Origin: Candidatus Thorarchaeota archaeon
Lineage (GTDB): Archaea; Asgardarchaeota; Thorarchaeia; Thorarchaeales; Thorarchaeaceae
Length of the DNA: 60,506 nt
Direction of reading: 5' to 3'
NCBI GenBank assembly: GCA_016839605.1
Contig: JAEOTX010000150.1
Coordinates: 1-60,506, forward strand
The position numbers were made by a program, and so were the translations under genes. Numbering within the stretch: position 1 is the stretch's first letter; every line of letters begins with the position of its first letter. The notes beneath the pieces were generated by a model. The model saw nothing but the letters and a program-made list of their open reading frames with translations, had not been told where the DNA came from and made no database searches. Below are positions 1 through 60,506 of the stretch, piece by piece.

Positions 1-123
1 TGACCTCGGCATTTCTTCTCCTGAAGTGGCCGGTCTCAGGGTCCACCCACTTCTCAGTCCTCTTCTGGAATGCTGACTTCTTGGGAGTTCCATCGAAGAT
101 ATGCTGAATGTCTACCTCTGTGG

Positions 124-1059
124 TCACTCCCACACCCCCCAGATGTACGGAGCGCTTGAGCACTTGTTTACGCACTCGTAGCACTTCGAATAGCAGCCAC
201 GAGAACCATAACCTGCATCATGAGCACTCTTCCAGCGACCTGAAACCTTCCCATCGGTGTTTGAGATGGTTGGACCGTAGTGGTCTATGTCCAGCAACTT
301 GTTCACTGGACTCGGACCACGAATCCTCAATGGCTGCTGGAATGCTCTGGTTAAGGTCATCAGTTCATCCTGTACATCCCAGAGATGAGAGGATTCATCG
401 TTGAACCATGCTGTGATGACCCTTGGAACCGACCGGCCACCTACAGCCTCATAGTTCCAGAGGTTTCGAAGTATTCTCTCAATATGTCGGGGTGGGTCCA
501 GAGCGCTCACTGACCCGTGGATTATTGTATCAATTCTGGCCAGCCTTGCTAGAATCAATTGGTTGGGCTCCACGGCAAAACGAGTGTTGAGGATAGTCGT
601 CTTGTCAAATAGGTCGGAGAATTCGGCGGTGACCGTGGCGATCGACCAGTTGACAGAAGGTTCCCCATTGACGCCATTCCTCACGATATCAGAATCAACG
701 CGCTCTAGATCCCATTGGAGTTTGTCCTCATTGAGCCGATTGACCACTGGTATCCAGTACTTCATGTGATACCTGGCCATAGCCTCGGACAAGTAGCAGT
801 GGCCGTAGCAACCTCGTCCACCGTGGACCGCTGCGAATGGACAGCCTCTCACGGTGTCCATGAGGAAGCCAAGTGACGTGATGTTCCTCCTTCCATAGGA
901 CTTCCCCTCAGGGGTCTTGGTGGACTTGTTGTTCCCGAAGAGTCGGATGTCTTGGGGAACGAAGGGCAGCCACGGCCTCTTACCAGCCTTCGTAGTGGTG
1001 TCAGGGTATCCTAACGTAGACTGATGATACCCACACTGCGAAAGGCTGGCCGTTGACAT
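124..1059 (-). CDS. hypothetical Cys-rich protein (family not recognised)
   Basis: 311-aa ORF dominating this stretch. Cys clusters RGCPF..GGRGCYGHCY near the N-terminus and GSRGCYSKCYECVNKC at the C-terminus. Vaguely radical-SAM or phage Gp37/Gp68-like, but no canonical CxxxCxxC, so the product is left open. Confidence 0.5.
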   Translation of the reverse strand: MSTASLSQCGYHQSTLGYPDTTTKAGKRPWLPFVPQDIRLFGNNKSTKTPEGKSYGRRNITSLGFLMDTVRGCPFAAVHGGRGCYGHCYLSEAMARYHMKYWIPVVNRLNEDKLQWDLERVDSDIVRNGVNGEPSVNWSIATVTAEFSDLFDKTTILNTRFAVEPNQLILARLARIDTIIHGSVSALDPPRHIERILRNLWNYEAVGGRSVPRVITAWFNDESSHLWDVQDELMTLTRAFQQPLRIRGPSPVNKLLDIDHYGPTISNTDGKVSGRWKSAHDAGYGSRGCYSKCYECVNKCSSAPYIWGVWE

Positions 1060-1149
1060 GCTGTCATGTCCTGTCCGCAGCTTATATACTCCTACTTTAT
1101 TAGTACTAATAATTAGGGGTTTATATCGTGGCCCACGGTACTCAAAGAC

Positions 1150-1440
1150 ATGAATCTTGAAGACCTAGACGTTGAGATTGACATCTCATTTCTCGGTACC
1201 CGATGGATTGTGATACGCAACTATCACAGTGATGATATCCCATTTGGAATTCGTGGGAAGACGCCTGCCATGTTCACCTATCGGGAGTACATACAGTCTG
1301 ACTCCTCTGAGTGGGAGGGGCCATTTGAGGAGCAGGACTATGCAGCGCTTGTTGACATTCTTGTGAAGTTAGACTTCTCGTTCAGCCAAGCAGTTAGCAT
1401 GATCAGGATGAGGGCGACACTTCAAGCTCCAAAACAGTAA
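1150..1440 (+). CDS. hypothetical small acidic protein
   Basis: 96-aa ORF with an ATG start, co-directional with the following small ORFs. No recognisable domain. Confidence 0.4.
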   Translation: MNLEDLDVEIDISFLGTRWIVIRNYHSDDIPFGIRGKTPAMFTYREYIQSDSSEWEGPFEEQDYAALVDILVKLDFSFSQAVSMIRMRATLQAPKQ

Positions 1441-1469
1441 CTTCATCATTTGGAAGGGGTGATAGGAAG

Positions 1470-1706
1470 GTGCGGGTGATTGAGCTGCCGAGGTATCCAA
1501 AGGGCACACGGATCTACATGGTCAAGAACGTGATAATGCGGCGGAAGGACGGGAAGGACCAGTATCGAGTGACACTTCCCAAACGGTTGATGGACGAGAT
1601 CATTGGAGATGAGGATAACCCATTCCGTGTCGCAACTGCAATACTGACCGAGAGGGTTATGTGGATGATAGTGTCAGAGGGGGAGGAAGATGAACAAGAA
1701 GCTTGA
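1470..1706 (+). CDS. small putative DNA-binding protein (AbrB/SpoVT-like, tentative)
   Basis: 78-aa ORF with a GTG start after a purine-rich stretch. The motif YRVTLPKRLMDEI resembles the AbrB/SpoVT swapped-hairpin motif. A 17-nt overlap with the next ORF suggests an operon. Confidence 0.4.
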   Translation: MRVIELPRYPKGTRIYMVKNVIMRRKDGKDQYRVTLPKRLMDEIIGDEDNPFRVATAILTERVMWMIVSEGEEDEQEA

Positions 1707-2418
1707 GAAGAGCATCCAGAAGGACTCCAAGAGCAAGTTGGTGTTTAGAAAGCAGAACCCTGAAGCACAGAGATTAGCTGAAGAGGGAAAGAGAAATGCA
1801 GAGAGGGGGGCATGGGAAGATGCAGAGAGAGCGTACAGTGAAGCGCTCGAGTTGGATCCATATCATCCACTGGCAATGACCGGACTCAGTCAGGTGTTTA
1901 TGGAGAGGGGTGATGTCGAGGGTGCTGAGAAGATGCTCATCGATGCTGTCAGGAGGTACCCGAATGCAGCTCAGGCATGGTATAACATGGGTATCTTCTA
2001 CTGGAAGATGAACAACTTCGAGGAGGCTTTGACTTGCTTCCACACTGCCACTGTACGAAAACCAGACTGGGCACTTGCTTGGCTGAGTGGTGGTCTCGCT
2101 CAGATGGAGCTTGGCAAATATGAAGGGGCGGAGGCAACTTTCAGGAAGTTACTTGAGCTGGAGCCCGACAACACCACGGGAATGTTCAAACTAGGAGAGA
2201 CCCTCGATGAGTTAGGCAGACTCCCAGAGGCTGAGGAACTCTTCCGTAGGATTGTTGATCTGCAACCAGACAATGCACTTGGATGGTGGAACCTTGGAGT
2301 ATGTCAATATCATGGGGAGCAGTGGGATGAAGCGGATAGTTCGTTCCTAAAAGCCGCCTCCTTAGACCCCTCCTTCAATGACCAGTTGACTGGGGTAGGG
2401 TACGAGTACAAAGAGTAG
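1690..2418 (+). CDS. TPR-repeat protein
   Basis: Repeated 34-aa TPR-like units: AERAYSEALELDPYHP, AQAWYNMGIFYWKMNNFEEALTCFHTATVRKPDWA, AEATFRKLLELEPDNT, AEELFRRIVDLQPDNA, ADSSFLKAASLDPS. Confidence 0.8.
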   Translation: MNKKLEKSIQKDSKSKLVFRKQNPEAQRLAEEGKRNAERGAWEDAERAYSEALELDPYHPLAMTGLSQVFMERGDVEGAEKMLIDAVRRYPNAAQAWYNMGIFYWKMNNFEEALTCFHTATVRKPDWALAWLSGGLAQMELGKYEGAEATFRKLLELEPDNTTGMFKLGETLDELGRLPEAEELFRRIVDLQPDNALGWWNLGVCQYHGEQWDEADSSFLKAASLDPSFNDQLTGVGYEYKE

Positions 2419-2791
2419 ACCACCGTTGTTTGCAGGGTCATAGGTCTTAGAGGGTGTAAGGATTGCTTCCCCTCGTAGGTCAAGCCTATTTGAGTCATCT
2501 AATAATCAAAGGCTGCATTCTTAGGGGCTTCTTCCAGTACTAGTATATGCTTGGACTATTAGCATCCCTTCGAATCCCTTATCTTCCTTCGTCTGTTATC
2601 CATATTCTCCAATGAGCGTTCAGCCTTCTATTGTTATTGGGATTTCCCTTCTGCTCCTAGAGTATAAATTACAAGCTTCCCATAAAACCAGCCCAGTGCG
2701 GTGGGACGGAACTGCTGTTTCTTCCACTTCTAAGGCATTTCATTTCCTGAGTCAACAGATGAAGCAAGCAGATCTCAACGACTTTCTGTGA

Positions 2792-2989
2792 TCATATGTT
2801 CTCTAGTTCTTCACTGCCACACTTTCGACAGACCATGCACCCATCAGTGGACGCAACGCCCCTGACCTTCCCCACTGGGACAGGTGGCATCGGGAGTACC
2901 CTCATGGTGCCGTCGATTGTGCCGCAGTTCTTACATCTAACGGTCATAGTTATTCCATCGAATCTTGTTTTTTTACTCTTCACATCCAA
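2792..2989 (-). CDS. small zinc-ribbon protein
   Basis: 65-aa ORF with CKNCG ... CRKCG (two CxxC pairs). Preferred over the overlapping + strand ORF, which has no motif. Confidence 0.4.
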   Translation of the reverse strand: MDVKSKKTRFDGITMTVRCKNCGTIDGTMRVLPMPPVPVGKVRGVASTDGCMVCRKCGSEELENI

Positions 2990-3068
2990 GATAGAGAGTA
3001 GTGATTATCCCCTCTCCTGTTAGATATTAAAACCCGTCCTCGTCAGCTGTGAGTGTGCCTTTTTATCG

Positions 3069-3080
3069 GAGCTTAAATCG
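3069..3080 (+). promoter_or_regulatory. BRE/TATA-like box GAGCTTAAATCG
   Basis: GCTTAAATCGTC sits exactly 18 nt upstream of ATGACAG. The identical motif and spacing recur at 4512-4523 before the ORF at 4544. The TTAAAT-to-ATG distance of 28 nt fits a leaderless archaeal transcript. Confidence 0.45.
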
Positions 3081-3100
3081 TCGTGCCCACACATAAGAAC

Positions 3101-3415
3101 ATGACAGCACTCGAAGACATCCAGAACCGTGTCACAAAGGCCCTCGAACAGGCTGGAAGACGCGACAAGACCCTTGTCTTTCAGGACATCTCGGTCAAGC
3201 AGACCAAGGACCCTGCCGACTACTCCCTACGTTTTCTAGTGACCCATGACTCCGGTTTCATTGACGAAGAGCTGGCTCGTCAGTTCGGCTCAGTCGTAGA
3301 TGTTGGTTGCTCTGAGACTGATGGGCTTCCAGAGGATGAGGGAGTCTGGCCCGATGAGAACGGCTTTCATGAGTTCGTCGCGATAATCGGTCTTCCCCTG
3401 AAGATTGTCATCTAG
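3101..3415 (+). CDS. hypothetical acidic protein
   Basis: The track ORF starts at GTG 3083, but that GTG lies inside the promoter-like box. ATG 3101 (MTALEDIQ) matches the spacing seen at 4544. Confidence 0.5.
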   Translation: MTALEDIQNRVTKALEQAGRRDKTLVFQDISVKQTKDPADYSLRFLVTHDSGFIDEELARQFGSVVDVGCSETDGLPEDEGVWPDENGFHEFVAIIGLPLKIVI

Positions 3416-3436
3416 AAGTAGTGGACGCCCTTCAGT

Positions 3437-3468
3437 AGGGAGGCGAGGGCGCCCTTCCCTCTTTATTG
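3437..3468 (+). terminator. GC-rich hairpin plus T-tract
   Basis: AGGGA-GGCGA-GGGCGCCC-T-TCCCT followed by CTTTATTG, about 20 nt after the stop of the 3101..3415 ORF. Confidence 0.35.
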
Positions 3469-3689
3469 TCAGAGGTCGCAGGAACCCTCCGCAAAGGAAG
3501 GGCATGCGGTCTCAACGATTACTCTCATTTCTTATCTGTGTTGCGAGTCTTCCATTCTTAGAACGAAAGGTTAAACTCAAAGCTCAGTACAGTCAATTCC
3601 GAATAGGTCGATCTTATCCCATCGACCTCAAAGACCGAGAACGCATCCTTAGACTGATTCTAGACCTGTTCACAAGGATGTGATTCAAG

Positions 3690-4022
3690 ATGGTAGATGT
3701 TGAATATGTATATGCTGGACCACCTAGCAGTTTTGTCTATCGCCAACCTAGATGGTTCCATCAGGTGACCCTCGCAAAGCTGAGGGAGATCACCTGCAAG
3801 ATATTGAAGAAGACTTACGATGCGGGGAGTGATGACCTGTGTCGAGTGGAGACCTTTCCACGAATTGAACCACCCCGTGAGAAGGGCGGTGAGCCTGTGG
3901 TCGTGATGGAGCGGGTTTCTCTACCCACAGCAGCTGGATGGGCACTAAAGACAGCCAAGGAGTATGACTGCGAATGGGCGAGGGACATTCCCTTGCCTGA
4001 TTGTCTGTTCTTCTGGCCATAG
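3690..4022 (+). CDS. hypothetical protein, tandem paralog A
   Basis: 110 aa. Shares with the next ORF: YVY.G.PSSF, ELCRVET, PP.EKGGEP.VV, GWALKT.KE.DCEWAR.IPLPDC. Confidence 0.6.
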   Translation: MVDVEYVYAGPPSSFVYRQPRWFHQVTLAKLREITCKILKKTYDAGSDDLCRVETFPRIEPPREKGGEPVVVMERVSLPTAAGWALKTAKEYDCEWARDIPLPDCLFFWP

Positions 4023-4049
4023 AACTCAGGCAAAAGGATGTGATTTGAG

Positions 4050-4415
4050 ATGGGCAAAGAGGACTATGTGTATACAGGACTACCGAGTAGCTTTCTATTC
4101 CTCGAATCTGTTCGCTGGGAACGTATTCCTGAGTTGAAAGAGGCAGTCTGTAAGTTGTTGTTCGATATGTACAAGGCTGGGAAGGATGAGCTGTGCCGGG
4201 TAGAAACCTACAATCGCATCTTGCCCCCTGAAGAGAAAGGGGGTGAGCCTATAGTGGTTGAATGGCGTATTCTCAATCCATTTGCGTCTGGTTGGGCTCT
4301 CAAGACCACCAAGGAGCATGACTGCGAATGGGCCAGGAACATTCCCCTGCCTGACTGCATGATGGACTTCAGAGCAATGGTAATGGAAATGAGAGATAGA
4401 GGTAGGAAGTACTAG
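4050..4415 (+). CDS. hypothetical protein, tandem paralog B
   Basis: 121 aa, roughly half identical to 3690..4022. The upstream AAGGATGTGATT(C/T)(A/G)AGATG is also duplicated. Confidence 0.6.
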   Translation: MGKEDYVYTGLPSSFLFLESVRWERIPELKEAVCKLLFDMYKAGKDELCRVETYNRILPPEEKGGEPIVVEWRILNPFASGWALKTTKEHDCEWARNIPLPDCMMDFRAMVMEMRDRGRKY

Positions 4416-4511
4416 GACTGAGTCAGGCCCCGCTGGCCCCAGTGCGGAGCGTTCTAGCGGGCAGGCGGGTGCCGGACTCGAATACGGGCTCATATCAGCG
4501 GTGTTTCATGG

Positions 4512-4523
4512 AAGCTTAAATCG
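4512..4523 (+). promoter_or_regulatory. BRE/TATA-like box AAGCTTAAATCG
   Basis: Second copy of GCTTAAATCGTC, again 18 nt upstream of ATGACAG (ATG at 4544). Confidence 0.45.
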
Positions 4524-4543
4524 TCCGGTTTCCACTTCACTAC

Positions 4544-4990
4544 ATGACAGACACGAGCTTTAGGAACTACAGATATTCCACAGGTGGCGGTTGTGAGAAC
4601 TGCATCACCCTTGAGGGCTTCGACTCATCTCAGCTAGGAAAGTACGGCGCTAAGTGCCCTGAGTGTGAGAAGAAGTTAGAGCGCTGCGGGGACTGTGGTC
4701 GTTTCTATCACATTCGCACCTTTGTGACCATCAAGAGGAAGAACGGCTGGACCACGAAGTGTTACAACTGCGGCAAGGACGACCCCAATCGAATTGCTCC
4801 TATTACAATTGACTTCTCTCCCTACATGGGAACTATCTCGTCTGACCCTGAGCCAGATTCAATCGAGTCTAAGACCGTTCAGACTTCTTTGATTAGATGG
4901 CCTTTAATCGCACCCTCGGTATATGGGTTGTTTATTAGGGATGGTTCTGAGGCCTGGTGTATTGAAAAAGAGCATGGAGGACGGGACTAG
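4544..4990 (+). CDS. multi-CxxC zinc-finger protein
   Basis: 148 aa with CENC, CPEC, CGDCG and CYNCG, i.e. four CxxC pairs typical of two zinc ribbons. Confidence 0.55.
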   Translation: MTDTSFRNYRYSTGGGCENCITLEGFDSSQLGKYGAKCPECEKKLERCGDCGRFYHIRTFVTIKRKNGWTTKCYNCGKDDPNRIAPITIDFSPYMGTISSDPEPDSIESKTVQTSLIRWPLIAPSVYGLFIRDGSEAWCIEKEHGGRD

Positions 4991-5007
4991 CCCATCCTTC
5001 CTCGATT

Positions 5008-6999
5008 CTATAATCTGTCTTTAATCAGAGTTTCAACAACTGTGGGGTCAGCGAGAGTAGTCGTATCACCCAAGTCATCGATTTGACCTGCTGCTATACG
5101 CTTCAAGATGCGCCTCATGATTTTTCCAGAGCGCGTCTTAGGCAGAGCGTCTGCATATTGGATTTTGGCGGGAGTCGCGATGGGGCCGATTTCTGTACGG
5201 ACCCATTGTTTTAGTTCCTTCTTCAACTCCTCGGTCTTGTCAATCCCGACTTTGAGTGTAGCAAAAACATACACATCCTGCCCTTTAATCTCATGCGGGA
5301 ACCCGACTACGGCGCACTCTGCGACAGCGGGATGCTTGACAAGAGCGCTCTCGATCTCAGCGGTACCGAGTCTGTGACCAGACACCTTGAGCACGTCATC
5401 GATTCGACCCATGACAAAGTAGTAGCCATCCTCGTTGAAGCGGCCTCCGTCTCCTGTCATGTACATTGGATTACCAGTGTCGGGGTCCTTGTACTGCACC
5501 CAGTAGGTGTTTATGAACCTCTCATGGTCGCCGTAGACGGTCCTCATCAGGCCAGGCCATGGCTCACGGATACAGATGTAACCACCCTCGTTTGCATCTA
5601 CTGGCTGTCCACCCTCGTCAACGATAATGGGTTTCACACCGAAGAATGGGTGAGTTGTGCTGCCAGGGATAGTGTCTGTAGCACCGGGTAGAGGTGTAAA
5701 TATCACACCACCAGTTTCTGTTTGCCAGTAGGTGTCTACTATAGGACAATTCCCATTGCCAATCTGTTCATGATACCACATCCAAGCCTCTGGGTTAATT
5801 GGTTCACCTACGGTACCGAGCAAGTTCAAAGTGCTCAGGTCGTGCTTCTTCACTGGGTCCTCACCGAATCTCATCAGAGCCCTGATGGCGGTGGGGGCAG
5901 TATAGAACTGGTTGACCTTCCAGCGTTCGACCTCTAGCCAAAAGCGGTCGTTCTCGGGATAAGTAGGAGTGCCTTCGAACATCATTGTAGTGGACCCTGC
6001 GGACAGAGGACCATAGACGATGTAGGAGTGACCAGTGATCCAGCCGATGTCAGCGGTGCACCAGTAGACATCGCCAGGATGCCAGTCGAAGATTGTCTTG
6101 AACGTGTAGGTGGTATAAGTCATGTACCCACCAACAGTGTGTAGAACACCCTTCGGCTTACCAGTTGAACCGGATGTGTAGAGGATGAACAATGGGTCCT
6201 CAGCGTTTAGCCATTCGGGCTCACACTTGTCATCGACCTTTGCGTACTCCTCGTGATACCAGACGTCTCTGGAATCATCCCAAGGAGTGTCCTCAACACC
6301 CATTCTCTGCACAACGAGCACTTTCTCGACAATGGAGATATCCTCGAGTGCCTTGTCGGCATTCTTCTTCTGGGGTACGATCTTACCGTTTCTGTAGTAA
6401 GCATCAGCAGTGATGAGGAGCTTGCTCTGACAGTCCTCGATTCTGTCCTTCAATGAGTCAGCAGTAAAACCACCGAAGACGATGCTGTGAACAGCGCCAA
6501 TTCTGGCACATGCCAGCATTACGATGGCCAGCTCAGGAATCATTGGCATGTAGATAGTGATTGTGTCACCTTTGTTCACACCGAGGTTCTTCAGAACATT
6601 TGAGGCCTTGTTGACCTCGCTCAGAAGCTCATTGTAGGTGTAGGTCTTGGACTCATCGAGTGGGTCGCCCTGCCAGATGAGTGCGACCTGCTCACCATTC
6701 TGTGCTACTACATGCTTGTCCAGACAGTTGTAAGCCATGTTTGTGACGCCATCCTCGAAATAGGTGAATCGGATATCCTCCATATCCTTCCACTCGAATC
6801 CCTTGGTTGGCTCTTTCTTCCAGTAAATCATATCCTTAGCGATCTTGAGCCAGAACTCATCGGGATTCTTGATAGACTCCTTCCAGAGCTTCATCCTCTC
6901 GTCGTGGCTCTTGATATAGGCCTTCTCGACGAAACTCTTTGGGGGAGCGAATCTCCGCTCTTCTTGGCTCGTGACAGTGATCTTCTTCTCTTCAGCCAT
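5008..6999 (-). CDS. acs: acetyl-CoA synthetase (AMP-forming)
   Basis: 663 aa with hallmark Acs motifs: YTSGSTGKPKG, WWQTETGG-like YWQTETGG, TGDGGRFNEDGYYFVMGRIDD, and C-terminal LPKTRSGKIMRRIL containing the regulatory Lys. Confidence 0.97.
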   Translation of the reverse strand: MAEEKKITVTSQEERRFAPPKSFVEKAYIKSHDERMKLWKESIKNPDEFWLKIAKDMIYWKKEPTKGFEWKDMEDIRFTYFEDGVTNMAYNCLDKHVVAQNGEQVALIWQGDPLDESKTYTYNELLSEVNKASNVLKNLGVNKGDTITIYMPMIPELAIVMLACARIGAVHSIVFGGFTADSLKDRIEDCQSKLLITADAYYRNGKIVPQKKNADKALEDISIVEKVLVVQRMGVEDTPWDDSRDVWYHEEYAKVDDKCEPEWLNAEDPLFILYTSGSTGKPKGVLHTVGGYMTYTTYTFKTIFDWHPGDVYWCTADIGWITGHSYIVYGPLSAGSTTMMFEGTPTYPENDRFWLEVERWKVNQFYTAPTAIRALMRFGEDPVKKHDLSTLNLLGTVGEPINPEAWMWYHEQIGNGNCPIVDTYWQTETGGVIFTPLPGATDTIPGSTTHPFFGVKPIIVDEGGQPVDANEGGYICIREPWPGLMRTVYGDHERFINTYWVQYKDPDTGNPMYMTGDGGRFNEDGYYFVMGRIDDVLKVSGHRLGTAEIESALVKHPAVAECAVVGFPHEIKGQDVYVFATLKVGIDKTEELKKELKQWVRTEIGPIATPAKIQYADALPKTRSGKIMRRILKRIAAGQIDDLGDTTTLADPTVVETLIKDRL

Positions 7000-7197
7000 G
7001 GAATAATCACCATAAGCAACGTTGCTTTGGTCGTCCGCGCTTAGTCACACCCTTATGAAGATTTGCCAATAGTGGTAAGTTTTGGTGGATTTTGGCAGAA
7101 TGTCGAATCACGAATACAAAGTGGGGAGTAATGCAGCAAAAATAAACTGAGCGAGGCCAAAGACGAGTGTCCTTGACCTCATTTCGTATTGATTGTG

Positions 7198-8487
7198 TTA
7201 TTGCGAAGGCTTACGCATGAACTTCAGAACAAGTGTGAAGACCACAGCAATGATTGCGAGTACACCAGTGACAACAAAGGCCATGAAGTATGATCCAGTT
7301 GCATCAACAATCGGACCAGCAACAAAGGCACCAGTTATGCCTGCAATACCATAGGCAGTGAACATCACACCGTAGTTCTTGCCAACATTCTTTGAGCCCC
7401 AGAAGTCAGCAGTCGCTGATGGGAACAGAGCGAAGTTGCCACCAAAGCAGAAGCCAATGAGGGAAGCTATGAGCATGACTGCAACCCAGTCAACTGCTAG
7501 TGTAGTGATGTATGCGAATGCGAACATGCCAACTGCCAGAACCAGGAACATTGTGATCATTGTGTTCGCTCGTCCGAGCCTGTCTGAAACTGCTCCCCAG
7601 ACAATCCTTCCGGCTGCATTCAGTAGGCTCATGACACCAACAATGACAGCTGCAAATGCTGCACCGCCCACTGGATCAACCTCCAAAGCTGCACTCTTCA
7701 CATTTCCGAGTGTCATGAGGCCAGCAGTGGCTGCAAAGACGAACATGAGCCATAGTAGCCAGAAGCTCGCTGTTCTGATCATCTCACCAGGCATGATGTC
7801 TAGACCCTTTCCATCAGCTGTGGTTGTGGGAGGAGTGTAACCTGCAGGAAGCCAGCCTTCTGGAGGATTTGTAAGAACCTGTGCCCCAAGAACCACCAAA
7901 ACCAGATAGGTGATGCCTAGAATCAAGAATGGTGTTCCGACCTGGAGAGTTGTGGGCACATTGAACATGCCAAGCAAGAATTCTTCAACATAACCAAAGA
8001 CGAGTGCACCGCCTCCAAAGCCAGCAACTGCAATACCAGTGATTGTCCCCTTCTTATCTGGGAACCACTTCACTAATGCTGCGATTGGACATACATAAGC
8101 AAAGCCAATTCCAGCACCACCAATGATTCCGTAAGTGATGATAAGCCACATAGTTCCAACCATCTCGTTACCAGCTGCTACTATATCTACCATGAAAGCA
8201 AGAATATAGCCGATACCTAGGAGAACACCGCCAACAGTGGCGACCTTTCGTGGACCAATCCGATCCTGCCATCTTCCTGCAAATATCATGAATAGCGCAA
8301 AAGAAGCAAGACCAGCAGCAAATGGTAGCTGAGTGAAGAACGCAGACCACGTGTATGCGCCGCCTCTAAGAGCTGTTTGGAAGAAGGACCAGGCATAAAT
8401 CGAGCCCAGACATAATTGAACTATGATTGCACCGAGGATCACGAGATTCCGGTTTCCAACCTTTTCTTCAGACATGAGATAATTCAC
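7198..8487 (-). CDS. MFS transporter, oxalate/formate antiporter (OFA)-like
   Basis: 429 aa with about 12 hydrophobic segments. The GRWQDRIGPRKV loop motif and overall layout are typical of the OFA subfamily. Confidence 0.8.
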   Translation of the reverse strand: MNYLMSEEKVGNRNLVILGAIIVQLCLGSIYAWSFFQTALRGGAYTWSAFFTQLPFAAGLASFALFMIFAGRWQDRIGPRKVATVGGVLLGIGYILAFMVDIVAAGNEMVGTMWLIITYGIIGGAGIGFAYVCPIAALVKWFPDKKGTITGIAVAGFGGGALVFGYVEEFLLGMFNVPTTLQVGTPFLILGITYLVLVVLGAQVLTNPPEGWLPAGYTPPTTTADGKGLDIMPGEMIRTASFWLLWLMFVFAATAGLMTLGNVKSAALEVDPVGGAAFAAVIVGVMSLLNAAGRIVWGAVSDRLGRANTMITMFLVLAVGMFAFAYITTLAVDWVAVMLIASLIGFCFGGNFALFPSATADFWGSKNVGKNYGVMFTAYGIAGITGAFVAGPIVDATGSYFMAFVVTGVLAIIAVVFTLVLKFMRKPSQ

Positions 8488-8632
8488 CTGACAGATTGTC
8501 GAGTCTTGTGCCGTCGCGCGAAGCTCCTAACTGATAAGGGTTCTTACATGACGGTTGCCTGTCGAACCTGTCATTTGCAAACGCCTATATGTAATGCAAA
8601 TTGGCTTCGACTCGTTGAAGAGAGAGATTGCA

Positions 8633-10519
8633 ATGTCTGGAGCCAGATGGGACGAGAAGTACAAGAAGAAAATACTTCCATCCAAGGATGCCATCAAGAA
8701 GATTAAGAGAGGAACTCGAATCTTCCTAGGAACGGGGTGTGGAGTACCATATCATTTGGTGCAGGAGTTGGCGAATTATTCGGATCAGATGTCCGATAAT
8801 GAAATAGTCCATCTGCTCACACTGGGCGACACGCCGTCAGCAGATCCAAAGTTCCAAGCTCAATTCAGACATAACACCTTTTTTGTTTCAGAGAACATCC
8901 GTAACGCAGTTTCAGAGGGCCGAGCCGACTACTCACCAATAATGCTCTCTGACATCCCTCGTCTCTTTCGGACCAAGAGGATGCCTCTCGATGTAGCTTT
9001 GATACAGATTAGTCCGCCTGATGAACATGGGTTCAGCTCCATGGGTATCTCTGTTGACATCACCAAGTCCGCTGCAGAAAGTGCTGATTTAGTGATAGCT
9101 CAGGTCAATGACAAGATGCCTGTCACTCATGGCGACTCATTCATTGACATCAGAGATATCGATTATCTAGTCCCATTCAATGAACCTCTAAGGGAGTTCG
9201 AATCACACGAAGGTGATGAAACTATAGACCTCATTGGTGCCTATGTTGCACGACTTATCGAGAACGAGTCTACTCTGGAGCTAGGAATCGGGGCTCTACC
9301 ACAGGCTGTCTGTAACAATCTTCAGGAAACTGGTGTCATAGACCTCGGAATCCACACGGAGATGTTTAGCGACAGTCTAATTCCTCTAATAGAGAGTGGA
9401 GTTGTCACGAACAAGAAGAAGAGCATTCATAGAGGTCAGGTCATTGCGAGTTTTGCTATGGGCACCAAGAAACTCTATGAATATATACACAACAATCCGA
9501 TGTTTCACTTTCATGACACAGCCTACGTCAATGACCCATATGTCATAGGGCAGAACAAGAAAATGATAGCTATCAACTCAGCCCTTGAGATTGACCTGAC
9601 AGGTCAGGTGTGCGCAGACTCTATTGGACATAAGTTCTACAGTGGTATTGGCGGTCAAGTAGACTTCATCCGTGGAGCTTCGAGGTCACCTGGGGGCAAG
9701 GCCATCATTTGTATGCAGTCAACAGCCATGGACGGCAAGGTGTCACGGATTGTGCCACGGCTAAGTGAAGGTGCAGGAGTAGTAACGACACGTGGTGATG
9801 TTGATGTCGTGATAACCGAGTTTGGTCTAGCAATATTGCATGGAAAGACCATCAGAGAACGAGTTCTATCACTGATTGCAGTTGCACATCCCGACTTCAG
9901 AAACGATCTGCTTGAGGCTGCAAAGAAGATGCACTATGTCTTCGAGGACCAAGTACCATTCCAAGTCCAGGGGACCTACTTCCCAACAGAATATGAATAT
10001 CAGGAAACGTTCAAAGGTGTGGAGGGGCCTGTTACCGTCCACTTTAGACTCACTCGGCCAGACGATTCAGATAGGATTAAGGGCCTATTCTATGGCCTCT
10101 CAGAAGAGAGCATATATTTCAGGTTCTTAACGCCTCTGAAGAGCCTACCCAGACGAACCCTGCAAGACTTCTACGATGTAGATGCCGACAGAGATGTGTC
10201 TATTGTAGCAGTTGTCAGTCCAAGCGACGAAGGTGAGTCTGAGATAATCATAGGGGCAGGAAGGTATTTACTCAATAGAAGTACAAACGAGGCTGAGTTT
10301 GCCCTTCTTATCCGAGATGAGTATCAAGGAATGGGGATTGGGAGTTTCATGCTCTCTCACCTGATGCGAATTGCTAAGAGCAAGGGTGTGGAGGCTTTTG
10401 TCGCGTTTGTACACCCAAGGAATCAGCCTATGATCAGATTCCTGCACAAGACAGGGAAGATAGTTGAGAGTCATCTGAATATGCAGGACGACGAGTACAC
10501 TTTCAAGCTCAAACTTTGA
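8633..10519 (+). CDS. acetyl-CoA hydrolase/CoA-transferase family domain fused to a C-terminal Pat-type GNAT acetyltransferase
   Basis: The track ORF starts at 8555. The start is placed at ATG 8633 (MSGARWDEKYKKKIL) by alignment with the paralog start MASKEWTDKYKDKIL. The N-terminal ~480 aa are CoA-transferase-like (GTGCGVP, INSALEIDLTGQV, GIGGQVDF). The C-terminal ~170 aa are GNAT (YFRFL, AEFALLIRDEYQGMGIG). Confidence 0.85.
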   Translation: MSGARWDEKYKKKILPSKDAIKKIKRGTRIFLGTGCGVPYHLVQELANYSDQMSDNEIVHLLTLGDTPSADPKFQAQFRHNTFFVSENIRNAVSEGRADYSPIMLSDIPRLFRTKRMPLDVALIQISPPDEHGFSSMGISVDITKSAAESADLVIAQVNDKMPVTHGDSFIDIRDIDYLVPFNEPLREFESHEGDETIDLIGAYVARLIENESTLELGIGALPQAVCNNLQETGVIDLGIHTEMFSDSLIPLIESGVVTNKKKSIHRGQVIASFAMGTKKLYEYIHNNPMFHFHDTAYVNDPYVIGQNKKMIAINSALEIDLTGQVCADSIGHKFYSGIGGQVDFIRGASRSPGGKAIICMQSTAMDGKVSRIVPRLSEGAGVVTTRGDVDVVITEFGLAILHGKTIRERVLSLIAVAHPDFRNDLLEAAKKMHYVFEDQVPFQVQGTYFPTEYEYQETFKGVEGPVTVHFRLTRPDDSDRIKGLFYGLSEESIYFRFLTPLKSLPRRTLQDFYDVDADRDVSIVAVVSPSDEGESEIIIGAGRYLLNRSTNEAEFALLIRDEYQGMGIGSFMLSHLMRIAKSKGVEAFVAFVHPRNQPMIRFLHKTGKIVESHLNMQDDEYTFKLKL

Positions 10520-10589
10520 CCTGCTAGTCTGTTGGAAATCTCTATATGGCCCGTAAGACCTTGAATCTAGCAATCTAGAGGAGAGATGG

Positions 10590-12482
10590 ATGGCCAGCAA
10601 GGAATGGACTGACAAGTACAAGGACAAGATACTGTCAGGAAACCAAGCTATAAAGAAAATCAAGCGAGGTACTCGTATTTTTCTTGGGACTGGCTGTGGG
10701 GTGCCATTCCATCTCATGCAGGAGCTGGCGAAGAACGCACATAAAATGGCGGATAATGAGATAATCCATATGATTTCACTGGGAGATACACCTTCTGCAG
10801 ACCCACATTTTCAGGAGCATTTCAGGCACAATACCTTCTTTGTATCAGACAACATTCGTTCTGCTGTCTATGATGGCAGGGCAGACTATACACCGACGCA
10901 TCTATCCGACATTCCAATGTTCTTCAGTACAAGAAGGATACCACTGGATGTTGCTCTGATTCAGGTCAGTCCACCTGACGAACATGGATACTGCTCACTG
11001 GGCATCTCTGTTGACATCACCAAGTCAGCAGCGGAACATGCAGATCTAGTCATTGCTCAAGTCAATGAAAACATGCCTGTCACTCATGGTGATTCATTCT
11101 TTCATCTACGAGACATCAATCATCTAGTATGTCACAATGAACCAATTAGGGAGTTTGAGGCAGAAGAACCAGATGAAAAGAGCGATCTCATTGGCAGTTA
11201 TGTTGCTAGATTGATCGAAAATGATTCGACCATTGAGCTGGGTGTTGGGAAACTACAGAGAGCAGCAGTCAAGCATCTGATGAACTCGGATGTCAGAGAC
11301 TTGGGGATTCACACAGAGAGATTTGGAGACTGCATCATCGATTTGATTGAGAGCGGGATTGTAACAAACAAGAAGAAGAGCATCAACAGAAACAAGATCA
11401 CAACGAGCTTTGCGATGGGCACACAGAAACTCTATGATTATGTTAACAACAATCCTATGTTCGAGTTCCGTGACACCTCATATGTCAACAATCCTTCTAT
11501 TATCGCTCAGAACCACAAAATGGTGGCAATCAACTCAGCCCTGGAGGTAGACCTCACAGGCCAAGTCTGTTCTGATTCCATTGGTCATAGGTTCTATAGT
11601 GGAATAGGAGGCCAGGTGGACTTTATCCGAGGCGCATCCATGTCTCCAGGTGGAAAAGCAATAATCTGTATGTCATCCACCGCATTGGATGGGACTGTTT
11701 CAAGAATAGTACCTCGCCTCAGCGAGGGATCTGGTGTGGTTACGACGCGGGGTGATGTTGAGGTCGTTATAACCGAATATGGCCAAGCAACCCTCAGGGG
11801 ACGGACAATTCGAGAACGCGTGTTGTCTTTGATTGCGATTGCGCATCCCCAGTTCCGAAATGAGTTACTTGAAGCTGCTAAGGAGATGAGATACGTCTTT
11901 AGTGATCAGATTCCGTTTCAGGTCAAAGGCACGTACTTCCCCCTCGAGTATGAGGCACATGAGATGTTTGAAGGTCCCGATGGCGAGGTAGATGTCCGCT
12001 TTCGACTAATCAGGCCTGATGATTCTGATAGAATCAAGGAGCTATTTTATGGTCTTAGTGAGGAGTCCATCTTCTTCAGGTTCCTCACACCCTTAGAGAG
12101 CCTTCGTAGACAGACATTGCAGGACTTCTATAACGTAGACCAGTCTAGAGACATCAGTATAGTGGCAACAATCTGCTGTGATGAGGACGGCACAACTGAG
12201 AGAATTATTGGTGCAGGACGGTATCTTCTCGACTGGCATAAGAATGAAGCGGAGTTTGCCATCCTCATTCATGATGATTACCAGAAGAAGGGTATAGGCA
12301 CCTATTTACTCGGGCACCTGATGCGGATTGCCAAGAGCAAGGGAGTGAAGGTCTTCCTAGCCTACGTACATCCAGAGAATCAGCCTATGATCAGATTTCT
12401 ACAGAAATTTGGGCTATCTATGGTCTTGGAATCATACCCCAATATCCAAGAAAACGAATACATCTTCAAATTGATACTCTAG
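10590..12482 (+). CDS. CoA-transferase family / Pat-type GNAT fusion, tandem paralog
   Basis: 630 aa, colinear and highly similar to 8633..10519 over the full length. Confidence 0.85.
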   Translation: MASKEWTDKYKDKILSGNQAIKKIKRGTRIFLGTGCGVPFHLMQELAKNAHKMADNEIIHMISLGDTPSADPHFQEHFRHNTFFVSDNIRSAVYDGRADYTPTHLSDIPMFFSTRRIPLDVALIQVSPPDEHGYCSLGISVDITKSAAEHADLVIAQVNENMPVTHGDSFFHLRDINHLVCHNEPIREFEAEEPDEKSDLIGSYVARLIENDSTIELGVGKLQRAAVKHLMNSDVRDLGIHTERFGDCIIDLIESGIVTNKKKSINRNKITTSFAMGTQKLYDYVNNNPMFEFRDTSYVNNPSIIAQNHKMVAINSALEVDLTGQVCSDSIGHRFYSGIGGQVDFIRGASMSPGGKAIICMSSTALDGTVSRIVPRLSEGSGVVTTRGDVEVVITEYGQATLRGRTIRERVLSLIAIAHPQFRNELLEAAKEMRYVFSDQIPFQVKGTYFPLEYEAHEMFEGPDGEVDVRFRLIRPDDSDRIKELFYGLSEESIFFRFLTPLESLRRQTLQDFYNVDQSRDISIVATICCDEDGTTERIIGAGRYLLDWHKNEAEFAILIHDDYQKKGIGTYLLGHLMRIAKSKGVKVFLAYVHPENQPMIRFLQKFGLSMVLESYPNIQENEYIFKLIL

Positions 12483-12562
12483 TCCCCAATGGGAAAATCA
12501 GCCCAGTCAGAAAGCGCTAATACCCCGTTTCACTAGGAGAAATACAGTGGAGAGATGTACCT

Positions 12563-13771
12563 ATGAAAGAGATTCTCCTGAAAGCTGGAACTGTGATAAT
12601 TGGAGATGGGTCTGTAGAAAACGATGTGTCGATTCTAATACAGGGCGGTAAGATAGCCAAGATTAGCTCTGAAACCGCTTCAGTATCTGGTTCTGAGGTT
12701 CTAGACTTCTCTGATCGTGTCATCTTGCCAGGAATTATTGACACACATGTTCATGTATGCCATGATGGAACCAATCCAGATCCGGCAGAAATTAAGAAAC
12801 ACTCTGATGAATACTTAGCAATTCGTGGGGCTAAATTTGCGGAGCAGCTATTGAATGCCGGAGTCACAACGGCCGGAGATGCTGCCGGAAGAAGTGAGGT
12901 ACCATTCGCAGTCCGGAGCGCAATAAAAGAGGGCTATGTGAATGGGCCACGGTTACTTGTCTGTGGAAGAATGATCACCATTTCCGCAGGTAGAGGGGCA
13001 TATGGCGGGAGCAATGAGGCTAATGGTCCTGATGATGTGAGAAGAGCAACTAGAGAAGAACTTGGTCGAGGCGCGGATTTCATCAAGCTAGCAGCCACAG
13101 GTGCGATTTCGTCAGAGAGTACGGAGAGCTTCACAACTCAGTTCAATCAAGATGAACTGCAGGCTGCTACCGAGGAGGCGCATAAGCTTGGAAAGAAGAC
13201 ACATGCTCATGCATATGGAGAGCCTGGTGGAGTCAATACAGTGTTAGCTGGAGTAGATGTCATTGTCCATGGACATCCAATGACAAAGAAGACGATAGAA
13301 CTTGCCAAGAAACATGGCACTCAATTCATGCCAACACTCACGACTTACTATGAATCCCTACAGCATCATGACGAGGGTCAGCTTCCCGAATATATGGTCC
13401 GCAAGGAAAAAGAACTGTTCCCACTAATAGAAGGCGGGTTCAGGAACGCGGTGAAGGCTGGACTGGAGATTGTACTTGGAACCGATTCTGGAATGCCATA
13501 TACGCCATTCGGACCTTCCTCCATGGAGGAGATGGAACTCATGGTTCGACTTGGTGGGATGAGTGAGATGGACGCGATAGTGGCTGGAACGAAAGACGCT
13601 GCAAAGGCTCTGAGTATCGACAAATATGTTGGGACCATTGAGGTCGGGAAGTCTGCCGATCTGCTGGTATTGGAGAGTGGACTAGACCCACTGAAAGACC
13701 TTGCACGTCTTCAGACTCCTGAATCGGTCGAGATGGTGATTCTCGAAGGCAAGCCTGTGATTAAGCGTTAG
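12563..13771 (+). CDS. metal-dependent amidohydrolase family protein
   Basis: 402 aa. Contains PGIIDTHVHV (HxH metal site), FIKLAATG, HAHAYG and LGTDSG, typical of the amidohydrolase/imidazolonepropionase-like superfamily. Confidence 0.85.
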   Translation: MKEILLKAGTVIIGDGSVENDVSILIQGGKIAKISSETASVSGSEVLDFSDRVILPGIIDTHVHVCHDGTNPDPAEIKKHSDEYLAIRGAKFAEQLLNAGVTTAGDAAGRSEVPFAVRSAIKEGYVNGPRLLVCGRMITISAGRGAYGGSNEANGPDDVRRATREELGRGADFIKLAATGAISSESTESFTTQFNQDELQAATEEAHKLGKKTHAHAYGEPGGVNTVLAGVDVIVHGHPMTKKTIELAKKHGTQFMPTLTTYYESLQHHDEGQLPEYMVRKEKELFPLIEGGFRNAVKAGLEIVLGTDSGMPYTPFGPSSMEEMELMVRLGGMSEMDAIVAGTKDAAKALSIDKYVGTIEVGKSADLLVLESGLDPLKDLARLQTPESVEMVILEGKPVIKR

Positions 13772-13822
13772 TTTACCGATTCACTTGAAGAGTTTCGGAA
13801 GCTTGTCTAGCTGGAGAAGCAA

Positions 13823-13900
13823 TGGTGGGCCCGGGGTGATTCGAACACCCGACATCCGCCTTATCAGAGCGGCGCAATAACCAGGCTATGCCACGGGCCC
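13823..13900 (-). tRNA. tRNA-Ile (anticodon GAU), CCA encoded, no intron
   Basis: Reverse complement folds as GGGCCCG-TG-GCAT-AGCCTGGTTA-TTGC-G-CCGCT-CTGATAA-GGCGG-ATGTC-GGGTG-TTCGAAT-CACCC-CGGGCCC-A-CCA. Confidence 0.9.
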
Positions 13901-14016
13901 CGCGCTTTAGTCTGCACATGGGTCTGGATAAAAACATATTGGCCAAAGACCATCGATAATAAATTCCCGGGGTCTATCATAAGACATATTAACAATAGTT
14001 AATATTTCGGTATGGG

Positions 14017-14421
14017 TTGGAAGCTACTACTATGAGTGTGCCTAAGAAGGAAAGAAGTATCAGTGCCAATGATCTATTGAGGTTCATCCTTGAACTCTGG
14101 GCCCTTGTTGCTTTCGGTTACTGGGGTTTAGACCAAGATCTTGGACTGCTAAATTATGCTCTCATGCTGATTCTTCCAATAGCAGTTGCAACTGTGTGGG
14201 GAATCTTTGCCGTTCCAAACGACCCAAGTAGGTCTGGCGGTGCACCAGTTCCTGTTTCAGGAGCTGTTCGCCTTTTGCTCGAATTTCTAATTCTTGGTTC
14301 TGCAGCTTGGTCAATGTATGTAGTGGGATTGTTGTATCTCAGTTTGATATTCGGAACTCTAGTCATCATTCATTACATATTTGCCCATGAGAGAATCAGA
14401 TGGCTTCTGAACACCAAATAA
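14017..14421 (+). CDS. small integral membrane protein (YrdB/DUF2568-like, tentative)
   Basis: 134 aa with four hydrophobic helices. The start may be ATG 14032 (MSVPKK). Confidence 0.5.
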   Translation: MEATTMSVPKKERSISANDLLRFILELWALVAFGYWGLDQDLGLLNYALMLILPIAVATVWGIFAVPNDPSRSGGAPVPVSGAVRLLLEFLILGSAAWSMYVVGLLYLSLIFGTLVIIHYIFAHERIRWLLNTK

Positions 14422-14429
14422 CTGTAGCT

Positions 14430-15317
14430 TCAAGATTGACTAAGAACCTCAGGGACAACTTCTCTGATTGTTTGAAGTGACTCCATTACCTCTTCAGTGG
14501 TCAACTCGAATATGAGGGGGCCCTTAAAGTCGTTCTTCTTCAATTCTAGAAGGAAATCCCGAACAGGTAGTTCTCCCTTCCCGATGATGAGATGATCCTC
14601 ATACTTGCCTGGAGTTCCTGTATCGATGCCATCGTTGAGATGAACTTCCACTATCCTATCACGATGCTGCCTATAGAACTCAAGAACAGACTCATCACCA
14701 GACTGTTTTGTAAGGGCATGCCCGGTGTCAAAACAGATGCCAGTGTCATGTTCATCTATTATGTCACGTGTGAAATCGAAGGGAAACTCGATATTCTCGA
14801 TGGCCAGCTTCCGAGGATCTATCTCTGTCTTGCTGATAATTTCATCCACACTCTTCATCGAGAATGAGGTCATATATCCGCAGACAAGGAGATTCATGGC
14901 TTCAGAAGTTTTGCTCCTGAGAAACTCAGCTGCCAGTGAACCAGAAGTATGGAGGACATAAGCCTCAGGTTCTAGTGGCTCCGACGTCTTGATTGAGTGG
15001 CAGATGCTCTCGACACCGCCTGTTCTGATGAAGTCATTAAAAGTAGCCAGCTCGATTGACCATAGAGGGAGATGTACTGAGTAAGAGTGACCAAGCTCAT
15101 CCTTCAAATCAACAAGTTTGGAGATTACTTCTGGCGTAATAGAACCAGGCACCATGTGCTCCATCTCAATGGTGAGCTCGACCACTTCGATGTGCTCTAT
15201 TCCCACGACTTCCCTTACAATGTCCACTAGGTTTAGACGGGAGAAGTCTGGAACGCCGTCTGCCAGAATCCGCTGAACGGCTGGCAGGAACTCAATAGCG
15301 ACTGTTCCAAATCGCAT
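14430..15317 (-). CDS. sugar phosphate isomerase/epimerase (xylose isomerase-like TIM barrel)
   Basis: 295 aa. VHLPLW, ICFDTGHA, EVHLNDG and ELPVRDFL.ELKKNDFKGPLIFE match the AP-endonuclease-2/TIM-barrel family pattern. Confidence 0.7.
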   Translation of the reverse strand: MRFGTVAIEFLPAVQRILADGVPDFSRLNLVDIVREVVGIEHIEVVELTIEMEHMVPGSITPEVISKLVDLKDELGHSYSVHLPLWSIELATFNDFIRTGGVESICHSIKTSEPLEPEAYVLHTSGSLAAEFLRSKTSEAMNLLVCGYMTSFSMKSVDEIISKTEIDPRKLAIENIEFPFDFTRDIIDEHDTGICFDTGHALTKQSGDESVLEFYRQHRDRIVEVHLNDGIDTGTPGKYEDHLIIGKGELPVRDFLLELKKNDFKGPLIFELTTEEVMESLQTIREVVPEVLSQS

Positions 15318-15335
15318 TCCGGATGTTTCACCTCA

Positions 15336-17489
15336 TCAGAATAGACCAGCAAGCCAGGCATGTACCTCTGCAATCAGTGGGAGGAACAGAGTTGCTGTGA
15401 GTGTTATCACCACTAGCAGTGTGTTGATTGAGGGGCCAGCTGTGTCCTTGAATGGGTCTCCGACCATGTCTCCGGTTACAGAGATATCATGAACTCGATG
15501 CCAGTCATCAGTTCCCTGTTCATATGTGGTGTATTCGGGCGACTCGATGATCTTTTTGGTATTGTCCCACGCTCCTCCAGCGTTGTCCATCAAAAGGGCC
15601 AGTATCAGACCTGCCATGACGGCACCACCTAGAAAGCCTGCCAGAGCCTCAAGCCCGAGAATCACTCCTGTGGCGAGAGTCACAGTGATTGCAATCAGAG
15701 TACCGGGCATTAGCTCTCGGATGGACCCAGATGTTGCAATAGCGATGCACCGATCATAGTCAGGCCTTGATGTGCCCGCTAGAATACCAGGGTCTTCATC
15801 GAACTGCCTGCGAATCTCAGTAATCATCCTCTCCGAGTTCCGCTCAACACCGAGAATGAGGATTGCAGAGAATACCACTGGCACCAGAGCGCCAATCAGG
15901 GCGCCCGCCAGAACTGCTGGGTCTGCGAGGTTCACTACAGTGAGACCCTCTATTCCTACTATATTGAGTGTGTCTGTTGACTCGATATATGCCGCAAAGA
16001 GTGCGAGTACTGAGATTGCAGATGCACCTATTGCGAATCCCTTTGTGATTGCCTTGGCAGTGTTTCCACTCGCATCCAACTTGTCACAGGCTATAATTGC
16101 CTCCCTAGATGCCTGAGCCTGTTCTATGACACCCCTTGCATTGTCCACAATCGGGCCATATGCATCAGCACTCATGATCATGCCATTAGTTGACAGAAGC
16201 CCTACGGCTGCAATGGCCACACAGTAGATGCCGCCCTCCCATTCTCCAAACTCTAGTCCAGCACCAAGGAGGTAGGAAACCACCATAGCAATTGCGATTC
16301 CAATGACAGATGGTACAACACTCAACAGTCCGTATGAGTATCCAGACAGAATCAGGTTCGCTGCACTCTTCTCTGCTGACTCGACCATCTTAGGCACGGG
16401 CTTGAAGCCTGCGAATCCTCTATCGCTGGTAAAGACATCACTGGTGAAACCAATGAATACTCCTGCAAGGAGTCCGATAATGGCTGCTCCTGCAATGATG
16501 AGGCTTAGACCAAGGGCAATGACTGTTACGATTGCAAAGACCGCAAACAGGATGGTTGTGATATAGGTCCCCATATTCAGTATGGGGCCAGGATCTTGGC
16601 CCTCCTTTGGATTGACAAGGAAGACTCCCAAGACTGATGCAATAGCTCCAAGAGCTGCAATCATGAGAGGCAGAAGCGCAAAGGGAAGGGCTGGAGCAAA
16701 GTGGAGGTCTATTCCTGCGCCCAAGATTCCTGCTGCAAGGATTGCAGCCACATTGCTGTCATAGATGTCGGCTCCTGTACCAGCTACATCTCCCACGTTG
16801 TCCCCGACAGCGTCAGCCACTGCAGCAGGATTTCGGGGATCATCTTCAGGGATGTGATGCTCAATCTTGCCAACAAGATCCGCTGAGAGGTCTGCTGTCT
16901 TCGTATAGATTCCTCCTCCAGCCTTTGCAAACAATGCTACAGTGCTTGCTCCAAATGAGAACCCAGTTATGATCTCCCATAGACCAGCCGGGCGTGGAAT
17001 CACGACAAAGATTATGTCAGGCAGTAAGTTCCAGAGCAGGTAAAGTGACCCGAGACCTACGAGTGCAATTCCTGCAATCATTAGACCCATGACAGAACCT
17101 GCTCGGAAAGCTACCTTAAAGGCAGGATTCAGCCCACCTGAGGCTGCCGCTGCTGCTGTTCGGCGGTTCGCCTTTGTTGCCACTACAACTCCAATGAATC
17201 CAGCTGCCATGCTGGCTAGTGAACCCAGGAAGTAGGAGATCGCTATTGGAATGCCAAAGTCCCTGAAAATGAGAGCGATCAAGACTGCAAGAATGATTGT
17301 GAATATTGTAAGAATACGATACTGAACCTTGATGAATGAGTAGGCACCGTCCTCAATGAGCGCACTCACCTCACGCATTTTCTCGTCGCCTTCATCCGCT
17401 TTGTTTACCATGTAAAAGATGTAGAGAGCAACGAATATTGACAAAAGACCTGAACCTATTGCTACGCCAAGGAATAGAATGGCCGACAT
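15336..17489 (-). CDS. hppA: membrane-bound H+/Na+-translocating pyrophosphatase
   Basis: 717 aa, polytopic. Diagnostic motifs GGGIYTKTADLSADLVGK, DNVGDVAG, DAYGPIVDNA, GNTAKAITKGFAIGSA-like, DNAGGAWDN and GDMVGDPFKDTAGPS. Confidence 0.96.
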   Translation of the reverse strand: MSAILFLGVAIGSGLLSIFVALYIFYMVNKADEGDEKMREVSALIEDGAYSFIKVQYRILTIFTIILAVLIALIFRDFGIPIAISYFLGSLASMAAGFIGVVVATKANRRTAAAAASGGLNPAFKVAFRAGSVMGLMIAGIALVGLGSLYLLWNLLPDIIFVVIPRPAGLWEIITGFSFGASTVALFAKAGGGIYTKTADLSADLVGKIEHHIPEDDPRNPAAVADAVGDNVGDVAGTGADIYDSNVAAILAAGILGAGIDLHFAPALPFALLPLMIAALGAIASVLGVFLVNPKEGQDPGPILNMGTYITTILFAVFAIVTVIALGLSLIIAGAAIIGLLAGVFIGFTSDVFTSDRGFAGFKPVPKMVESAEKSAANLILSGYSYGLLSVVPSVIGIAIAMVVSYLLGAGLEFGEWEGGIYCVAIAAVGLLSTNGMIMSADAYGPIVDNARGVIEQAQASREAIIACDKLDASGNTAKAITKGFAIGASAISVLALFAAYIESTDTLNIVGIEGLTVVNLADPAVLAGALIGALVPVVFSAILILGVERNSERMITEIRRQFDEDPGILAGTSRPDYDRCIAIATSGSIRELMPGTLIAITVTLATGVILGLEALAGFLGGAVMAGLILALLMDNAGGAWDNTKKIIESPEYTTYEQGTDDWHRVHDISVTGDMVGDPFKDTAGPSINTLLVVITLTATLFLPLIAEVHAWLAGLF

Positions 17490-17566
17490 TTTCTATGCTC
17501 CTTATATTCCGTTTCGTAAGATGTCCTGTATATAGACCCTCCCAAATAGTCTGAGCCATGACAGGA

Positions 17567-18091
17567 CTAGAGTTTTCGTAACTGATGATTCTCAATTGCT
17601 GGGTCTAGCTCTAAGACTTCGACCTTCAGCATCTTGTCACCTTGACGGATCTGCTTGACGACATCAAATCCTTCGATTGTCTGACCAAACACCGTGTGCT
17701 TACCATCGAGATGCTTGCAGTTGTTCCCATTCAGGACTACAAAGAACTGAGACCCGCCCGTATCACGCCCTGCATGAGCCATTGAGAAAGATCCATCTTT
17801 GTGTTTCTGTCTTTGTCCACTTGTTTCACAAGGGATTCTATACCCTGGACCACCCGAACCAGTGCCCGTTGGGTCTCCGCCCTGTATTACGAAGTCGGGC
17901 ACTACACGATGGAACGTGAGGCCATTATAATATCCATCTTGAGCTAGAGCGACGAAGTTCTTGACCGTATTGATAGCATCATCTGACCAGAACTCTGCGA
18001 TGATGTCACCCTTGTTTGTCTGAATTTTGATTTTGGTTGCCAAAGATATCACCATAGTAATTGCTAGCCATACCGCCAGTTGTTTTTTCAC
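17567..18091 (-). CDS. ppiB: peptidyl-prolyl cis-trans isomerase, cyclophilin type, with N-terminal signal/anchor
   Basis: FHRVVPDFVIQGGDPTGTGSGGPGY, SMAHAG..TGGSQFFV and LDGKHTVFG motifs. Confidence 0.9.
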   Translation of the reverse strand: MKKQLAVWLAITMVISLATKIKIQTNKGDIIAEFWSDDAINTVKNFVALAQDGYYNGLTFHRVVPDFVIQGGDPTGTGSGGPGYRIPCETSGQRQKHKDGSFSMAHAGRDTGGSQFFVVLNGNNCKHLDGKHTVFGQTIEGFDVVKQIRQGDKMLKVEVLELDPAIENHQLRKL

Positions 18092-18177
18092 AATGCGACT
18101 CCCTCTTAGAGGTTACGAAGTGGTCATTGTCATAATGCTCATCATTCTTAAGCACACCAAACGACTCCCTCGCGGTC

Positions 18178-19383
18178 ATGATAGTAGAGAAAGAGTACAC
18201 GGAAGGGAAAATCACCTTCATCAGTGCAGATGTCGATCACTACACTGAGAATAAGAAACAGCCAACATCTGACATGCCAGTCTTCATGAATCCTCGTATG
18301 CGCCTCAATCGTGACTTCTCTGTTCTCTTTCTCTCTGCGTATCTAGAAGAATCTCCGATAGAGCTTATGTGTGAGCCACTTGCAGGATGTGGTGTTAGAA
18401 CACTCCGGTATCTGAAGGAGTGTCAAGGGACATTTGATGCTCTGATGTTTGATGCTAATCCAAACGCTGTTGACATCATCAATAGAAACATCCATAGTCT
18501 AGAACTCTCTGACAGGGCCCGGGCACAGCATGGAGATGCCAAGGTGCTTCTATTGACTGAGTCCAGAGGAAAGAGGTTTGACTATGTGGATGTTGATCCC
18601 TTTGGCACGCCAGTTCCATACCTAAATGCCGCTATCCAGTCAATGAGTCCTAGAGGGGGACTACTAGCCCTCACTGCAACAGATATGGCTGCACTCTATG
18701 GCGTCTATCCCAGAGTGGCTCTCAGAAAATACGGAGGCCTCTCGATTAGGACACCATTCTCACATGAGCTCGCTGTGAGACTTGTGATTGGCCATACATT
18801 CACAGTTGCAGGAGCAAATGACTTTTCAATCGCACCCCTTGCGGTGCTAAGCACAGATCATTACATCAGAATCTGGCTCCGGGTTAAGGCTGATCGAAAT
18901 GAGGCTAATCGTCAGGCAGATGACATGGGGCTAGTCATGTATTGCCCAGAATGCATGCATGCTGAAGTCATTCCCTTGAGAAGTAGACGGGAATATGGTA
19001 AAATTGCGCATCAGAAGGATGGGTGTTCTGGAAAGCTAGGTACTGCAGGACCGCTCTGGATTGGAAGACTTTACGATACTAGCATCCTGAATACTGCAGA
19101 GCGAATTATGCCAGAAATGGAGGATGTGTTTGAGAAACGAGTCATGCGAATGCTAAAAATGATGGTTGGTGAGAGTGCCTTGGATACTCATCCGTTCATT
19201 GATATTCATGCACTCTGTGACCTTCATGCTCTAGTCCCACCGAAGCTCACCGAGATCATCTCTGCCATCAGGGAGTCCGGGAATCTTGCAGAGCGGACCC
19301 ATTTTAGGCCAACAGCTATACGAACAGATGTCAAAGCCGGAGAAGTGACCGATATTATTACTGAACTCACCGGAGCGAAGTAG
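18178..19383 (+). CDS. trm1: tRNA (guanine26-N2)-dimethyltransferase
   Basis: 401 aa. VFMNPRMRLNRD, AGCGVR, VDVDPFGTP and TATD motifs of the Trm1 family, plus a Cys cluster in the C-terminal domain. Confidence 0.9.
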   Translation: MIVEKEYTEGKITFISADVDHYTENKKQPTSDMPVFMNPRMRLNRDFSVLFLSAYLEESPIELMCEPLAGCGVRTLRYLKECQGTFDALMFDANPNAVDIINRNIHSLELSDRARAQHGDAKVLLLTESRGKRFDYVDVDPFGTPVPYLNAAIQSMSPRGGLLALTATDMAALYGVYPRVALRKYGGLSIRTPFSHELAVRLVIGHTFTVAGANDFSIAPLAVLSTDHYIRIWLRVKADRNEANRQADDMGLVMYCPECMHAEVIPLRSRREYGKIAHQKDGCSGKLGTAGPLWIGRLYDTSILNTAERIMPEMEDVFEKRVMRMLKMMVGESALDTHPFIDIHALCDLHALVPPKLTEIISAIRESGNLAERTHFRPTAIRTDVKAGEVTDIITELTGAK

Positions 19384-19385
19384 AC

Positions 19386-19994
19386 ATGGCTAGACCAAAG
19401 AAACCCCGGACAAAGGAGCACTACTACAAGTCTGCAAAGGCTCACGGATACAGAGCCAGAAGTGCGTACAAGCTCAGACAAATCGCCCAGAAATACAAGT
19501 TGCTCAATGGGGTTAATACTGTAGTTGAGCTTTGTAGTAGTCCGGGTGGATGGACCCAAGTCCTTCGGGAGATGGATCATGGTCTAGAGATAGTGGCAGT
19601 TGACCTCATTCCTATGGCTCCCGTTGAAAGAGTCACCTTCATTCAAGGTGACATTTTGGACTCCAAAGTGTTAGACCAAATCAAAACAGCGACCCGAGGA
19701 CCTGTTGACTTGGTTATATCCGACTGTGCTCCGAAGGTCTCTGGAAACTGGGACCTAGATGTTGTCAGACAGCTCTCATTAGCAGAAGGTACTCTAGAAA
19801 TGGGATTGAAGCTGTTAGATGAGAAAGGAAAAGTACTCACAAAGGTCTTCCAGGGAAGTGGATTCCAAGAGTTTCTTCAGGCAACTAAGAAGAGATATCG
19901 CTCTGTCAAACTAGTGAAGCCTGCGGCGTCACGTAGGAGTAGTGCGGAATTTTATCTGTTAGCAATAGGACCGATTGGACGATCAGATGAGTAA
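19386..19994 (+). CDS. rlmE: rRNA 2'-O-ribose methyltransferase RlmE/FtsJ
   Basis: YRARSAYKL..I, ELCSSPGGWTQV, VISDCAPKVSG and KVFQG motifs. Confidence 0.9.
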   Translation: MARPKKPRTKEHYYKSAKAHGYRARSAYKLRQIAQKYKLLNGVNTVVELCSSPGGWTQVLREMDHGLEIVAVDLIPMAPVERVTFIQGDILDSKVLDQIKTATRGPVDLVISDCAPKVSGNWDLDVVRQLSLAEGTLEMGLKLLDEKGKVLTKVFQGSGFQEFLQATKKRYRSVKLVKPAASRRSSAEFYLLAIGPIGRSDE

Positions 19995-20007
19995 ATAGAG
20001 GATTAGA

Positions 20008-20361
20008 CTAATTCGCCTGTGTGCTGATCATCCACTCTTCAATTTCTCTGCAGCTAACAGGCGAATCGGGCTGTCTAACACCGCATTTGTTTATTCTCAG
20101 ACAATGAAAACAGGGACACCCGTTCATATCGGACAAACTACCATGGTCAGCCTCATCGCTGAAGTCCGCTTTCAGCATATACTTTTCTTCCTTTTGTTCT
20201 AGTTTTTGCACTTTTATTAGCCCCTTTGACATAAGTTGCTCGATTTTTTCGGTCAGTTTCTTTGGTTTTATACCAAGGCTAGTCGCTAGTTCGTTGATGA
20301 GAAGACCCCTCTCTCCTGCCGCTCTTAGAGCGTCCTGAATTGGATCCGTTTCATCGTTCAT
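20008..20361 (-). CDS. winged-helix protein with C-terminal Cys cluster (TFE-beta/RPC34-like, tentative)
   Basis: 117 aa. N-terminal wH segment (LLINELATSLGIKPKKLTEKIEQLMSKGLI) followed by CPCFHCLRINKCGV..PVSC. Confidence 0.45.
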   Translation of the reverse strand: MNDETDPIQDALRAAGERGLLINELATSLGIKPKKLTEKIEQLMSKGLIKVQKLEQKEEKYMLKADFSDEADHGSLSDMNGCPCFHCLRINKCGVRQPDSPVSCREIEEWMISTQAN

Positions 20362-20474
20362 TGAGATGACCTTTGGCTAACACATGGCAACACACGACAT
20401 TCTACACGGATTGATATTTAGATTTCGGAAGAGGCTCTACATTTTCGACAAATAATGTACAGAAGTGTACATCA

Positions 20475-20714
20475 TCACCTGCGTTTATAGAGGTACAAGA
20501 TTTGGCCTACAAGTTTCTCAGCACTCTTCTTATCCAAGGGTCGAACAGCCACATACGGTGTTTTCACAGGTCCAAAGACATCAACAATAGTTCCGATCTT
20601 TTCGGCTTTTTTATTCACAACGACAGATCGTTCGCCCATGGCAGGGCTTTTGTCAGTTCTGAGGATTAGAGAACCCCTTTTGGAAATATGCAATACTTTT
20701 CCGAGACGTTTCAC
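20475..20714 (-). CDS. gar1: H/ACA ribonucleoprotein complex subunit Gar1
   Basis: 79 aa. MKRLGKVLHISKRGSLILR...IGTIVDVFGPVKTPYVAVRP is the archaeal Gar1 signature. Confidence 0.85.
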   Translation of the reverse strand: MKRLGKVLHISKRGSLILRTDKSPAMGERSVVVNKKAEKIGTIVDVFGPVKTPYVAVRPLDKKSAEKLVGQILYLYKRR

Positions 20715-20737
20715 CAGAATCCCTCAAATTCCCAGCA

Positions 20738-21193
20738 CTATTTCTTCTTGCCCTTGCGCTTCTTCTTGCTCTTCTTTTTCTCCGCTTCTTGCTTCGCGGA
20801 ATCACGCTGAGAAACTACCCGTCTAACACCCTTAGCTAGCATAAGCAGTAGCCTCTTCTTCTTGTGACCCTCCGAGTTCCCCAGGACGAGATAACCGCTC
20901 GCACCACTCCAATTTCTAGGATATCTCTTGTCTGGTTCCAGCTCATACTCAAAGCCTGCAGACTCTGCCGCCTTCTTTAGGATTTCAATTGTGACTTCAG
21001 GTGCGCCAAGGTTTTTCGGAACCTTGCGTCCTTGTGCCCTACTTAGGTTAGAGTCCAAGTATGCAGGCCAGACAATGACCATTCCATCGCGTTTTCTCAT
21101 GGCTGCAGGATTCTCCTTGATTCCAAAGACACGAGCCCTCAAGAGCGGTGTTCTTTTTACCCTTCCCATTCCACGAAAGCTGGACTGAAACAA
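20738..21193 (-). CDS. srp19: signal recognition particle protein SRP19 with Lys-rich tail
   Basis: [22 protein letters not shown]...[29 protein letters not shown] matches SRP19. The real start is probably ATG 21100 ([12 protein letters not shown]), which removes the overlap with the next gene. Confidence 0.85.
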
Positions 21194-21723
21194 AGACCTT
21201 CATAAGAGCTAACAATCTGCCCAAGCGCCAAGGAGCTGTACTGATATTGGCAAGAAAAAGCAAGGACGTCTACTTCTGCGAGATTGCAGACTTGGTATCA
21301 TCGAGAAGCACTTGCCTGAGGAACCAGGTGGGAGCTGTAATCGTAAAGGAGTCACAAATCCTCAGTACAGGGTACAATGGAGCACCAAAGGGTCTGCGGC
21401 ATTGTGAAGAGGTTGGTTGCATGCGAGAGGAGCGTGGTGTTAAACCAGGCGAACGACACGAGCTATGTCGAGGGCTTCATGCTGAACAGAATGCCGTCAT
21501 CCAAGCTGCATATCATGGTGTGAGTGTAAATAGCGCCATGATGTTTTGTACAACACAGCCTTGCAGCATTTGCACAAAGATTTTGATTAATGCAGGAATC
21601 AAGGAGATAGTATACGTAGAACCGTACGAAGACGAGCTTGCGGCCCAGCTTATTGATGAGGCGGGGCTCAAAATGAGACAAGTCGAGATTCCTCGAAAAT
21701 ACGGAAGGAATTCTTCTAAGTAG
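21148..21723 (+). CDS. dCMP deaminase (ComEB family)
   Basis: [23 protein letters not shown] and [14 protein letters not shown] zinc-binding motifs. The N-terminal 33 aa look like an extension, so a TTG start at 21247 is plausible. Confidence 0.85.
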
Positions 21724-21817
21724 ATATACGCGCCAACCTTAGAAAATGGACTTTTCTCAGGAAAGTTTAAAGTACGACAGCAATTGCTCATCGGCTCAAA
21801 GGCTGGAGCGGAATCCG

Positions 21818-22732
21818 ATGGGAAAGCTGCACAATCTAATCAGTATCCACGACCTTGATAGAAAGACGATAGATTTGATTCTCAAGACTGCGGAAGAAAT
21901 GGAGTCTGTTGCTGTAGATAGATCGAATGAGTTGGGTAACCGGATTATGGCGACTCTCTTCTTTGAGCCTTCAACTAGAACTCGGCTGTCCTTTGAAAGC
22001 GCAATGATTAGGCTAGGTGGGCGTGTTCTTGGCTTTGCAGATGTAATCTCATCATCAGCCGGAGGTAAAGGTGAAACTCTTGCAGACACTATCCGCACAG
22101 TCGAAAGATATGCAGACATCATTGTGATTCGACATCCCCTAGATGGATCTGCGAGAGTTGCTGCAGAGTTCTCAAGCGTCCCTATAATCAATGCAGGAAG
22201 TGGTTCTGAAGAGCATCCAACGCAGGCCCTTCTGGACCTTTATTCTATCAAGAAGATAAAGGGCACCATAGACGGTCTCTCCATATCGCTCTGTGGTGAT
22301 CTAAGATACGGAAGAACTGTTCATTCTCTTGGTATGGCTCTCTCATATTATGATGTCAATGTCAAACTAGCTGCTCCGCCCACTTTGAGAATGAAGCCTG
22401 CAATCATTGAGGAGATGAAGAAATCGGGCATTCAGGTAACAGAAGTGGACTCTGTTGAAGATGCAATTAGTGATGTGGACGTTGTCTATATGACTCGAAT
22501 CCAGAAAGAGCGCTTTCCTGATGTGAATGAGTATGACGAAGTGAGAGGCAAGTTCAGAATCACAGAAGACGATGTCAAACTGTTACGTGAGGATGCAATT
22601 GTCCTGCATCCCCTTCCTCGTGTGGATGAGCTCTCTCCAGAGATTGATAACACTCCACATGCTAAGTATTTCGACCAGGTATACAGTGGAGTGGTCACTC
22701 GAATGGCTATTTTGAAGATGATACTTGGTTAA
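21818..22732 (+). CDS. pyrB: aspartate carbamoyltransferase catalytic subunit
   Basis: STRTRLSFE, HPTQALLD, RTVHS and HPLPR motifs. The start is set at ATG 21818 (MGKLHNLISIHDL); the track ORF begins at 21746. No pyrI follows. Confidence 0.93.
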   Translation: MGKLHNLISIHDLDRKTIDLILKTAEEMESVAVDRSNELGNRIMATLFFEPSTRTRLSFESAMIRLGGRVLGFADVISSSAGGKGETLADTIRTVERYADIIVIRHPLDGSARVAAEFSSVPIINAGSGSEEHPTQALLDLYSIKKIKGTIDGLSISLCGDLRYGRTVHSLGMALSYYDVNVKLAAPPTLRMKPAIIEEMKKSGIQVTEVDSVEDAISDVDVVYMTRIQKERFPDVNEYDEVRGKFRITEDDVKLLREDAIVLHPLPRVDELSPEIDNTPHAKYFDQVYSGVVTRMAILKMILG

Positions 22733-23454
22733 TCTGGACCTATGCCACGGAGTTCTCGAACAAGCGCGTCAACCGAGGCGATCTTACTCACCGCTAGAGG
22801 GATTCTCATCTGTTCTGAGAGCTCAAGAGCAAGTCTGTCAACTTCATCTACGCCATGAAGGATGACTAGGGTTGGCTTGAATTCTTGCGACTTGATTGCA
22901 ATCATTGGAGCGCGTCCTGTGTTTGCTTTTGTGAATATCAGACACCGTTCAGTTGTGGCACCAAAGAGCTTCAGAAATCCTTCACTGGTAAGCTCTTTTA
23001 CAGCCCGCTCAACATCAACGAGAGTATAGCCGTAAATCTCTTTGTTGAGGAGATTAGCCCCAGATTTGACGCTACATTTCAGTTTCTTGCAGAAATCATC
23101 CATGGTCATCGGAGAAAGGAAATCACTCATGGCTAGTACAATGTTGAGGTCAACAAGACTCACATCCATGAGCCGCACAAATGCGGCAATGACTTGGCCT
23201 CCATTTTGCTCGTCTAGAGATATCAGCGCCATCACAAAACGACGTATAGTTGAAGTCCCTGGTGATTTCCTCCTACCGGACTCATAATCGCTGATGACGC
23301 TTGGACTGATCCCGATATAGTCAGCAAGCTCAATTTGAGGGAGACGAAAGCGTTCCCTCCAGACTCGCATTGTCTGCCCAGGATAATCAGACAAGGCAAT
23401 TTCACCTGCAATGCGTCGTGCAAGCCTCTCCCTGACAGACGACTGCATTGACAT
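22729..23454 (-). CDS. HTH (XRE-type) transcriptional regulator with C-terminal uncharacterised domain
   Basis: LPQIELADYIGISPSVISDYESGRR is a classic XRE helix-turn-helix. Length and layout resemble the archaeal COG1395-type regulators. Confidence 0.7.
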   Translation of the reverse strand: MSMQSSVRERLARRIAGEIALSDYPGQTMRVWRERFRLPQIELADYIGISPSVISDYESGRRKSPGTSTIRRFVMALISLDEQNGGQVIAAFVRLMDVSLVDLNIVLAMSDFLSPMTMDDFCKKLKCSVKSGANLLNKEIYGYTLVDVERAVKELTSEGFLKLFGATTERCLIFTKANTGRAPMIAIKSQEFKPTLVILHGVDEVDRLALELSEQMRIPLAVSKIASVDALVRELRGIGPD

Positions 23455-23649
23455 GGCGGTATATCTTATGCCGTTTCATGATAAGGATTTCGACTATTGC
23501 CGAAGTCATTGTAGCTAATGTGTGTTCAAGTGACTATAGTGGACGGTAAGCAAATGCACGAATTCAACTCCTACTCTTTGCCTCCTTCCTGAATGGGCTT
23601 GATTCTTGATAACTCAGAAACCGGAGAAAATAGCAGGACCTTCCAAAAA

Positions 23650-23789
23650 TGGTGGGCCGGAGGAGATTCGAACTCCTGATCCCCTGGAGACCTGCTCGTA
23701 GACCTAAATGGTCAACAAGTCCCAAACCAGGAATCATTTTTGGCAAAGGTCATTACTGACTGTTTGTAGCCAAGCTAGACCACCGACCC
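23650..23789 (-). tRNA. tRNA-Pro (anticodon UGG) with two introns, CCA encoded
   Basis: Reverse complement: exon1 GGGTCGG-TG-GTCT-AGCTTGGCTA (23789-23767). Intron 1 is 30 nt (23766-23737). Exon2 is TGAT-T-CCTGG-TTTGGGA (23736-23720). Intron 2 is 32 nt (23719-23688). Exon3 is CCAGG-GGATC-AGGAG-TTCGAAT-CTCCT-CCGGCCC-A-CCA. The mature length is 78 nt. A TTATAA box at 23818-23823 lies about 30 nt upstream. The isotype call depends on this hand parse. Confidence 0.7.
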
Positions 23790-24026
23790 ATGTATCCGTC
23801 TGTGCCCCCAATTCTGGTTATAAGAATATCTCTAAAATCATGCAAAGATATCCTGATTTGTAGTCGGGCGTTCTGCCCCTCTTTCCCTTTTCTGCCAAAG
23901 CCAAGCGGTAAATTGACTCATAATATTTAAGGAGGTTTAATGTGTTTGGAATACTCCTTTTTGGGAAATAGTGCTTTATAGACTCTTTATTTTCAAAATA
24001 AAGCGATAATAGATTTCTTTCTTAAT

Positions 24027-25880
24027 AAACTTATATCCTTCAGTGATGTGAAAATGATAGGAGTTCAAATCATTTCTGGCAAACAGAACAGGGAGTGAAC
24101 TCTCAAAGAAACAGGTCAGAAACTTATATCCTTCAGGTGAAATGAATGGGTCGCTCTAGTGGTCTGATTGTCAGCGTTAAGATTCCGATACGTTGGGGCA
24201 TGATGACTAAGCGTCAGAGAACCCGACTCAATCAGATAACTGGAAGGGACAGTAGAATCATCAAAGCCTATCTTGGAGTAATTGAACGTAATGAAACGGA
24301 TTTACTAACAAGTGGAAAGCTGAATCGGGTTAATGTAAGTAAATTGGATAAACTCACGTTGACAGCTTCAAGGGGAGTGGCAGAAAGACATTATGTGCTT
24401 CACGATTTCAAGAAGCGATTTACAAATATCTCAGTAAATGAGTTTCAGGAGTGTAGGGATACTGCAGTCGCGATGTGGCAGAGCTATCTAGAAAAGGGCG
24501 GTTCCAAGCCCCTGAAGGCAAGAGGATACACTTCGAGGAAGATACCTCGATTTGTCTTCAAGCAACGATTCGAGTTTATCTACACACCTGATAGAGAAAT
24601 TAAGCATTGGCTTGTAATCCGGGATTCTCTTGATTCGTCCCGCCGGAGCAGCAGAATCCATGATAAACTTGCAATTCCATTATCGCCCTCTTCCTATCAT
24701 CTCAATAAAATGAATGAAGGGATAGTCAAAACTGTCCGTCTTTTTAGGGATTCGACCCGAAAATGGTGGGCAATATTCACGGTTACTCTACGTGTCGAAT
24801 CACTTCATTCCTTAGGAAAACCATCTGCAGTTTTTGCAATCGACCTCGGGATCAAAAAGACTGCTTGCACTGTGCTTCTCACTCGAAGTGGGTACAAGCA
24901 CGTTCGATACTGGAGGCAAGGTAAGAAAATTGGGCACATGAAACGCTACGACAAACGAGTCGCATGCCTTCAGAGAGAGAAGGAAGACCTGCTCAAGATG
25001 AATAAGGATACTCACGGCGTTGCAAAGGAACTTCGTGAGCTCAATTGCAAACGAAATAGAATAAGTATCGAATATGACAGGAAGTTGGTCAAAGACCTTT
25101 GTGACCACATCCTAGAAATCTCTGAGAAATTCGATCTGTATGTTTGCATTGGAAGAGTCAAAGGAATCCGAAACAGGGCGCGCAAGGGAAATCATAGGGG
25201 TCGCGCGTTTAGAGGAATGATTCACAGGTGGTCCTTCGCTAGAGTGAGTGAAATTCTCAAGCATAAGCTGGAAACTCTTGGATATAATTCAAGGAGGTTC
25301 TATTCAGCTCCAGAAGCGTGGACATCTATCATGTGTCATAAGTGTGGACACAAAGGAATGCGACCAAAACAGAACCTTTTCATCTGTCACACCTGCGGAT
25401 ATCGTGCAAATGCCGACCTGAATGGCGCTATCAATATTGGTAGACGTCATATCATGCTCATCCCTTCACTTAGAGATGAGAAGAAAGGACTAGGAATGTG
25501 GCTTCTTCCCAAGGAAAAGGCCACTCTGAAAGCCCGGAGGAAGAAATCTTCTTCTAAAAGGAAGTCCTCACTCTCCCAGAGGGGCCCAGCCTCAGTAGGA
25601 GAGTCCGTGGCTGATTGCTATGACCAGACTTCAGTTGTGGAGTTTGCGAGCAGTAAAGACCTCGCCATGGTAAAAGCTGTGGAAACACCGTCTGCATCCA
25701 GCAGCTCTGGTAATGTTGAATCAATGCAGCGGACAGAAGCCGGGTCCCGAAAGAGGAACCATGTTCCAGTGAAATCGGGCAAAGCTCACGTCATTTTGAA
25801 ATACAATGGTCTTTCGAAAGCTGGTGACAGCAGTCGTGAGAAGGGTGGAACACAGGAGTTTCTTGATGGTTTACTCACCA
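24027..25880 (+). mobile_element. IS200/IS605-family, tnpB-only element (E1); ends approximate
   Basis: Conserved 5' hairpin module and 3' block are shared with the second copy at 29246..31155. No tnpA is present. Boundaries are inferred only from where the two copies stop resembling each other. Confidence 0.6.
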
Positions 25881-25903
25881 ATACAAGAAGTGGGTCTTCA
25901 TAG
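24146..25903 (+). CDS. tnpB: TnpB-like RNA-guided nuclease homolog (OrfB/IS605 family) with long Ser/Lys-rich C-terminal tail
   Basis: 585 aa. RuvC-I FAIDLGIKK, zinc ribbon CHKCGH..CHTCGY and RuvC-III NADLNGAINI are present. At the canonical RuvC-II hhhExL position the sequence reads CIGRVKGI. Confidence 0.9.
   Translation: MGRSSGLIVSVKIPIRWGMMTKRQRTRLNQITGRDSRIIKAYLGVIERNETDLLTSGKLNRVNVSKLDKLTLTASRGVAERHYVLHDFKKRFTNISVNEFQECRDTAVAMWQSYLEKGGSKPLKARGYTSRKIPRFVFKQRFEFIYTPDREIKHWLVIRDSLDSSRRSSRIHDKLAIPLSPSSYHLNKMNEGIVKTVRLFRDSTRKWWAIFTVTLRVESLHSLGKPSAVFAIDLGIKKTACTVLLTRSGYKHVRYWRQGKKIGHMKRYDKRVACLQREKEDLLKMNKDTHGVAKELRELNCKRNRISIEYDRKLVKDLCDHILEISEKFDLYVCIGRVKGIRNRARKGNHRGRAFRGMIHRWSFARVSEILKHKLETLGYNSRRFYSAPEAWTSIMCHKCGHKGMRPKQNLFICHTCGYRANADLNGAINIGRRHIMLIPSLRDEKKGLGMWLLPKEKATLKARRKKSSSKRKSSLSQRGPASVGESVADCYDQTSVVEFASSKDLAMVKAVETPSASSSSGNVESMQRTEAGSRKRNHVPVKSGKAHVILKYNGLSKAGDSSREKGGTQEFLDGLLTNTRSGSS
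25839..25880 (+). ncRNA. conserved 3' block, candidate omega-RNA scaffold end / right-end element of E1
   Basis: AGAAGGGTGGAACACAGGAGTTTCTTG..GGTTTACTCACCA is nearly identical (26/27 and 12/13) to 29246-29291 on the minus strand. There it lies downstream of the tnpB stop. It contains the hairpin GGAAC-ACAGGA-GTTTC. Confidence 0.4.
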
Positions 25904-25923
25904 CCAAGCTAGGCCTCCGACCC
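25901..25923 (-). pseudogene. orphan tRNA exon-1-like fragment (acceptor 5' strand plus D-arm) with its own TATA box
   Basis: Reverse complement GGGTCGG-AG-GCCT-AGCTTGGCTA matches exon 1 of tRNA-Pro at 20 of 23 positions and ends at the same nucleotide. GGTTATAAGAATA recurs upstream (TTATAA at 25955-25960). No matching 3' part was found in the window. Confidence 0.55.
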
Positions 25924-25977
25924 AGGTTAGTAGGAGGAGGGTCCTAACTTACGGTTATAAGAATAGCGGAGTGCGGC

Positions 25978-27684
25978 TCATGAATCACCCTCTCGAAGTT
26001 CAAGTACAATTCCTTGGTACGGTTCAAGATAGATGCTGGTGGCCCGAAGTGGTTTTGAGTCCAAAAGAGTTGAGAACAGCAAGCTTCTCTTCCCTTTTGC
26101 ATCATCAGTTTGAACTGGTTTGTTGGAAAGGTTCAGCCAAACCTGCACTACTTGTCTATTGTGTCTTCGTTCATATGTGAGAAGGGTTTTCTTGTTCATA
26201 GGCTGCTCTAGAACGTGCATAGAGCCAGAGTGTAGAGCAGGGGTGTTCCTACGGAGTCGCAGGAGGTTTCTATAGCAATGTAACAATGAATCCGACTCTG
26301 ATTCCTCAACCTCTACATTGATTGTTTCATATCTTGCTCCTGCTGGCAACCATGGCTTTGAATCTGCGGGACAGAATCCTGCGTTTAATGATGAATTCCA
26401 TTGCATAGGAGTCCTGCAATCATCACGATTAAGCGAAAAGGAGCCATCTCTTACTAGCAGATTGACTAGCAGTTGATGATACCAACGAAACCTCAAAGCT
26501 ACAGGATCCTGTGCAGTCTTGATAGGCAATCTATGATTGAACATACCAATCTCTTCACCATAATAGATGAAGGGGACGCCTCTTGCTGTCAACTGCAGCG
26601 TCGTATTGAGTTTCGCCTTAACCAGATCATTTCCCAATTTGCTGATTCGGCGTATCTGATCGTGGTTGGAGAACACCCAGGTTGGAGTATATGGTTCATT
26701 GAAGTATTCCTCGTATTTATTGATTATATTCCGAAGTGTGCTTGCATTAAGATTGGCGTTAAGTGACTGAAACAGGAATACAAGATGTAGTCCATTAGTC
26801 TGGTTTTTGTCAACTTCTTCACCACAGTATTTCTTGAGGGTATCAAATGATGCAGCAATTTCACCTACTAGGAACCGTTCAGGGTCCGAATACTCATCCA
26901 TCACGCTTCTAAGTTCCTTGACAAAGGCGAAATTGTCAGGATGGTTAATTGTGAAGATTTTATTCTGAAAGAGGCTTTTCTCATCCTCTTCGGAGGGGAA
27001 GAGCTTCCAAGCAAAAGGATTGTTCTGAAGCTGTTCATCTTCGAATATTGTATTGATTATGTCTAGGCGAAATCCATCAACCCCCCTATTCAACCAGAAT
27101 CGGACAGTATCAAACATCTCCTTCTTCACGTCAGGATTCCGATAGTTGAGGTCTGGTTGAAAGGGCAAGAACTGAGCCCAATACCACTGATCTGTCACAT
27201 CATCATAATGCCAACCTGAACCTCCAACCATAGATTTCCAGTTATTAGGAGGTTTCCTACCACCGGACTTTTTCCCATCTCGCCAAATGTACCAATCACG
27301 TTTTGGATTCTCTCGACTTAAGCGCGATTCTAGGAACCATGGATGCTGGTCACTTGTATGATTCAGCACCATATCAAAGACAACATACATGGCCCGATTA
27401 TGAATCTCCTGAATTAGTCTGTCACAATCAGCCATCGTACCATACTCTGGTGCTATATCTCGGTAGTTGCTCACATCATACCCATGGTCTGTTTGAGGGC
27501 TTGAAAAAAAGGGGGAAAACCAAATGGTTTCAACCCCCAAGTCCTGTAGATAGTCCAGCTTTGTGATTATTCCAGGAATATCACCAATCCCATTACCTGT
27601 ACTGTCCTTGAAGCTTCGGGGATAGATCTGATACACAGTGGTTCGCTTCCACCATGGTAGGTTTCTAGTCTTTTCATCTGGCAT
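25978..27684 (-). CDS. GH13 alpha-glucosidase / oligo-1,6-glucosidase family
   Basis: 568 aa. WWKRTTVYQIYPRSFKDS.GNGIGD, DLGVETIWFSPFF, DGFRLDII, GEI and FSNHDQ are GH13 conserved regions I-IV. Confidence 0.9.
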   Translation of the reverse strand: MPDEKTRNLPWWKRTTVYQIYPRSFKDSTGNGIGDIPGIITKLDYLQDLGVETIWFSPFFSSPQTDHGYDVSNYRDIAPEYGTMADCDRLIQEIHNRAMYVVFDMVLNHTSDQHPWFLESRLSRENPKRDWYIWRDGKKSGGRKPPNNWKSMVGGSGWHYDDVTDQWYWAQFLPFQPDLNYRNPDVKKEMFDTVRFWLNRGVDGFRLDIINTIFEDEQLQNNPFAWKLFPSEEDEKSLFQNKIFTINHPDNFAFVKELRSVMDEYSDPERFLVGEIAASFDTLKKYCGEEVDKNQTNGLHLVFLFQSLNANLNASTLRNIINKYEEYFNEPYTPTWVFSNHDQIRRISKLGNDLVKAKLNTTLQLTARGVPFIYYGEEIGMFNHRLPIKTAQDPVALRFRWYHQLLVNLLVRDGSFSLNRDDCRTPMQWNSSLNAGFCPADSKPWLPAGARYETINVEVEESESDSLLHCYRNLLRLRRNTPALHSGSMHVLEQPMNKKTLLTYERRHNRQVVQVWLNLSNKPVQTDDAKGKRSLLFSTLLDSKPLRATSIYLEPYQGIVLELREGDS

Positions 27685-27840
27685 CCAGAGTTCCTCTCAG
27701 GACTCTGATTCTAACCCCCTCTTTTTTCTTCTCACATCATTGTAGAATCACAAATGAGCGTGAGTCTTCTTTGCCATTCACAGGAAAATTTCCATTGGCA
27801 GTAAGGAATAAGGTCTTAACTGAAAAGTAAGTAGTCGACT

Positions 27841-28095
27841 GTGAGTAAGATGAGTTTACTTGGTCCGGATGATTTCGACTTGGATAGAAAAGGGCGAAAG
27901 AAGAAGCTGGCAAAGGACCTGGCTCCTTCAGTTGCGAAGGAAGTTGAAAGATGGCTGGACAGGGAAGACGATCCTGAGGCTTTTAGGAGAGTATCAGAAC
28001 TGGTAGGCCCAGAAGAGGCCGCCCGTTTGTTTGCTAGACGCCGAAAGCATGGTAGAAAATCGAAACCTAAAGACCCTCTACTCGAAGACCAATGA
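27841..28095 (+). CDS. hypothetical basic protein
   Basis: 84-aa ORF with a GTG start and Lys/Arg-rich composition. No motif, so weak support. Confidence 0.3.
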   Translation: MSKMSLLGPDDFDLDRKGRKKKLAKDLAPSVAKEVERWLDREDDPEAFRRVSELVGPEEAARLFARRRKHGRKSKPKDPLLEDQ

Positions 28096-28471
28096 AGGGA
28101 CTACATTGACAGCAAATACCTACGAAAACGATGATAGAACAGAATTGAGCAATATGAGAACCTCGTTAGCATTCATACGCACGATTGATGCGGAGAAAAG
28201 AACACATCTGGCAGAATTGCGAACAGGAATTGGCATGTTGACAATACCGTTGTCCCTTTTGACCATCCTGATAGCGACCTCAAATTATTATTCAGTCAGT
28301 GATGTGCTGACTCTCATAGCTGGCCTTGCTATTGGTATAGTCATACTCCTTCTGATTGGCGCTCATCTAGTGTTTTCATCTCTCAGAAAGATTCGTGGAG
28401 ATGACCGCCTTCGAACAGCATGTGATGACCTTTCGAATTTAGTGGCAGAGTTCAACAACCACGATGAGTAG
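28031..28471 (+). CDS. DUF202 (YidH-like) membrane protein
   Basis: NMRTSLAFIRT...EKRTHLAELRTGIG resembles the DUF202 double (E)RT.LA..RT motif and is followed by two to three TM helices. The start is uncertain (28031, 28049 or 28154). Confidence 0.6.
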   Translation: MLDAESMVENRNLKTLYSKTNEGTTLTANTYENDDRTELSNMRTSLAFIRTIDAEKRTHLAELRTGIGMLTIPLSLLTILIATSNYYSVSDVLTLIAGLAIGIVILLLIGAHLVFSSLRKIRGDDRLRTACDDLSNLVAEFNNHDE

Positions 28472-28557
28472 AAAACGTGACTTTTCTTCTTGCGCTGTAG
28501 ATAAGTCATATACTTTCAGAATTCAGCTGTCTGTTCAAGACGGTTGAGGAATCAGAT

Positions 28558-28860
28558 ATGACAACGAAACTCAGAGTCACTGTGATAAGGAAATTCAGCC
28601 CAGAGGAGATTTTTGGCCACGAGATCATGCGAGATGGTAAGCCACTACAGCCATGCGGCCATAAGGAAGGAGAGGAGTTCATCGTGGACCACCATTTAGA
28701 CAGGCCAAAGGATTTCTGTGGCCAAGCTTGGCAAGACCTCTATACTACTCTGATGATTTACCACTTTGGAGGGGATTATAACTATCCAGAACCCGGTGTC
28801 ACATACCAGCCATGTGGCGACGGCATGAGGACAGTCATATTCAAAATAGAAAAGATATGA
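28558..28860 (+). CDS. TIGR04076-like small Cys-containing protein
   Basis: 100 aa. LRVTVIRK...CGHKEGEEF.V......P.DFCGQAW.DL....MIYHFGG......CGDGMRTVIFKIEK matches my recollection of that family. Confidence 0.55.
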   Translation: MTTKLRVTVIRKFSPEEIFGHEIMRDGKPLQPCGHKEGEEFIVDHHLDRPKDFCGQAWQDLYTTLMIYHFGGDYNYPEPGVTYQPCGDGMRTVIFKIEKI

Positions 28861-28874
28861 ACTGGGGAATAAAG

Positions 28875-28912
28875 TGGAGCCCCAGGAGGGATTTGAACCC
28901 TCGGCCTCCTCC
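28875..28912 (-). pseudogene. tRNA 3'-half fragment (Thr-like: anticodon-stem 3' strand, variable loop, T-arm, acceptor, CCA)
   Basis: Reverse complement GGAGG-AGGCC-GAGGG-TTCAAAT-CCCTC-CTGGGGC-T-CCA parallels tRNA-Thr GGAGG-AGGCC-GCGGG..CCCGC-CAGGGGC-T-CCA. No convincing acceptor 5' strand or D-arm lies upstream. Confidence 0.55.
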
Positions 28913-29057
28913 TTACTTTCAGAATTATTCATTTTGCTTCCGACACTATACCAAAGAAATGGAGGCTCAAGTGTAGTTGTTAGAATCGTGAGTACAAAAT
29001 GCTGGATAGTCTTCGAAACCTTTATCTCAATATCCTAATCGGACACCAATTACGGAA

Positions 29058-29165
29058 GCCCCTGTAGCTCAGACCGGTTAGATCGCCTCCTTGGTAAGGA
29101 GGAGGCCGCGGGATCTTGTTTCACTTCGAAGCGAGACGCGAATTCGAATCCCGCCAGGGGCTCCA
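29058..29165 (+). tRNA. tRNA-Thr (anticodon GGU) with a 30-nt intron in the T-arm (53/54), CCA encoded
   Basis: GCCCCTG-TA-GCTC-AGACCGGTTA-GATC-G-CCTCC-TTGGTAA-GGAGG-AGGCC-GCGGG-[29113-29142]-TTCGAAT-CCCGC-CAGGGGC-T-CCA. The mature length is 78 nt. Confidence 0.75.
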
Positions 29166-29245
29166 TTTTATTTTGATAATCTCCAGTAGGTTTAAGCCAA
29201 TGAGATTGCCAGTCTGAGCTACTGCTGACCTATAGCTTGCTTCTA

Positions 29246-31155
29246 TGGTGAGTGAACCACACTGCAAGAAACTTCTGTGTTCCACCCTTCTCCTGCCTGT
29301 GTCGCCACCTCCCGAAGTCCAATGGACTTCAGAATTAGCAGGAGCATTGTCTGTCATCATTGGGATGGGATCCCTCCTCCAGACCTGGCCTTCTTCTCCT
29401 GTCTTGATGCTGAGCCATCACTCCCAGCGACAGAGAGAGTTTCCACAGTTCTTACCACGGCAGGGTCATCATCACCTTTCCCAGCTTCATCACTGAAGCT
29501 GAGAAGACTCGTTTGAGCATGGTGAACGGCCGCGGACTCTCCGGGGAATGATGACGATCCCTTCTTGGAGAGTAAGGACTTCCCTCTGGAAGACTTCCTT
29601 TGGGCTTTCGGTCGCGCACGTCGAACCCTTTCTAAGGTTCTAGTCCACAGGCCTAGTCCTCTCACAGAGTGCAATGACTTTGTGAGCGTAAGCATGCGTG
29701 CTGCAATATTGATACTACCGTTTCGGTCTGCATTGGTCTTCTGTCCACAAGATGGGCAGTGGAAGTAGTTCTGCTTGGGTCTCTTGCCCTTGCTTCCACA
29801 CTTCCAACAGATAATGGATGTCCATGCCTCAGGAACAGCTCTGAACCGGGCATCCTTTCCATCGACTTTCCAGTCGAGCTGAGCCAGTCCGTGTTTCAGA
29901 CTCTCAGTTATTCGAGCAAAGGCCCATGAGTGAATCATTCCTCTGAACCTTCGCCCCCTGTAGTTTCCTCGCTTAGCACGCATACGTATGTTCTTCAGGC
30001 GACCAATGGCAACATAGAGTGTGTACTTCTTGGACAAATCAGAGATATAATCAAGAAGCTGACGTACAAGGACTCTGTCATATTCTTTTGCAACCTTCTC
30101 GCGCTTGGAATGTAATCGACCGAGTTTCTTTGCTACTCCTTCATATGGAATCTGACTATTCTTTCTGGTGTGCATCTCTCTCTGCAAATCTGCAACAAGT
30201 CTATCGTATTTCTTGATGATGCTAGTCTTATCTCTCTGGACAAAATAGCACGTTTCCCTTGTCTTTTCAGGGGTGAGAAGAGTTGAACAAGCAGCTTTCT
30301 CGATGCCGAGATCAATCCCGAGTATAGCAAATGGGAGGTCTTTTCTAATAGCTTTACCAAATGCTATGCGGATTGCGAATGTCAGCCACCACTTTCCTCT
30401 TCTATCAGTGAAGATTTGTAATGCCTTTACTTCACCGCGCTTAATCTGGCTAAGATGAAAAGGTGACATTCTGAGAGGAATTCTCAAGCGATCATGATAC
30501 CTTCGACCAGCTGTGGCGGAGTCCAGTGAGTCTCTAATGTCAAGCCACCATCGAGAAGTGGAGGTCTTCTTCTCAATGAGTTTGAACCTTCGAGAGAACA
30601 CCCATCTCGGAATTCTTCGACTGGCACTTATGGAAGTTGGACGGGAAGCATTTCTTCCACTCTTTCTTCTAAGTTTGAGATAGCTCTCATACATTGAAAT
30701 GGCAGTCTGTCTGCATTCGTTCATTTCATTCTGGGAGATTCTTTGGAATCTGACTTTGAAGTCATGTGGAACGCTCATCCTCTGTCTGTATCCTGACTTG
30801 ACCTTGATTGCAGTCATGGTCAACTTGTCAAGCTCGCTGTCGTCAATTCTATCTCTGTTGCGACCTGTGAGCAACTTGTCTTCATGTTGTTCAATTATTC
30901 CAAGAAATGCACGAATTACTCTAGTGTCTCGCCCAACGGTCTGTCTAAGCCTCTGCCTAGTCCTTTCAGTCATGTCCTCCCAGTTAATGGGGACCTTCAC
31001 CGAAACTGTCACACCCTTGGACCGAGCCATAACCAATTCGCCCTTACTATATAAAATTCTGACCCGTTTCCACGTCAGTTGAGTTCACTCCCTTTCTAGT
31101 TCAGAAGGGAGGTTTTGAACTCGTACAATAGTATGAATCATTACTATATAAAATT
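29246..31155 (-). mobile_element. IS200/IS605-family, tnpB-only element (E2); ends approximate
   Basis: Same architecture as E1 in inverted orientation. The 3' conserved block is 29246-29291, the 5' hairpin module is 31081-31122, and 15-nt direct repeats flank the module at 31044-31058 and 31141-31155. Confidence 0.6.
29357..31030 (-). CDS. tnpB: TnpB-like RNA-guided nuclease homolog, second diverged copy
   Basis: The track ORF begins at TTG 31036. ATG 31030 (MARSKGVTVSVKVPINW) aligns with the E1 start MGRSSGLIVSVKIPIRW. GIDLGIEK, CWKCGS..CPSCGQ and NADRNGSINI are present. The RuvC-II position reads AIGRLKNI. Confidence 0.9.
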   Translation of the reverse strand: MARSKGVTVSVKVPINWEDMTERTRQRLRQTVGRDTRVIRAFLGIIEQHEDKLLTGRNRDRIDDSELDKLTMTAIKVKSGYRQRMSVPHDFKVRFQRISQNEMNECRQTAISMYESYLKLRRKSGRNASRPTSISASRRIPRWVFSRRFKLIEKKTSTSRWWLDIRDSLDSATAGRRYHDRLRIPLRMSPFHLSQIKRGEVKALQIFTDRRGKWWLTFAIRIAFGKAIRKDLPFAILGIDLGIEKAACSTLLTPEKTRETCYFVQRDKTSIIKKYDRLVADLQREMHTRKNSQIPYEGVAKKLGRLHSKREKVAKEYDRVLVRQLLDYISDLSKKYTLYVAIGRLKNIRMRAKRGNYRGRRFRGMIHSWAFARITESLKHGLAQLDWKVDGKDARFRAVPEAWTSIICWKCGSKGKRPKQNYFHCPSCGQKTNADRNGSINIAARMLTLTKSLHSVRGLGLWTRTLERVRRARPKAQRKSSRGKSLLSKKGSSSFPGESAAVHHAQTSLLSFSDEAGKGDDDPAVVRTVETLSVAGSDGSASRQEKKARSGGGIPSQ

Positions 31156-31280
31156 ATGAAGACTGCACTATGCATAATTCATGAATATCCTGTTTAAATG
31201 AATAATTTCACCATTTTTCAGGAAATGATATATGTCGAAAAACCCGAATAATTTATTATGTAATTTGCTGATATTGCTCT

Positions 31281-34200
31281 GTGGCGAATACAAGGTATCC
31301 TCGAAGTCCTTCAAGAGTTCTCACAACGGCTTTCAGAATGGCCATGGCTATCACTCTAGCACTAGCCCGCGACAGAGCTTCAGGTATATCTAGACCACTC
31401 TATTTCGGACAGGGAAAGAGAATCGTCGGGATGGCGAAGATTTGGAAGAAAGCAAAGAAAGCCTATCTTAAAACAGTGCAAAATCGCCACCCTGATGCTT
31501 CAGTTCTGCTCCGGGCCGAACATAGTATTCGAAGGAGCTTCATTCGAATCCTACTGAAAACAGCAGTGAGATATGGAAATACAGAAACAAAACGGGTGAA
31601 ACGAGAAGAAGGGAATAAAGGGTATCTGAATATTCTGTGGGACTATATTGGAAGCAGGATTCGAGAAACTGTTGCAGCAAGGTACATCTTCTCTGATCCT
31701 GTCCCTATAGAAATGAGTGACGGGTCTTCAGGAATTGGCTATCCTGGTTCAACAAGATTTCCTGTATATCCAGTTAGACATAACCATCTACCAGGACTTG
31801 ACTTTGGGGATATGATCAGGAGTCCGTTGATGGAGCTTGCTCGACAATGCATGAAATGCGGTGTTTCAATAAGAGAGTCAAAGAAGTACATTGATGCCCT
31901 GTTGTACAGGCTCGTTCCCTTCATGGACTACGTCTATACACAGAGAAGATTCGGAAGGCCAAACTACGTCCGAGATGGACTCAAAGAGCTCAGAATAGTC
32001 GTGGACCAGATCAAGAGGGAACATGGTACAAGAAACGGGCTCCGTCAATCAATCACGTCTGAAGTCCAAGAATCTCTAGATACCGAAATAGACATAGAAG
32101 ATACTCCGGTCCAAGACGAAATCGCGGATTCGATTCGACTTGAAATGAGCCAGAATAAGAAGTCGGATGATGAAACGCATTTTCTGAGAGAGGCTATAAT
32201 ATCAGCACGGAGTGAGGGAACTGTCATTGATGGTCTTCTCCAAGTCGCCGAGGAATTGCTTGATAATGGCACCTTGACCATTGAAGACTCTGAGATGCTC
32301 CTGAACCAGGCAAAAGAACAGAGCAGAAGGATAGGCAGCCGACTCCACAGGTTTGTTTCAAAGAACTTCCAGAGTCCGTTCAATCTGAATGGGATCATCT
32401 ATCATGGAACAGAAATGGCCTATGATAACTCAGGACTCATACTCTTCTCAGAGGTTTCTGTCGATGGAGGAAGAGGTAGGATTGACTTCGTGTTGGCTCG
32501 AGCGAAACAGTTACCTAAGGTCGATGGAGCGCCCTCGCCGGTCTTCTTTGAGCCCTTCTTAATCGCTGACTTGAAGTCCAAGAATGCCTTCGACTTCGAC
32601 ATCTATGGAATGAAATCACGGTCCATAGATGTGAACAATGTTGTCAGTGAGTTTGTCTTGGAACGCAGACCGCTGACCAATGAGGAGTGGGAGAGCGTTC
32701 TATCGAACACTCCTGATGACTATGAAGAAAAGCAACTGGATGTTTATGAAACTGCCATCATCGCTGACTATCAGAACGTGATGCAGAAAGATGTTGACCG
32801 TCAGAAGAAGCTAGCAAAAGCCATCATCGTTGTCGATTCTTTTCAGGACTGGAAAGACATCAGTGAGTCGATTCTCCCCCTCATCATGAGAGCATATGAT
32901 GGATGTGTTGATGGAACTCTCTCTGAGGGTGATTTTCTAAAGCATTCCAACAGGGATTCAAACTTGAGGATTGCTATGAAGATGCTCTCTGTCACTAGAC
33001 CAGTCACAAATACTGTGCCTACAGACATTCCCGTTCCAATGAGTTCTTTCAGTGAGCGGGTTGTTGATGAGAAGGAATTCATCCTCTATCTCACCGTGCC
33101 CGGAAACGCCTCCTCTGCTCAGTCAGCCGCAACGATAGCAGAACGATGGCATAGTCTGGAGTATGTGTATGAACACGCGAAACGACGGCATCGAGATGTG
33201 TACTGGTTTGACCTTGTGGGTGAGTACAATGATCCCATTCTGAGAAAGAAGCAATTCAGACTAAGATATCAAAGTGAACCGATACAGCGGTTCTTCAAAC
33301 GTCGAGTTCGGATGAGAGATATCTCTGACAGTGTCAGGGACTTTGTCTTTGAGGGAGATTCTATTGACACTCTTAGAAACTGCATACACGACATCATCCG
33401 GGGCAGTCGAGATCCCATAGTAGTGGTTTCGGGGTGGGACAATCTTCGCCGAAGCACTCCATCACCGTTCGACAGATATCTTGATGAGATTGTAGCAACC
33501 TTACTGCAATCTCTTCCAAAGAGATGCACAGTCTTGTGGTGTGCGCGCCCTGTACCCATCGCTCAGAACAGCACGACCTATTCCACAAGATGTGTTGCTC
33601 CATTCTACCAAGGGGCACTATTGTCAAACTTTGTTGACACCATCATATGGAACGTAGTCATGCCACCAGATCGAACAGGTGCAAGAATGCCTACGAATGA
33701 CCATGAAAGGGCAATCTTCATCGAACGTGCAGGAGAAGCTCTTGAGCAATCAGTGATTAAAATTGAACCATTGAAAGGATGGGGAGCAAGATTCCGTCCA
33801 GGTGGACGAGAACTGAAACCAATTTTTCACAAAGGAGGAGGCCTATCCATAGCTCAAAGCAGTTGGTATGAAGAGAAACAGCTTGAACGTGCGAGGGGGC
33901 TCTTACCTCATCTTTCAGAAGAACATGAGTATAATCCGGGTCCACGGGCAAACTTCAAGCTTGATGTGAAACGAGTGACCTCTGGATATGGTTCATCAGA
34001 GGAACGACTTCCACTGCTCTCTTTTGCTCCCACGCAGGTCTATGCTCAGAGAAAAGGGGAAGAGGACACTCGAAAGATAGACGTCGATAGAAGATTCCGC
34101 ACTCTATTATCGATTGCTGATATTGACCGAAAAAGAGAGTACAGGGAGATTCAGCTTAAACAGAATCCTCCAATGCGGACAACCCGTCCTCCCTTAGAAC

Positions 34201-36650
34201 GCTTCCTCATTGAAACAGACATAGGCATTTCAAGAATAGTACACACGGAAGTCCAGCGTTTAAGAGAATGCATTTTGTTTCTCAGACAAAGAACAGAGGA
34301 CTATTTGGTACCGTTACTTAATGAGATATCAGGAGTGCTTGAGCGAACAGGTGAGAAAATCGGACCAAGTAATGTCATGACATTTTTGAACACGCTGCGA
34401 CTAGTTCGTCAGATACTGGAAACCAACACTCTGAGTAGAGAAATCTGGTGGCGATTATTCCCATATCGTTCCACAGTGCCAAAGTATCTAGCAAAGCAAC
34501 AGATAGAACACCTGACCTCTATCCAGAAGCGGCATCCAGACATTCTCTTGATAACAGGAAATCACCTCTTTCTCCTACTGCTGGCTGCACATGGGCCATT
34601 CTCGGACGTTTCGTTCACAGATACAATTTGGTCATTATGGGATTATGTTCAGCCATGGCATCTGATCGGTCTTGGATTCAGAGCAGTCTATCCCAAGAGG
34701 CACAGAAGAGGGAGATCCGTCCTTGACAGACACAAGCTCCTGCAGCAAGTGCGGCAGCGCATCACCAAGCACAACAGAATGATAGAGAAACAGACTTCTC
34801 CGACCAATGTGCGGTATGGACAAATAATCTCTCTGCCATCTTCGGGAGCAGCAGAGTCTACCTATCTCTGGCTGCTCTTTCAGAGGCGTTCAGGTACCTA
34901 TGACATGAATGCTGCACTCCTGAACCCTAGAGGAATTGATCCCTCTCTCTCTCCTCAGGACACTCTCAGGGAGATGGTGTCAGAAAAGACCTATTGGAGT
35001 GAAAGCGACCTCAACTTGTTGAGCTGGTACGCGAAGCTGGAAGGCAATGAGAGCAGAATCTCTGTGATGGTGGCTAACCAGCAGGGCTTACAGATTCTTT
35101 GGATAGGTGATAGAGAGCAACGAGTTTGGACTCCTGCTGGAAGGATCCACTACACTACTCGAAAATTTGAAGACGTGACCCTAGTTCGAACTATCACCCT
35201 ATCTGCAGACCCACACCTTCAATCTGTGGACTATGAAGATGTGCGACGACCCGTTCATCGAATAGATGACACAGTAGACACAGCCCTTGTGATTCTCAAA
35301 CACGGACTGGCTGGGTGTACTCCCGTTGTCTGTGAGGTATCTCTTGATGTAGACAACAAGATGTATAGAATCAACTTTGCAGAAAGAAGGACTGGCAAGT
35401 TATTTGGAGAACTTCTAATCAGGAGGACGGCCGATCTTGTAGAGGTTCTCAGACGTCCTGACGCTGAATGTGAGCCAGTCTTGGTAGATGGGGAGCGATT
35501 AACCTGGAACAGGTTCAAGGACATATCTTATGCAGAGGATGTTGCTCTTCTCAGACCGTGGGTGGAACGAATGAATCCCTTCACAGGGCTTGCTCTGAAG
35601 TGTCCGCCCAATGCAGAAGCTCTTCTAGACGCAAGAAAGGAGTTCAACTTTGTCTTGGAACTTCATCATGATCCGTGGACCTGCCCATTGAGGCACACCA
35701 CATTGGACGCGATACAAAAGTCACACAAGCGAGCGCAGGCCATGGGTCACCACTACATGTTTAGATACGCTAGTCATTGGGCAGAACCAGAACGGATCAG
35801 CAATGAACCTGGATTACACCACGGGTCGTGCTGGGGAGTTTACATCAATACACCACAGACTCTCACTCCAGAATTATTGACTCTCGTGGATATTCGCCTC
35901 ACCGATGCTCAAGTTAGATCACTACTGAGTCCTCAGGAACTGGTCTATTGGTCACAGGAGCGAAATGAATGGGTGACACACTCGTTCGAAATAGCATTGG
36001 GGAAGAAGTGTAGTGAAGAGGCAAGAGAGTCCTGGCATATCAGAGCATTGCTGAAGGAACTAATTGGACAGAATCTTGAGCAGAAAACTCCTGGAGTGTA
36101 TCTATGGAATCCTGACCGCTGGAAACCATTCTTCACAATCAAACCTGAGTGTGTTGTGATAGGGCTGACTGAGATTGATTCTGGAGTAGAAAAGACACAT
36201 GTAATTCCTGAAGGACAAGTTGCATTGAGAGAACCATTTGAAGTACAGGATATCCTTGAGCGCGGGATGAAGGAGTTATTGGAGAGAAATGGGATTATTC
36301 CTGACAGGAAGATGACAGCAGCAATACGAGAGGAGATAGCAGCCTCTTTAGAAGTCTTTGGAGTAAGAGAGGGCAAGGCAGCAGTGGAGTTTGATCGAGC
36401 TGAGATAAGGCAGGACTCTGTGGGGGGTAGAGTCATCTATGTTATTCTGACATCAGAAGATGAAACCCATAGAATTCCCGTCACACAACATCTTCATGAT
36501 ATAAAGATGGCTGGACGCATCAGCAGGAACGATTTTGTGAGTGAGGTCTCATCGATACTTGAGGAGTTCAATCTCAGTAAAGAAGACATGGAAAGTGCAC
36601 TGAGCGAATGTGTCAGGTTGATGAGGCAGGAACGGATTATCAAGAAATAG
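31281..36650 (+). CDS. giant hypothetical protein (1789 aa) with a RecB-like PD-(D/E)xK nuclease motif set
   Basis: A single uninterrupted 5.4-kb ORF. Motifs: GRGRID402FVL, IAD430LK432SK, Q485LDVY489. The rest has no motif I recognise and no Walker A. The start is uncertain: GTG 31281, or ATG codons at residues 20 or 51. Confidence 0.8.
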   Translation: MANTRYPRSPSRVLTTAFRMAMAITLALARDRASGISRPLYFGQGKRIVGMAKIWKKAKKAYLKTVQNRHPDASVLLRAEHSIRRSFIRILLKTAVRYGNTETKRVKREEGNKGYLNILWDYIGSRIRETVAARYIFSDPVPIEMSDGSSGIGYPGSTRFPVYPVRHNHLPGLDFGDMIRSPLMELARQCMKCGVSIRESKKYIDALLYRLVPFMDYVYTQRRFGRPNYVRDGLKELRIVVDQIKREHGTRNGLRQSITSEVQESLDTEIDIEDTPVQDEIADSIRLEMSQNKKSDDETHFLREAIISARSEGTVIDGLLQVAEELLDNGTLTIEDSEMLLNQAKEQSRRIGSRLHRFVSKNFQSPFNLNGIIYHGTEMAYDNSGLILFSEVSVDGGRGRIDFVLARAKQLPKVDGAPSPVFFEPFLIADLKSKNAFDFDIYGMKSRSIDVNNVVSEFVLERRPLTNEEWESVLSNTPDDYEEKQLDVYETAIIADYQNVMQKDVDRQKKLAKAIIVVDSFQDWKDISESILPLIMRAYDGCVDGTLSEGDFLKHSNRDSNLRIAMKMLSVTRPVTNTVPTDIPVPMSSFSERVVDEKEFILYLTVPGNASSAQSAATIAERWHSLEYVYEHAKRRHRDVYWFDLVGEYNDPILRKKQFRLRYQSEPIQRFFKRRVRMRDISDSVRDFVFEGDSIDTLRNCIHDIIRGSRDPIVVVSGWDNLRRSTPSPFDRYLDEIVATLLQSLPKRCTVLWCARPVPIAQNSTTYSTRCVAPFYQGALLSNFVDTIIWNVVMPPDRTGARMPTNDHERAIFIERAGEALEQSVIKIEPLKGWGARFRPGGRELKPIFHKGGGLSIAQSSWYEEKQLERARGLLPHLSEEHEYNPGPRANFKLDVKRVTSGYGSSEERLPLLSFAPTQVYAQRKGEEDTRKIDVDRRFRTLLSIADIDRKREYREIQLKQNPPMRTTRPPLERFLIETDIGISRIVHTEVQRLRECILFLRQRTEDYLVPLLNEISGVLERTGEKIGPSNVMTFLNTLRLVRQILETNTLSREIWWRLFPYRSTVPKYLAKQQIEHLTSIQKRHPDILLITGNHLFLLLLAAHGPFSDVSFTDTIWSLWDYVQPWHLIGLGFRAVYPKRHRRGRSVLDRHKLLQQVRQRITKHNRMIEKQTSPTNVRYGQIISLPSSGAAESTYLWLLFQRRSGTYDMNAALLNPRGIDPSLSPQDTLREMVSEKTYWSESDLNLLSWYAKLEGNESRISVMVANQQGLQILWIGDREQRVWTPAGRIHYTTRKFEDVTLVRTITLSADPHLQSVDYEDVRRPVHRIDDTVDTALVILKHGLAGCTPVVCEVSLDVDNKMYRINFAERRTGKLFGELLIRRTADLVEVLRRPDAECEPVLVDGERLTWNRFKDISYAEDVALLRPWVERMNPFTGLALKCPPNAEALLDARKEFNFVLELHHDPWTCPLRHTTLDAIQKSHKRAQAMGHHYMFRYASHWAEPERISNEPGLHHGSCWGVYINTPQTLTPELLTLVDIRLTDAQVRSLLSPQELVYWSQERNEWVTHSFEIALGKKCSEEARESWHIRALLKELIGQNLEQKTPGVYLWNPDRWKPFFTIKPECVVIGLTEIDSGVEKTHVIPEGQVALREPFEVQDILERGMKELLERNGIIPDRKMTAAIREEIAASLEVFGVREGKAAVEFDRAEIRQDSVGGRVIYVILTSEDETHRIPVTQHLHDIKMAGRISRNDFVSEVSSILEEFNLSKEDMESALSECVRLMRQERIIKK

Positions 36651-36814
36651 ACGGTCATCATAGTCCATAAAACAGGGCTATAATATACAGCTAGCAGGGA
36701 GCTACTGAGGCATCCTTAGACACATCTCTCATGGATTGATGTCATTTCGCAGTCCGCACTGAGATTGGACATAAAGCTTTCGACGTGGAGCACGCGAGGC
36801 AGCTTGAGTTCGGT

Positions 36815-37711
36815 CTACTTGAATAACTCATGTAGGTGAATCTGATGTTCTCCTAATTTTCCGCCATAGTTTCCTGCAGTCATCTTTGTGATTCCAGGAT
36901 GCTTGCAGACCTCTTCGATGGCAACCTTGGTGGCATTTGCGACGTCTTGTTTGGTCAGACCGTTAATCACTATCTCCTGGACAAACTCGCTTCCTTTTGG
37001 CACCATTGTGTCCGGTACTAGTGCACGAAGCGATGGACAGAACTTCTCATTTGTCGAGGCAAAGAGAACCTTGTATCGTGATGATGGTTTGGATCCTGAA
37101 CCTACGAGTCCTCCGGGGAATGGTGTGTATGCACCCTCAACTTTCTCTATCGCCTTGACTGCAGCCTTACCACTCTCCATTCCACTCTTCACATCCTTGC
37201 AGGTATAGATAATATTCCCGCCGGCAACTCCCTTCACACGACCAAACATATTTTGCAAGACGCAGGTCCCACTCATTCGTGGAATTAGCCATAGAACTCG
37301 TCCATCGATTGGCCCTTTCTTTGTCTGAAATCCGTCTCCAAACAAGGACACCTTCTTTCCTATCTCATAGAGGTCCTTGGGATTAGGAGTATCATCAAAA
37401 GCACTAGCTGTCGGACTTGTAAGGACACATTGACCTAGTCTAGCCAATAGTTGTGGCTCTAACTTCTTCTTTGAGCCAACTGCAAAAATCACTCTGACTC
37501 CTGGACGGCCGTCTGGAGTTTCGTCTGGCCCAAGTAAGTATTCAATCCCAGCTTCTGCAGGAGCCATGATTACAGAGGTTCCAAAACCAGTGGCCTCCGT
37601 AGCCGTGGTATACGCCCACTCCTGATCATAGGCTGTGATGATAGTTCTGTTCATATGCATGCTGAATGCTTCTGCAAATGTGTCCTCAACTGGTACACCA
37701 TTTATCTCCAT
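36815..37711 (-). CDS. ftr: formylmethanofuran--tetrahydromethanopterin N-formyltransferase
   Basis: MEINGVPVEDTFAEAF...TATEATGFGTSVIMAPAEAGIE matches the Ftr N-terminus. The start is set at ATG 37711 rather than the track start 37915, which would overlap the divergent fwdC. Confidence 0.93.
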   Translation of the reverse strand: MEINGVPVEDTFAEAFSMHMNRTIITAYDQEWAYTTATEATGFGTSVIMAPAEAGIEYLLGPDETPDGRPGVRVIFAVGSKKKLEPQLLARLGQCVLTSPTASAFDDTPNPKDLYEIGKKVSLFGDGFQTKKGPIDGRVLWLIPRMSGTCVLQNMFGRVKGVAGGNIIYTCKDVKSGMESGKAAVKAIEKVEGAYTPFPGGLVGSGSKPSSRYKVLFASTNEKFCPSLRALVPDTMVPKGSEFVQEIVINGLTKQDVANATKVAIEEVCKHPGITKMTAGNYGGKLGEHQIHLHELFK

Positions 37712-37847
37712 CGCGCGCACCACTGTGTTTAGTGTGAGTACGGGCAACATTTGAGCTATTTCTTTCTTACTTATTTGCCCAGAAGTCTGTTCAGAGGTTT
37801 TAAGAGGAGGAAAGGATTCGAAAATCGTCGTTAGGACGGTCTGACTT

Positions 37848-38702
37848 ATGGCTGTACATCTAAAGTTGACCAAGGAACCGGATATTCCTCTAGAGGCAGA
37901 CACCATAACTCCCACTCATTTCGCTGGAAAGAGTGCAGCAGAGCTAGGAAAGCTGCCAGTTCTTCAAGGAAACCAAACCCTAGAGCTTGCAGCCTTCTTT
38001 GATATTTCGGGAGAAGCAGGTGCCACTCCAGATGAAACTGAGATAGTTGTGAGTGGTAATCTAAAGGATGTCAAGATGATTGGCAAGGGCATGAATGGTG
38101 GGAGAATCACCGTAGAAGGAGATGTTGGAATGTATCTAGGGGCCGAGATGATAGCAGGTCGGATACATGTCAAGGGTTCTGTGGGATCGTGGGCTGCTGC
38201 AGAGATGGAGGGAGGAAATATCCAGATAGAAGGAAACGCTGGAGACTACCTCTGTGCTGGCTATCGAGGCAGTCCTGATGGGATGAAAGGAGGCAGGGTC
38301 TATATCGCGGGCAATGCAGGACGCGAAATGGGAGCCCATATGCGGAAGGGCTTCATCGCTGTGAAGGGCGATGTGGATACCCTTGCAGGAGTCAGAATGA
38401 AGGGCGGAACAATCATAGTTGTAGGTAATATCGCAGACCGTCTTGGTGTGGAAGCCACAAAAGGCATGATATTCTGTCTGGGAAAGGTGGACTCGCTGCT
38501 ACCCACCTACAAATTCAGCGGGAGTTCTGAGAGAGAATTCACAAATTACTACTTGCGATACCTGAGGTCTCGGAGACCGGACTTCCTAAACGAAGACCTA
38601 GACTTTGCTGAAAAATGGGCGAAGTTTATGGGCGACTTTGCAGAAGGAGATCCGAAACAGGAGATCTATCTTCGCGAGGCAGCAAATCAACACTTGCTCT
38701 GA
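37848..38702 (+). CDS. fwdC: formylmethanofuran dehydrogenase subunit C-like (GXGXG beta-helix)
   Basis: Repeated G.I.V.G.VG...GA.M.GG units (GGRITVEGDVGMYLGAEMIAGRIHVKGSVGSWAAAEMEGGNIQIEGNAGDY...). Confidence 0.85.
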   Translation: MAVHLKLTKEPDIPLEADTITPTHFAGKSAAELGKLPVLQGNQTLELAAFFDISGEAGATPDETEIVVSGNLKDVKMIGKGMNGGRITVEGDVGMYLGAEMIAGRIHVKGSVGSWAAAEMEGGNIQIEGNAGDYLCAGYRGSPDGMKGGRVYIAGNAGREMGAHMRKGFIAVKGDVDTLAGVRMKGGTIIVVGNIADRLGVEATKGMIFCLGKVDSLLPTYKFSGSSEREFTNYYLRYLRSRRPDFLNEDLDFAEKWAKFMGDFAEGDPKQEIYLREAANQHLL

Positions 38703-38714
38703 GGAGAGAAGAGT

Positions 38715-39683
38715 ATGAATCCAAGCGTTAACGAAAAGGCATTCGAGATTGTCAAGGAGATGATGGACAAAAAGGACGAACTCAATTGCGCCGTAACCGA
38801 ACAGGGTAATGGAGCTACCCTGATTGATGCGGGTATTGAGGTGTCCGGGGGAATTGAAGCTGGAAGACTCGTCGGAGAGATTTGTCTCGGAGGTCTTGGA
38901 ACAGTTCGGATAACCCACCAGCACGTTGGAAACATGACGTTTCCTGCAGTGGTCGTCAGTACTGATCATCCAAAGATTGCGACAATGGGGTCTCAATTTG
39001 CGGGATGGGTCGTCAACATCAAGGAAGACGAGGGGAAGTACTTTGCAATGGGTTCAGGACCAGCTAGAGCCCTTGCGGTTGTTGAGAAAAAGCTCTACAA
39101 AGAGCTTGACTATAAGGACAAAGCCAAGGTTGGTGTGATTGTTCTTGAAACACGAACCCCACCGCCTGAGTTCGCGACCAATTTCATTGCTGAGAAATGT
39201 GGCATATCACCAGCGGATCTCTATTGTGTTATGACTCCAACCGCTTGCGTTGCTGGTTCGGTTCAGATCTCAGCTAGGGTTGTAGAGGTGGGTGTGCACA
39301 AACTACACGAACTTAAGTTTGACCCGGATAAGATTCGAGCCGGACATGGTGTCGCGCCTATAGGACCCGTAGCTAAGAACGATAACAAGGCGATGGGAGT
39401 CACCAATGACTGCATTCTCTATGCAGGACGCACCTTTTACTTCATCAGACCAGATGAGGAGGATGATCTTGCAGCTCTTGTGGAGAAAGCACCGTCATCA
39501 GCCTCAAGTCAATATGGTCAGCCTTTCTTCAAGCTATTCAAGAGCTTCGAGTTCGACTTCTATAAGGTCGATCCGCATCTCTTTAGTCCTGCAGAGATCA
39601 CAATCAATGACATTGTGAAAGGCAAGACCTACAAAGCTGGTGATGTGAACCCAGAGGTTTTGAAGCAGTCATTTGGAATGTAG
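38715..39683 (+). CDS. mch: methenyltetrahydromethanopterin cyclohydrolase
   Basis: 322 aa. VNEKA..IV..M......L.......NGATLIDAGIEV.GG.EAG and the overall length match Mch. Confidence 0.9.
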   Translation: MNPSVNEKAFEIVKEMMDKKDELNCAVTEQGNGATLIDAGIEVSGGIEAGRLVGEICLGGLGTVRITHQHVGNMTFPAVVVSTDHPKIATMGSQFAGWVVNIKEDEGKYFAMGSGPARALAVVEKKLYKELDYKDKAKVGVIVLETRTPPPEFATNFIAEKCGISPADLYCVMTPTACVAGSVQISARVVEVGVHKLHELKFDPDKIRAGHGVAPIGPVAKNDNKAMGVTNDCILYAGRTFYFIRPDEEDDLAALVEKAPSSASSQYGQPFFKLFKSFEFDFYKVDPHLFSPAEITINDIVKGKTYKAGDVNPEVLKQSFGM

Positions 39684-39749
39684 TAGCAGGTATGCATTTC
39701 GTGTGCAGATGCACATTCAACAGTAGATGTAGCGCTAGATGGAGAGGGT

Positions 39750-40514
39750 GTGCCATCTGAAGGATTTCTGGGGTCTTTAATAATCATCATCCACATAGAA
39801 GAATGTCCATATCAAGGAGTTCCGATAACTTTGCAGACTATTCTGGATCCAACAGTAATCTCTAGCTTGACAACTGCTTTTCTGTCGTTTTGTCTGTCCA
39901 CGTACTTGTATTATCTGTGGAGAAGACAAGCTAACAGACTCTATACTGACCTTCCATTGATGTTCAGTATAATCTTCGTCAGTTCAGCAGTGAGCCAGGT
40001 CCTTCAGGCGTTGCCTCTACTAGGCATAATCGGAGATTCTGTTGAGATGTTCCGCATACGTGCCTTTGTGGTATTGGTGATGGTAATTCCCATGGTGGTT
40101 GTGCTTCTTAGCATCCTAGCTCCAAGGTGGAAACGTCATCACACCAAGATCACCGCAGCATCTGCACTCTATTGGATTGCTGCTACGTTTCTTGGCACAA
40201 GCCGAGAACAAATCATGACAATGGTAATGCCCCTTCTGCTAGTATTAATGGTAGGCTGGCTGGTCATGTTCACCATAACTTGGAAGACCGGTCGATTGAA
40301 AGAAGTTCGAAGCGACCTCATGGTCTTTGCAACCATTCTTTCCCTCATAAGTCAGGGTGGAAAAATCGCTATGATGGCTATAGGGATAGGCTTTGTCGCG
40401 GACATAATCACGGCGATAAGCGTCATCACCTATACAGTTGCCATGGTGAACCCATGGTACAAACGAGAACAGGCAAGTGCCGATTCTGTTGAAGTAGCAG
40501 CGGCAGTTTACTGA
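39750..40514 (+). CDS. hypothetical polytopic membrane protein
   Basis: 254 aa with about seven hydrophobic segments. GTG start, uncertain. Confidence 0.5.
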   Translation: MPSEGFLGSLIIIIHIEECPYQGVPITLQTILDPTVISSLTTAFLSFCLSTYLYYLWRRQANRLYTDLPLMFSIIFVSSAVSQVLQALPLLGIIGDSVEMFRIRAFVVLVMVIPMVVVLLSILAPRWKRHHTKITAASALYWIAATFLGTSREQIMTMVMPLLLVLMVGWLVMFTITWKTGRLKEVRSDLMVFATILSLISQGGKIAMMAIGIGFVADIITAISVITYTVAMVNPWYKREQASADSVEVAAAVY

Positions 40515-40653
40515 CATCCAATGTTGAAGTAGAGGTTCCTTCAGTGACAAGGAATCTCTATCATCATTTTTCCAAGACTGGTTGTTTTTCGGTCTTTAAA
40601 TTCCAATGATATGACTCTCAACTGGTATCGATACAACTCTAGAGGTATCTCAA

Positions 40654-41589
40654 ATGACAATTACTGAAGTGGCTCAGGAACCTCAAAGCAAAGAACCGAT
40701 TTCTGAGCATCCTCTCTCGAAGATAGGGCTTTTGCCTTTGTCCGGACTCCTTTTCCTTGTGGCGGTTGTCTGGCGCATCGTAGACATCTTTGTCCTCGGA
40801 CTAGGGGACACATGGATAAACATCATGCCTTCCAAGCTCTTCCCGCTACTCATCATAGCAGGAGTGTTTTGGAAGTATAGGAAAGTCGAGTTAAGCTCCG
40901 TTTTGGGCCTAGCTAAGGGACCTTACTTTAGAACACAGATTGTGCTAGGGATAGGCATCTTTGCAGCATGGCATCTAATGTTGAACGTGTTTCCTAAGAT
41001 CATCTATGGGGCCATTGATCCAACATACACTGTGTCCTTCGCGGTCCTCAATGTGGAAATTCTATGGTATCTTTTCCTGTTCTTTCTTACAAATGGCTTC
41101 CTAGAGGAGGTCTTGTTTAGAGGACTCCTTCAGAATACCTTCAGACAAAGGACATCGACCTTTAGTGCGATATTCCTTTCCGGTCTGCTGTTTGGTGTAT
41201 GGCATGTTACTTGGCCATTAGTGAATGGGCTTGACACTGGATTCTCTGTGGGACAGGCAATCTCACTCGTGGTATTCTCAACAATTTTCGCACTATTCTA
41301 CGGTTACTACTATGAGAACTTCTCGAGTCGTCGCACTCTAGTTGGGACCATAACAGCACACACATTCATGAATTTCATCAATGAAAACTTCAAGGTAGGC
41401 TCAGATCCACTTGTTCAGGGTCCAGACTATTTCTACGGTTCACCAACCCTATTGGGTCTGACAATAGGGATGTTCCTCATCACCTTCATTGTGCTGACAT
41501 TCATGGCTTACAGATATCGCATCGAGGATGTACAGAATCACTGGCACAGGGTCACAAACTGGTGGACAGCCATAAGAACACGTGAATAG
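40654..41589 (+). CDS. CPBP-family intramembrane metalloprotease (CAAX protease/Abi)
   Basis: EEVLFRGLLQ, FGVWH and HTFMNF are the three CPBP motifs, in a multi-TM protein. Confidence 0.8.
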   Translation: MTITEVAQEPQSKEPISEHPLSKIGLLPLSGLLFLVAVVWRIVDIFVLGLGDTWINIMPSKLFPLLIIAGVFWKYRKVELSSVLGLAKGPYFRTQIVLGIGIFAAWHLMLNVFPKIIYGAIDPTYTVSFAVLNVEILWYLFLFFLTNGFLEEVLFRGLLQNTFRQRTSTFSAIFLSGLLFGVWHVTWPLVNGLDTGFSVGQAISLVVFSTIFALFYGYYYENFSSRRTLVGTITAHTFMNFINENFKVGSDPLVQGPDYFYGSPTLLGLTIGMFLITFIVLTFMAYRYRIEDVQNHWHRVTNWWTAIRTRE

Positions 41590-41624
41590 GGTCCGGTCTC
41601 CTCGGACCCCACACTTTCTCTGGT

Positions 41625-43151
41625 TCAGGTGACATCTAGCTCCTCAACCTCGCTGACTTCCACCTTACTCGCAGCATGGACCTCATCGGCTTTTATTATG
41701 GGATAGGTGAATGCCTTTCTAACTAAGAAGGCTCCAGTGAAAGTCACAATGGAGCAGATGGAAAAAGTGAGTGGAAAGCCATACTGAGGGGTCAACCATC
41801 CAAAGAGGGCAATAAGAGGAGCTGACGCTAACATGATGAGCGTTGGTTGTAATGAGTACATGCTGTTTCTTATCTTGCTCGGGATAACGTCTATCATCAC
41901 ACGTTGGGAGAGTATCTGGGCAAATCCTCCGAATGCGCTTGTGACTACGAATATAATGAATATGATGGCCGTGGGAATCAATGAATCAATGGGAAAGTCC
42001 AGAATAGGGATTACTGGGGAAAGAGGTGAAGCAGGAGGGAATATGGCCGCCACTACGACAAGAAGGACGTAGAAGAAGAAACCTCCAAATTGCAGAAATC
42101 TAAATCGGGGAATCCAGACTTTGGGTTCGAACCTTCTCGACCAGATTCCACTTCTCTCCTGAGAGAGGGCTTGAGGGAGGAAAATTACGGTCCTAAAGGA
42201 AGATACTGCCACATCTGACAGCAGAAATGTGAAGTACAGGGGGAAGAGCAACAGATTCCACCAGACTGGACCAGTGCTCCACATCACGACCTCGCCTAAG
42301 ATTATGAAGGTGACGAATTTGCTTGACCCAAGAAATCTGATGCCTTCCTTCAGAAGACCTCCATACTCCTGCAGGGATGGCCTGCCCTCCGATTCATCTC
42401 TTACACCTGGAAGGTCATGGACTAGTCTAAGCACAGCAAGAGCAAGGAGAAAGGCAAAGATAGCCTGAAGTTGAAACACCCATGGGCGACTAAAGACAAG
42501 TGCCAACCATGAACCAGGGATTAGTACCAGGGTGGAAGAAATCTGCCACACCATACCTACACGCCCCCAGAACACTCCATACTGCTTGCGGTCTTCATCA
42601 TGGGGCATGCATACTTTCCAGTTGTTGTCGAACCAGGCTTGAAATGCGCCACTCTCTTGTGCAGCTCCAACCCCCATGAGGACATAGATCGACATGAATA
42701 CTGGAAAAGGAGTCGTGGAATTCACCTGTGAAGTAATCCAGAATGCAACTGAGTAACAGAGAAGAGCGGAAGCAATCACATAACGCTGACCTATCCAATC
42801 GCCTATTGCTCCCGTGGGATAGTCTAGAATAGTCTGAGATAGAAGTGAAGTAATAACTAGGACGCCCACATAGGTGAGACCTGTGATGTAGTCACCGCCT
42901 CCAAGAGTTTCCGCGATGAATATCATGTAGAAGGTGGTAGAGATTTGGAATGAGAGAGCAAAAGATGGGAATAGGACTGCCAGAATCTTCACCAAGCGTG
43001 CGGCATTCTCGGTTGGCTCAGAAATCCCGAAGAGACGGGTGAAGCGGGTTGAGACCCTTTTCTCCTCTAAAGGCGCATCACAGTCCATAACAAGTTCGAG
43101 TCTTACGTTCCACATAAGAGGGTTGCTCGGCGCAAACGAGTTGGTGGTCAA
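41625..43151 (-). CDS. MFS-type transporter
   Basis: 508 aa with about 12-14 TM segments. The DYPTGAIGDWIGQR loop resembles the MFS D-R/K-x-G-R motif. Confidence 0.7.
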   Translation of the reverse strand: MTTNSFAPSNPLMWNVRLELVMDCDAPLEEKRVSTRFTRLFGISEPTENAARLVKILAVLFPSFALSFQISTTFYMIFIAETLGGGDYITGLTYVGVLVITSLLSQTILDYPTGAIGDWIGQRYVIASALLCYSVAFWITSQVNSTTPFPVFMSIYVLMGVGAAQESGAFQAWFDNNWKVCMPHDEDRKQYGVFWGRVGMVWQISSTLVLIPGSWLALVFSRPWVFQLQAIFAFLLALAVLRLVHDLPGVRDESEGRPSLQEYGGLLKEGIRFLGSSKFVTFIILGEVVMWSTGPVWWNLLLFPLYFTFLLSDVAVSSFRTVIFLPQALSQERSGIWSRRFEPKVWIPRFRFLQFGGFFFYVLLVVVAAIFPPASPLSPVIPILDFPIDSLIPTAIIFIIFVVTSAFGGFAQILSQRVMIDVIPSKIRNSMYSLQPTLIMLASAPLIALFGWLTPQYGFPLTFSICSIVTFTGAFLVRKAFTYPIIKADEVHAASKVEVSEVEELDVT

Positions 43152-43188
43152 TTCCGTGTCCTTTATCTGATGAAAGAAGTCTGAGGCT

Positions 43189-43476
43189 GTGATTGGAATG
43201 AGAGTCGAGATACGATTTCGAGGTCCTCTTGCAGCTAAGACAGGGATGCAGATGTTTCAAATGAACATAGAAGAGGGTGCCAATCTAGGAATGACTCTCA
43301 AGACTCTCATTGAGACCGAGGAAGCAGTTAAGAAGATTTGGACAGATCCCGAGAGAATGGACCGTGAGGCATTGATATTGCGAAATGGGACTGATATCGG
43401 TCTCACAGGTGGACTTGCCACCGTGCTAAAAGAAGCGGATAGAATTCTGGTCCTGCCTCTGGTACATGGCGGCTAG
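43189..43476 (+). CDS. MoaD/ThiS-family ubiquitin-like small modifier (SAMP-like)
   Basis: 95 aa with beta-grasp length and pattern, ending in VHGG (C-terminal di-glycine). Confidence 0.75.
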   Translation: MIGMRVEIRFRGPLAAKTGMQMFQMNIEEGANLGMTLKTLIETEEAVKKIWTDPERMDREALILRNGTDIGLTGGLATVLKEADRILVLPLVHGG

Positions 43477-44000
43477 GCAAACCCTGCTCCGGCTCTGACT
43501 GCATCAATATCAAGCTTCAACGCATTTGACTTAACGAGATCATGAAGTGCGTCCTCTAGTGCCTTGGCAGGAAAGACTCCCGACTTCTTCACTAGAGCAC
43601 CCAGCATGACCATGTTTGAAACAAGACGCAATCCCATGTCATCGGCTGTCTTCATGGCTGGAACATTGACTATCTCAAAGTCATGCTCAGCTTCTTTGGG
43701 ATTTACAAGGTCCGGGTCTATCAGCAATACCCCTCCTTTCTTGGCACCAGGAAGATACATCTCGAAAGCCTTCTGTGACATCAGGACACTATAATCTGCT
43801 TCACGGACCTTGGGGTATCGTATCTGCTCATCACTGATGATCACCTCGCTCTTGGCTGCGGTCCCTCTGGCTTCTGAACCATAGCTCTGTGTCTGAACAG
43901 ACTCAAGGCCGGCGTGCACAACAGCAGCATGCCCCAAGATTACTCCTGTAAGCACAACACCCATTCCACCAGTGCCAGCAATACGAAACTCTGTCCTCAT
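43473..44000 (-). CDS. 2-oxoacid:ferredoxin oxidoreductase, gamma subunit
   Basis: 175 aa. IAGTGGMGVVLTGVILG...SYGSEARGTAAKSEVIISD is typical of POR/KOR gamma. Confidence 0.85.
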   Translation of the reverse strand: MRTEFRIAGTGGMGVVLTGVILGHAAVVHAGLESVQTQSYGSEARGTAAKSEVIISDEQIRYPKVREADYSVLMSQKAFEMYLPGAKKGGVLLIDPDLVNPKEAEHDFEIVNVPAMKTADDMGLRLVSNMVMLGALVKKSGVFPAKALEDALHDLVKSNALKLDIDAVRAGAGFA

Positions 44001-44011
44001 AATACTTCAGC

Positions 44012-44833
44012 TCACGAGTCGACCATCTCTTTCAATGATTCCAAGAAAGAGGGTTCATTCCTATCCACAAAGACTCCGAGGTCTATAGAATCGTGTTTTG
44101 GCGTTCGATACTCCATCGGATCGTTCTTCTTCCGAACTGGCAGCTTCTTCATCCACTTTAGCATCTCGACAGGACCGCCTGCCTTGGTCCTTCGGCCATA
44201 TGCAGTCGGACATTGGCTAAGCATCTCCACAAATGTGAACCCCTTCCTCTCTAGAGCCGCCTTCATTGCTCTTGATGCTTGAAACGGATGTGCAGTAGTC
44301 CACCTGGCAACATAGTTTGCCCCCGCCGCTGCGACGAGTCTTGCAATATCGAACGGACGCTCTGGGTTGCCATATGGCGTTGTGCTTGTTCGGTCTCCAG
44401 TGAACGTCGTGGGTCCAACCTGTCCACCAGTCATTCCATATATCCAGTTGTTAGAGCAAATGACTGTGAGGTCCATATTGCGTCGGGCCGCATGGATGAG
44501 ATGGTTTCCTCCAATCGCAGCTAGGTCTCCGTCACCGCTTATCACAACGACCTCTTGCTCAGGTATAGCCAGCTTTAAACCTGTGGCAAAAGCAATTGCA
44601 CGGCCGTGAGTTGTATGTAGAGTGTCTGCACGGAAGTGTGGAGAAACTATCCAAGCGCCACAACCAATGCCTGAAACAAAGGCGAACTTACTAAGGTCCT
44701 CATGACCCAAGTCCTTCACTGCTTTAAGGAATGCTGAACCGGTTTCCATATTCCCGCAGCCTGGACAAAATGGGTGAGGAAGACACTCTTCACGTATGAA
44801 TTGTCTGGCGAAATGCTTTGAAGTGGCAGTCAT
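44012..44833 (-). CDS. 2-oxoacid:ferredoxin oxidoreductase, beta (TPP-binding) subunit
   Basis: CPGCG, GIGC, GDGD..AIGGNH and YGMTGGQ motifs. Confidence 0.9.
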   Translation of the reverse strand: MTATSKHFARQFIREECLPHPFCPGCGNMETGSAFLKAVKDLGHEDLSKFAFVSGIGCGAWIVSPHFRADTLHTTHGRAIAFATGLKLAIPEQEVVVISGDGDLAAIGGNHLIHAARRNMDLTVICSNNWIYGMTGGQVGPTTFTGDRTSTTPYGNPERPFDIARLVAAAGANYVARWTTAHPFQASRAMKAALERKGFTFVEMLSQCPTAYGRRTKAGGPVEMLKWMKKLPVRKKNDPMEYRTPKHDSIDLGVFVDRNEPSFLESLKEMVDS

Positions 44834-44978
44834 GGTATAGACCCACTTCGTCTTCGAGGTGAGAGACTAATAATCCATTCTCTAAGGGACCATTATGCAT
44901 TCCGTCAAAGCATCACGCTTAAAACGACATGGCAAGACGCCTTGTTTCGCAGAGATTACACTCTAAGGTGATATTAGA

Positions 44979-45407
44979 ATGTCAGATGTCGTAGCGATGC
45001 GTGTCTTTAATCGCGAGCTTGCCTCAGTTATTGGCGCGACAATAGAAGTTGTCATCAATACTGGTGACACATATGTTGGTACTCTGAGAGGCATTGATCA
45101 GACTAGTCTGAGCATAGTTCTCTCAGATGTTGAATCCAAGAAGGGGCCTATACCCAGAATCTTCCTCTATGGTAGCAGCATTGTTTCATTCTCAGTTGCA
45201 GAGAGAGAAGTAAGTCTAGAGGGTCTCGTGAAGGAGCTTGAAAAAGCATTCCCACCTGGCGGTGTGCAGTATTTTGCTGAACAGCCGCTTATCTTGGTCA
45301 TGAACAAGATAAGAATCACACCAGAAGGCGTCGATGGAACTGGCCCACTCTATGAGCGTGTGGCACAGATTGCTGATGAATGGTTCAAAGAACATGGACT
45401 AGACTGA
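44979..45407 (+). CDS. Sm-like (LSm) fold protein with C-terminal extension (tentative)
   Basis: IEVVINTGDTYVGTLRGIDQTSLSIVLSDV...RIFLYGSSIVSF follows the Sm1/Sm2 pattern, except that the usual Asn is missing. Confidence 0.45.
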   Translation: MSDVVAMRVFNRELASVIGATIEVVINTGDTYVGTLRGIDQTSLSIVLSDVESKKGPIPRIFLYGSSIVSFSVAEREVSLEGLVKELEKAFPPGGVQYFAEQPLILVMNKIRITPEGVDGTGPLYERVAQIADEWFKEHGLD

Positions 45408-45504
45408 TTTACAATATGCAAAAACAAGACATACTGAAGACTTAATCAGTCCATACTAGTCCAAATTAGGTTCTCTGCTGCGACTCTGGACTATTCGATA
45501 GTCT

Positions 45505-46773
45505 TCATAGAATTCTTCGGAGACCGAGTTCTTTCGGTTCCTTCTGCTTCTCTTCACGAGGCTTGCGCTGCATTAACTTTCTCTCTAACGGCTTTAGACG
45601 GTCTTCCCATGATGGTCGGTCCGTAATGGATGGAGCCTTCCCAAAGCTCCGCGCTTTTCCAGAGGCAGACTTTGAAGCAGTGGCGCTTACGTGCGATGCT
45701 AGAATACCAAGTTCAGAGAGTCGGGCTCTGCCTACCAGTTTTGATGCTGTGGACTCATCTTTTGAGCGAGGCAGCAATTGAGGACTCTTTACCCCTGTGA
45801 GTATCAACATCACTCGTAGCACCCCACTCAGGCGTGGATCGACTCTTGCACCCCAAATCACGTTTGCATCTGTGCTCATCTTTTCTGAAACCAATTCGCC
45901 TACCTTGTTTGACTCAGCCAGTGACATGTCAGGACCACCTGTGATGTGTATCAAGGCTCCTGTAGCACCACTCCACTCTACCTCAAGTAGGGGACTATTC
46001 AAAGCGTTTCGAATTGCATTATTTGCCCTGTCAGACCCGGTAGCCTCACCAAGGCCAACAAGTGCAACACCGCCGTTACAGATTATTGTGCGCACATCCG
46101 CATAGTCCAAATTGATCAAACTGGGCATCGTGATAGTTTCGGTGATTCCTTTCACCATGTTTGCAAGGACTTCATCTGCAACTCCAAATGCTTCCTCAAG
46201 TGGTAAATCTGGCACTAGCTCCATGAGTTTCTGATTGTCAATGACCACTGCAGTATCAACGTTCTCCTGAAGACGTGCTAGACCAGCTGTTGCTTTATCA
46301 ATGCGGGTCCTTTCTAGGCTGAATGGCATTGTAATGACTCCGACAACAATGGCATCATTCTTCTTAGCAATTTCAGCGACTACCGGTGCACTTCCGGTCC
46401 CGGTGCCTCCGCCCATCCCTGCAGCAATGAATACAAGGTCGGCATCACGAAGAAGCTCTGTGAGCTGATGGGTGGACTCCTCTGCTGCTGCTTGACCAAC
46501 ATGTGGATATCCCCCTGCACCAAGACCACGTGTTATTCGCTCCCCAATCAGGAGCTTCCTATGAGCCGTGGTCACAGCTAGGTGCTGTCGATCCGTATTG
46601 ATAGCAACACACTCAGCACCTTGTACACCAATTGTCATCAGCCGCTTCACTGTGTTGTTGCCTGCACCGCCGCAACCGATGACCACAATCCTCGCCTGAC
46701 CCATGTCACGCGGAGTAATTCCAACCCTCTCTGTGCGACTGTGTTCTCTTGCTGAATCAATCAGTGATTTCAT
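45505..46773 (-). CDS. ftsZ: cell division GTPase FtsZ with extended C-terminal tail
   Basis: [10 protein letters not shown] and [19 protein letters not shown] (tubulin signature), plus NLDYADV. Confidence 0.95.
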
Positions 46774-46955
46774 TGTCCTACGACCTCACCAGCGCTAACA
46801 CCACTTTTCATGCTGCGCTCCCAAAGCTCACGCTTCAGTAGATCCCTGATTGCTATTCTTATGGCCTCAGAACGGTTGGGATAGAGTCCACGTTTCACTA
46901 GTCGTTGGATATCTTCGATTATCCTCTCGGGGAGATGCACAGCGATGAGACGCAT
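46770..46955 (-). CDS. ribbon-helix-helix (CopG-like) protein upstream of and overlapping ftsZ (CdrS-like)
   Basis: 61 aa. MRLIAVHLPERIIEDIQRLVKRGLYPNRSEAIRIAIRDLL is a canonical RHH. The 4-nt ATGA overlap with ftsZ indicates an operon. The position mirrors the cdrS-ftsZ2 arrangement described in haloarchaea. Confidence 0.7.
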   Translation of the reverse strand: MRLIAVHLPERIIEDIQRLVKRGLYPNRSEAIRIAIRDLLKRELWERSMKSGVSAGEVVGQ

Positions 46956-46959
46956 TACT

Positions 46960-46979
46960 AGACCTCTATATAGAGGTCT
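46960..46979. promoter_or_regulatory. perfect 20-nt palindrome AGACCTCTATATAGAGGTCT
   Basis: Read directly from the sequence. It ends 5 nt upstream of the RHH start codon and is centred on TATATA. It is a candidate operator. Confidence 0.5.
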
Positions 46980-47056
46980 TAATGTCGAGATATGAATGTG
47001 GATATTACCAAGGTGTTAGCTTCTCAAGGCATTCTAGGATTTGAAAAGAAAGGTTG

Positions 47057-47078
47057 GAGAAGAGGAAGACCTCTTCTC
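47057..47078 (-). terminator. hairpin GAGAAGAGG-N4-CCTCTTCTC after rpl2
   Basis: Perfect 9-bp stem starting 5 nt after the rpl2 stop, followed on the transcribed strand by a T-rich run (CTTTCTTTTC). Confidence 0.5.
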
Positions 47079-47082
47079 AGCT

Positions 47083-47802
47083 CTACTTCTTACGACCAGT
47101 ACGTCTGGCTGCGATGTTGCCTACTTTGCGCCCAGGAGGAGCATGTCTGCTCACAGTCGTTGGTCTACCAGGAGACTGATGCGATCCACCACCATGTGGG
47201 TGGCTAGCTGCATTCATGGCAGCACCGCGGGTCACCGGCCACTTTCGGGCTTTGCCGCGCGTGTGATGCCAGACAGCACCTGCTTTGAGGAAAGGTTTCT
47301 CTGTCCTTCCTCCACCAGCTACAATTCCAATAGTCGCTCTGGACCTCGGACTAAACGCCTTCTGTTTCCCGCTCGGCAGTCGCACCATAGCCTTGGACTT
47401 GTCAATAGATACGATTGTTGCCGTTAGTCCGGATGAACGGACATATTTGCCACCGTCTCCAGGACTGCCCTCGATGTTATAGACAGGAGTACCCTCTGGA
47501 ATGTGCTGAAGCATCATAGTGTTGCCGTTCTGTAATGCTGCGTCCTCGCCGCACTCAACAACTTGACCCACCTGAACGCCCTCTGGTGCAATCATGTAGT
47601 GTATCTTTGACTCGCCCTCGTACTTAATTTGCGCGAGAGGTGCACCTCGACCTGCTTCATGTTGTAGCTTCAATATCCTACCAAAGTAGGTCTTGTCGGG
47701 CGCCCACTTGGGATGTCTAGCCGGTGCAATCTTTTTGTGACTTGGACTCCTCCATTGAGTTGTGCCCCTTCCCTTTCGCTGTACGAGTATACGTCTACCC
47801 AT
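47083..47802 (-). CDS. rpl2: 50S ribosomal protein uL2
   Basis: MGRRILVQRKGRGT.., GTPVYNIE and HPHGGG motifs. Confidence 0.97.
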   Translation of the reverse strand: MGRRILVQRKGRGTTQWRSPSHKKIAPARHPKWAPDKTYFGRILKLQHEAGRGAPLAQIKYEGESKIHYMIAPEGVQVGQVVECGEDAALQNGNTMMLQHIPEGTPVYNIEGSPGDGGKYVRSSGLTATIVSIDKSKAMVRLPSGKQKAFSPRSRATIGIVAGGGRTEKPFLKAGAVWHHTRGKARKWPVTRGAAMNAASHPHGGGSHQSPGRPTTVSRHAPPGRKVGNIAARRTGRKK

Positions 47803-47814
47803 ATGACGACCTCC

Positions 47815-48075
47815 TTAGAATATCCCGAGGTTGGTTGCAACCTCAGCGGCACTGTAATCTGGTGCCAGACGCACGAATGCCTTCTTCTTTCCATCAGGCA
47901 GTATCAGCGTGTTGACGTTATCCACTACAACCTCGTAGAGGGATTCCACAGCCCATCGAATAGTGTTCTTGTTTGCTCTCCGGTCCACAAAGAAAGTGAG
48001 CTTGTTATGACTGTCCACAGCCTCTAAGCTTGCTTCTGTGACTACTGGTCGAATGATGACTTGATTCGGATCCAT
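47815..48075 (-). CDS. rpl23: 50S ribosomal protein uL23
   Basis: 86 aa. IIRPVVTE.S......NKLTF.VD..ANK..I..AVE.LY.V.V..VNT. Confidence 0.93.
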   Translation of the reverse strand: MDPNQVIIRPVVTEASLEAVDSHNKLTFFVDRRANKNTIRWAVESLYEVVVDNVNTLILPDGKKKAFVRLAPDYSAAEVATNLGIF

Positions 48076-48086
48076 CCCATCTCACC

Positions 48087-48875
48087 TCACAAAAACAGGG
48101 CCTCTTTCTCAAGCCGCTCGATGGCGGATGTTGTCCATAGCACAAGTCGGCCTGGGTGTGTCCCCGGTGCCAACAGGTCTGCATTCAGTCCATGAACCTC
48201 GGCAATGTCAACGCCTGGAAGGTTCCGGGCAGCCTTGACTATTCCCTGGTCCTGTCCCACAACAATCAGGAAGGACTTGGGGGTCTTCATCTTTCTTCCA
48301 CGCATTTTCCCTTTGCCTGCTCGCACCCCACGACCATTGATTGCCCGCATGAGATCGTCTTCAAGACCAAGTGCTGATACAACCTCACGGACCTCCTTTG
48401 TGGTCTTCAGTGTTTCAAGCTTGTCACTGACTACGAGGGGTACTGAGGGTACGGAGTCAGTCTTATGGCCTCTCTGCTCTACGAACTTCTTGATTGCCGT
48501 AGCTGCAATAGCAGAACGAATAGCAAGACGGTTCTCTTTCTTATTGATTCTCTCAATGATAACCTTCCGAGCTTCGGGTGGATGGGCAACTCGGCCTCCA
48601 ACTGTCCCAGGAGCAAAACCCGCCTTATTAGCTGCTGGAGTCCCACTGCCCTTTACTCGAGGCATTCTTGATCTTCCGTGACCAGTCTGCCAGCTCTGGG
48701 CTGTGTTTCGCTTCCCAGCGTATTCATCCACACCATGAGGTTGACGCCTCCTGGACTGAACTGCAAGTACAGCTCGCTTGATAATATCCGGTCGATATGC
48801 AGTTTCGAATTGAACAGGAAGCTTGATTGTGGGACCAGCCTTTCCCTTCAGCGAATATGTCTTTACATTAGCCAT
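48087..48875 (-). CDS. rpl4: 50S ribosomal protein uL4
   Basis: 262 aa. RRQPHGV...AGKR, GHGRSRMPRVKG and the position between uL3 and uL23. Confidence 0.95.
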   Translation of the reverse strand: MANVKTYSLKGKAGPTIKLPVQFETAYRPDIIKRAVLAVQSRRRQPHGVDEYAGKRNTAQSWQTGHGRSRMPRVKGSGTPAANKAGFAPGTVGGRVAHPPEARKVIIERINKKENRLAIRSAIAATAIKKFVEQRGHKTDSVPSVPLVVSDKLETLKTTKEVREVVSALGLEDDLMRAINGRGVRAGKGKMRGRKMKTPKSFLIVVGQDQGIVKAARNLPGVDIAEVHGLNADLLAPGTHPGRLVLWTTSAIERLEKEALFL

Positions 48876-48892
48876 TTATCTTCAACCTCCTG

Positions 48893-49900
48893 TTATTGCT
48901 TGGACGTGGTGCTAATGTAGTTCACCTGAGTCACCTGTCCAAGATGAGCCCTCTTAGGTCGAATTGCGAGTCTTAGTCGGACTGGTCTCTTGACCGCACC
49001 TGGGATAGAACCCCACAGGATGACGTAGTCACCTCGGATCACACCATAGTTCACAAAGCCTCCAGATGGTGTGATTTCCTCACCACGCTCGCCCATCTTG
49101 AGTACTTCATTATTGAAACTGGTACGAGTGTGAAAGCCTGTCTGACCAGGACGTGGAACGCTGTAGCGGATGTTAGAGGGTGACCAAGGACCTATGCAAC
49201 CGACACCACGCTTAGTCTTGCGTGACTTGTGTTGGAGAATTCTGACTCCCCACCGGCGAACTGGGCCTTGAAATCCATGTCCCTTTGTAACAGCAATTGT
49301 GTCAATCAGAATCCCTTCTCGAAGGATGTCTGCAACACGTATGTCATTGCCCAAGACGCTTTTGGCATACTCAAAGGCTTCCTGAACATTGGAAGCCCCA
49401 ATCTTGTATTCTGTAATGTCAGGTTTCTTTTTTGGCACGCCAGCAAGTCGTGGTTGGGTATGGATTAACACACGAATCTCATCGAATGTATCAAGCTGTG
49501 CCTCGAACTCCTTCATCTTTGCCTTGTGTTTATACTTCTTAGGCAGGGGCATCGTCTTTCGCAGATCTTCAGAGAGATTGTCTGCCAATACCTCTGCAAC
49601 GAGTTTTCGACCATAGACTGTGGTCTTGTATCCACGAATGGAGAAGGGTCTGATTGGAGGTGTGTCAACAATCGTGACAGGAATTACCCTCTCCTGACCC
49701 TTGAATGGACTCTCTTGATTCTGAACAGTCATCACTGCGTGAGACATTCCAGCCTTGAATCCAACGAAACCAAGTAGTTTGGCATCGGAACCATCGTGCT
49801 CGGGCCAGTTCTTAATCCTTGGCAAGAATTTTGATGCCCTTCCTCTAGGAAGATAAGCAAGACTTCCTCGTCTAGGCGCATGTTTCTTTCTATGTGCCAT
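48893..49900 (-). CDS. rpl3: 50S ribosomal protein uL3
   Basis: MAHRKKHAPRRGSLAY.PR.RA, FKAGMSHA, TKGHGFQG and TGFHTRT. Confidence 0.97.
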   Translation of the reverse strand: MAHRKKHAPRRGSLAYLPRGRASKFLPRIKNWPEHDGSDAKLLGFVGFKAGMSHAVMTVQNQESPFKGQERVIPVTIVDTPPIRPFSIRGYKTTVYGRKLVAEVLADNLSEDLRKTMPLPKKYKHKAKMKEFEAQLDTFDEIRVLIHTQPRLAGVPKKKPDITEYKIGASNVQEAFEYAKSVLGNDIRVADILREGILIDTIAVTKGHGFQGPVRRWGVRILQHKSRKTKRGVGCIGPWSPSNIRYSVPRPGQTGFHTRTSFNNEVLKMGERGEEITPSGGFVNYGVIRGDYVILWGSIPGAVKRPVRLRLAIRPKRAHLGQVTQVNYISTTSKQ

Positions 49901-50045
49901 TTAGTGTTCACCTTGTAGTTTTGCAGCCCAGTCGTTTCTATTGCGAATTATCCAGTAGTAGTATGGTCTGACAGCTGAGCTATTCGTACTACCGGCGGCG
50001 CCATTCAGAAGTGCGCTTTTTAAGCTTCCCCTCTGACTCAAACTC

Positions 50046-52457
50046 TCAGAATCGGGTCTGTTCCGTTCTGGATATAATCTCGTCTTGAAGCGGCTTGCCG
50101 AGATTGACGAAGTAATCACTGTAACCTGCCACTCTCACAATTAGGTCGCGATATTTCTCTGGGTTCTGTTGCGCCTCAAGTAGTGTATCTCTCTCAATCA
50201 CATTGAATTGGATGTGGTGGCCTCCCAGCTTGAAGTACGCCCTAACTAGATGTGCCAGTTTAGACCTGCCTTCTTTATCAGCGACTATGTCTGGCATCAG
50301 CTTTTGGTTCAAGAGGGTCCCACCAGTTCGCGAATGGTCAATCTTTGCCACTGACTTGATGACTGCTGTTGGGCCATTTGTGTCAGCGCCATGAGATGGA
50401 GAAACACCATCAGAAAGTGGCTTACCGGCTTTGCGCCCATTTGGAGTAGCACCAGTGACTTGTCCAAAGTAGATATGAACCGTTGTGGGGAGAAGATTCA
50501 CACGATATTCTCCACCCTTTGTATTGGGTCGACCATCTAATACATCGAAATACTCATCGAATATTGACTTTGCAATGTTATCTGCATAGTCATCATCGTT
50601 GCCATACGCGGGGCTTTTATTTACAAGCATCTGACGGACTGGTTCATGACTTTCAAAGTCTTCTTTCATTACTTTGAGCAGATCTACCATTGGAAGTGTC
50701 TTCTTGTCATAGACATGATACTTCATAGCTGAAAGGGAGTCTGTCAAGGTGCCCATTCCAACGCCTTGAATGTAGGTAGAGTTGTATCTTGACCCGCCGT
50801 CATGGTAGTCCTTGGCCTGTTCTATGCAGTCATCCATCAGCAAGGACATGAATGGGGAGGGCATATATTGGGCATAGAGTCGTTCGATGATGTTGTTGCC
50901 CTTGATTTTCAAGTCTACAAAATGCTTCAACTGCTTCTTGAATGCCTCAAACAACTCATCATAGGAACCGAATTCCTCGGGATTCCCGGTTTCGATCCCC
51001 ACAGTCTTCCCAGACAAGGGATCAATTCCATTGTTCAATGTGATTTCTAGGATCTTTGGCCAATTCAGGTAACCCGTAAGTATGACACTCTCCTTTCCGA
51101 AAGCGCCTACCGTGACGCATCCACTGGGTCCACCAGCTCGGGCATCTTCAATTGATTTGCCCATCCGCAGAAACTCTTTGATTATGACATCAGTGTTGAA
51201 CATAGATGGCTGGCCAAGCCCGGTACTTACTACATCCACAGCTTTGAGTAGAAAATCTTCGGGGTTCTTCTCACTGATTTGGACACACACACTTGGCATG
51301 ATGAGCTGCATGTCTTCACAGACCTCAAGCAAGAGGTATGAGAGGTCATTTACTGCATCGTTACCATCTATTGTGAGACCGCCCGTGTTGATGAGAGTGA
51401 AGTCTTGGTAGGTACCACTCTGTTCCTCTGTGATATCCACTTTGGGCGGCGCAGGCTGATTGTGGAACTTCACCCAATAACTCTGAAGTAGCTCCTTTGC
51501 AAAATCCCGAGTCATTAATCCCTCCTCGATATCACGCTTATAGAAGGGATAGAGATTGACATCAAGTCGGCCTGGATTAAATGAGTCCCAAACGTTCAGC
51601 TCTATAACGACGCCAAGATGCACGAACCAGTACGCCTGCAAGGCTTCCCAAAAGCTACGAGGGGCGTTTCCAGGTACATGACTGCAAACCTCAGCGATTT
51701 TCTCAAGTTCCTTCTTTCTTTCAGGATTGCTCTCTGATTCTGCCAGCTCCTTAGCTTTGTCGGCATGACGTTGTGCGAACTCGATGATAGCCTTTGCAGC
51801 TATACGAATTGCCTTGAGCTCCTGTTCTTTGGAATATGCATCTTTGTCATTGTAGAAGTCAATCGTCTCTAAGCGATTATCAATGTCCTGAATAAAGTCC
51901 TTGATTCCCCTTCGGTATATCTTGTCGTCTAGAATCGCATGGCCAGGCGCTCGCTGCTCCATGAACTCAGTATAGACTCCTGCCTCGAATGCTAACATCC
52001 ATTCGTCCGACATCGCTGCGAAAACCCGTTCACGCATGGTTTGTCCCAACCAGAACGGGATGATGTCTTCACGGTAGACCTCTTTGGTGTCGTCACTGAC
52101 TATGAAACGAGACCTGACTCGGTTATTGCAGGCCTCTAGGTCAGAAACAGTGTGACAACACAGTTCAGGATATGTTGGAGTCGCTCTTGGGCTTGGTCCA
52201 CGCTCTCCAACAATCAACTCATCTTCGCCTATGTAGACCTCCTTATTTAGAAGGATGTATCGAAAAGCTCTAGCGCGAGCCACCGGAGTAGAGAGGTTAT
52301 CGGCGCCACCACTCTGATAGAAATCAGTGACTAACTCAGCCCGTTCAGTGGAGATGTAGGGATTTGTGCTGACACTTTGCTCTCTCAAGCGTCTGATTCT
52401 CTCCGTTGTCACGCTATGGCACCTCTGTGAGCTAGTATGCAGGGTAGTGTCAAACAT
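50046..52457 (-). CDS. glycyl-radical enzyme (pyruvate formate-lyase 2 / glycerol dehydratase family)
   Basis: 803 aa. C-terminal glycyl-radical motif RVAGYSDYF (Gly778) and an active-site-like GPSGCVTVG. Confidence 0.92.
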   Translation of the reverse strand: MFDTTLHTSSQRCHSVTTERIRRLREQSVSTNPYISTERAELVTDFYQSGGADNLSTPVARARAFRYILLNKEVYIGEDELIVGERGPSPRATPTYPELCCHTVSDLEACNNRVRSRFIVSDDTKEVYREDIIPFWLGQTMRERVFAAMSDEWMLAFEAGVYTEFMEQRAPGHAILDDKIYRRGIKDFIQDIDNRLETIDFYNDKDAYSKEQELKAIRIAAKAIIEFAQRHADKAKELAESESNPERKKELEKIAEVCSHVPGNAPRSFWEALQAYWFVHLGVVIELNVWDSFNPGRLDVNLYPFYKRDIEEGLMTRDFAKELLQSYWVKFHNQPAPPKVDITEEQSGTYQDFTLINTGGLTIDGNDAVNDLSYLLLEVCEDMQLIMPSVCVQISEKNPEDFLLKAVDVVSTGLGQPSMFNTDVIIKEFLRMGKSIEDARAGGPSGCVTVGAFGKESVILTGYLNWPKILEITLNNGIDPLSGKTVGIETGNPEEFGSYDELFEAFKKQLKHFVDLKIKGNNIIERLYAQYMPSPFMSLLMDDCIEQAKDYHDGGSRYNSTYIQGVGMGTLTDSLSAMKYHVYDKKTLPMVDLLKVMKEDFESHEPVRQMLVNKSPAYGNDDDYADNIAKSIFDEYFDVLDGRPNTKGGEYRVNLLPTTVHIYFGQVTGATPNGRKAGKPLSDGVSPSHGADTNGPTAVIKSVAKIDHSRTGGTLLNQKLMPDIVADKEGRSKLAHLVRAYFKLGGHHIQFNVIERDTLLEAQQNPEKYRDLIVRVAGYSDYFVNLGKPLQDEIISRTEQTRF

Positions 52458-52488
52458 CTTGTTTCTATAAAACCCACGGATATGGACA

Positions 52489-53346
52489 CTAGTTGTGAAA
52501 CCCTGGTGGAGTCACTATATTCCCCACAGATTTGTTGATCAATGCAAGACTCGCCAGGACTGCCTCCTCCAAACGTACGGTTTCAGTGCCTTGCCCTGTG
52601 ATTGTGTTCACCCAGAAGTCGGAATTCTCTTTGATTGCTTCCTTTTCGTCCAACAGGAGCTCACTCACACCTTGCTTTGGGCCGCCAAAGACTCCTAGGA
52701 TGGCCTTTGTATTGGACACTGTGGAAATGATCTCTTCCTCAAGTCGGTCATAAGGCGGTGCCTTCCTCGAGAAGATGATTCGGGTCATATGAGAAGACTC
52801 GCCCAATTTGTCTACAAGACTGGCTATTCTCTCTACTTCGAAGCCCCAATATTCATCAATCTCATGTCGACCAATAGCTTCGACACGAATTTTGGGATTG
52901 GTCTCGATGATTCGAAGGAGTGTGGGTGTTCTTTCACTCAGCGTTTCAGAATGGTCGATTAAAAGACCAACACCAATGTCTACCTTGCCTAGTCGCACTT
53001 GGACTCCCCACCTAATCATTCCTGCTGACAAATCTGAGGGTGTAGATTCCAACGGGTGGCTGCGAGTTCTCAGCGGTGGTAAGAGACCTGTAAACTTCAG
53101 CGATGGCGTCATGGGGAATATTCGCTTTCGAAGGTACTGAGGGGTGTCCATGAACTCAAATAGCCTCACTAACAGGTCTGAGTCCCGTTTTGCCTTTGAA
53201 CGCAGTTTACCAGTCTTATAGACAATCACACGTTCAACACGAAAAATAGCCATCGCTCTGGCTAGCAAACCTACCTTCACTGTCTTCTGACGTAGGTCAG
53301 AGCAGTCTATCAGCGATGTGTCAGGGATTGCGACTTGAAGACCCAA
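52489..53346 (-). CDS. putative SPOUT-superfamily RNA methyltransferase (DUF171 / SPOUT1-like)
   Basis: VAIPDTSLIDCSDLRQKTVKVGLLARAMAIFRVERVIVY is the characteristic N-terminus of this family. Confidence 0.7.
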   Translation of the reverse strand: MGLQVAIPDTSLIDCSDLRQKTVKVGLLARAMAIFRVERVIVYKTGKLRSKAKRDSDLLVRLFEFMDTPQYLRKRIFPMTPSLKFTGLLPPLRTRSHPLESTPSDLSAGMIRWGVQVRLGKVDIGVGLLIDHSETLSERTPTLLRIIETNPKIRVEAIGRHEIDEYWGFEVERIASLVDKLGESSHMTRIIFSRKAPPYDRLEEEIISTVSNTKAILGVFGGPKQGVSELLLDEKEAIKENSDFWVNTITGQGTETVRLEEAVLASLALINKSVGNIVTPPGFHN

Positions 53347-53357
53347 TTCTATTCCCT

Positions 53358-53795
53358 CTATAGATCCAATGTGAATATGAGCGTGGTGCGTTCTGCGTCT
53401 TGTTCAATACTCATATCCGCATATGTCATTGCCTTTACTTCGGTTCGTGTATCATGACGCTCAAGGTCGATGCTCTCTCCCCAAACGCGTCCGCTTAGAA
53501 CAAAGCCTTCAGGGGTCTTAGCAATCTCCTTTACTTCGAACCTCGAATAGAACTGGGAGTTGATGTCGATGAGTGCTATTATGTATCCAATCCATTCTAC
53601 GAGAAGTTCTTCCAAATCTATTCCGTTAACGGTGACATCGGCGGAGTTAATTGGTTGGACAGTCGATGTGTCCAGTATCACCTCTAACGCTCCAAGGGCC
53701 GCCTCCTCAAATGCTTCTTCAAGGCTGGGAGCCCAACACTCGACTGTGATGTCAGCAGTGTGGTCATGATATTTGAATCCGCGTTCAGCTGTCAT
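53358..53795 (-). CDS. archease (RtcB tRNA-splicing ligase cofactor)
   Basis: 145 aa. F.YHDHTADI.VE.WA.SLEEAFEEAA.. and the C-terminal VKA.TY pattern. Confidence 0.9.
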   Translation of the reverse strand: MTAERGFKYHDHTADITVECWAPSLEEAFEEAALGALEVILDTSTVQPINSADVTVNGIDLEELLVEWIGYIIALIDINSQFYSRFEVKEIAKTPEGFVLSGRVWGESIDLERHDTRTEVKAMTYADMSIEQDAERTTLIFTLDL

Positions 53796-53881
53796 ACTCC
53801 TCTACCCGTCACCTACTACAAGAAGCTTAAAAGGCGTTTCCAACCGATGGCAGCCGTCATCCTTTCAGGGATTGACATGAA

Positions 53882-54002
53882 GCCGAGGTAGCCAAGCCCG
53901 GATTAAGGCGCTGGTCTTGAAAACCAGTATCTTCGGATGCATGGTGCCAAGATAACCAGTGTGCTTTGTCACGCGTGAGTTCAAATCTCACCCTCGGCGC
54001 CA
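53882..54002 (+). tRNA. tRNA-Ser (anticodon UGA) with canonical 37/38 intron (~32 nt), CCA encoded
   Basis: GCCGAGG-TA-GCC-AAGCCCGGATTAA-GGC-G-CTGGT-CTTGAA[53922-53953]A-ACCAG-long variable arm TGTGCTTTGTCACGC-GTGAG-TTCAAAT-CTCAC-CCTCGGC-G-CCA. Confidence 0.85.
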
Positions 54003-54022
54003 TTTCCTCAATAGCCGGAACC

Positions 54023-54817
54023 TTAGAGTTTACCCCCACAATGCGGACAGAAGCTGATTCCTTCGTCAATCTTTGCCTGACAGAACGGACAAACATGCTT
54101 TCCAGCTGGAACAGTCTGAGTTTCCCGAATGACTTGAATAGATACATCAACAGTCTTTGTGGTTCGAAGAGAATATTCATTATCAAAAACAACTAGTAAC
54201 TGTTCTTTCCTTGGGCTCTGATATGTCACATCAATCTCGCCGACCTTCTCCCTGGTGAAATATGCTTTGTCAGTGTGAATGCTGTCGGGGGTTTCATATA
54301 TCTTGGCTAAGATGTGCACGGTTATGTCATTACCCTTGGTCACACGACCAAAGATCCTGATTGTATCGTCCTTATTCACATCCACATCAATAGTTTCAAG
54401 GTATCCTGCATCTACCTCAAAACTCTCCCTGAGAGGCTCATCTCCGACCTCAAGCGGAGGGAACGCTACTTGAACGTGGACATCAATTGACTTGTACTTG
54501 GAGCGAGCATGGTAGTTATCGAAGACCAGGTAGACAACATCCCTCATCTCAACGACAACTGACTCATCCACATTACTCACCTTCTCTTCTGACCAGAGTG
54601 CATTGTCAGGGTCAGGGTCAAATTCCGTGACTAGGCCCACCAAGGGGGCCTTTTTCACATAGGCTGAAGGAAATAATGCGACATTGAAATCATCTCCGTC
54701 AACCTCCTTCGCCTTGATGTGAATAGCAGTCAGTTCTCTGCAATGTATTTCCACATATTCAAACTGACCTGCTTCAATTTCGATGTTCTTCTTGAATTCT
54801 CCACCTCGTAACCTCAT
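54023..54817 (-). CDS. hypothetical protein with internal duplication and C-terminal zinc ribbon
   Basis: 264 aa. Two similar halves (VVYLVFDNYHARSKYKSIDVHVQV and LLVVFDNEYSLRTTKTVDVSIQV), ending in CPFCQAKIDEGISFCPHCGGKL. Confidence 0.55.
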   Translation of the reverse strand: MRLRGGEFKKNIEIEAGQFEYVEIHCRELTAIHIKAKEVDGDDFNVALFPSAYVKKAPLVGLVTEFDPDPDNALWSEEKVSNVDESVVVEMRDVVYLVFDNYHARSKYKSIDVHVQVAFPPLEVGDEPLRESFEVDAGYLETIDVDVNKDDTIRIFGRVTKGNDITVHILAKIYETPDSIHTDKAYFTREKVGEIDVTYQSPRKEQLLVVFDNEYSLRTTKTVDVSIQVIRETQTVPAGKHVCPFCQAKIDEGISFCPHCGGKL

Positions 54818-54936
54818 CTCCTGAACACCTCCTTTGGAGAGGCAGGCATTAGCTAAAAAGCCTTTTTAAGACTTGAAAGAACAGACAATATCGGAGCCAG
54901 TAGGAATTATCACTCTCCAATATTTAGTATGAATAG

Positions 54937-56802
54937 GTGCTTCGCGTGAGGGCGGCAAGACTTGTTGCTTTTGGATTGGTTCTAGGATTAATTTTGCTAG
55001 CATTTCCAGAATCCCAGCTCGATATATTTGAGAAAAATCTGAGTCCGGATATGAAACACAACAATATTCTCGCAGACTATGTGGTCCATGATCCAATCCT
55101 GATAGCATCAGATGCTGACTTTGAAGCACAAGGTTGGCCCGGGAATGGAACAGAAAACGATCCATACCTCATAGAAGGATTCACGATTAACGGAAGCCAG
55201 ACTCCCTCAGAGATTTGTTTGATGGTCGAAAATACAAGATCGTATTTCTCCGTGACAAACTGTTATCTTTTCAATGGCCAATTTGGAATCCAATTTGACA
55301 ACGTTTCCAATGCTAGAATTGAGAATAATGAGATACATGAGGTTGGTGATGATGGCATTGTAATAACAGGTTCTGATTTCAATGCAATTCAAAACAACAC
55401 ACTAGTGGGAAGTGTCTTGCACAGCAGTAATCATGCTTTAATCCTGTACAACTGCGATAACACCACGATAGCAAACAATACCTGTTTTGGATACTGGCAC
55501 TTTGGGATATCGCTTTCATCAGGTTGCTCTAATGACTCAATATCCAATAACTTATTTTCTAGCAACACAGGGACTAGCTACGGCATATGGCTATGGGACT
55601 CAAGCCAAAACACAATCTTCAACAATACCTGCATCAGTAACACCTATGGGATATGGATTTTTTCTTCGTCCCCTGATCCGCTCTATCATTGCTACGGGAA
55701 TATTCTCCTCAATAATAGCTGTGATGAAAATGGTTATGGTATATGGATAGAACGATGCTCATCACTCACTATTGTAAACAACACTGCTTCTAATAATGAT
55801 TACAACGGTATCAACAACGTTGATTGCGTTGATTCTATCCTTATTGACAACGAGTGCCTTTACAATGTTCAACGGGGTATTGTTTTAGGCGATTCAACAG
55901 AGAACTGCACCTTGTACAATAACAGGTTAGGATGGAACGGACCAGAGAACGGACTCGACCACGGAATAAACAATTCATGGGATGATGGAGTGAGTATAGG
56001 GAATAAATGGGGTGATTATGTAGGAAGTCCACCTACCTACACTATTCCCGGCGATGCGGGGTCAGTCGACCATTATCCTCTGAAGGCAGACACAAGAGTG
56101 CCCACAATTGATTCACCTTCTGACATAGAAATTGAGTTCGGTTCTTCAGGGGCTATAACTTGGAACCCAGTTGACCCTCATTACGAATCATACACTGTCC
56201 TCAGAAACGGGAACCCAATCGATACTGACATCTGGTATGGATCAAGTGTCACTGTGCCAATCGGTGGACTGGCACTAGGAGTCTACAATTACACCCTCAT
56301 TGTGTCCGACACATGCGCGAACTCAAACTCCGATTCAGTCTTGGCGACTGTTGAAGACACCACTGCGCCAACAATTAATGACCTCGGCTACATTGGTTAT
56401 ACTGAGGGTGAAAAAGGCCATTTCGCATCGTGGAATCCATCTGACCCCCTTCCTCAGTCCTTCGAGCTCTTGCAGAATGGATCCTTAATGCTAGCTGATG
56501 ATTGGGATGGCTCTGAGATAACGTACAATGTTGATGGACTTCCTCCCGGAGTCCACAACTTCACGTTGATTGTCTATGACACGTCAGGCAACTGGAACTC
56601 AGACTCTGTGCTTGTGACGGTCTGGGCGTTGGCTACAACTCCAACCAAAACGACAACAAGTGTGACTGCAACGCTAACTAGCCCGACTGGACCCCCGACT
56701 GATCCAACAGGGATAACTATCATTTTGGTAGTGGTAGGTATTGCTGCAGTCACATCTATTATCATCACATTGGTTGTACTACGGATTAGGAAATCGGGAT
56801 AG
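54937..56802 (+). CDS. secreted right-handed beta-helix (PbH1/NosD-like) repeat protein with Thr-rich stalk and C-terminal TM anchor
   Basis: GTG start with a signal-like RAARLVAFGLVLGLILLAFP. There are many N.I..N....N..GI.L repeats, then a TTPTKTTTSVTATLTSPTGPPTDPTG linker, a hydrophobic helix and RIRKSG. Confidence 0.8.
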   Translation: MLRVRAARLVAFGLVLGLILLAFPESQLDIFEKNLSPDMKHNNILADYVVHDPILIASDADFEAQGWPGNGTENDPYLIEGFTINGSQTPSEICLMVENTRSYFSVTNCYLFNGQFGIQFDNVSNARIENNEIHEVGDDGIVITGSDFNAIQNNTLVGSVLHSSNHALILYNCDNTTIANNTCFGYWHFGISLSSGCSNDSISNNLFSSNTGTSYGIWLWDSSQNTIFNNTCISNTYGIWIFSSSPDPLYHCYGNILLNNSCDENGYGIWIERCSSLTIVNNTASNNDYNGINNVDCVDSILIDNECLYNVQRGIVLGDSTENCTLYNNRLGWNGPENGLDHGINNSWDDGVSIGNKWGDYVGSPPTYTIPGDAGSVDHYPLKADTRVPTIDSPSDIEIEFGSSGAITWNPVDPHYESYTVLRNGNPIDTDIWYGSSVTVPIGGLALGVYNYTLIVSDTCANSNSDSVLATVEDTTAPTINDLGYIGYTEGEKGHFASWNPSDPLPQSFELLQNGSLMLADDWDGSEITYNVDGLPPGVHNFTLIVYDTSGNWNSDSVLVTVWALATTPTKTTTSVTATLTSPTGPPTDPTGITIILVVVGIAAVTSIIITLVVLRIRKSG

Positions 56803-56826
56803 GTGCGTCAATATATTATGTGAGTG

Positions 56827-57612
56827 TCAATCATCTGCTTCATCTGGTGGCCACTCGATAATGCCGTATGGCTGGTCGAAATAGGGTGCAATCTGTTTGA
56901 ACCTCTTGCCACGTCCTCTATTAAATTTGAAAAATGTGACATAGCAGCACGCATCTGCCAATTGAACTCCTGGACTCAATTCAGAAGGAGTAAAGAAGCA
57001 TGTTTCCACTATGTTAAGATAGTGCGTTTGTTGGAAATGTAGATTCTCTCTTGTTTTAGGAGTGCGTATCCCACCATCTTCCATCACCTGATAGGTCCAA
57101 AGCTGCTTCAATTTGTCTCTTGTCTTATGCTCACTGTCCATAATCATCAAACCAATATCGTCGATTCTTCCAAGGTACTTGTCAAATCGATTTATGAGAT
57201 AAAGCGGGCCCAGAATCGGGGCTACTAGTGCACGAGTCCTTGTCTTTCCGGACCTAGTTATGTACATATAGCGCTCGAAGTGTTCTTTCTTATGAATGAC
57301 AGCAGCAAAGAGTGTTGGCTTGATTTCTTCGATGATTTTGAAGATGCCGTCTGTGAGACGCTTCCTCTCTCGATTCGTAAGCTGGCCATATGCCCCCTTA
57401 CCTGCAACTATGTCAACGTGATGGAACTCAGTCGGCTTTTCATCATAGCTCTCGAAAGCACGTGATAGAAGTCCGGTGAGAGTGACAGAAGCTCCAAGCC
57501 ATGCCTTTGCATCCATTGAGAGCCCTACAGTAACATGAATGTTAGTTTCGCTTTTGCCGTAGGGGTCAGGCCATCCTTCGTTGCCGGAGGAATCAACAAA
57601 CATTATCTTCAT
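56827..57612 (-). CDS. DUF3800-like protein
   Basis: 261 aa. N-terminal IMFVDSSGNEG (DESG-like) and C-terminal SPGVQLADACCY (QLAD-like) are the two motifs I associate with DUF3800. Confidence 0.6.
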   Translation of the reverse strand: MKIMFVDSSGNEGWPDPYGKSETNIHVTVGLSMDAKAWLGASVTLTGLLSRAFESYDEKPTEFHHVDIVAGKGAYGQLTNRERKRLTDGIFKIIEEIKPTLFAAVIHKKEHFERYMYITRSGKTRTRALVAPILGPLYLINRFDKYLGRIDDIGLMIMDSEHKTRDKLKQLWTYQVMEDGGIRTPKTRENLHFQQTHYLNIVETCFFTPSELSPGVQLADACCYVTFFKFNRGRGKRFKQIAPYFDQPYGIIEWPPDEADD

Positions 57613-57864
57613 GATTATTACTCAAATGATGTTCATATACAAGGGTTGTTACTCTCGGAAATCCCTTCTAGCATTGAAATTCCTCATCTTGGAGGTAACT
57701 CGGTTTCAACAAGCGCCCTTGTTATCTCATTTCAGTCCTCTACTATCACATAGAGCAACGTCTAACAAGCATGCCGATTACCACCTCGGAGAGTTGGTAG
57801 AAGGGCAGTGTCCCACAGCCATCGGATGGTCAGGGTGCTGTTCACACATCAGTTATCAGTTTGG

Positions 57865-60273
57865 TCATGAAATCATAGTTTGCTCAATTGAGAGACACCG
57901 ACTCAGAATATAGTCTAACGCACTGAAGTCTGCAAGATTCTCTGTGAACATCTCGAGAGCCGCGTTATCCAAAGCATGTTGTAGCAATCTTCCTGCTGCC
58001 TCAAATTTGAGCCGTACTCTTTTCCTAGCCAAATCACAGCTATTAATGAGCACCATTCTCCATGAGTCGGAGATCTCTACGTTCCATAGTCCAGAGGATT
58101 GGCTTCTGCAGGTGATGCCCATCATCTCAAGTGTTCTAAGTTGCCTTCGAATACCCCTATCAGATAACCCGGTTTTAGAGCCGAGAGCTCCAATCGCTAC
58201 AGGATTTCTTGATTGAAGAATCACCCCGAGCACTTCATTTTCCAAAGCCAGGAGCATGGATTTGAAGAGTTTCAAGTTCATTCTTGGACTCAAAGACGGA
58301 ATTTCCGTATGCTTGAAGGAAATTAATGCTTCAACCAAGAAAAGAAGGTTCATCATGCCTTCTCTCAAATCAATATCTCCTCTCCAACCGGCAGAATACG
58401 AGTTTTGTCGAATCTCAAGATTCTCAGAACACAGATTTAGGAGCCATTCCAAGTCGTTGTGATGAATCTCGACAATCTTCCGACCTTCCGAGGTCATAGG
58501 ACCTCCCTGGATGATTGAAACAACGAAACTGCCCCATGAGAGAACTTCTTTCCCATGCTCGGTCAACCTATAGACTGCTGCAGCTCTCTGTGGCTTTCTT
58601 ACTCTCCTTACATAACCTCGACTGCCTAGCTCACCCAGAATTCTTGACAGCCAACTACTGCTAAGAGATGTTGCCTCGCATAATTCCTGGGTATTCATTT
58701 CAGATTTAAATTCCAGACTAGCTAGGACTTCAAGAGATCCCCTTGAAGACAGCGCTTTGCACCGTGCTTTTAATTCGTAGATTAAAGAACTAAATGATGC
58801 TTCGGCCTCTTTATTCCCACGACTCTCATACCTGTTCCTAATAGTCTGTGCCATGTCGGGTGAAATACCTGCATATTCTAAGATGGCGCAATCACTGGTT
58901 GGATGATGACTAATGGTTCGTTTCAAAAACGCATTGAGCGCATCCATAACATACTGAGGTGCAGTTTCACTTAACCGTCCCAGATATTGACGAGCGTTTC
59001 GTTCAAAGAACTCCAAGTATCTTTCATTGTTTGCCATCAAGTTTCGCGCAGAAAATTCGGAAGTGCATCGAATCATAGCCTCATCTGGTTCTGGTACTGC
59101 TACTAGAGCTGGCAGTCTGATAGAGTCCCACGGTTCCATGCCATGAATTGGTTGACGATGTACCAAGGGACTTACCGTTTCAAGCTCTCCCATATTCTCA
59201 ACCCTGACAAAAGCTCCTCCGGTTGGAAGTGAAATCAAACCTTCACGACTCCATACATAGTCTAGGCAGAGTGCTTCACCTACGACTTTCTTAGCTTGTG
59301 GATCTATAAGTTTCCCAACAACCCACATGTTGCAGCTTCCAAGTACGTGACTACTGATTTGGTGAGGCATCTGGTCAACTATCATGAATCCAATTCCCAA
59401 TTTCCGTCCTTCGATGAGAGCTCTCTCCAAGTGTGACCTCTCACCTTTTCTATCTGCTCTACGAATCTCACTGATGAAGTTGTGAGCCTCCTCAAGGACG
59501 ACTAACACATTATTCGTTGGCGCTATATTGTGAGTGCGTTGCCAAGCACGATAAGCAAAAAGCTTGGCCACAGTAATACTAACCAGCAGTTCATGTGCAC
59601 GAGTAATACCTGTTGATGGAAGTTGAACAACCAATAGTCCCTTTTCGAAATCAGTCGGCTGAAAACCTCCTCTTTCCTTAACACAGCGACCGACTTCTGA
59701 GTCCAAGAGGCTCTCAAGTCGGTTCTGAACACTCACATGACTACTGACTTCTGATGACCTTTGCCGAGGTCTATAATCCCGTGCCTCATCCAGAAGCTCA
59801 TCCAAGGTTGGAGGTTTATCTTGACTGGATGGTGAGTCTAGGGTCAGACTATTTGCAGCCTTCTGAAGAATAGCTATGGATGGATCTTTGAGACCGTAGT
59901 TCTGCGCAAATACTTGAATGAAAGTTGGAAACCATTCATCTAGCCGCATGCCGGGTGGAGGTTCGAGTGGGTTCTGTATGAACTCTCTGTAGTCTATGAC
60001 GACTATGTCTTTTCTTACCGCAAGGAGCTTCTCATAATCCCTCGAATTGTCAAATACGATACCTCCATAGTCTGACTCCAAAGCAGCTATCACAATCTTC
60101 ATGGCTTTCTGAGTCTTGCCTGAGCCAATTGAACCTGCCACCAATACTCCCTTAGTGAGCTCATCGGGATGACGCCGAATATACTCATAGAGGTCTATGT
60201 GCCGTCCTCGATTACGAATCACACTGGCTATGTTCTGTGAAATATCGCTTTGGTCATCAGGCAAGTCTTGCAT
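57865..60273 (-). CDS. HerA/FtsK-superfamily (DUF87-like) P-loop ATPase fused to two C-terminal winged-helix domains
   Basis: 802 aa. Walker A VAGSIGSGKT and Walker B NVLVVLEEAH, with RKLGIGFMIVDQMP downstream. C-terminal wHTH 1 is NTQELCEATSLSSSWLSRILGELGSRGYVRRV..YRLTEHG. wHTH 2 is IGALGSKTGLSDRGIRRQLRTLEMMGI. Confidence 0.8.
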   Translation of the reverse strand: MQDLPDDQSDISQNIASVIRNRGRHIDLYEYIRRHPDELTKGVLVAGSIGSGKTQKAMKIVIAALESDYGGIVFDNSRDYEKLLAVRKDIVVIDYREFIQNPLEPPPGMRLDEWFPTFIQVFAQNYGLKDPSIAILQKAANSLTLDSPSSQDKPPTLDELLDEARDYRPRQRSSEVSSHVSVQNRLESLLDSEVGRCVKERGGFQPTDFEKGLLVVQLPSTGITRAHELLVSITVAKLFAYRAWQRTHNIAPTNNVLVVLEEAHNFISEIRRADRKGERSHLERALIEGRKLGIGFMIVDQMPHQISSHVLGSCNMWVVGKLIDPQAKKVVGEALCLDYVWSREGLISLPTGGAFVRVENMGELETVSPLVHRQPIHGMEPWDSIRLPALVAVPEPDEAMIRCTSEFSARNLMANNERYLEFFERNARQYLGRLSETAPQYVMDALNAFLKRTISHHPTSDCAILEYAGISPDMAQTIRNRYESRGNKEAEASFSSLIYELKARCKALSSRGSLEVLASLEFKSEMNTQELCEATSLSSSWLSRILGELGSRGYVRRVRKPQRAAAVYRLTEHGKEVLSWGSFVVSIIQGGPMTSEGRKIVEIHHNDLEWLLNLCSENLEIRQNSYSAGWRGDIDLREGMMNLLFLVEALISFKHTEIPSLSPRMNLKLFKSMLLALENEVLGVILQSRNPVAIGALGSKTGLSDRGIRRQLRTLEMMGITCRSQSSGLWNVEISDSWRMVLINSCDLARKRVRLKFEAAGRLLQHALDNAALEMFTENLADFSALDYILSRCLSIEQTMIS

Positions 60274-60275
60274 TT

Positions 60276-60303
60276 CAGACTCCTATTCATGTGCTTGAGT
60301 CTG
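60276..60303. promoter_or_regulatory. inverted repeat CAGACTC-N14-GAGTCTG immediately upstream of the ATPase start
   Basis: Perfect 7-bp arms at 60276-60282 and 60297-60303. The start codon ends at 60273. Confidence 0.35.
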
Positions 60304-60322
60304 CTATTTGAGGGCCTTTAGA

Positions 60323-60506
60323 GGACATTTTGTAGCAACTATGAAGTGATTTGCTGGACATTTGTCAGCAATCTTAGCAGAAAATTCTGACATGTGATAG
60401 CAAAACGAACTGGTCAAGCGGACATGAGAACGCAAAAGGACCATGACTAAGGGACAGGAGGACGCAAGGGGCGCGAATTAGAGGGACAGCTGAGTGCAAT
60501 CAGAAA
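60323..60506. repeat. phased array of six GGACA-N7-GCAA sites with a 32-bp period (truncated by the window end)
   Basis: Units start at 60323, 60356, 60388, 60420, 60452 and 60484: GGACATTTTGTAGCAA, GGACATTTGTCAGCAA, TGACATGTGATAGCAA, GGACATGAGAACGCAA, GGACAGGAGGACGCAA, GGACAGCTGAGTGCAA. The intervening 16-17 nt are unrelated, and no ORF covers the region. Confidence 0.75.

Follow-up and report, generated by a model that had tools for sequence, protein, structure and literature searches.

TnpB elements lodged in tRNA genes of a Thorarchaeota archaeon: possible RNA-guided homing with built-in rescue tRNAs

Introduction

A DNA stretch of 60,506 nucleotides from Candidatus Thorarchaeota archaeon (GCA_016839605.1 JAEOTX010000150.1:1-60506), hereafter the window, contains two tnpB genes, E1 and E2, that face each other across a 3.4-kb segment and adjoin tRNA sequences. 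A first-pass annotation regarded them as an inverted pair that might invert the segment, and the tRNA-like flanks as a sign of tRNA-gene-directed insertion or retention. How did the elements enter these sites, and what became of the tRNA genes? The answer that we favor, with a confidence slightly above even, is that E1 and E2 are diverged Asgard TnpB/omega-RNA elements in tRNA genes, homing or being retained by RNA guidance and equipped with a rescue tRNA.

Structure of the elements

The following features define E1 and E2:

24023..24145, plus strand: conserved E1 left-end module, two promoter-like boxes around a hairpin (GAGTTCA...TGAACTC) and a AACAGGTC box
24146..25903, plus strand: E1 tnpB, 585 aa (Pfam PF07282, 1.9e-13; Cas12f1-like TNB domain)
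25691..25899, plus strand: E1 omega-RNA scaffold, overlapping the ORF end (RNAalifold, 22 copies)
29225..29440, minus strand: E2 omega-RNA scaffold and terminus, including 29229-29241; aligns with the scaffolds of all copies
29357..31030 (or 31036), minus strand: E2 tnpB, about 557 aa (Pfam PF07282, 3.2e-12; Cas12f1-like TNB domain)
31031..31160, minus strand: E2 left-end module, read from the sequence, with the architecture of E1

Both are real TnpB genes with their 3' ends facing each other, as first annotated, but they are paralogues with merely 44% protein identity. A RuvC-like fold and a zinc-ribbon TNB domain were found, as in TnpB and OMEGA nucleases, and TnpB/Cas12f structures were among the PDB matches in the TnpB protein search. 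E1 scores 97.3 bits against NCBIfam guided_TnpB, the cut-off of which is 100. Across 24 homologues, D233, E390 and D424 never vary. RuvC-II has glycine (IGRVK) in place of its canonical glutamate, for which E390 may substitute, in line with the published RIIr-5 rearrangement (Altae-Tran 2023, PMC10691335); the same Glu-to-Gly change is described for a large clade that is predicted to use an alternative glutamate and to be active. Since the canonical residue is missing, nuclease activity rests on the published structural prediction.

The left-end module of E1 is kept in 15 copies from several genomes, and the motif GTTCACTCA lies downstream of tnpB in nearly all copies. A structured omega-RNA overlaps the 3' end of tnpB; 27 of its 37 consensus pairs are retained through changes on both sides (RNAalifold, 22 copies). 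Contigs of RNA library X11 span merely 25483-25865 of the E1 region, a weak signal.

E1 interrupts a tRNA-Pro gene

In same-genus genomes with empty sites the tRNA-Pro gene is continuous with its leader, and comparison with them identifies E1 as a 2.16-kb insertion in tRNA-Pro(UGG) (23650-23789, minus strand). The parts of this locus are:

23650..23736, minus strand: host-derived 3' part of tRNA-Pro(UGG), comprising exon 3, the canonical 32-nt intron and exon 2
23737..23766, minus strand: intron 1, 30 nt, in the D-arm; leftmost part of the 2.16-kb insertion
23767..23789, minus strand: working exon 1 (copy A), which completes the cloverleaf and equals exon 1 of relatives
23790..23828, minus strand: element-type leader with promoter box A (GGTTATAAGAATA, 23816-23828)
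25900..25923, plus strand: E1 guide position, a dead copy B antisense to tRNA-Pro exon 1
25924..25975, minus strand: original host leader and promoter B (box 25953-25965), joined to exon 1 in empty sites

The host-derived 3' part is 93-95% identical to tRNA-Pro of the close relatives G015, G005, G009 and G011, and the original leader is 86-89% identical to the empty sites over 74 nt. The leader in front of the working exon 1 differs from the host type, and the DNA past box A (ATATCTC...) is otherwise found only in G013 and L011, the two further genomes with an occupied site. The gene has two introns, one in the D-arm and the canonical one, and ARAGORN calls tRNA-Pro(tgg) only with intron 1 taken out. 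Intron 1 is missing in the intron-less alleles of G015, G005, G009, G011 and G016 and is found in G013, G003, G022, G021 and L011; that of the window is closest to the intron of the element-bearing G013 (24 of 31 positions, counted manually). The closest relatives of the window lack both E1 and intron 1. The intron probably arrived with E1; alternatively, it may have been ancestral and later lost in close relatives.

E1 had been placed between tRNA-Pro and a second copy of its exon 1, and this position holds: the copy, at 25901-23, agrees with the host-type allele at 22 of 24 positions. The first 16-17 nt of this guide sequence contain a derived G at nt 14 that is common with the G013 element and occurs in no host allele. 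The rest runs on as host DNA, and past nt 17 the window and G013 are unrelated. The rescue copy of tRNA-Pro has three mismatches to the guide, and the intron lies between its protospacer and GGAATC. At E1, motif, element and target follow one another in the canonical order.

E2 and a replacement gene in tRNA-Thr

The second insertion, in tRNA-Thr, is 7.8 kb long and comprises E2, a gene for a 1789-aa partner protein and a new tRNA-Thr gene:

28875..28916, minus strand: what is left of the original tRNA-Thr(GGU), starting within the anticodon and extending to CCA
28917..29057, plus strand: left end of the insertion with the promoter of the replacement tRNA-Thr
29058..29165, plus strand: replacement tRNA-Thr(GGU), which has a T-arm intron and runs opposite to the original gene (Rfam 44 bits; ARAGORN)
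29209..29224, minus strand: E2 guide position, immediately behind the conserved terminus, with nt 5-20 of host-type tRNA-Thr in sense
31281..36650, plus strand: partner gene, 1789 aa, in the same insertion as E2
36699..36916, minus strand: original tRNA-Thr nt 1-13 (36699-36711), host promoter and flank

The tRNA half and the intact tRNA-Thr seen earlier inside the segment are the first and third of these features. The remnant matches the intact minus-strand tRNA-Thr of G005 at 44 of 45 positions and that of G011 and G015 at 45 of 45. The other end of the original gene was located mainly by the 96% and 90% matches of 36699..36916 to DNA directly following the G005 tRNA-Thr; within it, 36699-36715 is an exact 17-nt match to G005 (blastn-short E 0.045). 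The promoter of the replacement gene, TCGAAACCTTTATCTCAAT, is almost the same as in the G013-type allele and unlike the host-type promoter, which persists at about 36766-36783. No Pfam match was obtained for the partner protein. A 9-bp sequence, GAGCTACTG, is present twice, at 29216-29224 and 36699-36707.

The E2 guide is identical to tRNA-Thr of G005, G011, G015 and G009 at 16 of 16 positions, and the replacement gene differs from it at 2 of 16. The flank of E2 is tRNA-derived, as had been proposed, but it lies at 29209-29224 and, seen from E2, is sense rather than antisense. A D-arm-antisense motif shared by both right ends is not supported: the E1 guide is antisense to its tRNA and the E2 guide sense. 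The presumed E2 motif at 29229-29241 belongs to the conserved element terminus (the 3' arm of a hairpin and an AT-R-GGT-Y box), which copies distant from tRNA genes also have; the motif resembles the E1 flank by coincidence. The distance from the end of the element to the tRNA-Thr gene is 59 nt rather than 80.

It is highly improbable that the second exon 1, which has a promoter of its own (25901-25965), and the 3' part of tRNA-Thr are halves of split tRNAs that work after joining in trans. Promoter box B is intact and copy B stops exactly at the intron position, as such a half would; however, the empty sites identify both pieces as ends of ancestral genes, the D-stem of copy B (GCCT) remains unpaired with the resident exon 2, a search of the genome for partner halves found none, and each of the two tRNAs has a complete working gene. 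The pieces do not have the properties of split tRNA genes.

The enclosed segment is host DNA

Two of the genes between the elements were confirmed as first named, while the match of a third to DUF202 is weak (E 0.005) and under the cut-off:

25978-27684: GH13 protein (Pfam 1e-130)
28558-28860: TIGR04076 protein (59.5 bits)

Six same-genus genomes have the order HTH, tRNA-Pro, GH13, o146, o100, tRNA-Thr, all without TnpB at the site. The 3.4-kb segment is host DNA and collinear with that of relatives, and E1 and E2 seem to bracket it because tRNA-Pro and tRNA-Thr natively flank GH13-o146-o100. The two tRNA genes were each invaded separately. Comparison of synteny, proposed in the first-pass annotation as a way to find empty sites and the state of inversion, yielded the empty sites, which place both elements within tRNA genes and support tRNA-gene-directed insertion or retention; inversion is not supported, the order and orientation of GH13, o146 and o100 being unchanged relative to at least six relatives.

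A composite transposon or inversion switch, to which the inverted tnpB genes and a 40-nt conserved block in common might point, is hardly credible with a collinear segment and a longest exact run in common of just 18 nt. The same low probability applies to chance insertions near tRNA debris: the layout is identical at four tRNAs (see below), and a 16/16 match to the adjacent tRNA at a fixed position is expected by chance about once in 10 million (a rough estimate from about 120 placements / 4^16).

Further copies in the genome and the family

A genome-wide catalogue of tnpB, also proposed earlier, strengthened the link to tRNA genes. The genome contains six copies, four of which lie within different tRNA genes (Pro, Thr, Gln and His), yet tRNA genes account for about 1-2% of the genome. 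The copies in tRNA-Gln (C7) and tRNA-His (C57) have the layout of E1 and E2, with guides that agree with the host-type tRNA at 17 of 19 and 16 of 17 positions, respectively. Their guide fragments are inverted relative to the host remnants and hence cannot be leftovers in place. Together with the derived G shared with G013, this inversion argues for a guide that is part of the element and not of the local flank. The rescue copy of tRNA-Gln has a recoded anticodon stem with compensatory changes. Wherever this was checked, the sequence at the guide position was that of the host-type tRNA allele, and the working tRNA was a variant brought by the element, with differences in that stretch.

For C220 and C158 no tRNA link was found, and the family copies sampled in other genomes mostly had no tRNA nearby, as judged by an insensitive detection. 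The sequences 5' of the four protospacers (GGAATC, GGAATC, CAGCAT, TGCCT) have no obvious motif in common, and no common TAM was derived from them. Family members number 1-22 per genome at varying sites. The copies are old, with protein identities of about 45-68%, and show no sign of recent activity. A solo scaffold remnant without TnpB (C101) also adjoins a tRNA and looks similar; it lies outside the empty-site comparison.

The first-pass annotation had considered guide-dependent binders at tRNA promoters, a proposal that is unsupported rather than refuted. In such a scheme, the TnpBs would be nuclease-dead, TldR-like proteins that regulate the neighboring tRNA genes. The glycine at the RuvC-II Glu position, guides that match adjacent tRNA genes and the retention of the E1 locus in three lineages are consistent with this role. 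We nevertheless consider it improbable: the RuvC-I and RuvC-III aspartates and the candidate alternative glutamate are invariant, copy numbers and sites vary, the closest relatives have an empty site, and the guides fit the destroyed allele better than the working allele. TldR-like repressors were a poor match also in that E1 is full length and retains D233 and D424, and in that the family is multi-copy.

Is insertion directed by a protein?

In a different scenario, a transposase or integrase selects tRNA genes, as in casposons and integrase-borne islands, the guide is flanking DNA and TnpB contributes at most to retention. The enzyme would be the putative Cas1-related giant partner protein or one acting in trans. 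tRNA genes are common integration sites of Asgard mobile elements (PMC8813620), and aCas1 has been proposed as the transposase of Asgard TnpB loci (Altae-Tran 2023, PMC10691335). The GAGCTACTG repeat at both ends of the unit of E2 and partner gene could be a transposase-made target duplication, and the order of motif, element and target at E1 is also compatible with this scenario. Of the copies in tRNA genes, E2 and C57 adjoin a gene of 1.7-1.8 kaa, that of C57 being a 1711-aa ORF at the partner-gene position; by contrast, E1 and C7 have neither a second gene nor a large neighbor, and the E2 partner protein has no Pfam domain. Y1 TnpA (PF01797) was not found in the genome, which is 80% complete. 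No tyrosine or serine recombinase is among the genes assigned in 23737-25899 (tnpB alone) or 28917-36698 (tnpB, partner, tRNA); the raw ORF list also has shorter frames. In three cases, the host genes lost 12-23 nt around the expected cut and gained no duplication. With the inverted guides of C7 and C57 and the derived base common to E1 and G013, protein-directed integration is possible yet rather doubtful.

A model of guided cutting and rescue

We infer cleavage, guide processing and a route of repair from what the loci show, namely inserted DNA, gene remnants, rescue copies, guides that match and a structured scaffold. The 16-24 nt directly after the conserved scaffold, at the guide position, correspond to the destroyed host-type tRNA allele, and the working replacement differs from the guide or has lost the motif adjacent to it. 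TnpB with a tRNA-matching guide would cut uninterrupted host-type alleles on other chromosome copies, in recipient cells or after loss of the element, and repair off the element-bearing DNA would copy in the element and its rescue tRNA. E1 keeps tRNA-Pro functional by supplying exon 1 with a new promoter and a spliceable intron in the D-arm, and the 7.8-kb module of E2 does so for tRNA-Thr by bringing a complete foreign-type gene. Through guided cutting and repair that copies in the rescue tRNA, an element could persist in a single-copy gene that is essential, and would not easily be lost.

Comparison with known systems

Guide-directed cutting of the empty donor site is established for the OMEGA elements of the IS200/IS605 and IS607 families (reviewed in PMC13565253). 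Like these, the present elements have a scaffold that overlaps the 3' end of tnpB, a guide that follows the right end and, at E1, the order motif-element-target; unlike them, they have no TnpA that could be found, seem to carry the guide within the element, target essential tRNA genes and have a rescue copy aboard. With the aCas1-associated Asgard TnpBs they have in common GTTCACTCA downstream, a large partner gene, the RuvC-II glycine and NADxN in RuvC-III. In Altae-Tran 2023 (PMC10691335), the possible guide was tentatively assigned to the short variable sequence that precedes GTTCACTCA. In the present elements this sequence forms one arm of a hairpin with covariation, and the guide with the tRNA match comes after the terminal box. 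That study does not describe tRNA targeting or rescue tRNAs. IStrons combine a group I intron with an IS605/607 TnpB (e.g. PMC13521648) and, like the present elements, reduce the cost to the interrupted gene through RNA splicing; here, however, the host tRNA endonuclease would splice a small bulge-helix-bulge-type intron, and the element lies outside the transcript.

The elements also resemble tRNA-targeting integrative elements and casposons in that they enter tRNA genes, the working gene is rebuilt from element-borne tRNA sequence and a partial copy is left behind. Integration of the latter is mediated by an integrase or Cas1, whereas no integrase is among the assigned genes of the 2.16-kb and 7.8-kb inserts, host nucleotides are lost at the junctions, and 5' parts or whole genes are replaced instead of the 3' end. 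Synthetic cleave-and-rescue drives join a nuclease to a cleavage-resistant rescue copy of an essential gene, and the pairing of TnpB with a rescue tRNA may be analogous.

The closest parallel is the tRNA-Thr(GGU) locus of Caldiarchaeum subterraneum, in which a multi-copy insertion of ~1.9 kb lies between a 5' tRNA fragment and the working copy (Sugahara 2012, PMC3293823). The fragment keeps the original upstream DNA, and the working copy gained a D-arm intron (24/25) at the junction, from which intron gain via a mobile element was proposed. The tRNA-Pro locus shows the same combination of 5' fragment, insertion and intron-bearing working copy, polymorphic among relatives. The Caldiarchaeum element encodes an unclassified 271-aa protein, and no RNA guide was considered; here, TnpB occurs with a structured omega-RNA and tRNA sequence at the guide, and the insertions affect four tRNAs and include whole replacement genes.

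As a side effect of the proposed mechanism, the intron-bearing rescue allele of tRNA-Pro would have entered the lineage along with the element, which would connect TnpB elements with the spread of introns among the tRNA genes of archaea, itself a puzzle.

TnpB genes of the window and their relatives

The metagenome-assembled genome to which the window belongs as contig C80 comprises 3.08 Mb in 259 contigs and is approximately 80% complete. It contains six TnpB copies of two subfamilies, one consisting of E1 and the copies on contigs C220 and C7 and the other, subfamily B, of E2 and the copies on C57 and C158, together with a scaffold remnant without TnpB on C101. The two copies in the window are:

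24146-25903, plus strand: E1, tnpB element in tRNA-Pro(UGG)
29357-31030, minus strand: E2, tnpB element in tRNA-Thr(GGU)

Both proteins contain a Cas12f1-like TNB domain, and E1 matches the NCBIfam model guided_TnpB slightly below its cut-off. Homologues occur almost exclusively in Thorarchaeota (Asgard archaea), and genomes of the same taxonomic family carry 1 to 22 copies. E1 and E2 are paralogues with 44% identity whose longest common exact DNA run is 18 nt. D233 (RuvC-I), D424 (RuvC-III, NADxN) and E390 are invariant in 24 homologues. In RuvC-II, Gly replaces the canonical Glu; exactly this replacement has been described in the large RIIr-5 clade, in which an alternative Glu is predicted, from models, to restore the active site (Altae-Tran et al. 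2023, PMC10691335). A Y1 transposase was not found in the part of the genome that is assembled. Copies in genomes G051 and G068, examined for exact element ends by means of near-identical pairs, were only ~80% identical. In many family members the tblastn match is interrupted near its 3' end by one or two TGA codons in frame; the similarity of E2 to E1 runs past the E2 stop codon through two TGAs, and the scaffold region looks translatable in some family copies and not in others.

Omega-RNA scaffold and guide position

A ~200-nt block at the 3' end, overlapping the last part of the ORF, is common to all copies. It terminates in a hairpin with GTTCACTCA in the loop and covarying arms, followed by an AT-R-GGT-Y box, directly after which the copies diverge. 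RNAalifold applied to 22 copies predicted 37 pairs, and in 27 of them pairing is kept through two-sided changes. This is the pattern expected for an omega-RNA scaffold whose guide follows directly. RNA-library contigs cover E1 at 25483-25865 only (one library, whose contigs give neither strand nor ends), which hints weakly at a 3'-terminal transcript. Asgard TnpB loci in which a large partner gene accompanies the GTTCACTCA motif were reported previously, with the guide position left open (Altae-Tran et al. 2023, PMC10691335).

The left end is likewise conserved and has a small hairpin between two promoter-like boxes. Upstream of each tnpB in the window, at 24023-24145 and 31031-31160, the two boxes around the conserved hairpin are nearly identical to each other, and compensatory changes are seen in the variable inner stem; the region may correspond to a small RNA or to a leader at the 5' end. 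In locus L087 (G023 contig C3, minus strand, reversed locus ~3200-3330) two copies of the terminal box with the same ~17-nt flank, GGTCGTTC-R-AGACTGTCA, are ~60 nt apart, in what looks like a two-unit guide mini-array.

Insertion of E1 into the tRNA-Pro(UGG) gene

Six genomes of the same genus (G015, G005, G009, G011, G016 and G003) have the gene order without TnpB, namely o191, OTCase, HTH, tRNA-Pro, GH13, o146, o100, tRNA-Thr. In five of these six empty-site genomes tRNA-Pro is devoid of the D-arm intron (intron 1), and in the intron-less alleles exon 1 is directly continuous with a leader and promoter that match window positions 25898-25975 at 86-89%. The exon-1 copy at the right end of E1 therefore represents the ancestral 5' end of tRNA-Pro, and the 2163 bp at 23737-25899 have been inserted. 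In this order, they comprise intron 1 (30 nt), a newly brought exon 1 with a leader and promoter unlike those of the host, the left-end module, tnpB and the scaffold. At the guide position, 25900-25923, the sequence is antisense to tRNA-Pro exon 1 in 22 of 24 nt.

This tRNA-Pro with its D-arm intron was missed by default ARAGORN and by Rfam at gathering thresholds and was parsed by hand; default tRNA finders miss some genes because the tRNA genes of this lineage carry several introns. With intron 1 taken out, ARAGORN recognizes a regular tRNA-Pro(UGG) whose remaining intron is canonical. A flank-versus-flank BLAST of 23 loci revealed direct repeats only at E1, C7 and L011, the latter a locus of a Thorarchaeota MAG. 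None of the contigs searched joins the empty-site form of the junction, and no contig of the independent run X5 spans 25899/25900.

Two further tRNA-Pro genes of the genome, tRNA-Pro(CGG) on C101 (18658-18731) and a probable tRNA-Pro(GGG) on C205 (18781-18886), contain GAATC and then a sequence that nearly matches the E1 guide. Both mismatch it at nt 4, the C205 gene additionally at nt 16; they would be near-targets for E1 if the seed tolerated the nt-4 mismatch.

Insertion of E2 into the tRNA-Thr(GGU) gene

In relatives the tRNA-Thr(GGU) gene is intact and immediately follows o100, on the minus strand. In the window the original gene is split, and its remnants delimit 7.8 kb that arrived as a single insertion or a nested pair:

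28875-28916: 3' part of the original tRNA-Thr, the only part at this place
28917-36698: inserted DNA (7.8 kb) with tRNA-Thr(GGU), the E2 guide, E2 and the partner gene
36699-36916: first 13 nt of the original tRNA-Thr, host promoter and flank, past the 1789-aa gene

The insert-borne tRNA-Thr(GGU) is complete, lies on the plus strand, has a T-arm intron and possesses a promoter similar to the allele of G013, a different lineage. The E2 guide, the 16 nt after the terminus, equals nt 5-20 of the host-type tRNA-Thr (the version of element-free relatives) in all 16 positions, as against two mismatched positions with the resident replacement tRNA-Thr.

The 1789-aa partner protein has no Pfam match. 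Genes for proteins of 1.7-1.8 kaa without a Pfam domain are located divergent from the subfamily-B TnpBs within the same tRNA-gene insertions. The T-arm introns of tRNA-Thr and tRNA-His occupy the same position, and both have a terminal GACGCGA that mimics the adjacent T-stem.

Window 31281-36650: large gene without Pfam domain
C57 9575-14707: large gene without Pfam domain
Window 29108-29140: T-arm intron ending in GACGCGA
C57 7462-7492: T-arm intron ending in GACGCGA
G013 and G021 tRNA-Thr: T-arm introns ending in GACGCGA

Other copies and their association with tRNA genes

The copy on C7 is part of a ~2.03-kb insertion in tRNA-Gln(UUG), for which seven relatives have empty sites. A host-type remnant (nt 1-35) with the host promoter persists at one side, the anticodon stem of the working tRNA-Gln is recoded on both strands, and the guide position corresponds to the host-type anticodon arm (17/19), inverted relative to the gene. 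On C57, ~12 kb are inserted in tRNA-His(GUG), with host nt 1-37 and 50-75 at opposite ends. This insert contains a 1711-aa partner ORF, TnpB, the guide and a complete intron-bearing tRNA-His, the leader of which resembles the allele of another lineage; the guide is antisense to nt 39-55 of the host-type tRNA-His (16/17). Outside the window, at ~2300-2560 of C101 (minus strand), the guide position of the solo scaffold is occupied by the D-arm of a class-II tRNA (CCAAGCCTGGT). A convergent tRNA with a T-arm intron, missing from the ARAGORN and Rfam lists, lies ~100 nt beyond this remnant.

No tRNA link emerged for C220 and C158 when they were scanned with Rfam by E-value and their guides compared by BLAST. 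Four of the six TnpB copies of the genome reside inside tRNA genes, which is far beyond chance since tRNA genes and their surroundings make up ~1-2% of the genome. Among sampled family loci, scanned with Rfam at gathering thresholds (27 loci) and with ARAGORN/BLAST (~50 loci), a tRNA was nearby in only about a dozen, an insensitive lower bound. The tRNA-Gln locus of one relative (L077, G014 contig C183, 2050-3050) has a different insert of ~810 bp without TnpB, located between an old remnant of the tRNA 3' part and a complete variant tRNA-Gln with recoded anticodon and T stems.

The first-pass annotation was partly right. Its proposal of tRNA-gene-directed insertion is supported by the empty sites and by the proportion of copies in tRNA genes. 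Its view that both right-end flanks derive from tRNA holds for E1; the E2 motif (29229-29241) is a section of the conserved terminus, with the hairpin 3' arm (GCAAG) and CTATAGGTC, and is not tRNA-derived, because counterparts exist in copies far from any tRNA. Inversion of the enclosed segment, or a composite transposon, is rejected by the synteny with relatives. A split-tRNA reading was also rejected because of the empty sites.

Apparent guide mobility and proposed mechanism of insertion

The occupied tRNA-Pro site is also present in G013 and L011. Over 16 nt the G013 guide is identical to that of the window; both have G at nt 14, a position at which all host alleles have A. Judged by this shared derived base, the guide is probably carried along by the element. 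A Campbell-type crossover in exon 1 of an intron-bearing host allele was considered and downgraded, as G013 shows the derived guide base moving with the element. Beyond the shared guide nucleotides G013 has unrelated DNA, and the window past ~nt 17 has host exon 1, leader and promoter; this divergence places the right junction within the protospacer, toward its far end. It is in this part of the target that canonical TnpB cleaves, 15-21 nt from the TAM. Among the contexts of four protospacers no TAM consensus was apparent. The host-type canonical tRNA-Pro intron is retained in the window and missing in G013; the left junction of E1 must lie inside the 16-nt exon 2. At E2, C57 and C7, 12-23 nt of the host gene are missing, and this lost stretch either contains the expected cut site or borders on it.

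The structural description of the loci is secure. The junction positions and losses fit repair of a guide-directed break, which they do not prove. The main rival, in which a protein directs integration and the guide is passive, appears rather unlikely. Somewhat better than even, and our best inference, is that guide-directed cutting would hit uninterrupted tRNA alleles and that the element would bring a built-in rescue tRNA. That the elements are natural cleave-and-rescue selfish elements, in which a TnpB whose guide is hard-wired to target an essential tRNA gene is combined with a cleavage-immune copy of that tRNA, is a more tentative proposition.

Origin of tRNA-Pro intron 1

The four closest relatives (HTH protein 93-95% identical) have neither E1 nor intron 1. 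Intron-bearing alleles exist in more distant genomes, with the element in G013 and L011 and without it in G003, G022 and G021. Window intron 1 is closest to that of G013 (24 of 31 positions), compared with 17 of 31 for G003 (counted by eye), and the DNA past the promoter of the working exon-1 copy is common to occupied genomes only. The absence of both from close relatives, the G013-like intron and the flank restricted to occupied genomes favour the arrival of intron 1 with the element. A deletion between the two copies of exon 1 or of the promoter would then yield element-free, intron-bearing alleles. Alternatively, intron 1 is possibly ancestral and was lost in the close relatives.

Relation to other systems and significance

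Integration into tRNA genes is common among Asgard mobile elements (PMC8813620). The same layout was described at the Caldiarchaeum tRNA-Thr(GGU), for which intron gain through a mobile element was proposed (Sugahara et al. 2012, PMC3293823); an RNA-guided nuclease was not identified there, in contrast to TnpB here. A 2026 preprint with a census of Asgard tRNA introns reports repeated gains, with no arrival route and no mobile-element signal. Three features appear to be new: tRNA sequence occupies the omega-RNA guide position of TnpB, the element carries parts or whole genes of a rescue tRNA, and the rescue alleles do not match the guide exactly.

The tRNA insertions indicate where the guide is located in the Asgard TnpB family, a question left by the 2023 survey, and suggest a way for an RNA-guided nuclease to inhabit essential genes. 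If the TnpBs are active, the loci supply natural guide-target pairs. The findings also touch on the old questions of how non-canonical introns arrive in archaeal tRNA genes and whether introns protect from mobile DNA. For these the tRNA-Pro locus is a concrete polymorphic test case, with an intron-less, element-free allele in close relatives; in the window the element is present, the rescue exon bears an intron, and the original exon, now dead, occupies the guide position. If the cleave-and-rescue interpretation is true, the transfer of rescue alleles that bear introns or are recoded from one lineage to another would be one way for non-canonical tRNA introns to reach Asgard archaea and to spread among them. 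The interpretation would also directly explain why such introns persist, as they separate the protospacer from the motif next to it.

Follow-up and report, generated by a model that had tools for sequence, protein, structure and literature searches.

The nucleotide block shared by the 3' ends of two Asgard tnpB genes is probably an inner piece of a structured omega-RNA of ~410-435 nt which, according to its predicted fold, lies over the end of the TnpB gene. The guide-RNA gene would be transcribed in tnpB sense, overlap the last 100-140 codons and reach up to the right end of the element. The analysis started from a stretch of 60,506 nt of a Candidatus Thorarchaeota archaeon (assembly GCA_016839605.1, contig JAEOTX010000150.1), here referred to as the window. 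The present data show the conserved structure, the strand it lies on and how far it reaches, as well as where the elements end and where their flanks come from.

The tnpB genes and the conserved block

Two tnpB copies were present in the ORF list of the window, here named E1 (585 aa, 24146-25903, + strand) and E2 (559 aa, 29357-31036, - strand). The proteins were 44% identical in an alignment ending at about residue 541 of E1. Both matched the Pfam Cas12f1-like TNB domain (E-values of 1.9e-13 for E1 and 3.2e-12), and PDB entries of TnpB/Cas12f matched residues 345-435 of E1, including the Zn ribbon and the NAD motif of RuvC-III. The RuvC-I motif DLGI was present, and the aspartates of RuvC-I and RuvC-III were both there. 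Judged by these motifs the protein is a TnpB/Cas12f relative with a split RuvC and a zinc ribbon. The canonical RuvC-II glutamate was absent, with CIGRVKGI (E1) and AIGRLKNI (E2) at that position. This agrees with published Glu-to-Gly clades, which are catalytically 'rearranged', have a predicted substitute glutamate and are probably active (PMC10691335).

The block was located where the initial annotation had placed it, at 25839-25880 (+ strand; mapped from alignment A3 and its pair counts) in E1 and, by sequence match, at 29246-29291 (- strand) in E2, and consists of a 27-mer (26/27 identical) and a 13-mer (12/13). Its 23-nt core had two exact matches in the window and none in 100 shuffles. 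Also as described, the ORF of E1 (24146-25903) is open through the block while that of E2 ends at 29357, 66 nt ahead of it. However, the block is not an island in otherwise diverged tnpB, since conserved nucleotide blocks continue for ~350 nt further upstream. The similarity also continues past ACTCACCA. The 16-20 nt that follow can pair with the GTTTCTTG part of the block and end in a CAGGTC-type motif, which is common to nearly all of the ~40 copies found.

Fold, strand and extent of the scaffold

For the fold alignment 30 homologous 3' regions were used, six from the genome itself and 24 from 16 related genomes. The consensus fold consists of nine helices with 49 pairs, 38 of which show compensatory changes. 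In total, 94.1% of the cells were paired, compared to 79% after shuffling and 36-53% after sliding, and double changes were seen in 282 cells versus 101. The observed values were reached in 0 of 500 shuffles. G.U/U.G cells (144) far outnumbered A.C/C.A cells (21), so the tnpB-sense strand is the folding strand. A further 5' domain of 23 pairs (17 compensatory; 93.4% of cells paired) extends the scaffold to ~410-435 nt. Taken as a whole, its 14 helices contain 72 pairs, 55 with compensatory changes, and it represents a conserved structured RNA on the sense strand over the tnpB 3' end.

The predicted scaffold of E1 spans 25486-25898 (+ strand). It is based on covariation-supported helices (alignments A3 and A4), with its 5' limit set by the start of homology in solo copies lacking tnpB and its 3' limit by an empty site. 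The 5' domain (25486-25604) is followed by a central and 3' domain (25605-25855), the terminal hairpin and the end motif, and about the last 140 tnpB codons overlie this RNA. Its single-sequence fold had a z of -2.57. In E2 the scaffold is predicted at 29225-29660 (- strand) from covariation and from the boundary at its empty site, and here the ORF ends inside it. The fold is therefore retained with an ORF reading through (E1), with an ORF stopping inside (E2) and in solo copies.

Within the E1 block the 3' strands of helices 7 (25835-25840), 5 (25844-25846) and 3 (25851-25855) were found, followed by the terminal hairpin's 5' strand and its loop. In helix 3 the CACAG of the block (25851-25855) pairs with CTGTG at 25677-25681. 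Folded as RNA, the 5' domain would be followed by a multi-helix central domain closed by this CUGUG pairing with the block's CACAG, and then by a terminal stem-loop presenting the conserved GUUCACUC(A) as its loop. Of the original omega-RNA proposal, RNA-level conservation and the overlap with the tnpB 3' end held, borne out by strong covariation, by G.U pairs on the sense strand only and by a scaffold kept with and without an overlying ORF. The equation of the block with the 3' end of the scaffold or of the element did not. A permissive Rfam scan of 23500-31500 returned a tRNA at 29058-29162 as its sole match.

Terminal hairpin and end motif

The terminal stem-loop of E1 lies at 25858-25891 (+ strand), with an outer stem of 25860-25865/25884-25889, an inner stem of 25867-25870/25877-25880 and the loop UUUACUC. 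This loop is the published GTTCACTCA motif, which was present, with variants, in 30/30 TnpB-linked copies. In each copy, what follows ACTCAC can pair with what precedes GTTCAC: in 26 copies, duplexes of a copy's own arms had a mean of -8.7 kcal/mol versus -6.3 for cross-copy duplexes (permutation p < 2e-4). Folded alone, the terminal hairpins were no more stable than shuffled sequence (z = 0.04 and -1.04), so that their support is purely comparative.

The hairpin is followed by the end motif, which is GGGTC plus 2 nt in E1 (25892-25898, + strand) and AGGTC plus AG in E2 (29225-29231, - strand). Comparison with the tRNA-Pro loci of relatives (E1) and with an empty site in five relatives (E2) identifies it as the right end of the inserted DNA. 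In the proposed RNA, scaffold and element would both end at this conserved CAGGUC motif plus 2 nt. The initial annotation had regarded ATACAAGAAGTGGGTC (E1) and TAGAAGCAAGCTATAG (E2) as guides. Both correspond to the hairpin's 3' strand together with the end motif; the predicted RNA continues for 18-21 nt beyond the end assumed there, and the proposed guides are consequently scaffold. When the genome was searched with them, the sole non-chance extra match was the homologous hairpin strand of copy C158, where the 'guide' of E1 recurred at the homologous place with one mismatch. Another one-mismatch match, in C255, lay in unrelated coding sequence.

Boundaries and type of the elements

Homology of E1 to uninterrupted tRNA-Pro loci in the relatives G005, G011, G015, G009 and G016 resumes at 25898. 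Because TCA is shared, the boundary may lie anywhere in 25897-25900. For E2 the filled site reads ..TATAGGTCAG|CAGTAGCTC and the empty site in five relatives ..GGATGCCT|CAGTAGCTC. This puts its right end at 29225, and the similarity of paralogues to E2 stops at 29222-29228. Altogether, three independent empty sites in sister genomes (E1, C220 and E2) locate the element end 1-2 nt past GGTC/GTTC (at most 4 at E1), that is after CAGGTC plus 1-2 nt and not directly behind the block, where an IS right end had been suspected. For copy C57 no empty site was found.

The whole E2 element of 7474 bp (29225-36698) contains tnpB, the omega-RNA and a divergent gene of 1789 aa, and is inserted into a former tRNA-Thr gene. 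It is bounded by a 9-bp direct repeat, GAGCTACTG (29216-29224 and 36699-36707). The sister copy C220 sits at one end of a 12-kb element with direct repeats of 10-11 bp, which also carries ABC-transporter cargo. The gene of ~1780 aa found in the elements belongs to no Pfam family. No convincing terminal inverted repeats were seen when true left and right ends were compared by eye. The E2 and C220 elements are not IS200/IS605: no TnpA is present and the direct repeats measure 9-11 bp, which also speaks against the alternative of a right-end hairpin recognised by TnpA. With cargo of 7-12 kb in addition, the retention logic of IS200/IS605 and IS607 may not apply. The upstream hairpin module described below was considered as an IS605-style left end and rejected, since empty sites put the left ends kilobases away.

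Flanks, candidate guides and tRNA genes

Given an element boundary after CAGGTC plus 1-2 nt, the flanking tRNA-derived sequence becomes the guide candidate. In E1 this is 25899-25923 (+ strand), consisting of CA and the antisense of tRNA-Pro positions 1-23. The flank is native exon 1 of the interrupted gene, as it is contiguous with the native promoter and the downstream synteny of relatives; it matches the working copy (23767-23790) at 22/24 positions and shares 23 identical nt with the element's copy in G013. The candidate of E2 (29205-29224, - strand) contains tRNA-Thr positions 5-20, then unrelated sequence, and its first 9 nt recur at 36699-36707. In a genome search with the revised candidates only that of E1 occurred again, in the working tRNA-Pro and at a second locus on C101; for C220, C7, C158, C70 and C39 the candidates were unique in the genome. 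The guides are likely to copy the tRNA genes which the elements have interrupted.

The working tRNA-Pro gene (23651-23789, - strand) carries a 30-nt D-loop intron (23737-23766) exactly at the junction that is uninterrupted in relatives. ARAGORN reported one tRNA in the window and missed intron-bearing tRNAs.

From these data and by analogy with characterised TnpB systems we infer transcription, processing, binding by TnpB, a TAM and cleavage. The guide would consist of about 16-20 nt transcribed from the adjoining flank, tRNA-Pro antisense in E1 and tRNA-Thr in E2. TnpB and its RNA would recognise and cut the uninterrupted target, an intron-less tRNA gene behind a short TAM, and retention or homing of the element would be favoured. 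The TAM is possibly ..MAT, judging from only three empty sites, of which one disagrees. We found no published description of a TnpB aimed at tRNA genes.

Upstream hairpin module and solo copies

Upstream of both tnpB copies a hairpin module was found. In E1 (24027-24136, + strand) it is composed of T1 (24027-24043), hairpin H (24060-24102), AAACAGGTCAG (24109-24119) and T2 (24120-24136), in E2 (31044-31155, - strand) of T1 (31141-31155), H (~31081-31123), the motif (31059-31069) and T2 (31044-31058). T1 and T2 are TATA repeats. Over 8-14 nt the 3' arm of H could pair with the terminal-hairpin loop. The hairpin RNA would end in the CAGGTCRG motif shared with the scaffold, behind which come 10-17 nt that recur identically at a TTMAT-bearing site.

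Sixteen solo scaffolds formed a further group; nothing in them matched the N-terminal 450 residues of TnpB. In all full-length solo copies that were aligned the first helix marks the start, with a TATA-like box in front of it, and most solo copies lack GTTCACTCA yet have kept the hairpin and CAGGTCAG. Family elements often have fragments of tRNA or 16S genes as flanks. In some relatives 2-3 CAGGTCGG motifs were seen, 40-53 nt apart.

A doubtful but conceivable extension, suggested by these sequence features, is a two-RNA homing system at structural-RNA genes. The cis guide after CAGGTC plus 2 nt would be aimed at intron-less tRNA genes, in relatives at 16S genes, and working gene copies would escape via a mini-intron exactly between TAM and protospacer, as in tRNA-Pro. 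A small RNA from the upstream module might dock with 8-14 bp onto the GUUCACUC loop, like a crRNA on a tracrRNA, and its guide of 10-17 nt (T2) would aim at the element's own TTMAT-flanked promoter (T1), resulting in autoregulation. Solo scaffolds could supply further guides in trans.

Alternative explanations

The region could also be conserved at the protein level, through coding constraint on TnpB's C-terminal tail, as the ORF is open over much of the sequence in most copies. Yet the E2 block lies 66-111 nt past the stop, several homologues would need read-through of one or two stop codons, the paired columns co-vary and change amino acids in doing so (e.g. CCGTGG/CCATGG versus CCGCGG/CCGTGG), and the E1-E2 protein alignment is already over by about residue 541; we consider this extremely improbable. 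It is very unlikely, too, that the region is merely a DNA-level transposon end, with sites or hairpins for a transposase and no RNA product. Such an end would account for a region stopping exactly at the element boundary and for GTTCACTC, whose inverted partner GAGTGAAC in the upstream module resembles a terminal inverted repeat. That module is no element end, however, because the true left ends are 5-10 kb away, beyond the giant gene. Moreover, a protein-binding end would not be expected to hold 14 covarying helices over more than 400 nt and to show a one-strand G.U:A.C ratio of 7:1, and solo copies stand behind their own TATA-like boxes.

Two other readings accept the RNA and place its guide or its function differently. 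The GTTCACTCA motif downstream of Asgard tnpB genes has been noted before and suspected of a guide role, and Altae-Tran et al. 2023 describe a hypervariable region that lies between a conserved T and GTTCACTCA and tentatively suggest this variable stretch as the guide (PMC10691335). The guide would then be inside the scaffold, between ..CACAGAAGT and GTTCACTCA, the latter acting like a CRISPR repeat. The stretch does differ between sub-families in length (9-21 nt) and sequence. Within a sub-family, though, it is near-constant at unrelated loci (TTCTTGCNGTTGTG in E2, C158, L029, L036, L026, L028 and L027) and in each copy it can pair with the nucleotides behind ACTCAC. Furthermore, the element runs on for 20-30 nt past GTTCACTCA, a motif which most solo copies lack while having the hairpin and CAGGTCAG, and we find an internal guide hardly probable. 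The stretches before and after the motif here form a hairpin, in contrast to the earlier suggestion, with the boundary after CAGGTC plus 2 nt. Rather unlikely, finally, is a domesticated or regulatory complex instead of a homing nuclease, which would bind tRNA genes, rRNA genes or the promoter of its own element and leave the DNA uncut. The RuvC-II Glu to Gly change, the age of the copies (44-68% amino-acid identity), the same locus shared in different genomes by several copies, such as E1 and L015 or C39 and L073, and the T1/T2 repeat of 10-17 nt, which resembles a short guide and its target, would all suit it. On the other hand, the Gly variant has been described as a rearranged, probably active clade (PMC10691335), and presence or absence at the same site varies among close relatives, which together with direct repeats at two elements indicates mobility.

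Comparison with known systems

The omega-RNA proposed here shares with the omega-RNA/reRNA of IS200/IS605 and IS607 TnpBs (ISDra2, OMEGA) a structured sense RNA over the tnpB 3' end, a scaffold stopping at the right end of the element, a guide taken from flanking DNA, and a target differing from the guide locus by TAM versus scaffold end. At ~410-435 nt the Asgard scaffold is about twice as long as characterised ones. The elements differ from IS200/IS605 and IS607 in having neither a Y1 nor a serine TnpA, in their size of 7.5-12 kb with cargo and in direct repeats of 9-11 bp; the Glu to Gly change in RuvC-II, the many solo scaffolds without tnpB and the flanks often made of tRNA or 16S pieces are further differences. 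This Asgard TnpB is carried at one end of large elements which generate direct repeats.

In type V CRISPR systems tracrRNA:crRNA pairs are known, and self-targeting regulatory guides occur as tracr-L and as CreR-type mini-arrays. The predicted upstream hairpin RNA would be comparable, being complementary to the scaffold loop and carrying CAGGTCRG followed by the stretch identical to the TTMAT-bearing site. No CRISPR repeat-spacer array was detected in the window, and each scaffold is followed by one end motif only. Also close in the literature are the aCas1-associated loci Cas1H-Asgard-1 and -2, with an Asgard host, GTTCACTCA downstream of tnpB, flanking repeats and a large partner gene beside tnpB (PMC10691335). 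A search with Pfam Cas_Cas1, which a very divergent Cas1-like domain could escape, gave nothing either in the genome, 80% of which is covered, or in the neighbouring 1789-aa protein.

For this Asgard TnpB clade the results provide a testable anatomy of the guide RNA, from its 5' start and its fold to the terminal hairpin, the end motif and the place of the guide. The corrected guide location and this anatomy are needed to reconstitute nucleases with a rearranged active site.

The elements are also linked to broken tRNA genes beside intron-bearing replacements. Randau and Soll reportedly proposed in 2008 that in archaea introns in tRNA genes, or the splitting of these genes, give protection from integrative elements targeting them. 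Such protection is also treated by Sugahara et al. 2012 (PMC3293823). As with those elements, tRNA genes are interrupted here and a working copy with a non-canonical intron is found beside the broken piece, whereas recognition is proposed to occur by an RNA guide and not by an integrase att site. The tRNA-Pro intron lies exactly at the would-be junction of TAM and target. Since broken tRNA genes stand next to intron-bearing replacements, protection of tRNA genes from mobile DNA by introns becomes directly testable.

Conserved block and the tnpB genes

The initial annotation had placed a conserved nucleotide block near the 3' ends of the two tnpB copies of the window, E1 and E2, at 25839-25880 (+ strand) and 29246-29291 (- strand). 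The block was present at both positions with identities of 26/27 and 12/13, and its exact 23-nt core matched twice in the window versus not once in 100 dinucleotide-preserving shuffles. The tnpB ORF of E1 (24146-25903, + strand, 585 aa) runs through the block, while that of E2 (29357-31036, - strand, 559 aa) terminates 66 nt short of it. The two proteins were 44% identical, both contained the Cas12f1-like TNB domain (Pfam) and their PDB matches were TnpB and Cas12f. A glycine was found in place of glutamate at the RuvC-II position; clades with this exchange are regarded as rearranged, not dead (PMC10691335).

The assembly holding the window (contig C80) comprises 3.08 Mb and is 80% complete. 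Besides E1 and E2 it contained full copies on contigs C220, C7 and C57 and a partial copy on C158. Homologues were found in 18 of the 41 related genomes searched, nearly all belonging to the same taxonomic family.

RNA structure of the scaffold

For an alignment of 30 homologous 3' regions (A3; E1 represented by 25595-25878) RNAalifold predicted nine helices with 49 pairs, 38 of which showed compensatory double changes. Paired cells amounted to 94.1%, compared with 79% when partners were shuffled and 36-53% when they were slid, and 282 double-change cells were observed versus 101. The observed values were not attained by any of 500 shuffles in any measure. G.U/U.G cells (144) exceeded A.C/C.A cells (21), and the tnpB-sense strand is therefore the folding strand. 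Mapped to the window (+ strand), the block supplies the 3' strands of helix 7 (25835-25840), helix 5 (25844-25846) and helix 3, in which CACAG (25851-25855) pairs with CTGTG (25677-25681) and encloses a domain of approximately 170 nt.

An alignment of 35 sequences extended 190 nt upstream (A4) contributed five more helices; of their 23 pairs, 17 were compensatory, and 93.4% of cells were paired versus 82% after shuffling. AGGACU opens the first helix, at 25486 in E1 and at 29660 in E2. From this start the predicted omega-RNA scaffold would measure about 410-435 nt and cover the last 100-140 tnpB codons. The single-sequence fold of the E1 scaffold gave z = -2.57. The proposed conservation at the RNA level is thus well supported by the covarying helices and the G.U excess of the sense strand, and the predicted fold places the block within a long omega-RNA-type scaffold rather than at its end.

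Terminal hairpin

In every copy ACTCAC was followed by 7-30 variable nt and then by a conserved (A)CAGGTC(A/G/T). Copy by copy, the variable stretch was complementary to the segment between CACAGAAGT and GTTCAC, and the two form a terminal stem-loop with the loop GUUCACUC(A); its outer stem in E1 joins 25860-25865 to 25884-25889 (+ strand). Among 26 copies, the arm duplexes had a mean of -8.7 kcal/mol for own arms versus -6.3 kcal/mol across copies (permutation p < 2e-4). Folded alone, the hairpins were no more stable than shuffles, and their support is comparative.

The hairpin 3' strand and the end motif come after the block, which contradicts its earlier reading as the 3' end of scaffold or element. 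Because the variable stretch pairs with the upstream arm in each copy, the sequences initially taken as guides (25881-25896 in E1, 29230-29245 in E2) are actually this 3' strand plus the end motif. The former had a second match with one mismatch at the homologous position of C158; the genome search gave no meaningful second match for the latter.

Altae-Tran et al. 2023 described, downstream of tnpB, the GTTCACTCA motif next to a hypervariable stretch and left the nature of both open (PMC10691335). We read the hypervariable stretch differently: it forms an arm of a hairpin and is near-constant within sub-families, and the element extends beyond it.

Element boundaries

Empty sites, that is, uninterrupted homologous loci in sister genomes, delimited three elements. 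At the E1 locus, G005, G011, G015, G009 and G016 (also G010, G008, G006 and G012) carry an uninterrupted tRNA-Pro ..CCAGGAATCA|TAGCCAAGC.. followed by the promoter. Here 2161-2164 bp are inserted at the tRNA-Pro junction, from 23737 to 25897-25900, with the right junction ..GTGGGTC TTCA|TAGCC, where the common TCA leaves a 3-nt uncertainty.

The C220 empty site was read in seven relatives. The four closest have ..GCTGCA|TAGGCAAAAGA|GTAATC; in the remaining three, the only difference lies immediately before the common TAGGCAAAAG. The element (C220:5847-17896, locus L066) measures 12,050 bp, is flanked on either side by the 10-11-bp direct repeat TAGGCAAAAGA and ends on the right with ..CAACAGTTCC(T). 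For E2, five relatives possess an intact tRNA-Thr. The element spans 29225-36698 (7474 bp), with a 9-bp direct repeat GAGCTACTG at 29216-29224 and 36699-36707; its right end ..TATAGGTCAG adjoins CAGTAGCTC, the tRNA from position 5 onward. At all three sites the end lies shortly after GGTC/GTTC, namely 1-2 nt for C220 and E2 and 1-4 nt for E1 (TCA ambiguous).

Both the E2 and the C220 element combine tnpB with a divergent gene of about 1780 aa without Pfam family, a neighbour also present on C57. The C220 element carries ABC-transporter ATPase and permease genes, this gene (1763 aa), and tnpB with the RNA at the right end. With no Y1 or serine TnpA present in either, the elements do not belong to IS200/IS605 or IS607. 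They agree with the aCas1-associated Asgard TnpB groups described by Altae-Tran et al. 2023 (PMC10691335); Pfam Cas1 had no match in the 80% complete assembly.

Guide candidates and tRNA genes

If the RNA acts like other omega-RNAs, its guide would be the flanking DNA, and the tRNA-derived flanks starting 2 nt after the CAGGTC motif are the likely guides. We found no published account of a tRNA-aimed TnpB in the literature.

The E1 candidate (25899-25923) consists of CA and the antisense of tRNA-Pro positions 1-23. This flank is the native exon 1 of tRNA-Pro with its native promoter still attached. In G013, which shows the same filled architecture at tRNA-Pro, the 23 nt that follow GGTC in the copy of the E1 element are the same, while the proteins are only 67% identical. 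A working tRNA-Pro (23651-23789) left of E1 contains a second exon 1, identical to the E1 flank in 22/24 positions, and a 30-nt D-loop intron (23737-23766) exactly where uninterrupted genes read ..AAT|CATAGCC. The same position is the insertion site of the E1-containing 2.16-kb segment relative to nine sister genomes, and G003 has an intron there without TnpB. The promoter of the working gene is similar to the one in distant relatives (G010, G012, G013), and the orphan exon has retained the promoter type of close relatives. This suggests acquisition of the E1 segment through recombination or homing.

E2 lies inside a former tRNA-Thr gene, and its candidate guide is the flank with tRNA-Thr positions 5-20 (29209-29224). 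Further remnants are the 3' half at 28875-28916 and the upstream region from 36699 onward. An inverted, intact replacement tRNA-Thr with a T-loop intron (29058-29162) is located within a 292-bp insert. The flanks of C220, C7, C158, C70 and C39 were unique in the genome, as expected for guides matching only an empty site. The right flank of C57 (ACCCGCGTC.., L010:1178-1278) is similar to the T-stem of the neighbouring convergent tRNA, whose T-loop contains an intron at the corresponding place.

Upstream module

Upstream of tnpB, in the stretch separating it from the giant divergent gene, lies a module with four parts in this order: TATA-like box T1, hairpin H, AAACAGGTCAG and TATA-like box T2. 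It is located at 24027-24136 (+) for E1 and 31044-31155 (-) for E2 and is not an element end. Over 8-14 nt, the 3' arm of hairpin H (GAGTGAAC..) is complementary to the block loop GTTCACTC. Arm and scaffold loop covary (GAATGAAC with GTTCATTC, GAGTGAAT with ATTCACTC, GAGTGAGGC with GCCTCACTC), and their pairing energy was -15.8 kcal/mol on average for own versus -12.9 kcal/mol for cross combinations (p < 1e-4).

In 17 of 25 elements, an exact 10-17-nt repeat, specific to each copy, is common to T1 and T2. The T1 copy was always directly preceded by ..TT(A/C/T)AT (17/17), the T2 copy by GGTC(A/G)G in 15 and a degenerate form in two of the 17. As a lead from these sequences, T1 may correspond to a target next to a TAM and T2 to a guide next to a scaffold, and the repeat could be a self-targeting short guide. 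At the empty sites, the guide start was preceded by AAT or CAT in two of three cases and by CCT at the tRNA-Thr site.

Solo scaffolds and repeated end motifs

A profile search revealed two more copies in the genome, C70:1548-1836 (-) and C39:8349-8639 (+). Together with 14 from relatives (loci L067-L080) they make 16 solo scaffolds, none of which matched the first 450 aa of TnpB. Ten were full length, and 11 had the terminal hairpin with a clear CAGGTC-type motif. The full-length copies that were aligned mostly lacked the GTTCACTCA loop and began at the first-helix point, about 28 nt after a TATA-like box. This common start sets the 5' limit of the predicted scaffold and argues for an independently transcribed RNA gene.

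Three of the solo copies, L074, L076 and L071, are located upstream of a tRNA gene whose D-arm region recurs as a 13-17-nt copy after the scaffold. Between the flanks of the C70 copy (C70 ~1440-1517) and of its G014 counterpart (L069), about 30 nt appear inverted, bounded by the short inverted repeats ACTTAAGC and GCTTAAGT.

Among the relatives, the scaffolds of L019, L017, L016, L036 and L042 were followed by two to three CAGGTC(G/A)G motifs at spacings of 40-53 nt. Behind these motifs, L019, L017 and L042 had 12-14-mers identical to the 16S rRNA 3' region (antisense of AGTCGTAACAAGGT; GGATCACCTCCT), and a 16S gene has its 3' end about 300 nt from L042.

Follow-up and report, generated by a model that had tools for sequence, protein, structure and literature searches.

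Organisation of the locus

The window analysed here, a 60,506-nt stretch of DNA from a Candidatus Thorarchaeota archaeon (contig JAEOTX010000150.1), carries a giant gene (31281..36650, +) and, transcribed divergently from it, a TnpB-like gene (29357..31036, −). The giant-gene reading frame, defined by its ORF, translation and homologues, runs without interruption and encodes the 1789 amino acid signature protein of a two-gene module. Its start codon is a GTG, with an in-frame TGA lying 5′ of it at 31269–31271. This start is credible because conservation among the homologues reaches upstream of the first ATG, beginning at residue ~7. As the original prediction had proposed, the two genes face away from each other across an AT-rich intergenic spacer of about 250 nt (31037..31280; 244 nt, 32% GC by sequence), and downstream of the giant gene come the core genes ftr, a GXGXG (fwdC-like) gene and mch, in that order. 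The spacer holds two TATA-like direct repeats (31044–31062 and 31141–31159) together with GTTCACTCC (31083–31091, +), which is inverted relative to a motif found beyond tnpB.

The module is laid out with an omegaRNA-like region and tnpB pointing one way and the giant gene the other. An intron-containing tRNA-Thr(GGT) gene (29058..29165, +), found with the Rfam tRNA model (44 bits) and by ARAGORN with introns allowed, lies ~60 nt beyond the end of the RNA scaffold and is the probable insertion-site context of the module in the window. A second, solo TnpB-like copy of 585 amino acids (24146..25903, +) is 44% identical to the paired TnpB. It has the same 3′ scaffold (with GTTTACTCA at 25869–25877) and the same inverted upstream motif (24092–24100), and no giant gene lies beside it.

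A conserved family paired with TnpB

The giant gene was at first taken for an ORFan, a description that has to be rejected. The family comprises 55 protein clusters, 72 genomic loci and, at 50% identity, 136 representatives, with homologues that are full-length from 70% down to 24% identity. Nearly all of the 72 loci belong to Thorarchaeota MAGs, in which each genome holds 3–7 deeply diverged paralogues (24–45% identity); most gene copies are intact, with decay in a few. In the family search that the original prediction had suggested, no Pfam or PDB family is matched; the giant family itself has more than 70 loci. The full protein has no match in Pfam, NCBIfam, PADLOC or PDB sequences, and 41 diverse N-terminal halves revealed no recurring family in Pfam, NCBIfam or PHROGs. 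The sole match in a PDB profile search with the family, ribosomal protein S14, is spurious.

Pairing with TnpB was counted over those loci with enough upstream DNA (~2 kb). In every one of them a TnpB-like gene, divergently oriented, occupies the same position, and no giant gene among them is without one. The distance between the two ORFs is ~150–400 bp, rising to ~1.1 kb in a sub-clade that carries a third ORF. Two very different types of TnpB, of ~560 and ~720 amino acids, occupy this position. Other than TnpB, no neighbour is common to the giant-gene loci; the remaining genes differ. Incidental adjacency to an insertion sequence can be rejected, given a near-universal TnpB pairing of fixed geometry. 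Mapping the homologues and their neighbourhoods, another suggestion of the original prediction, shows that the giant gene tracks the TnpB-like gene and not defence islands: PADLOC assigns the giant protein to no family, and the neighbouring genes are varied, mostly housekeeping, and form no defence island. The giant gene is thus a real, conserved large partner of TnpB, not an orphan.

Domains of the giant protein

Residues 369–545 (32385..32915, +) comprise a candidate nuclease region of the RecB/Cas4-type PD-(D/E)xK class, delimited by motif invariance and by the secondary structure of the model. Its motifs, GRID402FVL at 399–405, IAD430-L-K432 at 428–434 and Q485-LDV-Y489, lie in the translation exactly where they had been placed, and the RecB-type D...(D/E)xK...QxxxY set is strictly conserved in a sample of 41 non-redundant family members with identities down to 24%. 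D402, K432, Q485 and Y489 are invariant (41/41). At position 430 there is D in 16 members and E in the other 25, and at position 433 S or T; E391 is kept in 39 of the 41. In the AF2 model a helix (369–379) precedes three long strands (386–394, 399–410 and 421–434) and a second helix (480–500); D402 is predicted to lie in the second strand, D430 and K432 in the third and Q485 and Y489 in the final helix, an order that fits a PD-(D/E)xK core.

Comparisons at the level of profiles were negative for this region, and the fold searches lent it no confirmation. Neither Pfam, NCBIfam nor PHROGs assigned a Cas4/RecB or PD-(D/E)xK family to residues 369–545 in the 41 members. Reference alignments of Cas1 and Cas4 were built from annotated plasmid genes, and hhalign against the 12-sequence Cas4 alignment found nothing in these residues. 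That alignment (A7) has four invariant cysteines; the invariant lists for residues 369–545 include no cysteine, and the Cas4 Fe–S set C...CxxC...C is absent. The combination of AlphaFold models and Foldseek searches proposed in the original prediction was successful for a different part of the protein: with the 900-residue N-terminal model, the named matches in PDB and BFVD were all RecA-like, with no restriction-endonuclease-like fold among them.

The region so matched, residues ~590–840 (33048..33800, +), is a RecA/KaiC/RAD51-like domain with a degenerate Walker A motif, as indicated by Foldseek and column composition. The N-terminal-half model matched RAD51 paralogues and KaiC in the PDB (E=2e-5, probability 1.00), and DnaB helicases, primase-helicases, AAA proteins and UvsX in BFVD, so that the modelled core fold is RecA-like. 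The strands FILYLTVPGNASS (600–612), VYWFDLVGE (640–648), PIVVVSGWD (712–720) and TVLWCARP (750–757), from which a Rossmann or degenerate P-loop-like fold had been suspected, are all present and fall inside this domain. The suspicion was well founded: the Walker A sequence is G608-x-G-S-x-x-[Q/E/N]614-S615, with the lysine replaced (0/34 sequences have it).

The C-terminal half (residues ~960–1789; 34158..36647, +) consists, judging from the AF2 model and conservation, of several α/β domains. It has a conserved Cys/His set (C1351, C1397, H1463, C1468, H1514 and C1517), and the model of residues 901–1789 has a pLDDT of 82.8. Foldseek gave no PDB match at E<0.05, leaving ~830 C-terminal residues that match no known fold there. 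An RNase-H-like fold was set aside, the weak matches (probability <0.7) being noise.

The N-terminal domain (residues 1–270; 31281..32090, +) is a candidate Cas1-like catalytic domain on the basis of conservation and the AF2 model, which is all-helical with pLDDT mostly >85. E80, N117, H167, D177 and R180 are invariant in the 41 members, and D174 is found in 40 of them. The order of these motifs (E/H/D..D) resembles that of Cas1, a resemblance without statistical support: hhalign against a 13-sequence Cas1 alignment scored 20.2 (P=0.077), equal to reversed-sequence controls. In that non-significant alignment E80, N117 and D174/D177 are in register and H167 misses the Cas1 His by a few residues. 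No significant similarity to the domain was found in Pfam or NCBIfam (41 members), PF01867 or Cas1 structures. An exhaustive profile search of 1.84 billion protein representatives returned 136 matches, all from the giant family, and no bridge to Cas1 at HMMER sensitivity; a profile of the domain against a word-indexed database recovered fragments of the giant family only, and tblastn against plasmids recovered nothing. The AF2 model starts with helices and has merely a three-strand insert, the Cas1 N-terminal β-sandwich being absent, and no cas2 appears among the Pfam labels of giant-gene neighbours. The giant protein may be a Cas1 homologue.

The paired TnpB and its RNA

The paired TnpB-like protein (559 amino acids) matches Cas12f1-like_TNB and OrfB_IS605 in Pfam and TnpB/Cas12f in the PDB; its probable start is an ATG two codons 3′ of a TTG. 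D242 is present and the canonical RuvC-II Glu position is occupied by G345, whilst the alternative Glu E403 is invariant across 42 homologues, as are a CxxC..CxxC zinc finger and NAD437xN. The RuvC-II region is therefore of a rearranged form, matching the Glu-to-Gly class described in the main text of Altae-Tran et al. 2023 (PMC10691335), and the catalytic set is compatible with activity of a RuvC so rearranged.

Directly 3′ of the tnpB stop codon there is a structured region (29225..29345, −) supported by covariation. In a 19-sequence alignment, 12 of 25 pairs show compensatory changes, and the fraction of paired cells is 93.9%, compared with 84% in shuffles and ~48% with slid partners; none of 500 shuffles reaches the observed value. 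From this covariation, the tnpB 3′ flank encodes an omegaRNA-like structured RNA. The motif GTTCACTCA (29249..29257, −) occurs 100 nt past the tnpB stop and has no other exact match in the window; at 28 of 45 loci it is found at +97..+104 or barely inside the end of a read-through ORF. It is predicted to pair with an invariant GGGTGGAAC upstream, within the RNA scaffold, and sequence divergence sets in ~25 nt past it.

Boundaries of the unit and signs of mobility

Nucleotide similarity between related modules begins just beyond GTTCACTCAC and, in several pairs, ends no more than ~30 nt from the giant-gene stop codon. The module measures ~7.5–8 kb and contains two genes, with no further element genes. 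Three modules are flanked by direct repeats: in L030 these are 60 nt (the 3′ half of tRNA-Gly plus 32 nt), in L001 (L001/L008) 22+13 nt (the 5′ part of a tRNA plus upstream DNA) and in L022 17 nt (a 16S rRNA fragment). At 10 of 45 loci the 600 nt downstream of tnpB include a tRNA gene. Searches around the window copy brought up neither convincing terminal repeats, inverted or direct, nor a target duplication, and there is no conserved motif downstream of the giant-gene stop codon. No near-identical module copies were seen at different sites, and there is thus no sign of recent transposition. The two-gene, multi-copy module is apparently mobile, and it may be the giant protein that moves it.

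Inverted motifs of ~10 bp bracket tnpB alone, in paired and solo copies alike. Since the tnpB cassette has inverted motifs of its own, the two genes may not move as one unit. TnpB proteins 76–82% identical adjoin giant proteins at ~26%, the cassettes themselves being 75–80% identical at the nucleotide level, and the two phylogenies are discordant (Pearson r 0.37).

Interpretation of the module

We read the giant ORF as encoding a large DNA-processing protein with several domains, part of a two-gene mobile module that is specific to Asgard archaea and found mainly in Thorarchaeota, most likely the aCas1-TnpB element, and give this reading a probability of roughly 0.55. The best reading of the protein is as the integrase/nuclease component of that element, not as a standalone defence nuclease; it would then itself be aCas1. 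The catalytic roles suggested below for all of its domains are putative.

A domesticated RNA-guided pair, in which target finding falls to TnpB and nuclease and scaffold functions to the giant protein, the two forming a fixed host or selfish effector and not a transposon, is possible though rather unlikely. The strict geometry kept across deep divergence would suit such a pair, as would the conserved structured guide RNA, the want of a recognisable transposase family in either gene and the absence of near-identical copies within genomes. It fits poorly, however, with several deeply diverged paralogues per genome in unrelated contexts, with decayed giant-gene copies, with direct repeats of tRNA/rRNA fragments flanking modules, with solo tnpB cassettes that share the same ends, and with the lack of a PADLOC match or defence-island neighbours. 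The role envisaged for a pair of this kind is defence, regulation or RNA-guided DNA processing.

We consider it unlikely that the giant gene is cellular or selfish, specific to its lineage, with an upstream region in which an independent TnpB-only IS bounded by GGTGAGTGAAC / GTTCACTCCC preferentially lands. Adjacency would on this account reflect target preference, not joint function. Inverted motifs around tnpB only, and cassettes far more alike than the giants they adjoin, point in this direction; against it, every giant gene with enough upstream DNA has its TnpB-like neighbour, two very different TnpB types share one position and orientation, and both similarity blocks and flanking repeats span the two genes.

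Less probable still is a role in replication initiation or recombination, instead of transposition, for a protein that combines a RecA/DnaB-like domain with a nuclease and belongs to an integrated element of plasmid or virus type. Such a protein might give matches of the kind obtained in BFVD (DnaB helicases, primase-helicases and UvsX) and in the PDB (RAD51 paralogues), but the unit is just ~7.5–8 kb with two genes, the Walker A lysine is missing, and genes for a polymerase, a primase or a capsid are not linked to it. The standalone single-protein defence nuclease preferred in the original prediction, which had offered a mobile-element factor as the other possibility now favoured, has conserved PD-(D/E)xK motifs and, like some defence proteins, large size, many domains and an NTPase-like one, yet it can be rejected as very improbable for a multi-copy gene with several paralogues per genome, some copies decayed, always accompanied by TnpB in housekeeping or varied neighbourhoods without conserved defence genes, and encoding a protein with a lysine-free Walker A and no match in PADLOC, Pfam or NCBIfam.

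If the module is an aCas1-TnpB element, as we favour, its giant protein would carry out both integration and excision. The N-terminal helical domain (E80, H167, D174 and D177) would act as a Cas1/casposase-like integrase, and the PD-(D/E)xK domain (E391, D402, D430, K432 and QxxxY) would cut or trim DNA ends, much as Cas4 does during spacer capture or TnsA in Tn7. DNA binding, oligomerisation or target choice would fall to the RecA-like pseudo-ATPase and the C-terminal half. TnpB and the omegaRNA would form an RNA-guided nuclease with a guide adjoining the element end, and cleavage of empty or target sites by TnpB could lead to persistence or homing of the element. Insertion would favour tRNA/rRNA genes, with a duplicated fragment of such a gene sometimes carried along. 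It is a more doubtful proposition that the giant protein is a new kind of single-polypeptide integrase-nuclease, steered by TnpB-omegaRNA to insert the two-gene element at tRNA/rRNA genes, with the tRNA/rRNA fragments that follow the scaffold and recur at the other end serving as guide and target.

Cas12 and Fanzor descend from TnpB. Here, in a compact, well-bounded Asgard module, a TnpB that appears active from its residues is locked, together with a structured guide RNA, to a protein of 1.8 kaa combining a candidate Cas1-like integrase, a RecB-like nuclease, a RecA-like pseudo-ATPase and ~830 residues of no known fold. Cooperation of both genes in targeting, if real, would open a new way to RNA-guided DNA insertion and might also show how Cas1-type integrases came to be linked with RNA-guided nucleases. 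TnpB-directed insertion, if true, would amount to natural, CRISPR-independent RNA-guided transposition in the archaeal lineage closest to eukaryotes. Even on a conservative reading, the analysis adds a domain map, candidate catalytic residues for mutation, and the observation that the elements sit at tRNA/rRNA genes.

Comparison with known systems

The module resembles the IS200/IS605/IS607 (OMEGA) elements in having an omegaRNA that overlaps or follows the tnpB 3′ end, with a guide adjoining the element end, and in the existence of solo tnpB copies with the same ends. It differs from them in lacking a Y1 or serine-recombinase TnpA, in its size (~7.5 kb) and in having as partner a divergently transcribed protein of 1.8 kaa. 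Tn7-like and CRISPR-associated transposons (TnsA, TnsB and the AAA+ protein TnsC) are comparable only in how they would work, one mobile unit bringing together a PD-(D/E)xK nuclease that cleaves the ends, a domain of NTPase fold and a protein guided by RNA. The module, in contrast, has no recognised DDE transposase, its functions are fused in one protein, its TnpB appears nuclease-competent, and no homology was detected between the two systems.

Nucleases of the RecB/Cas4 type (Cas4, AddB, the RecB C-terminal domain and lambda Exo) share with the giant protein the series E...GxxD...(D/E)xK[TS]...QxxxY and the order helix, three strands, helix. The giant protein, however, has no profile-level similarity to them, lacks the Fe–S cysteine cluster of Cas4 and embeds the region in a huge polypeptide.

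Casposases are Cas1-family integrases of self-synthesising transposons. Like the giant protein, they have a motif order of E...N...H...D..D/E, which in the giant protein is a candidate Cas1-like one; the giant protein is six times larger, has extra nuclease and RecA-like domains and shows no detectable sequence similarity to them. Casposons insert beside the 3′ ends of tRNA genes (PMC8464041, PMC6977970), and the module is similar in its archaeal host and its position beside tRNA genes. In contrast to casposons it has no PolB, whole-unit terminal inverted repeats were not found and its partner is a TnpB.

The aCas1 of the aCas1-TnpB element is reportedly the protein so named by Makarova and co-workers in 2020 (CRISPR J 3:156), and we know of no experimental study of this kind of Asgard TnpB element. 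The main text of Altae-Tran et al. 2023 (PMC10691335) reports Asgard Cas1 (aCas1)-associated TnpBs with the GTTCACTCA motif, in groups Cas1H-Asgard-1 and -2, at loci that are sometimes flanked by repeats; to call the giant protein a type not yet described was consequently too strong. The module departs from that account in some respects. The giant protein has no significant similarity to Cas1, and the domain architecture, the tRNA/rRNA end fragments and the shuffling of tnpB cassettes are absent from that paper's main text. The same text takes the stretch preceding GTTCACTCA as a possible guide, whereas in the module GTTCACTCA is predicted to pair within the scaffold, with GGGTGGAAC. As far as the main text goes, the points of agreement are the Asgard host and the strict linkage of TnpB to one partner gene; two TnpB groups, corresponding to the ~560 and ~720 amino acid types; GTTCACTCA lying 3′ of tnpB at loci that are sometimes repeat-flanked; and a RuvC-II Glu-to-Gly change with an alternative Glu and NADxN. 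Taken together, these make it most likely that the module is the published aCas1-TnpB element.

The giant gene and its family

The giant gene (31281..36650, + strand) begins with GTG and, as the original prediction had it, runs for 1789 codons without interruption. An in-frame stop lies four codons 5′ of the GTG and conservation among homologues begins at about residue 7, N-terminal to the first ATG, making the GTG start credible. The surroundings had also been read correctly: across an AT-rich spacer (244 nt, 32% GC) lies a divergent TnpB-like gene (29357..31036, − strand) with Pfam matches to Cas12f1-like_TNB and OrfB_IS605, and on the side said to carry ftr, fwdC and mch, we found ftr, a gene with a GXGXG motif and mch, downstream of the giant gene. 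A 19-nt direct repeat, TTACTATATAAAATT(C/A)TGA, occurs twice in the spacer (31044-31062 and 31141-31159, 95% identical); the copies look like the TATA boxes of archaea and may act as promoters for tnpB and the giant gene.

Searches of Pfam, PADLOC, NCBIfam and the PDB sequences with the whole protein gave no match. The gene is not, however, the ORFan it was taken to be. A large protein collection contains 55 clusters of relatives at 70% down to 25% identity, with numerous full-length members, and every named cluster is from Candidatus Thorarchaeota. Scanning one genome per species gave 72 loci, nearly all in Thorarchaeota MAGs; a few others carry the label Heimdall- or Promethearchaeota, and two carry the labels Woesearchaeota (L034) and Ignavibacteria (L053). 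These last two are short contigs with typical modules, up to 70% identical to the giant protein of the window, and their phylum labels are most probably binning errors rather than a sign of transfer. Searched exhaustively with a profile of the N-terminal domain, 1.84 billion proteins yielded only 136 representatives, all of them large proteins or fragments of this same family.

Single genomes carry three to seven paralogues with mutual identities of only 24-45%, and contig JAFGAR010000088 has three copies. Most copies are intact, at ~1600-1900 codons; broken ones are few (L076, in four pieces, L053, L068 and a remnant in L039). Reading frames kept intact at such deep divergence show that the gene is under purifying selection. 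Two members, P0166 (2239 aa) and P0174 (2353 aa), exceed the usual length by 450-550 residues. At L039, the remnants of a second module, a C-terminal fragment of the giant gene (14311-15090, −) and a divergent TnpB fragment (15460-15774, +), lie ~3-4 kb downstream of the intact one.

Pairing with TnpB

The central fact about the giant gene is its pairing with TnpB. At the first five loci, the sole common neighbour is divergently oriented, codes for 545-575 aa and has a Cas12f1-like domain, the remaining neighbours (RNA polymerase, FlpD, methyltransferase, ftr-mch) being locus-specific. When an HMM built from the TnpBs of the first loci was run over all giant-gene loci, a minus-strand TnpB-like ORF was found in the same position at every locus with enough upstream DNA, usually ending ~150-400 bp ahead of the giant gene. 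Where the HMM match was weak, an ORF of 715-735 aa with TNB and OrfB_IS605 domains occupies the same place; TnpB thus occurs in two types, A and B, each of them tied to the giant gene. In one sub-clade the distance grows to ~1.1 kb and the gap holds a third ORF of 226-236 aa, on the giant-gene strand and overlapping the start of that gene (5298-5978, +, in L026; 5259-5969, +, in L041; same gap in L023, L035, L046 and L059), with no above-threshold match in Pfam.

The window also contains a solo type-A TnpB of 585 aa (24146..25903, +; motifs at 24092-24100 and 25869-25877) with no adjoining giant gene. It is 44% identical to the paired TnpB, 3.5 kb away, and shares with it the 3′ RNA scaffold and the inverted upstream motif. 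The two are separated by an alpha-amylase gene (25978-27684, −) and a pair of ORFs that have no Pfam match (28031-28471 and 28558-28860).

Across 42 type-A TnpBs, the RuvC-I aspartate (D242), the zinc-finger cysteines and NAD437xN are invariant. The canonical RuvC-II glutamate is replaced by an invariant glycine (G345) and a new invariant glutamate (E403) stands before the zinc finger, exactly the class of rearrangement described, and predicted to be active, by Altae-Tran et al. (2023; PMC10691335). Type-A TnpB looks nuclease-active; type B keeps the canonical motifs.

Type A also has a predicted, omegaRNA-like guide RNA. In a conserved region 3′ of the tnpB stop, 19 non-identical copies share one predicted fold of 25 pairs, 12 with compensatory changes. 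Paired cells in the alignment amount to 93.9%, as against 84% in shuffles and ~48% with the partners slid, and the observed covariation was reached by none of 500 shuffles. Within this scaffold GTTCACTCA is invariant (29257..29249, −, 100 nt past the tnpB stop, with no other exact match in the window) and its predicted pairing partner is GGGTGGAAC, likewise invariant, further upstream. The sequences diverge ~25 nt beyond GTTCACTCA, after an (A/T)RGGTYA box, where the guide would be expected to start. Type B has a separate conserved scaffold terminating in ACAATGAACGGTT.

Domain organisation of the giant protein

AlphaFold2 models were built from 34-sequence alignments for residues 1-900 (pLDDT 83, pTM 0.79) and 901-1789 (pLDDT 82.8, pTM 0.68). 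Residues 1-270 form a helical domain in which E80, N117, H167, D177 and R180 are invariant and 40 of 41 sequences have D174. By eye, its 'EGxxGPLNxLLNYAG' and 'H..LPELDFxDMIR' motifs resemble 'PPxDxxNALLSFGY' and 'GFLH...LALDLxEEFR' of Cas1. An hhalign comparison with a 13-sequence Cas1 alignment extended over 99 columns and brought the Glu, Asn and Asp motifs into register, but its score (20.2, P=0.077) was no better than that of reversed-sequence controls, and all HMM searches were negative. Kinship with Cas1 thus counts as a lead rather than a finding.

A disordered acidic linker (residues 271-297) precedes the PD-(D/E)xK region (residues 369-545). The motifs noted from the sequence, GRID402, D430-L-K432 and Q485xxxY489, are exactly where they were claimed to be. 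The second strand carries D402, the third carries (D/E)430-x-K432-[ST], and the helix that follows carries Q485xxxY489; these and E391 are conserved throughout the family. This is the motif set of the RecB/Cas4 branch, without the Cas4 cysteines. The proposed RecB-like nuclease is thus upheld as a conserved motif set; the region has no profile hit and a fold search with the N-terminal model did not isolate the domain.

The degenerate P-loop-like fold suspected downstream proved to be a RecA-like domain (residues about 590-840), which Foldseek matches to RAD51 paralogs and KaiC (E=2e-5) and, among viral models, to DnaB and UvsX. Its Walker A reads G-x-G-S-x-x-[Q/E]-S, with the lysine in no family member, and it is probably not a conventional ATPase. 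The C-terminal part (residues about 960-1789) comprises several alpha/beta domains in which Trp, Cys and His residues are conserved, among them H1463-x4-C1468 and H1514-x2-C1517; a fold search against the PDB gave no match with E below 0.05.

Element ends and proposed mechanism

Several observations favour the module being a mobile unit. Nucleotide similarity between modules starts sharply at window 29244-29247, just beyond GTTCACTCA. In locus pairs such as L011/L012, L027/L028 and L031/L070 it stops at, or within ~30 nt of, the giant-gene stop, and the flanks are unrelated. At L030 a 60-nt direct repeat (88% identical), made up of the last 28 nt of tRNA-Gly, a 22-nt spacer and the motif, flanks both genes, with a partial copy ~20 nt past the giant-gene stop. 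At L001 both sides bear a repeat of 22+13 nt, which takes in the opening 22 nt of a tRNA-like sequence together with the box upstream of it. At L022 the 17 nt adjoining the RNA scaffold are from the universal '1392' region of 16S rRNA (3981-3997 and 11591-11607) and an intact 16S rRNA gene (−, from about 11450) lies ~200 nt beyond the giant gene, so the structural-RNA genes at element ends are not limited to tRNA. More tRNA fragments abut the giant-gene stop or follow the type-B scaffold, and at 10 of 45 loci the 600 nt downstream of tnpB include a tRNA gene, where a rough tRNA-density estimate expects well under one by chance.

In the window, an intron-containing tRNA-Thr gene lies ~60 nt beyond the RNA scaffold. 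Two inverted-repeat arms between 28868-28916 (−) and 29094-29172 (+), with identities of 87% over 30 nt and 91% over 22 nt, show that a fragment like the tRNA-Thr 3′ half lies ~180 nt from the gene and points the other way; this tRNA may have undergone an insertion or rearrangement in the past, of which the fragment would be a relic. Two results count against a mobile unit: a search of the window found no repeats flanking the module, and near-identical modules at different sites were not found. The picture is further complicated by the tnpB-only motifs and the cassette exchange set out below.

In the scheme we consider most likely (probability about 0.55), integration and excision of the module would be carried out by the giant protein; all catalytic steps of the scheme are predicted. 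The ends would be processed by a Cas1-like integrase centre and the RecB-like nuclease, the other domains would deal with DNA and target, and TnpB, together with its omegaRNA, would cleave the target or the empty site beside the element end. In IS605-type elements, TnpB cuts the target or empty site adjoining the element end, and it is by this likeness that the role is carried over. The preference for tRNA and rRNA genes parallels that of casposons. That the TnpB-integrase pair performs RNA-guided insertion appears unlikely.

Four rival readings are each less likely. The first is a domesticated RNA-guided effector pair formed by TnpB and the giant protein; the locked pairing speaks for it, the tRNA and rRNA pieces at the ends against it. 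A second would see a TnpB-only insertion sequence whose landing site is upstream of a cellular giant gene. The tnpB cassette alone is indeed bracketed by inverted motifs of ~10 bp, GGTGAGTGAAC (29247-29257) and GTTCACTCCC (31083-31092), which the solo tnpB carries too. TnpB identity does not track giant-protein identity (Pearson r 0.37), TnpBs 76-82% identical standing beside giants ~26% identical; the cassette has thus undergone exchange or homogenisation between modules. A replication protein is a further rival, with the DnaB match in its favour and the lysine-free Walker A against it. Last comes a standalone defence nuclease, a reading against which the constant TnpB partner speaks.

Relation to published aCas1-TnpB elements

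PMC10691335 describes TnpBs linked to 'Asgard Cas1s (aCas1)' that fall into two Asgard-linked groups, at loci 'often flanked with repeats' and with a conserved GTTCACTCA motif 3′ of tnpB. With reference to Makarova et al. 2020, it suggests that aCas1 serves a distinct family of transposons as their transposase. Since host, groups, motif and repeats all agree with the module and the giant gene is the sole conserved partner of tnpB, we infer that the giant protein is this aCas1. The kind of element is thus already published at the level of comparative genomics. What goes beyond the main text of that paper is the domain map, the candidate catalytic residues and GTTCACTCA as a paired part of the scaffold, together with the tRNA and rRNA fragments at the ends, the shuffling of cassettes and the sub-clade with a third small ORF.
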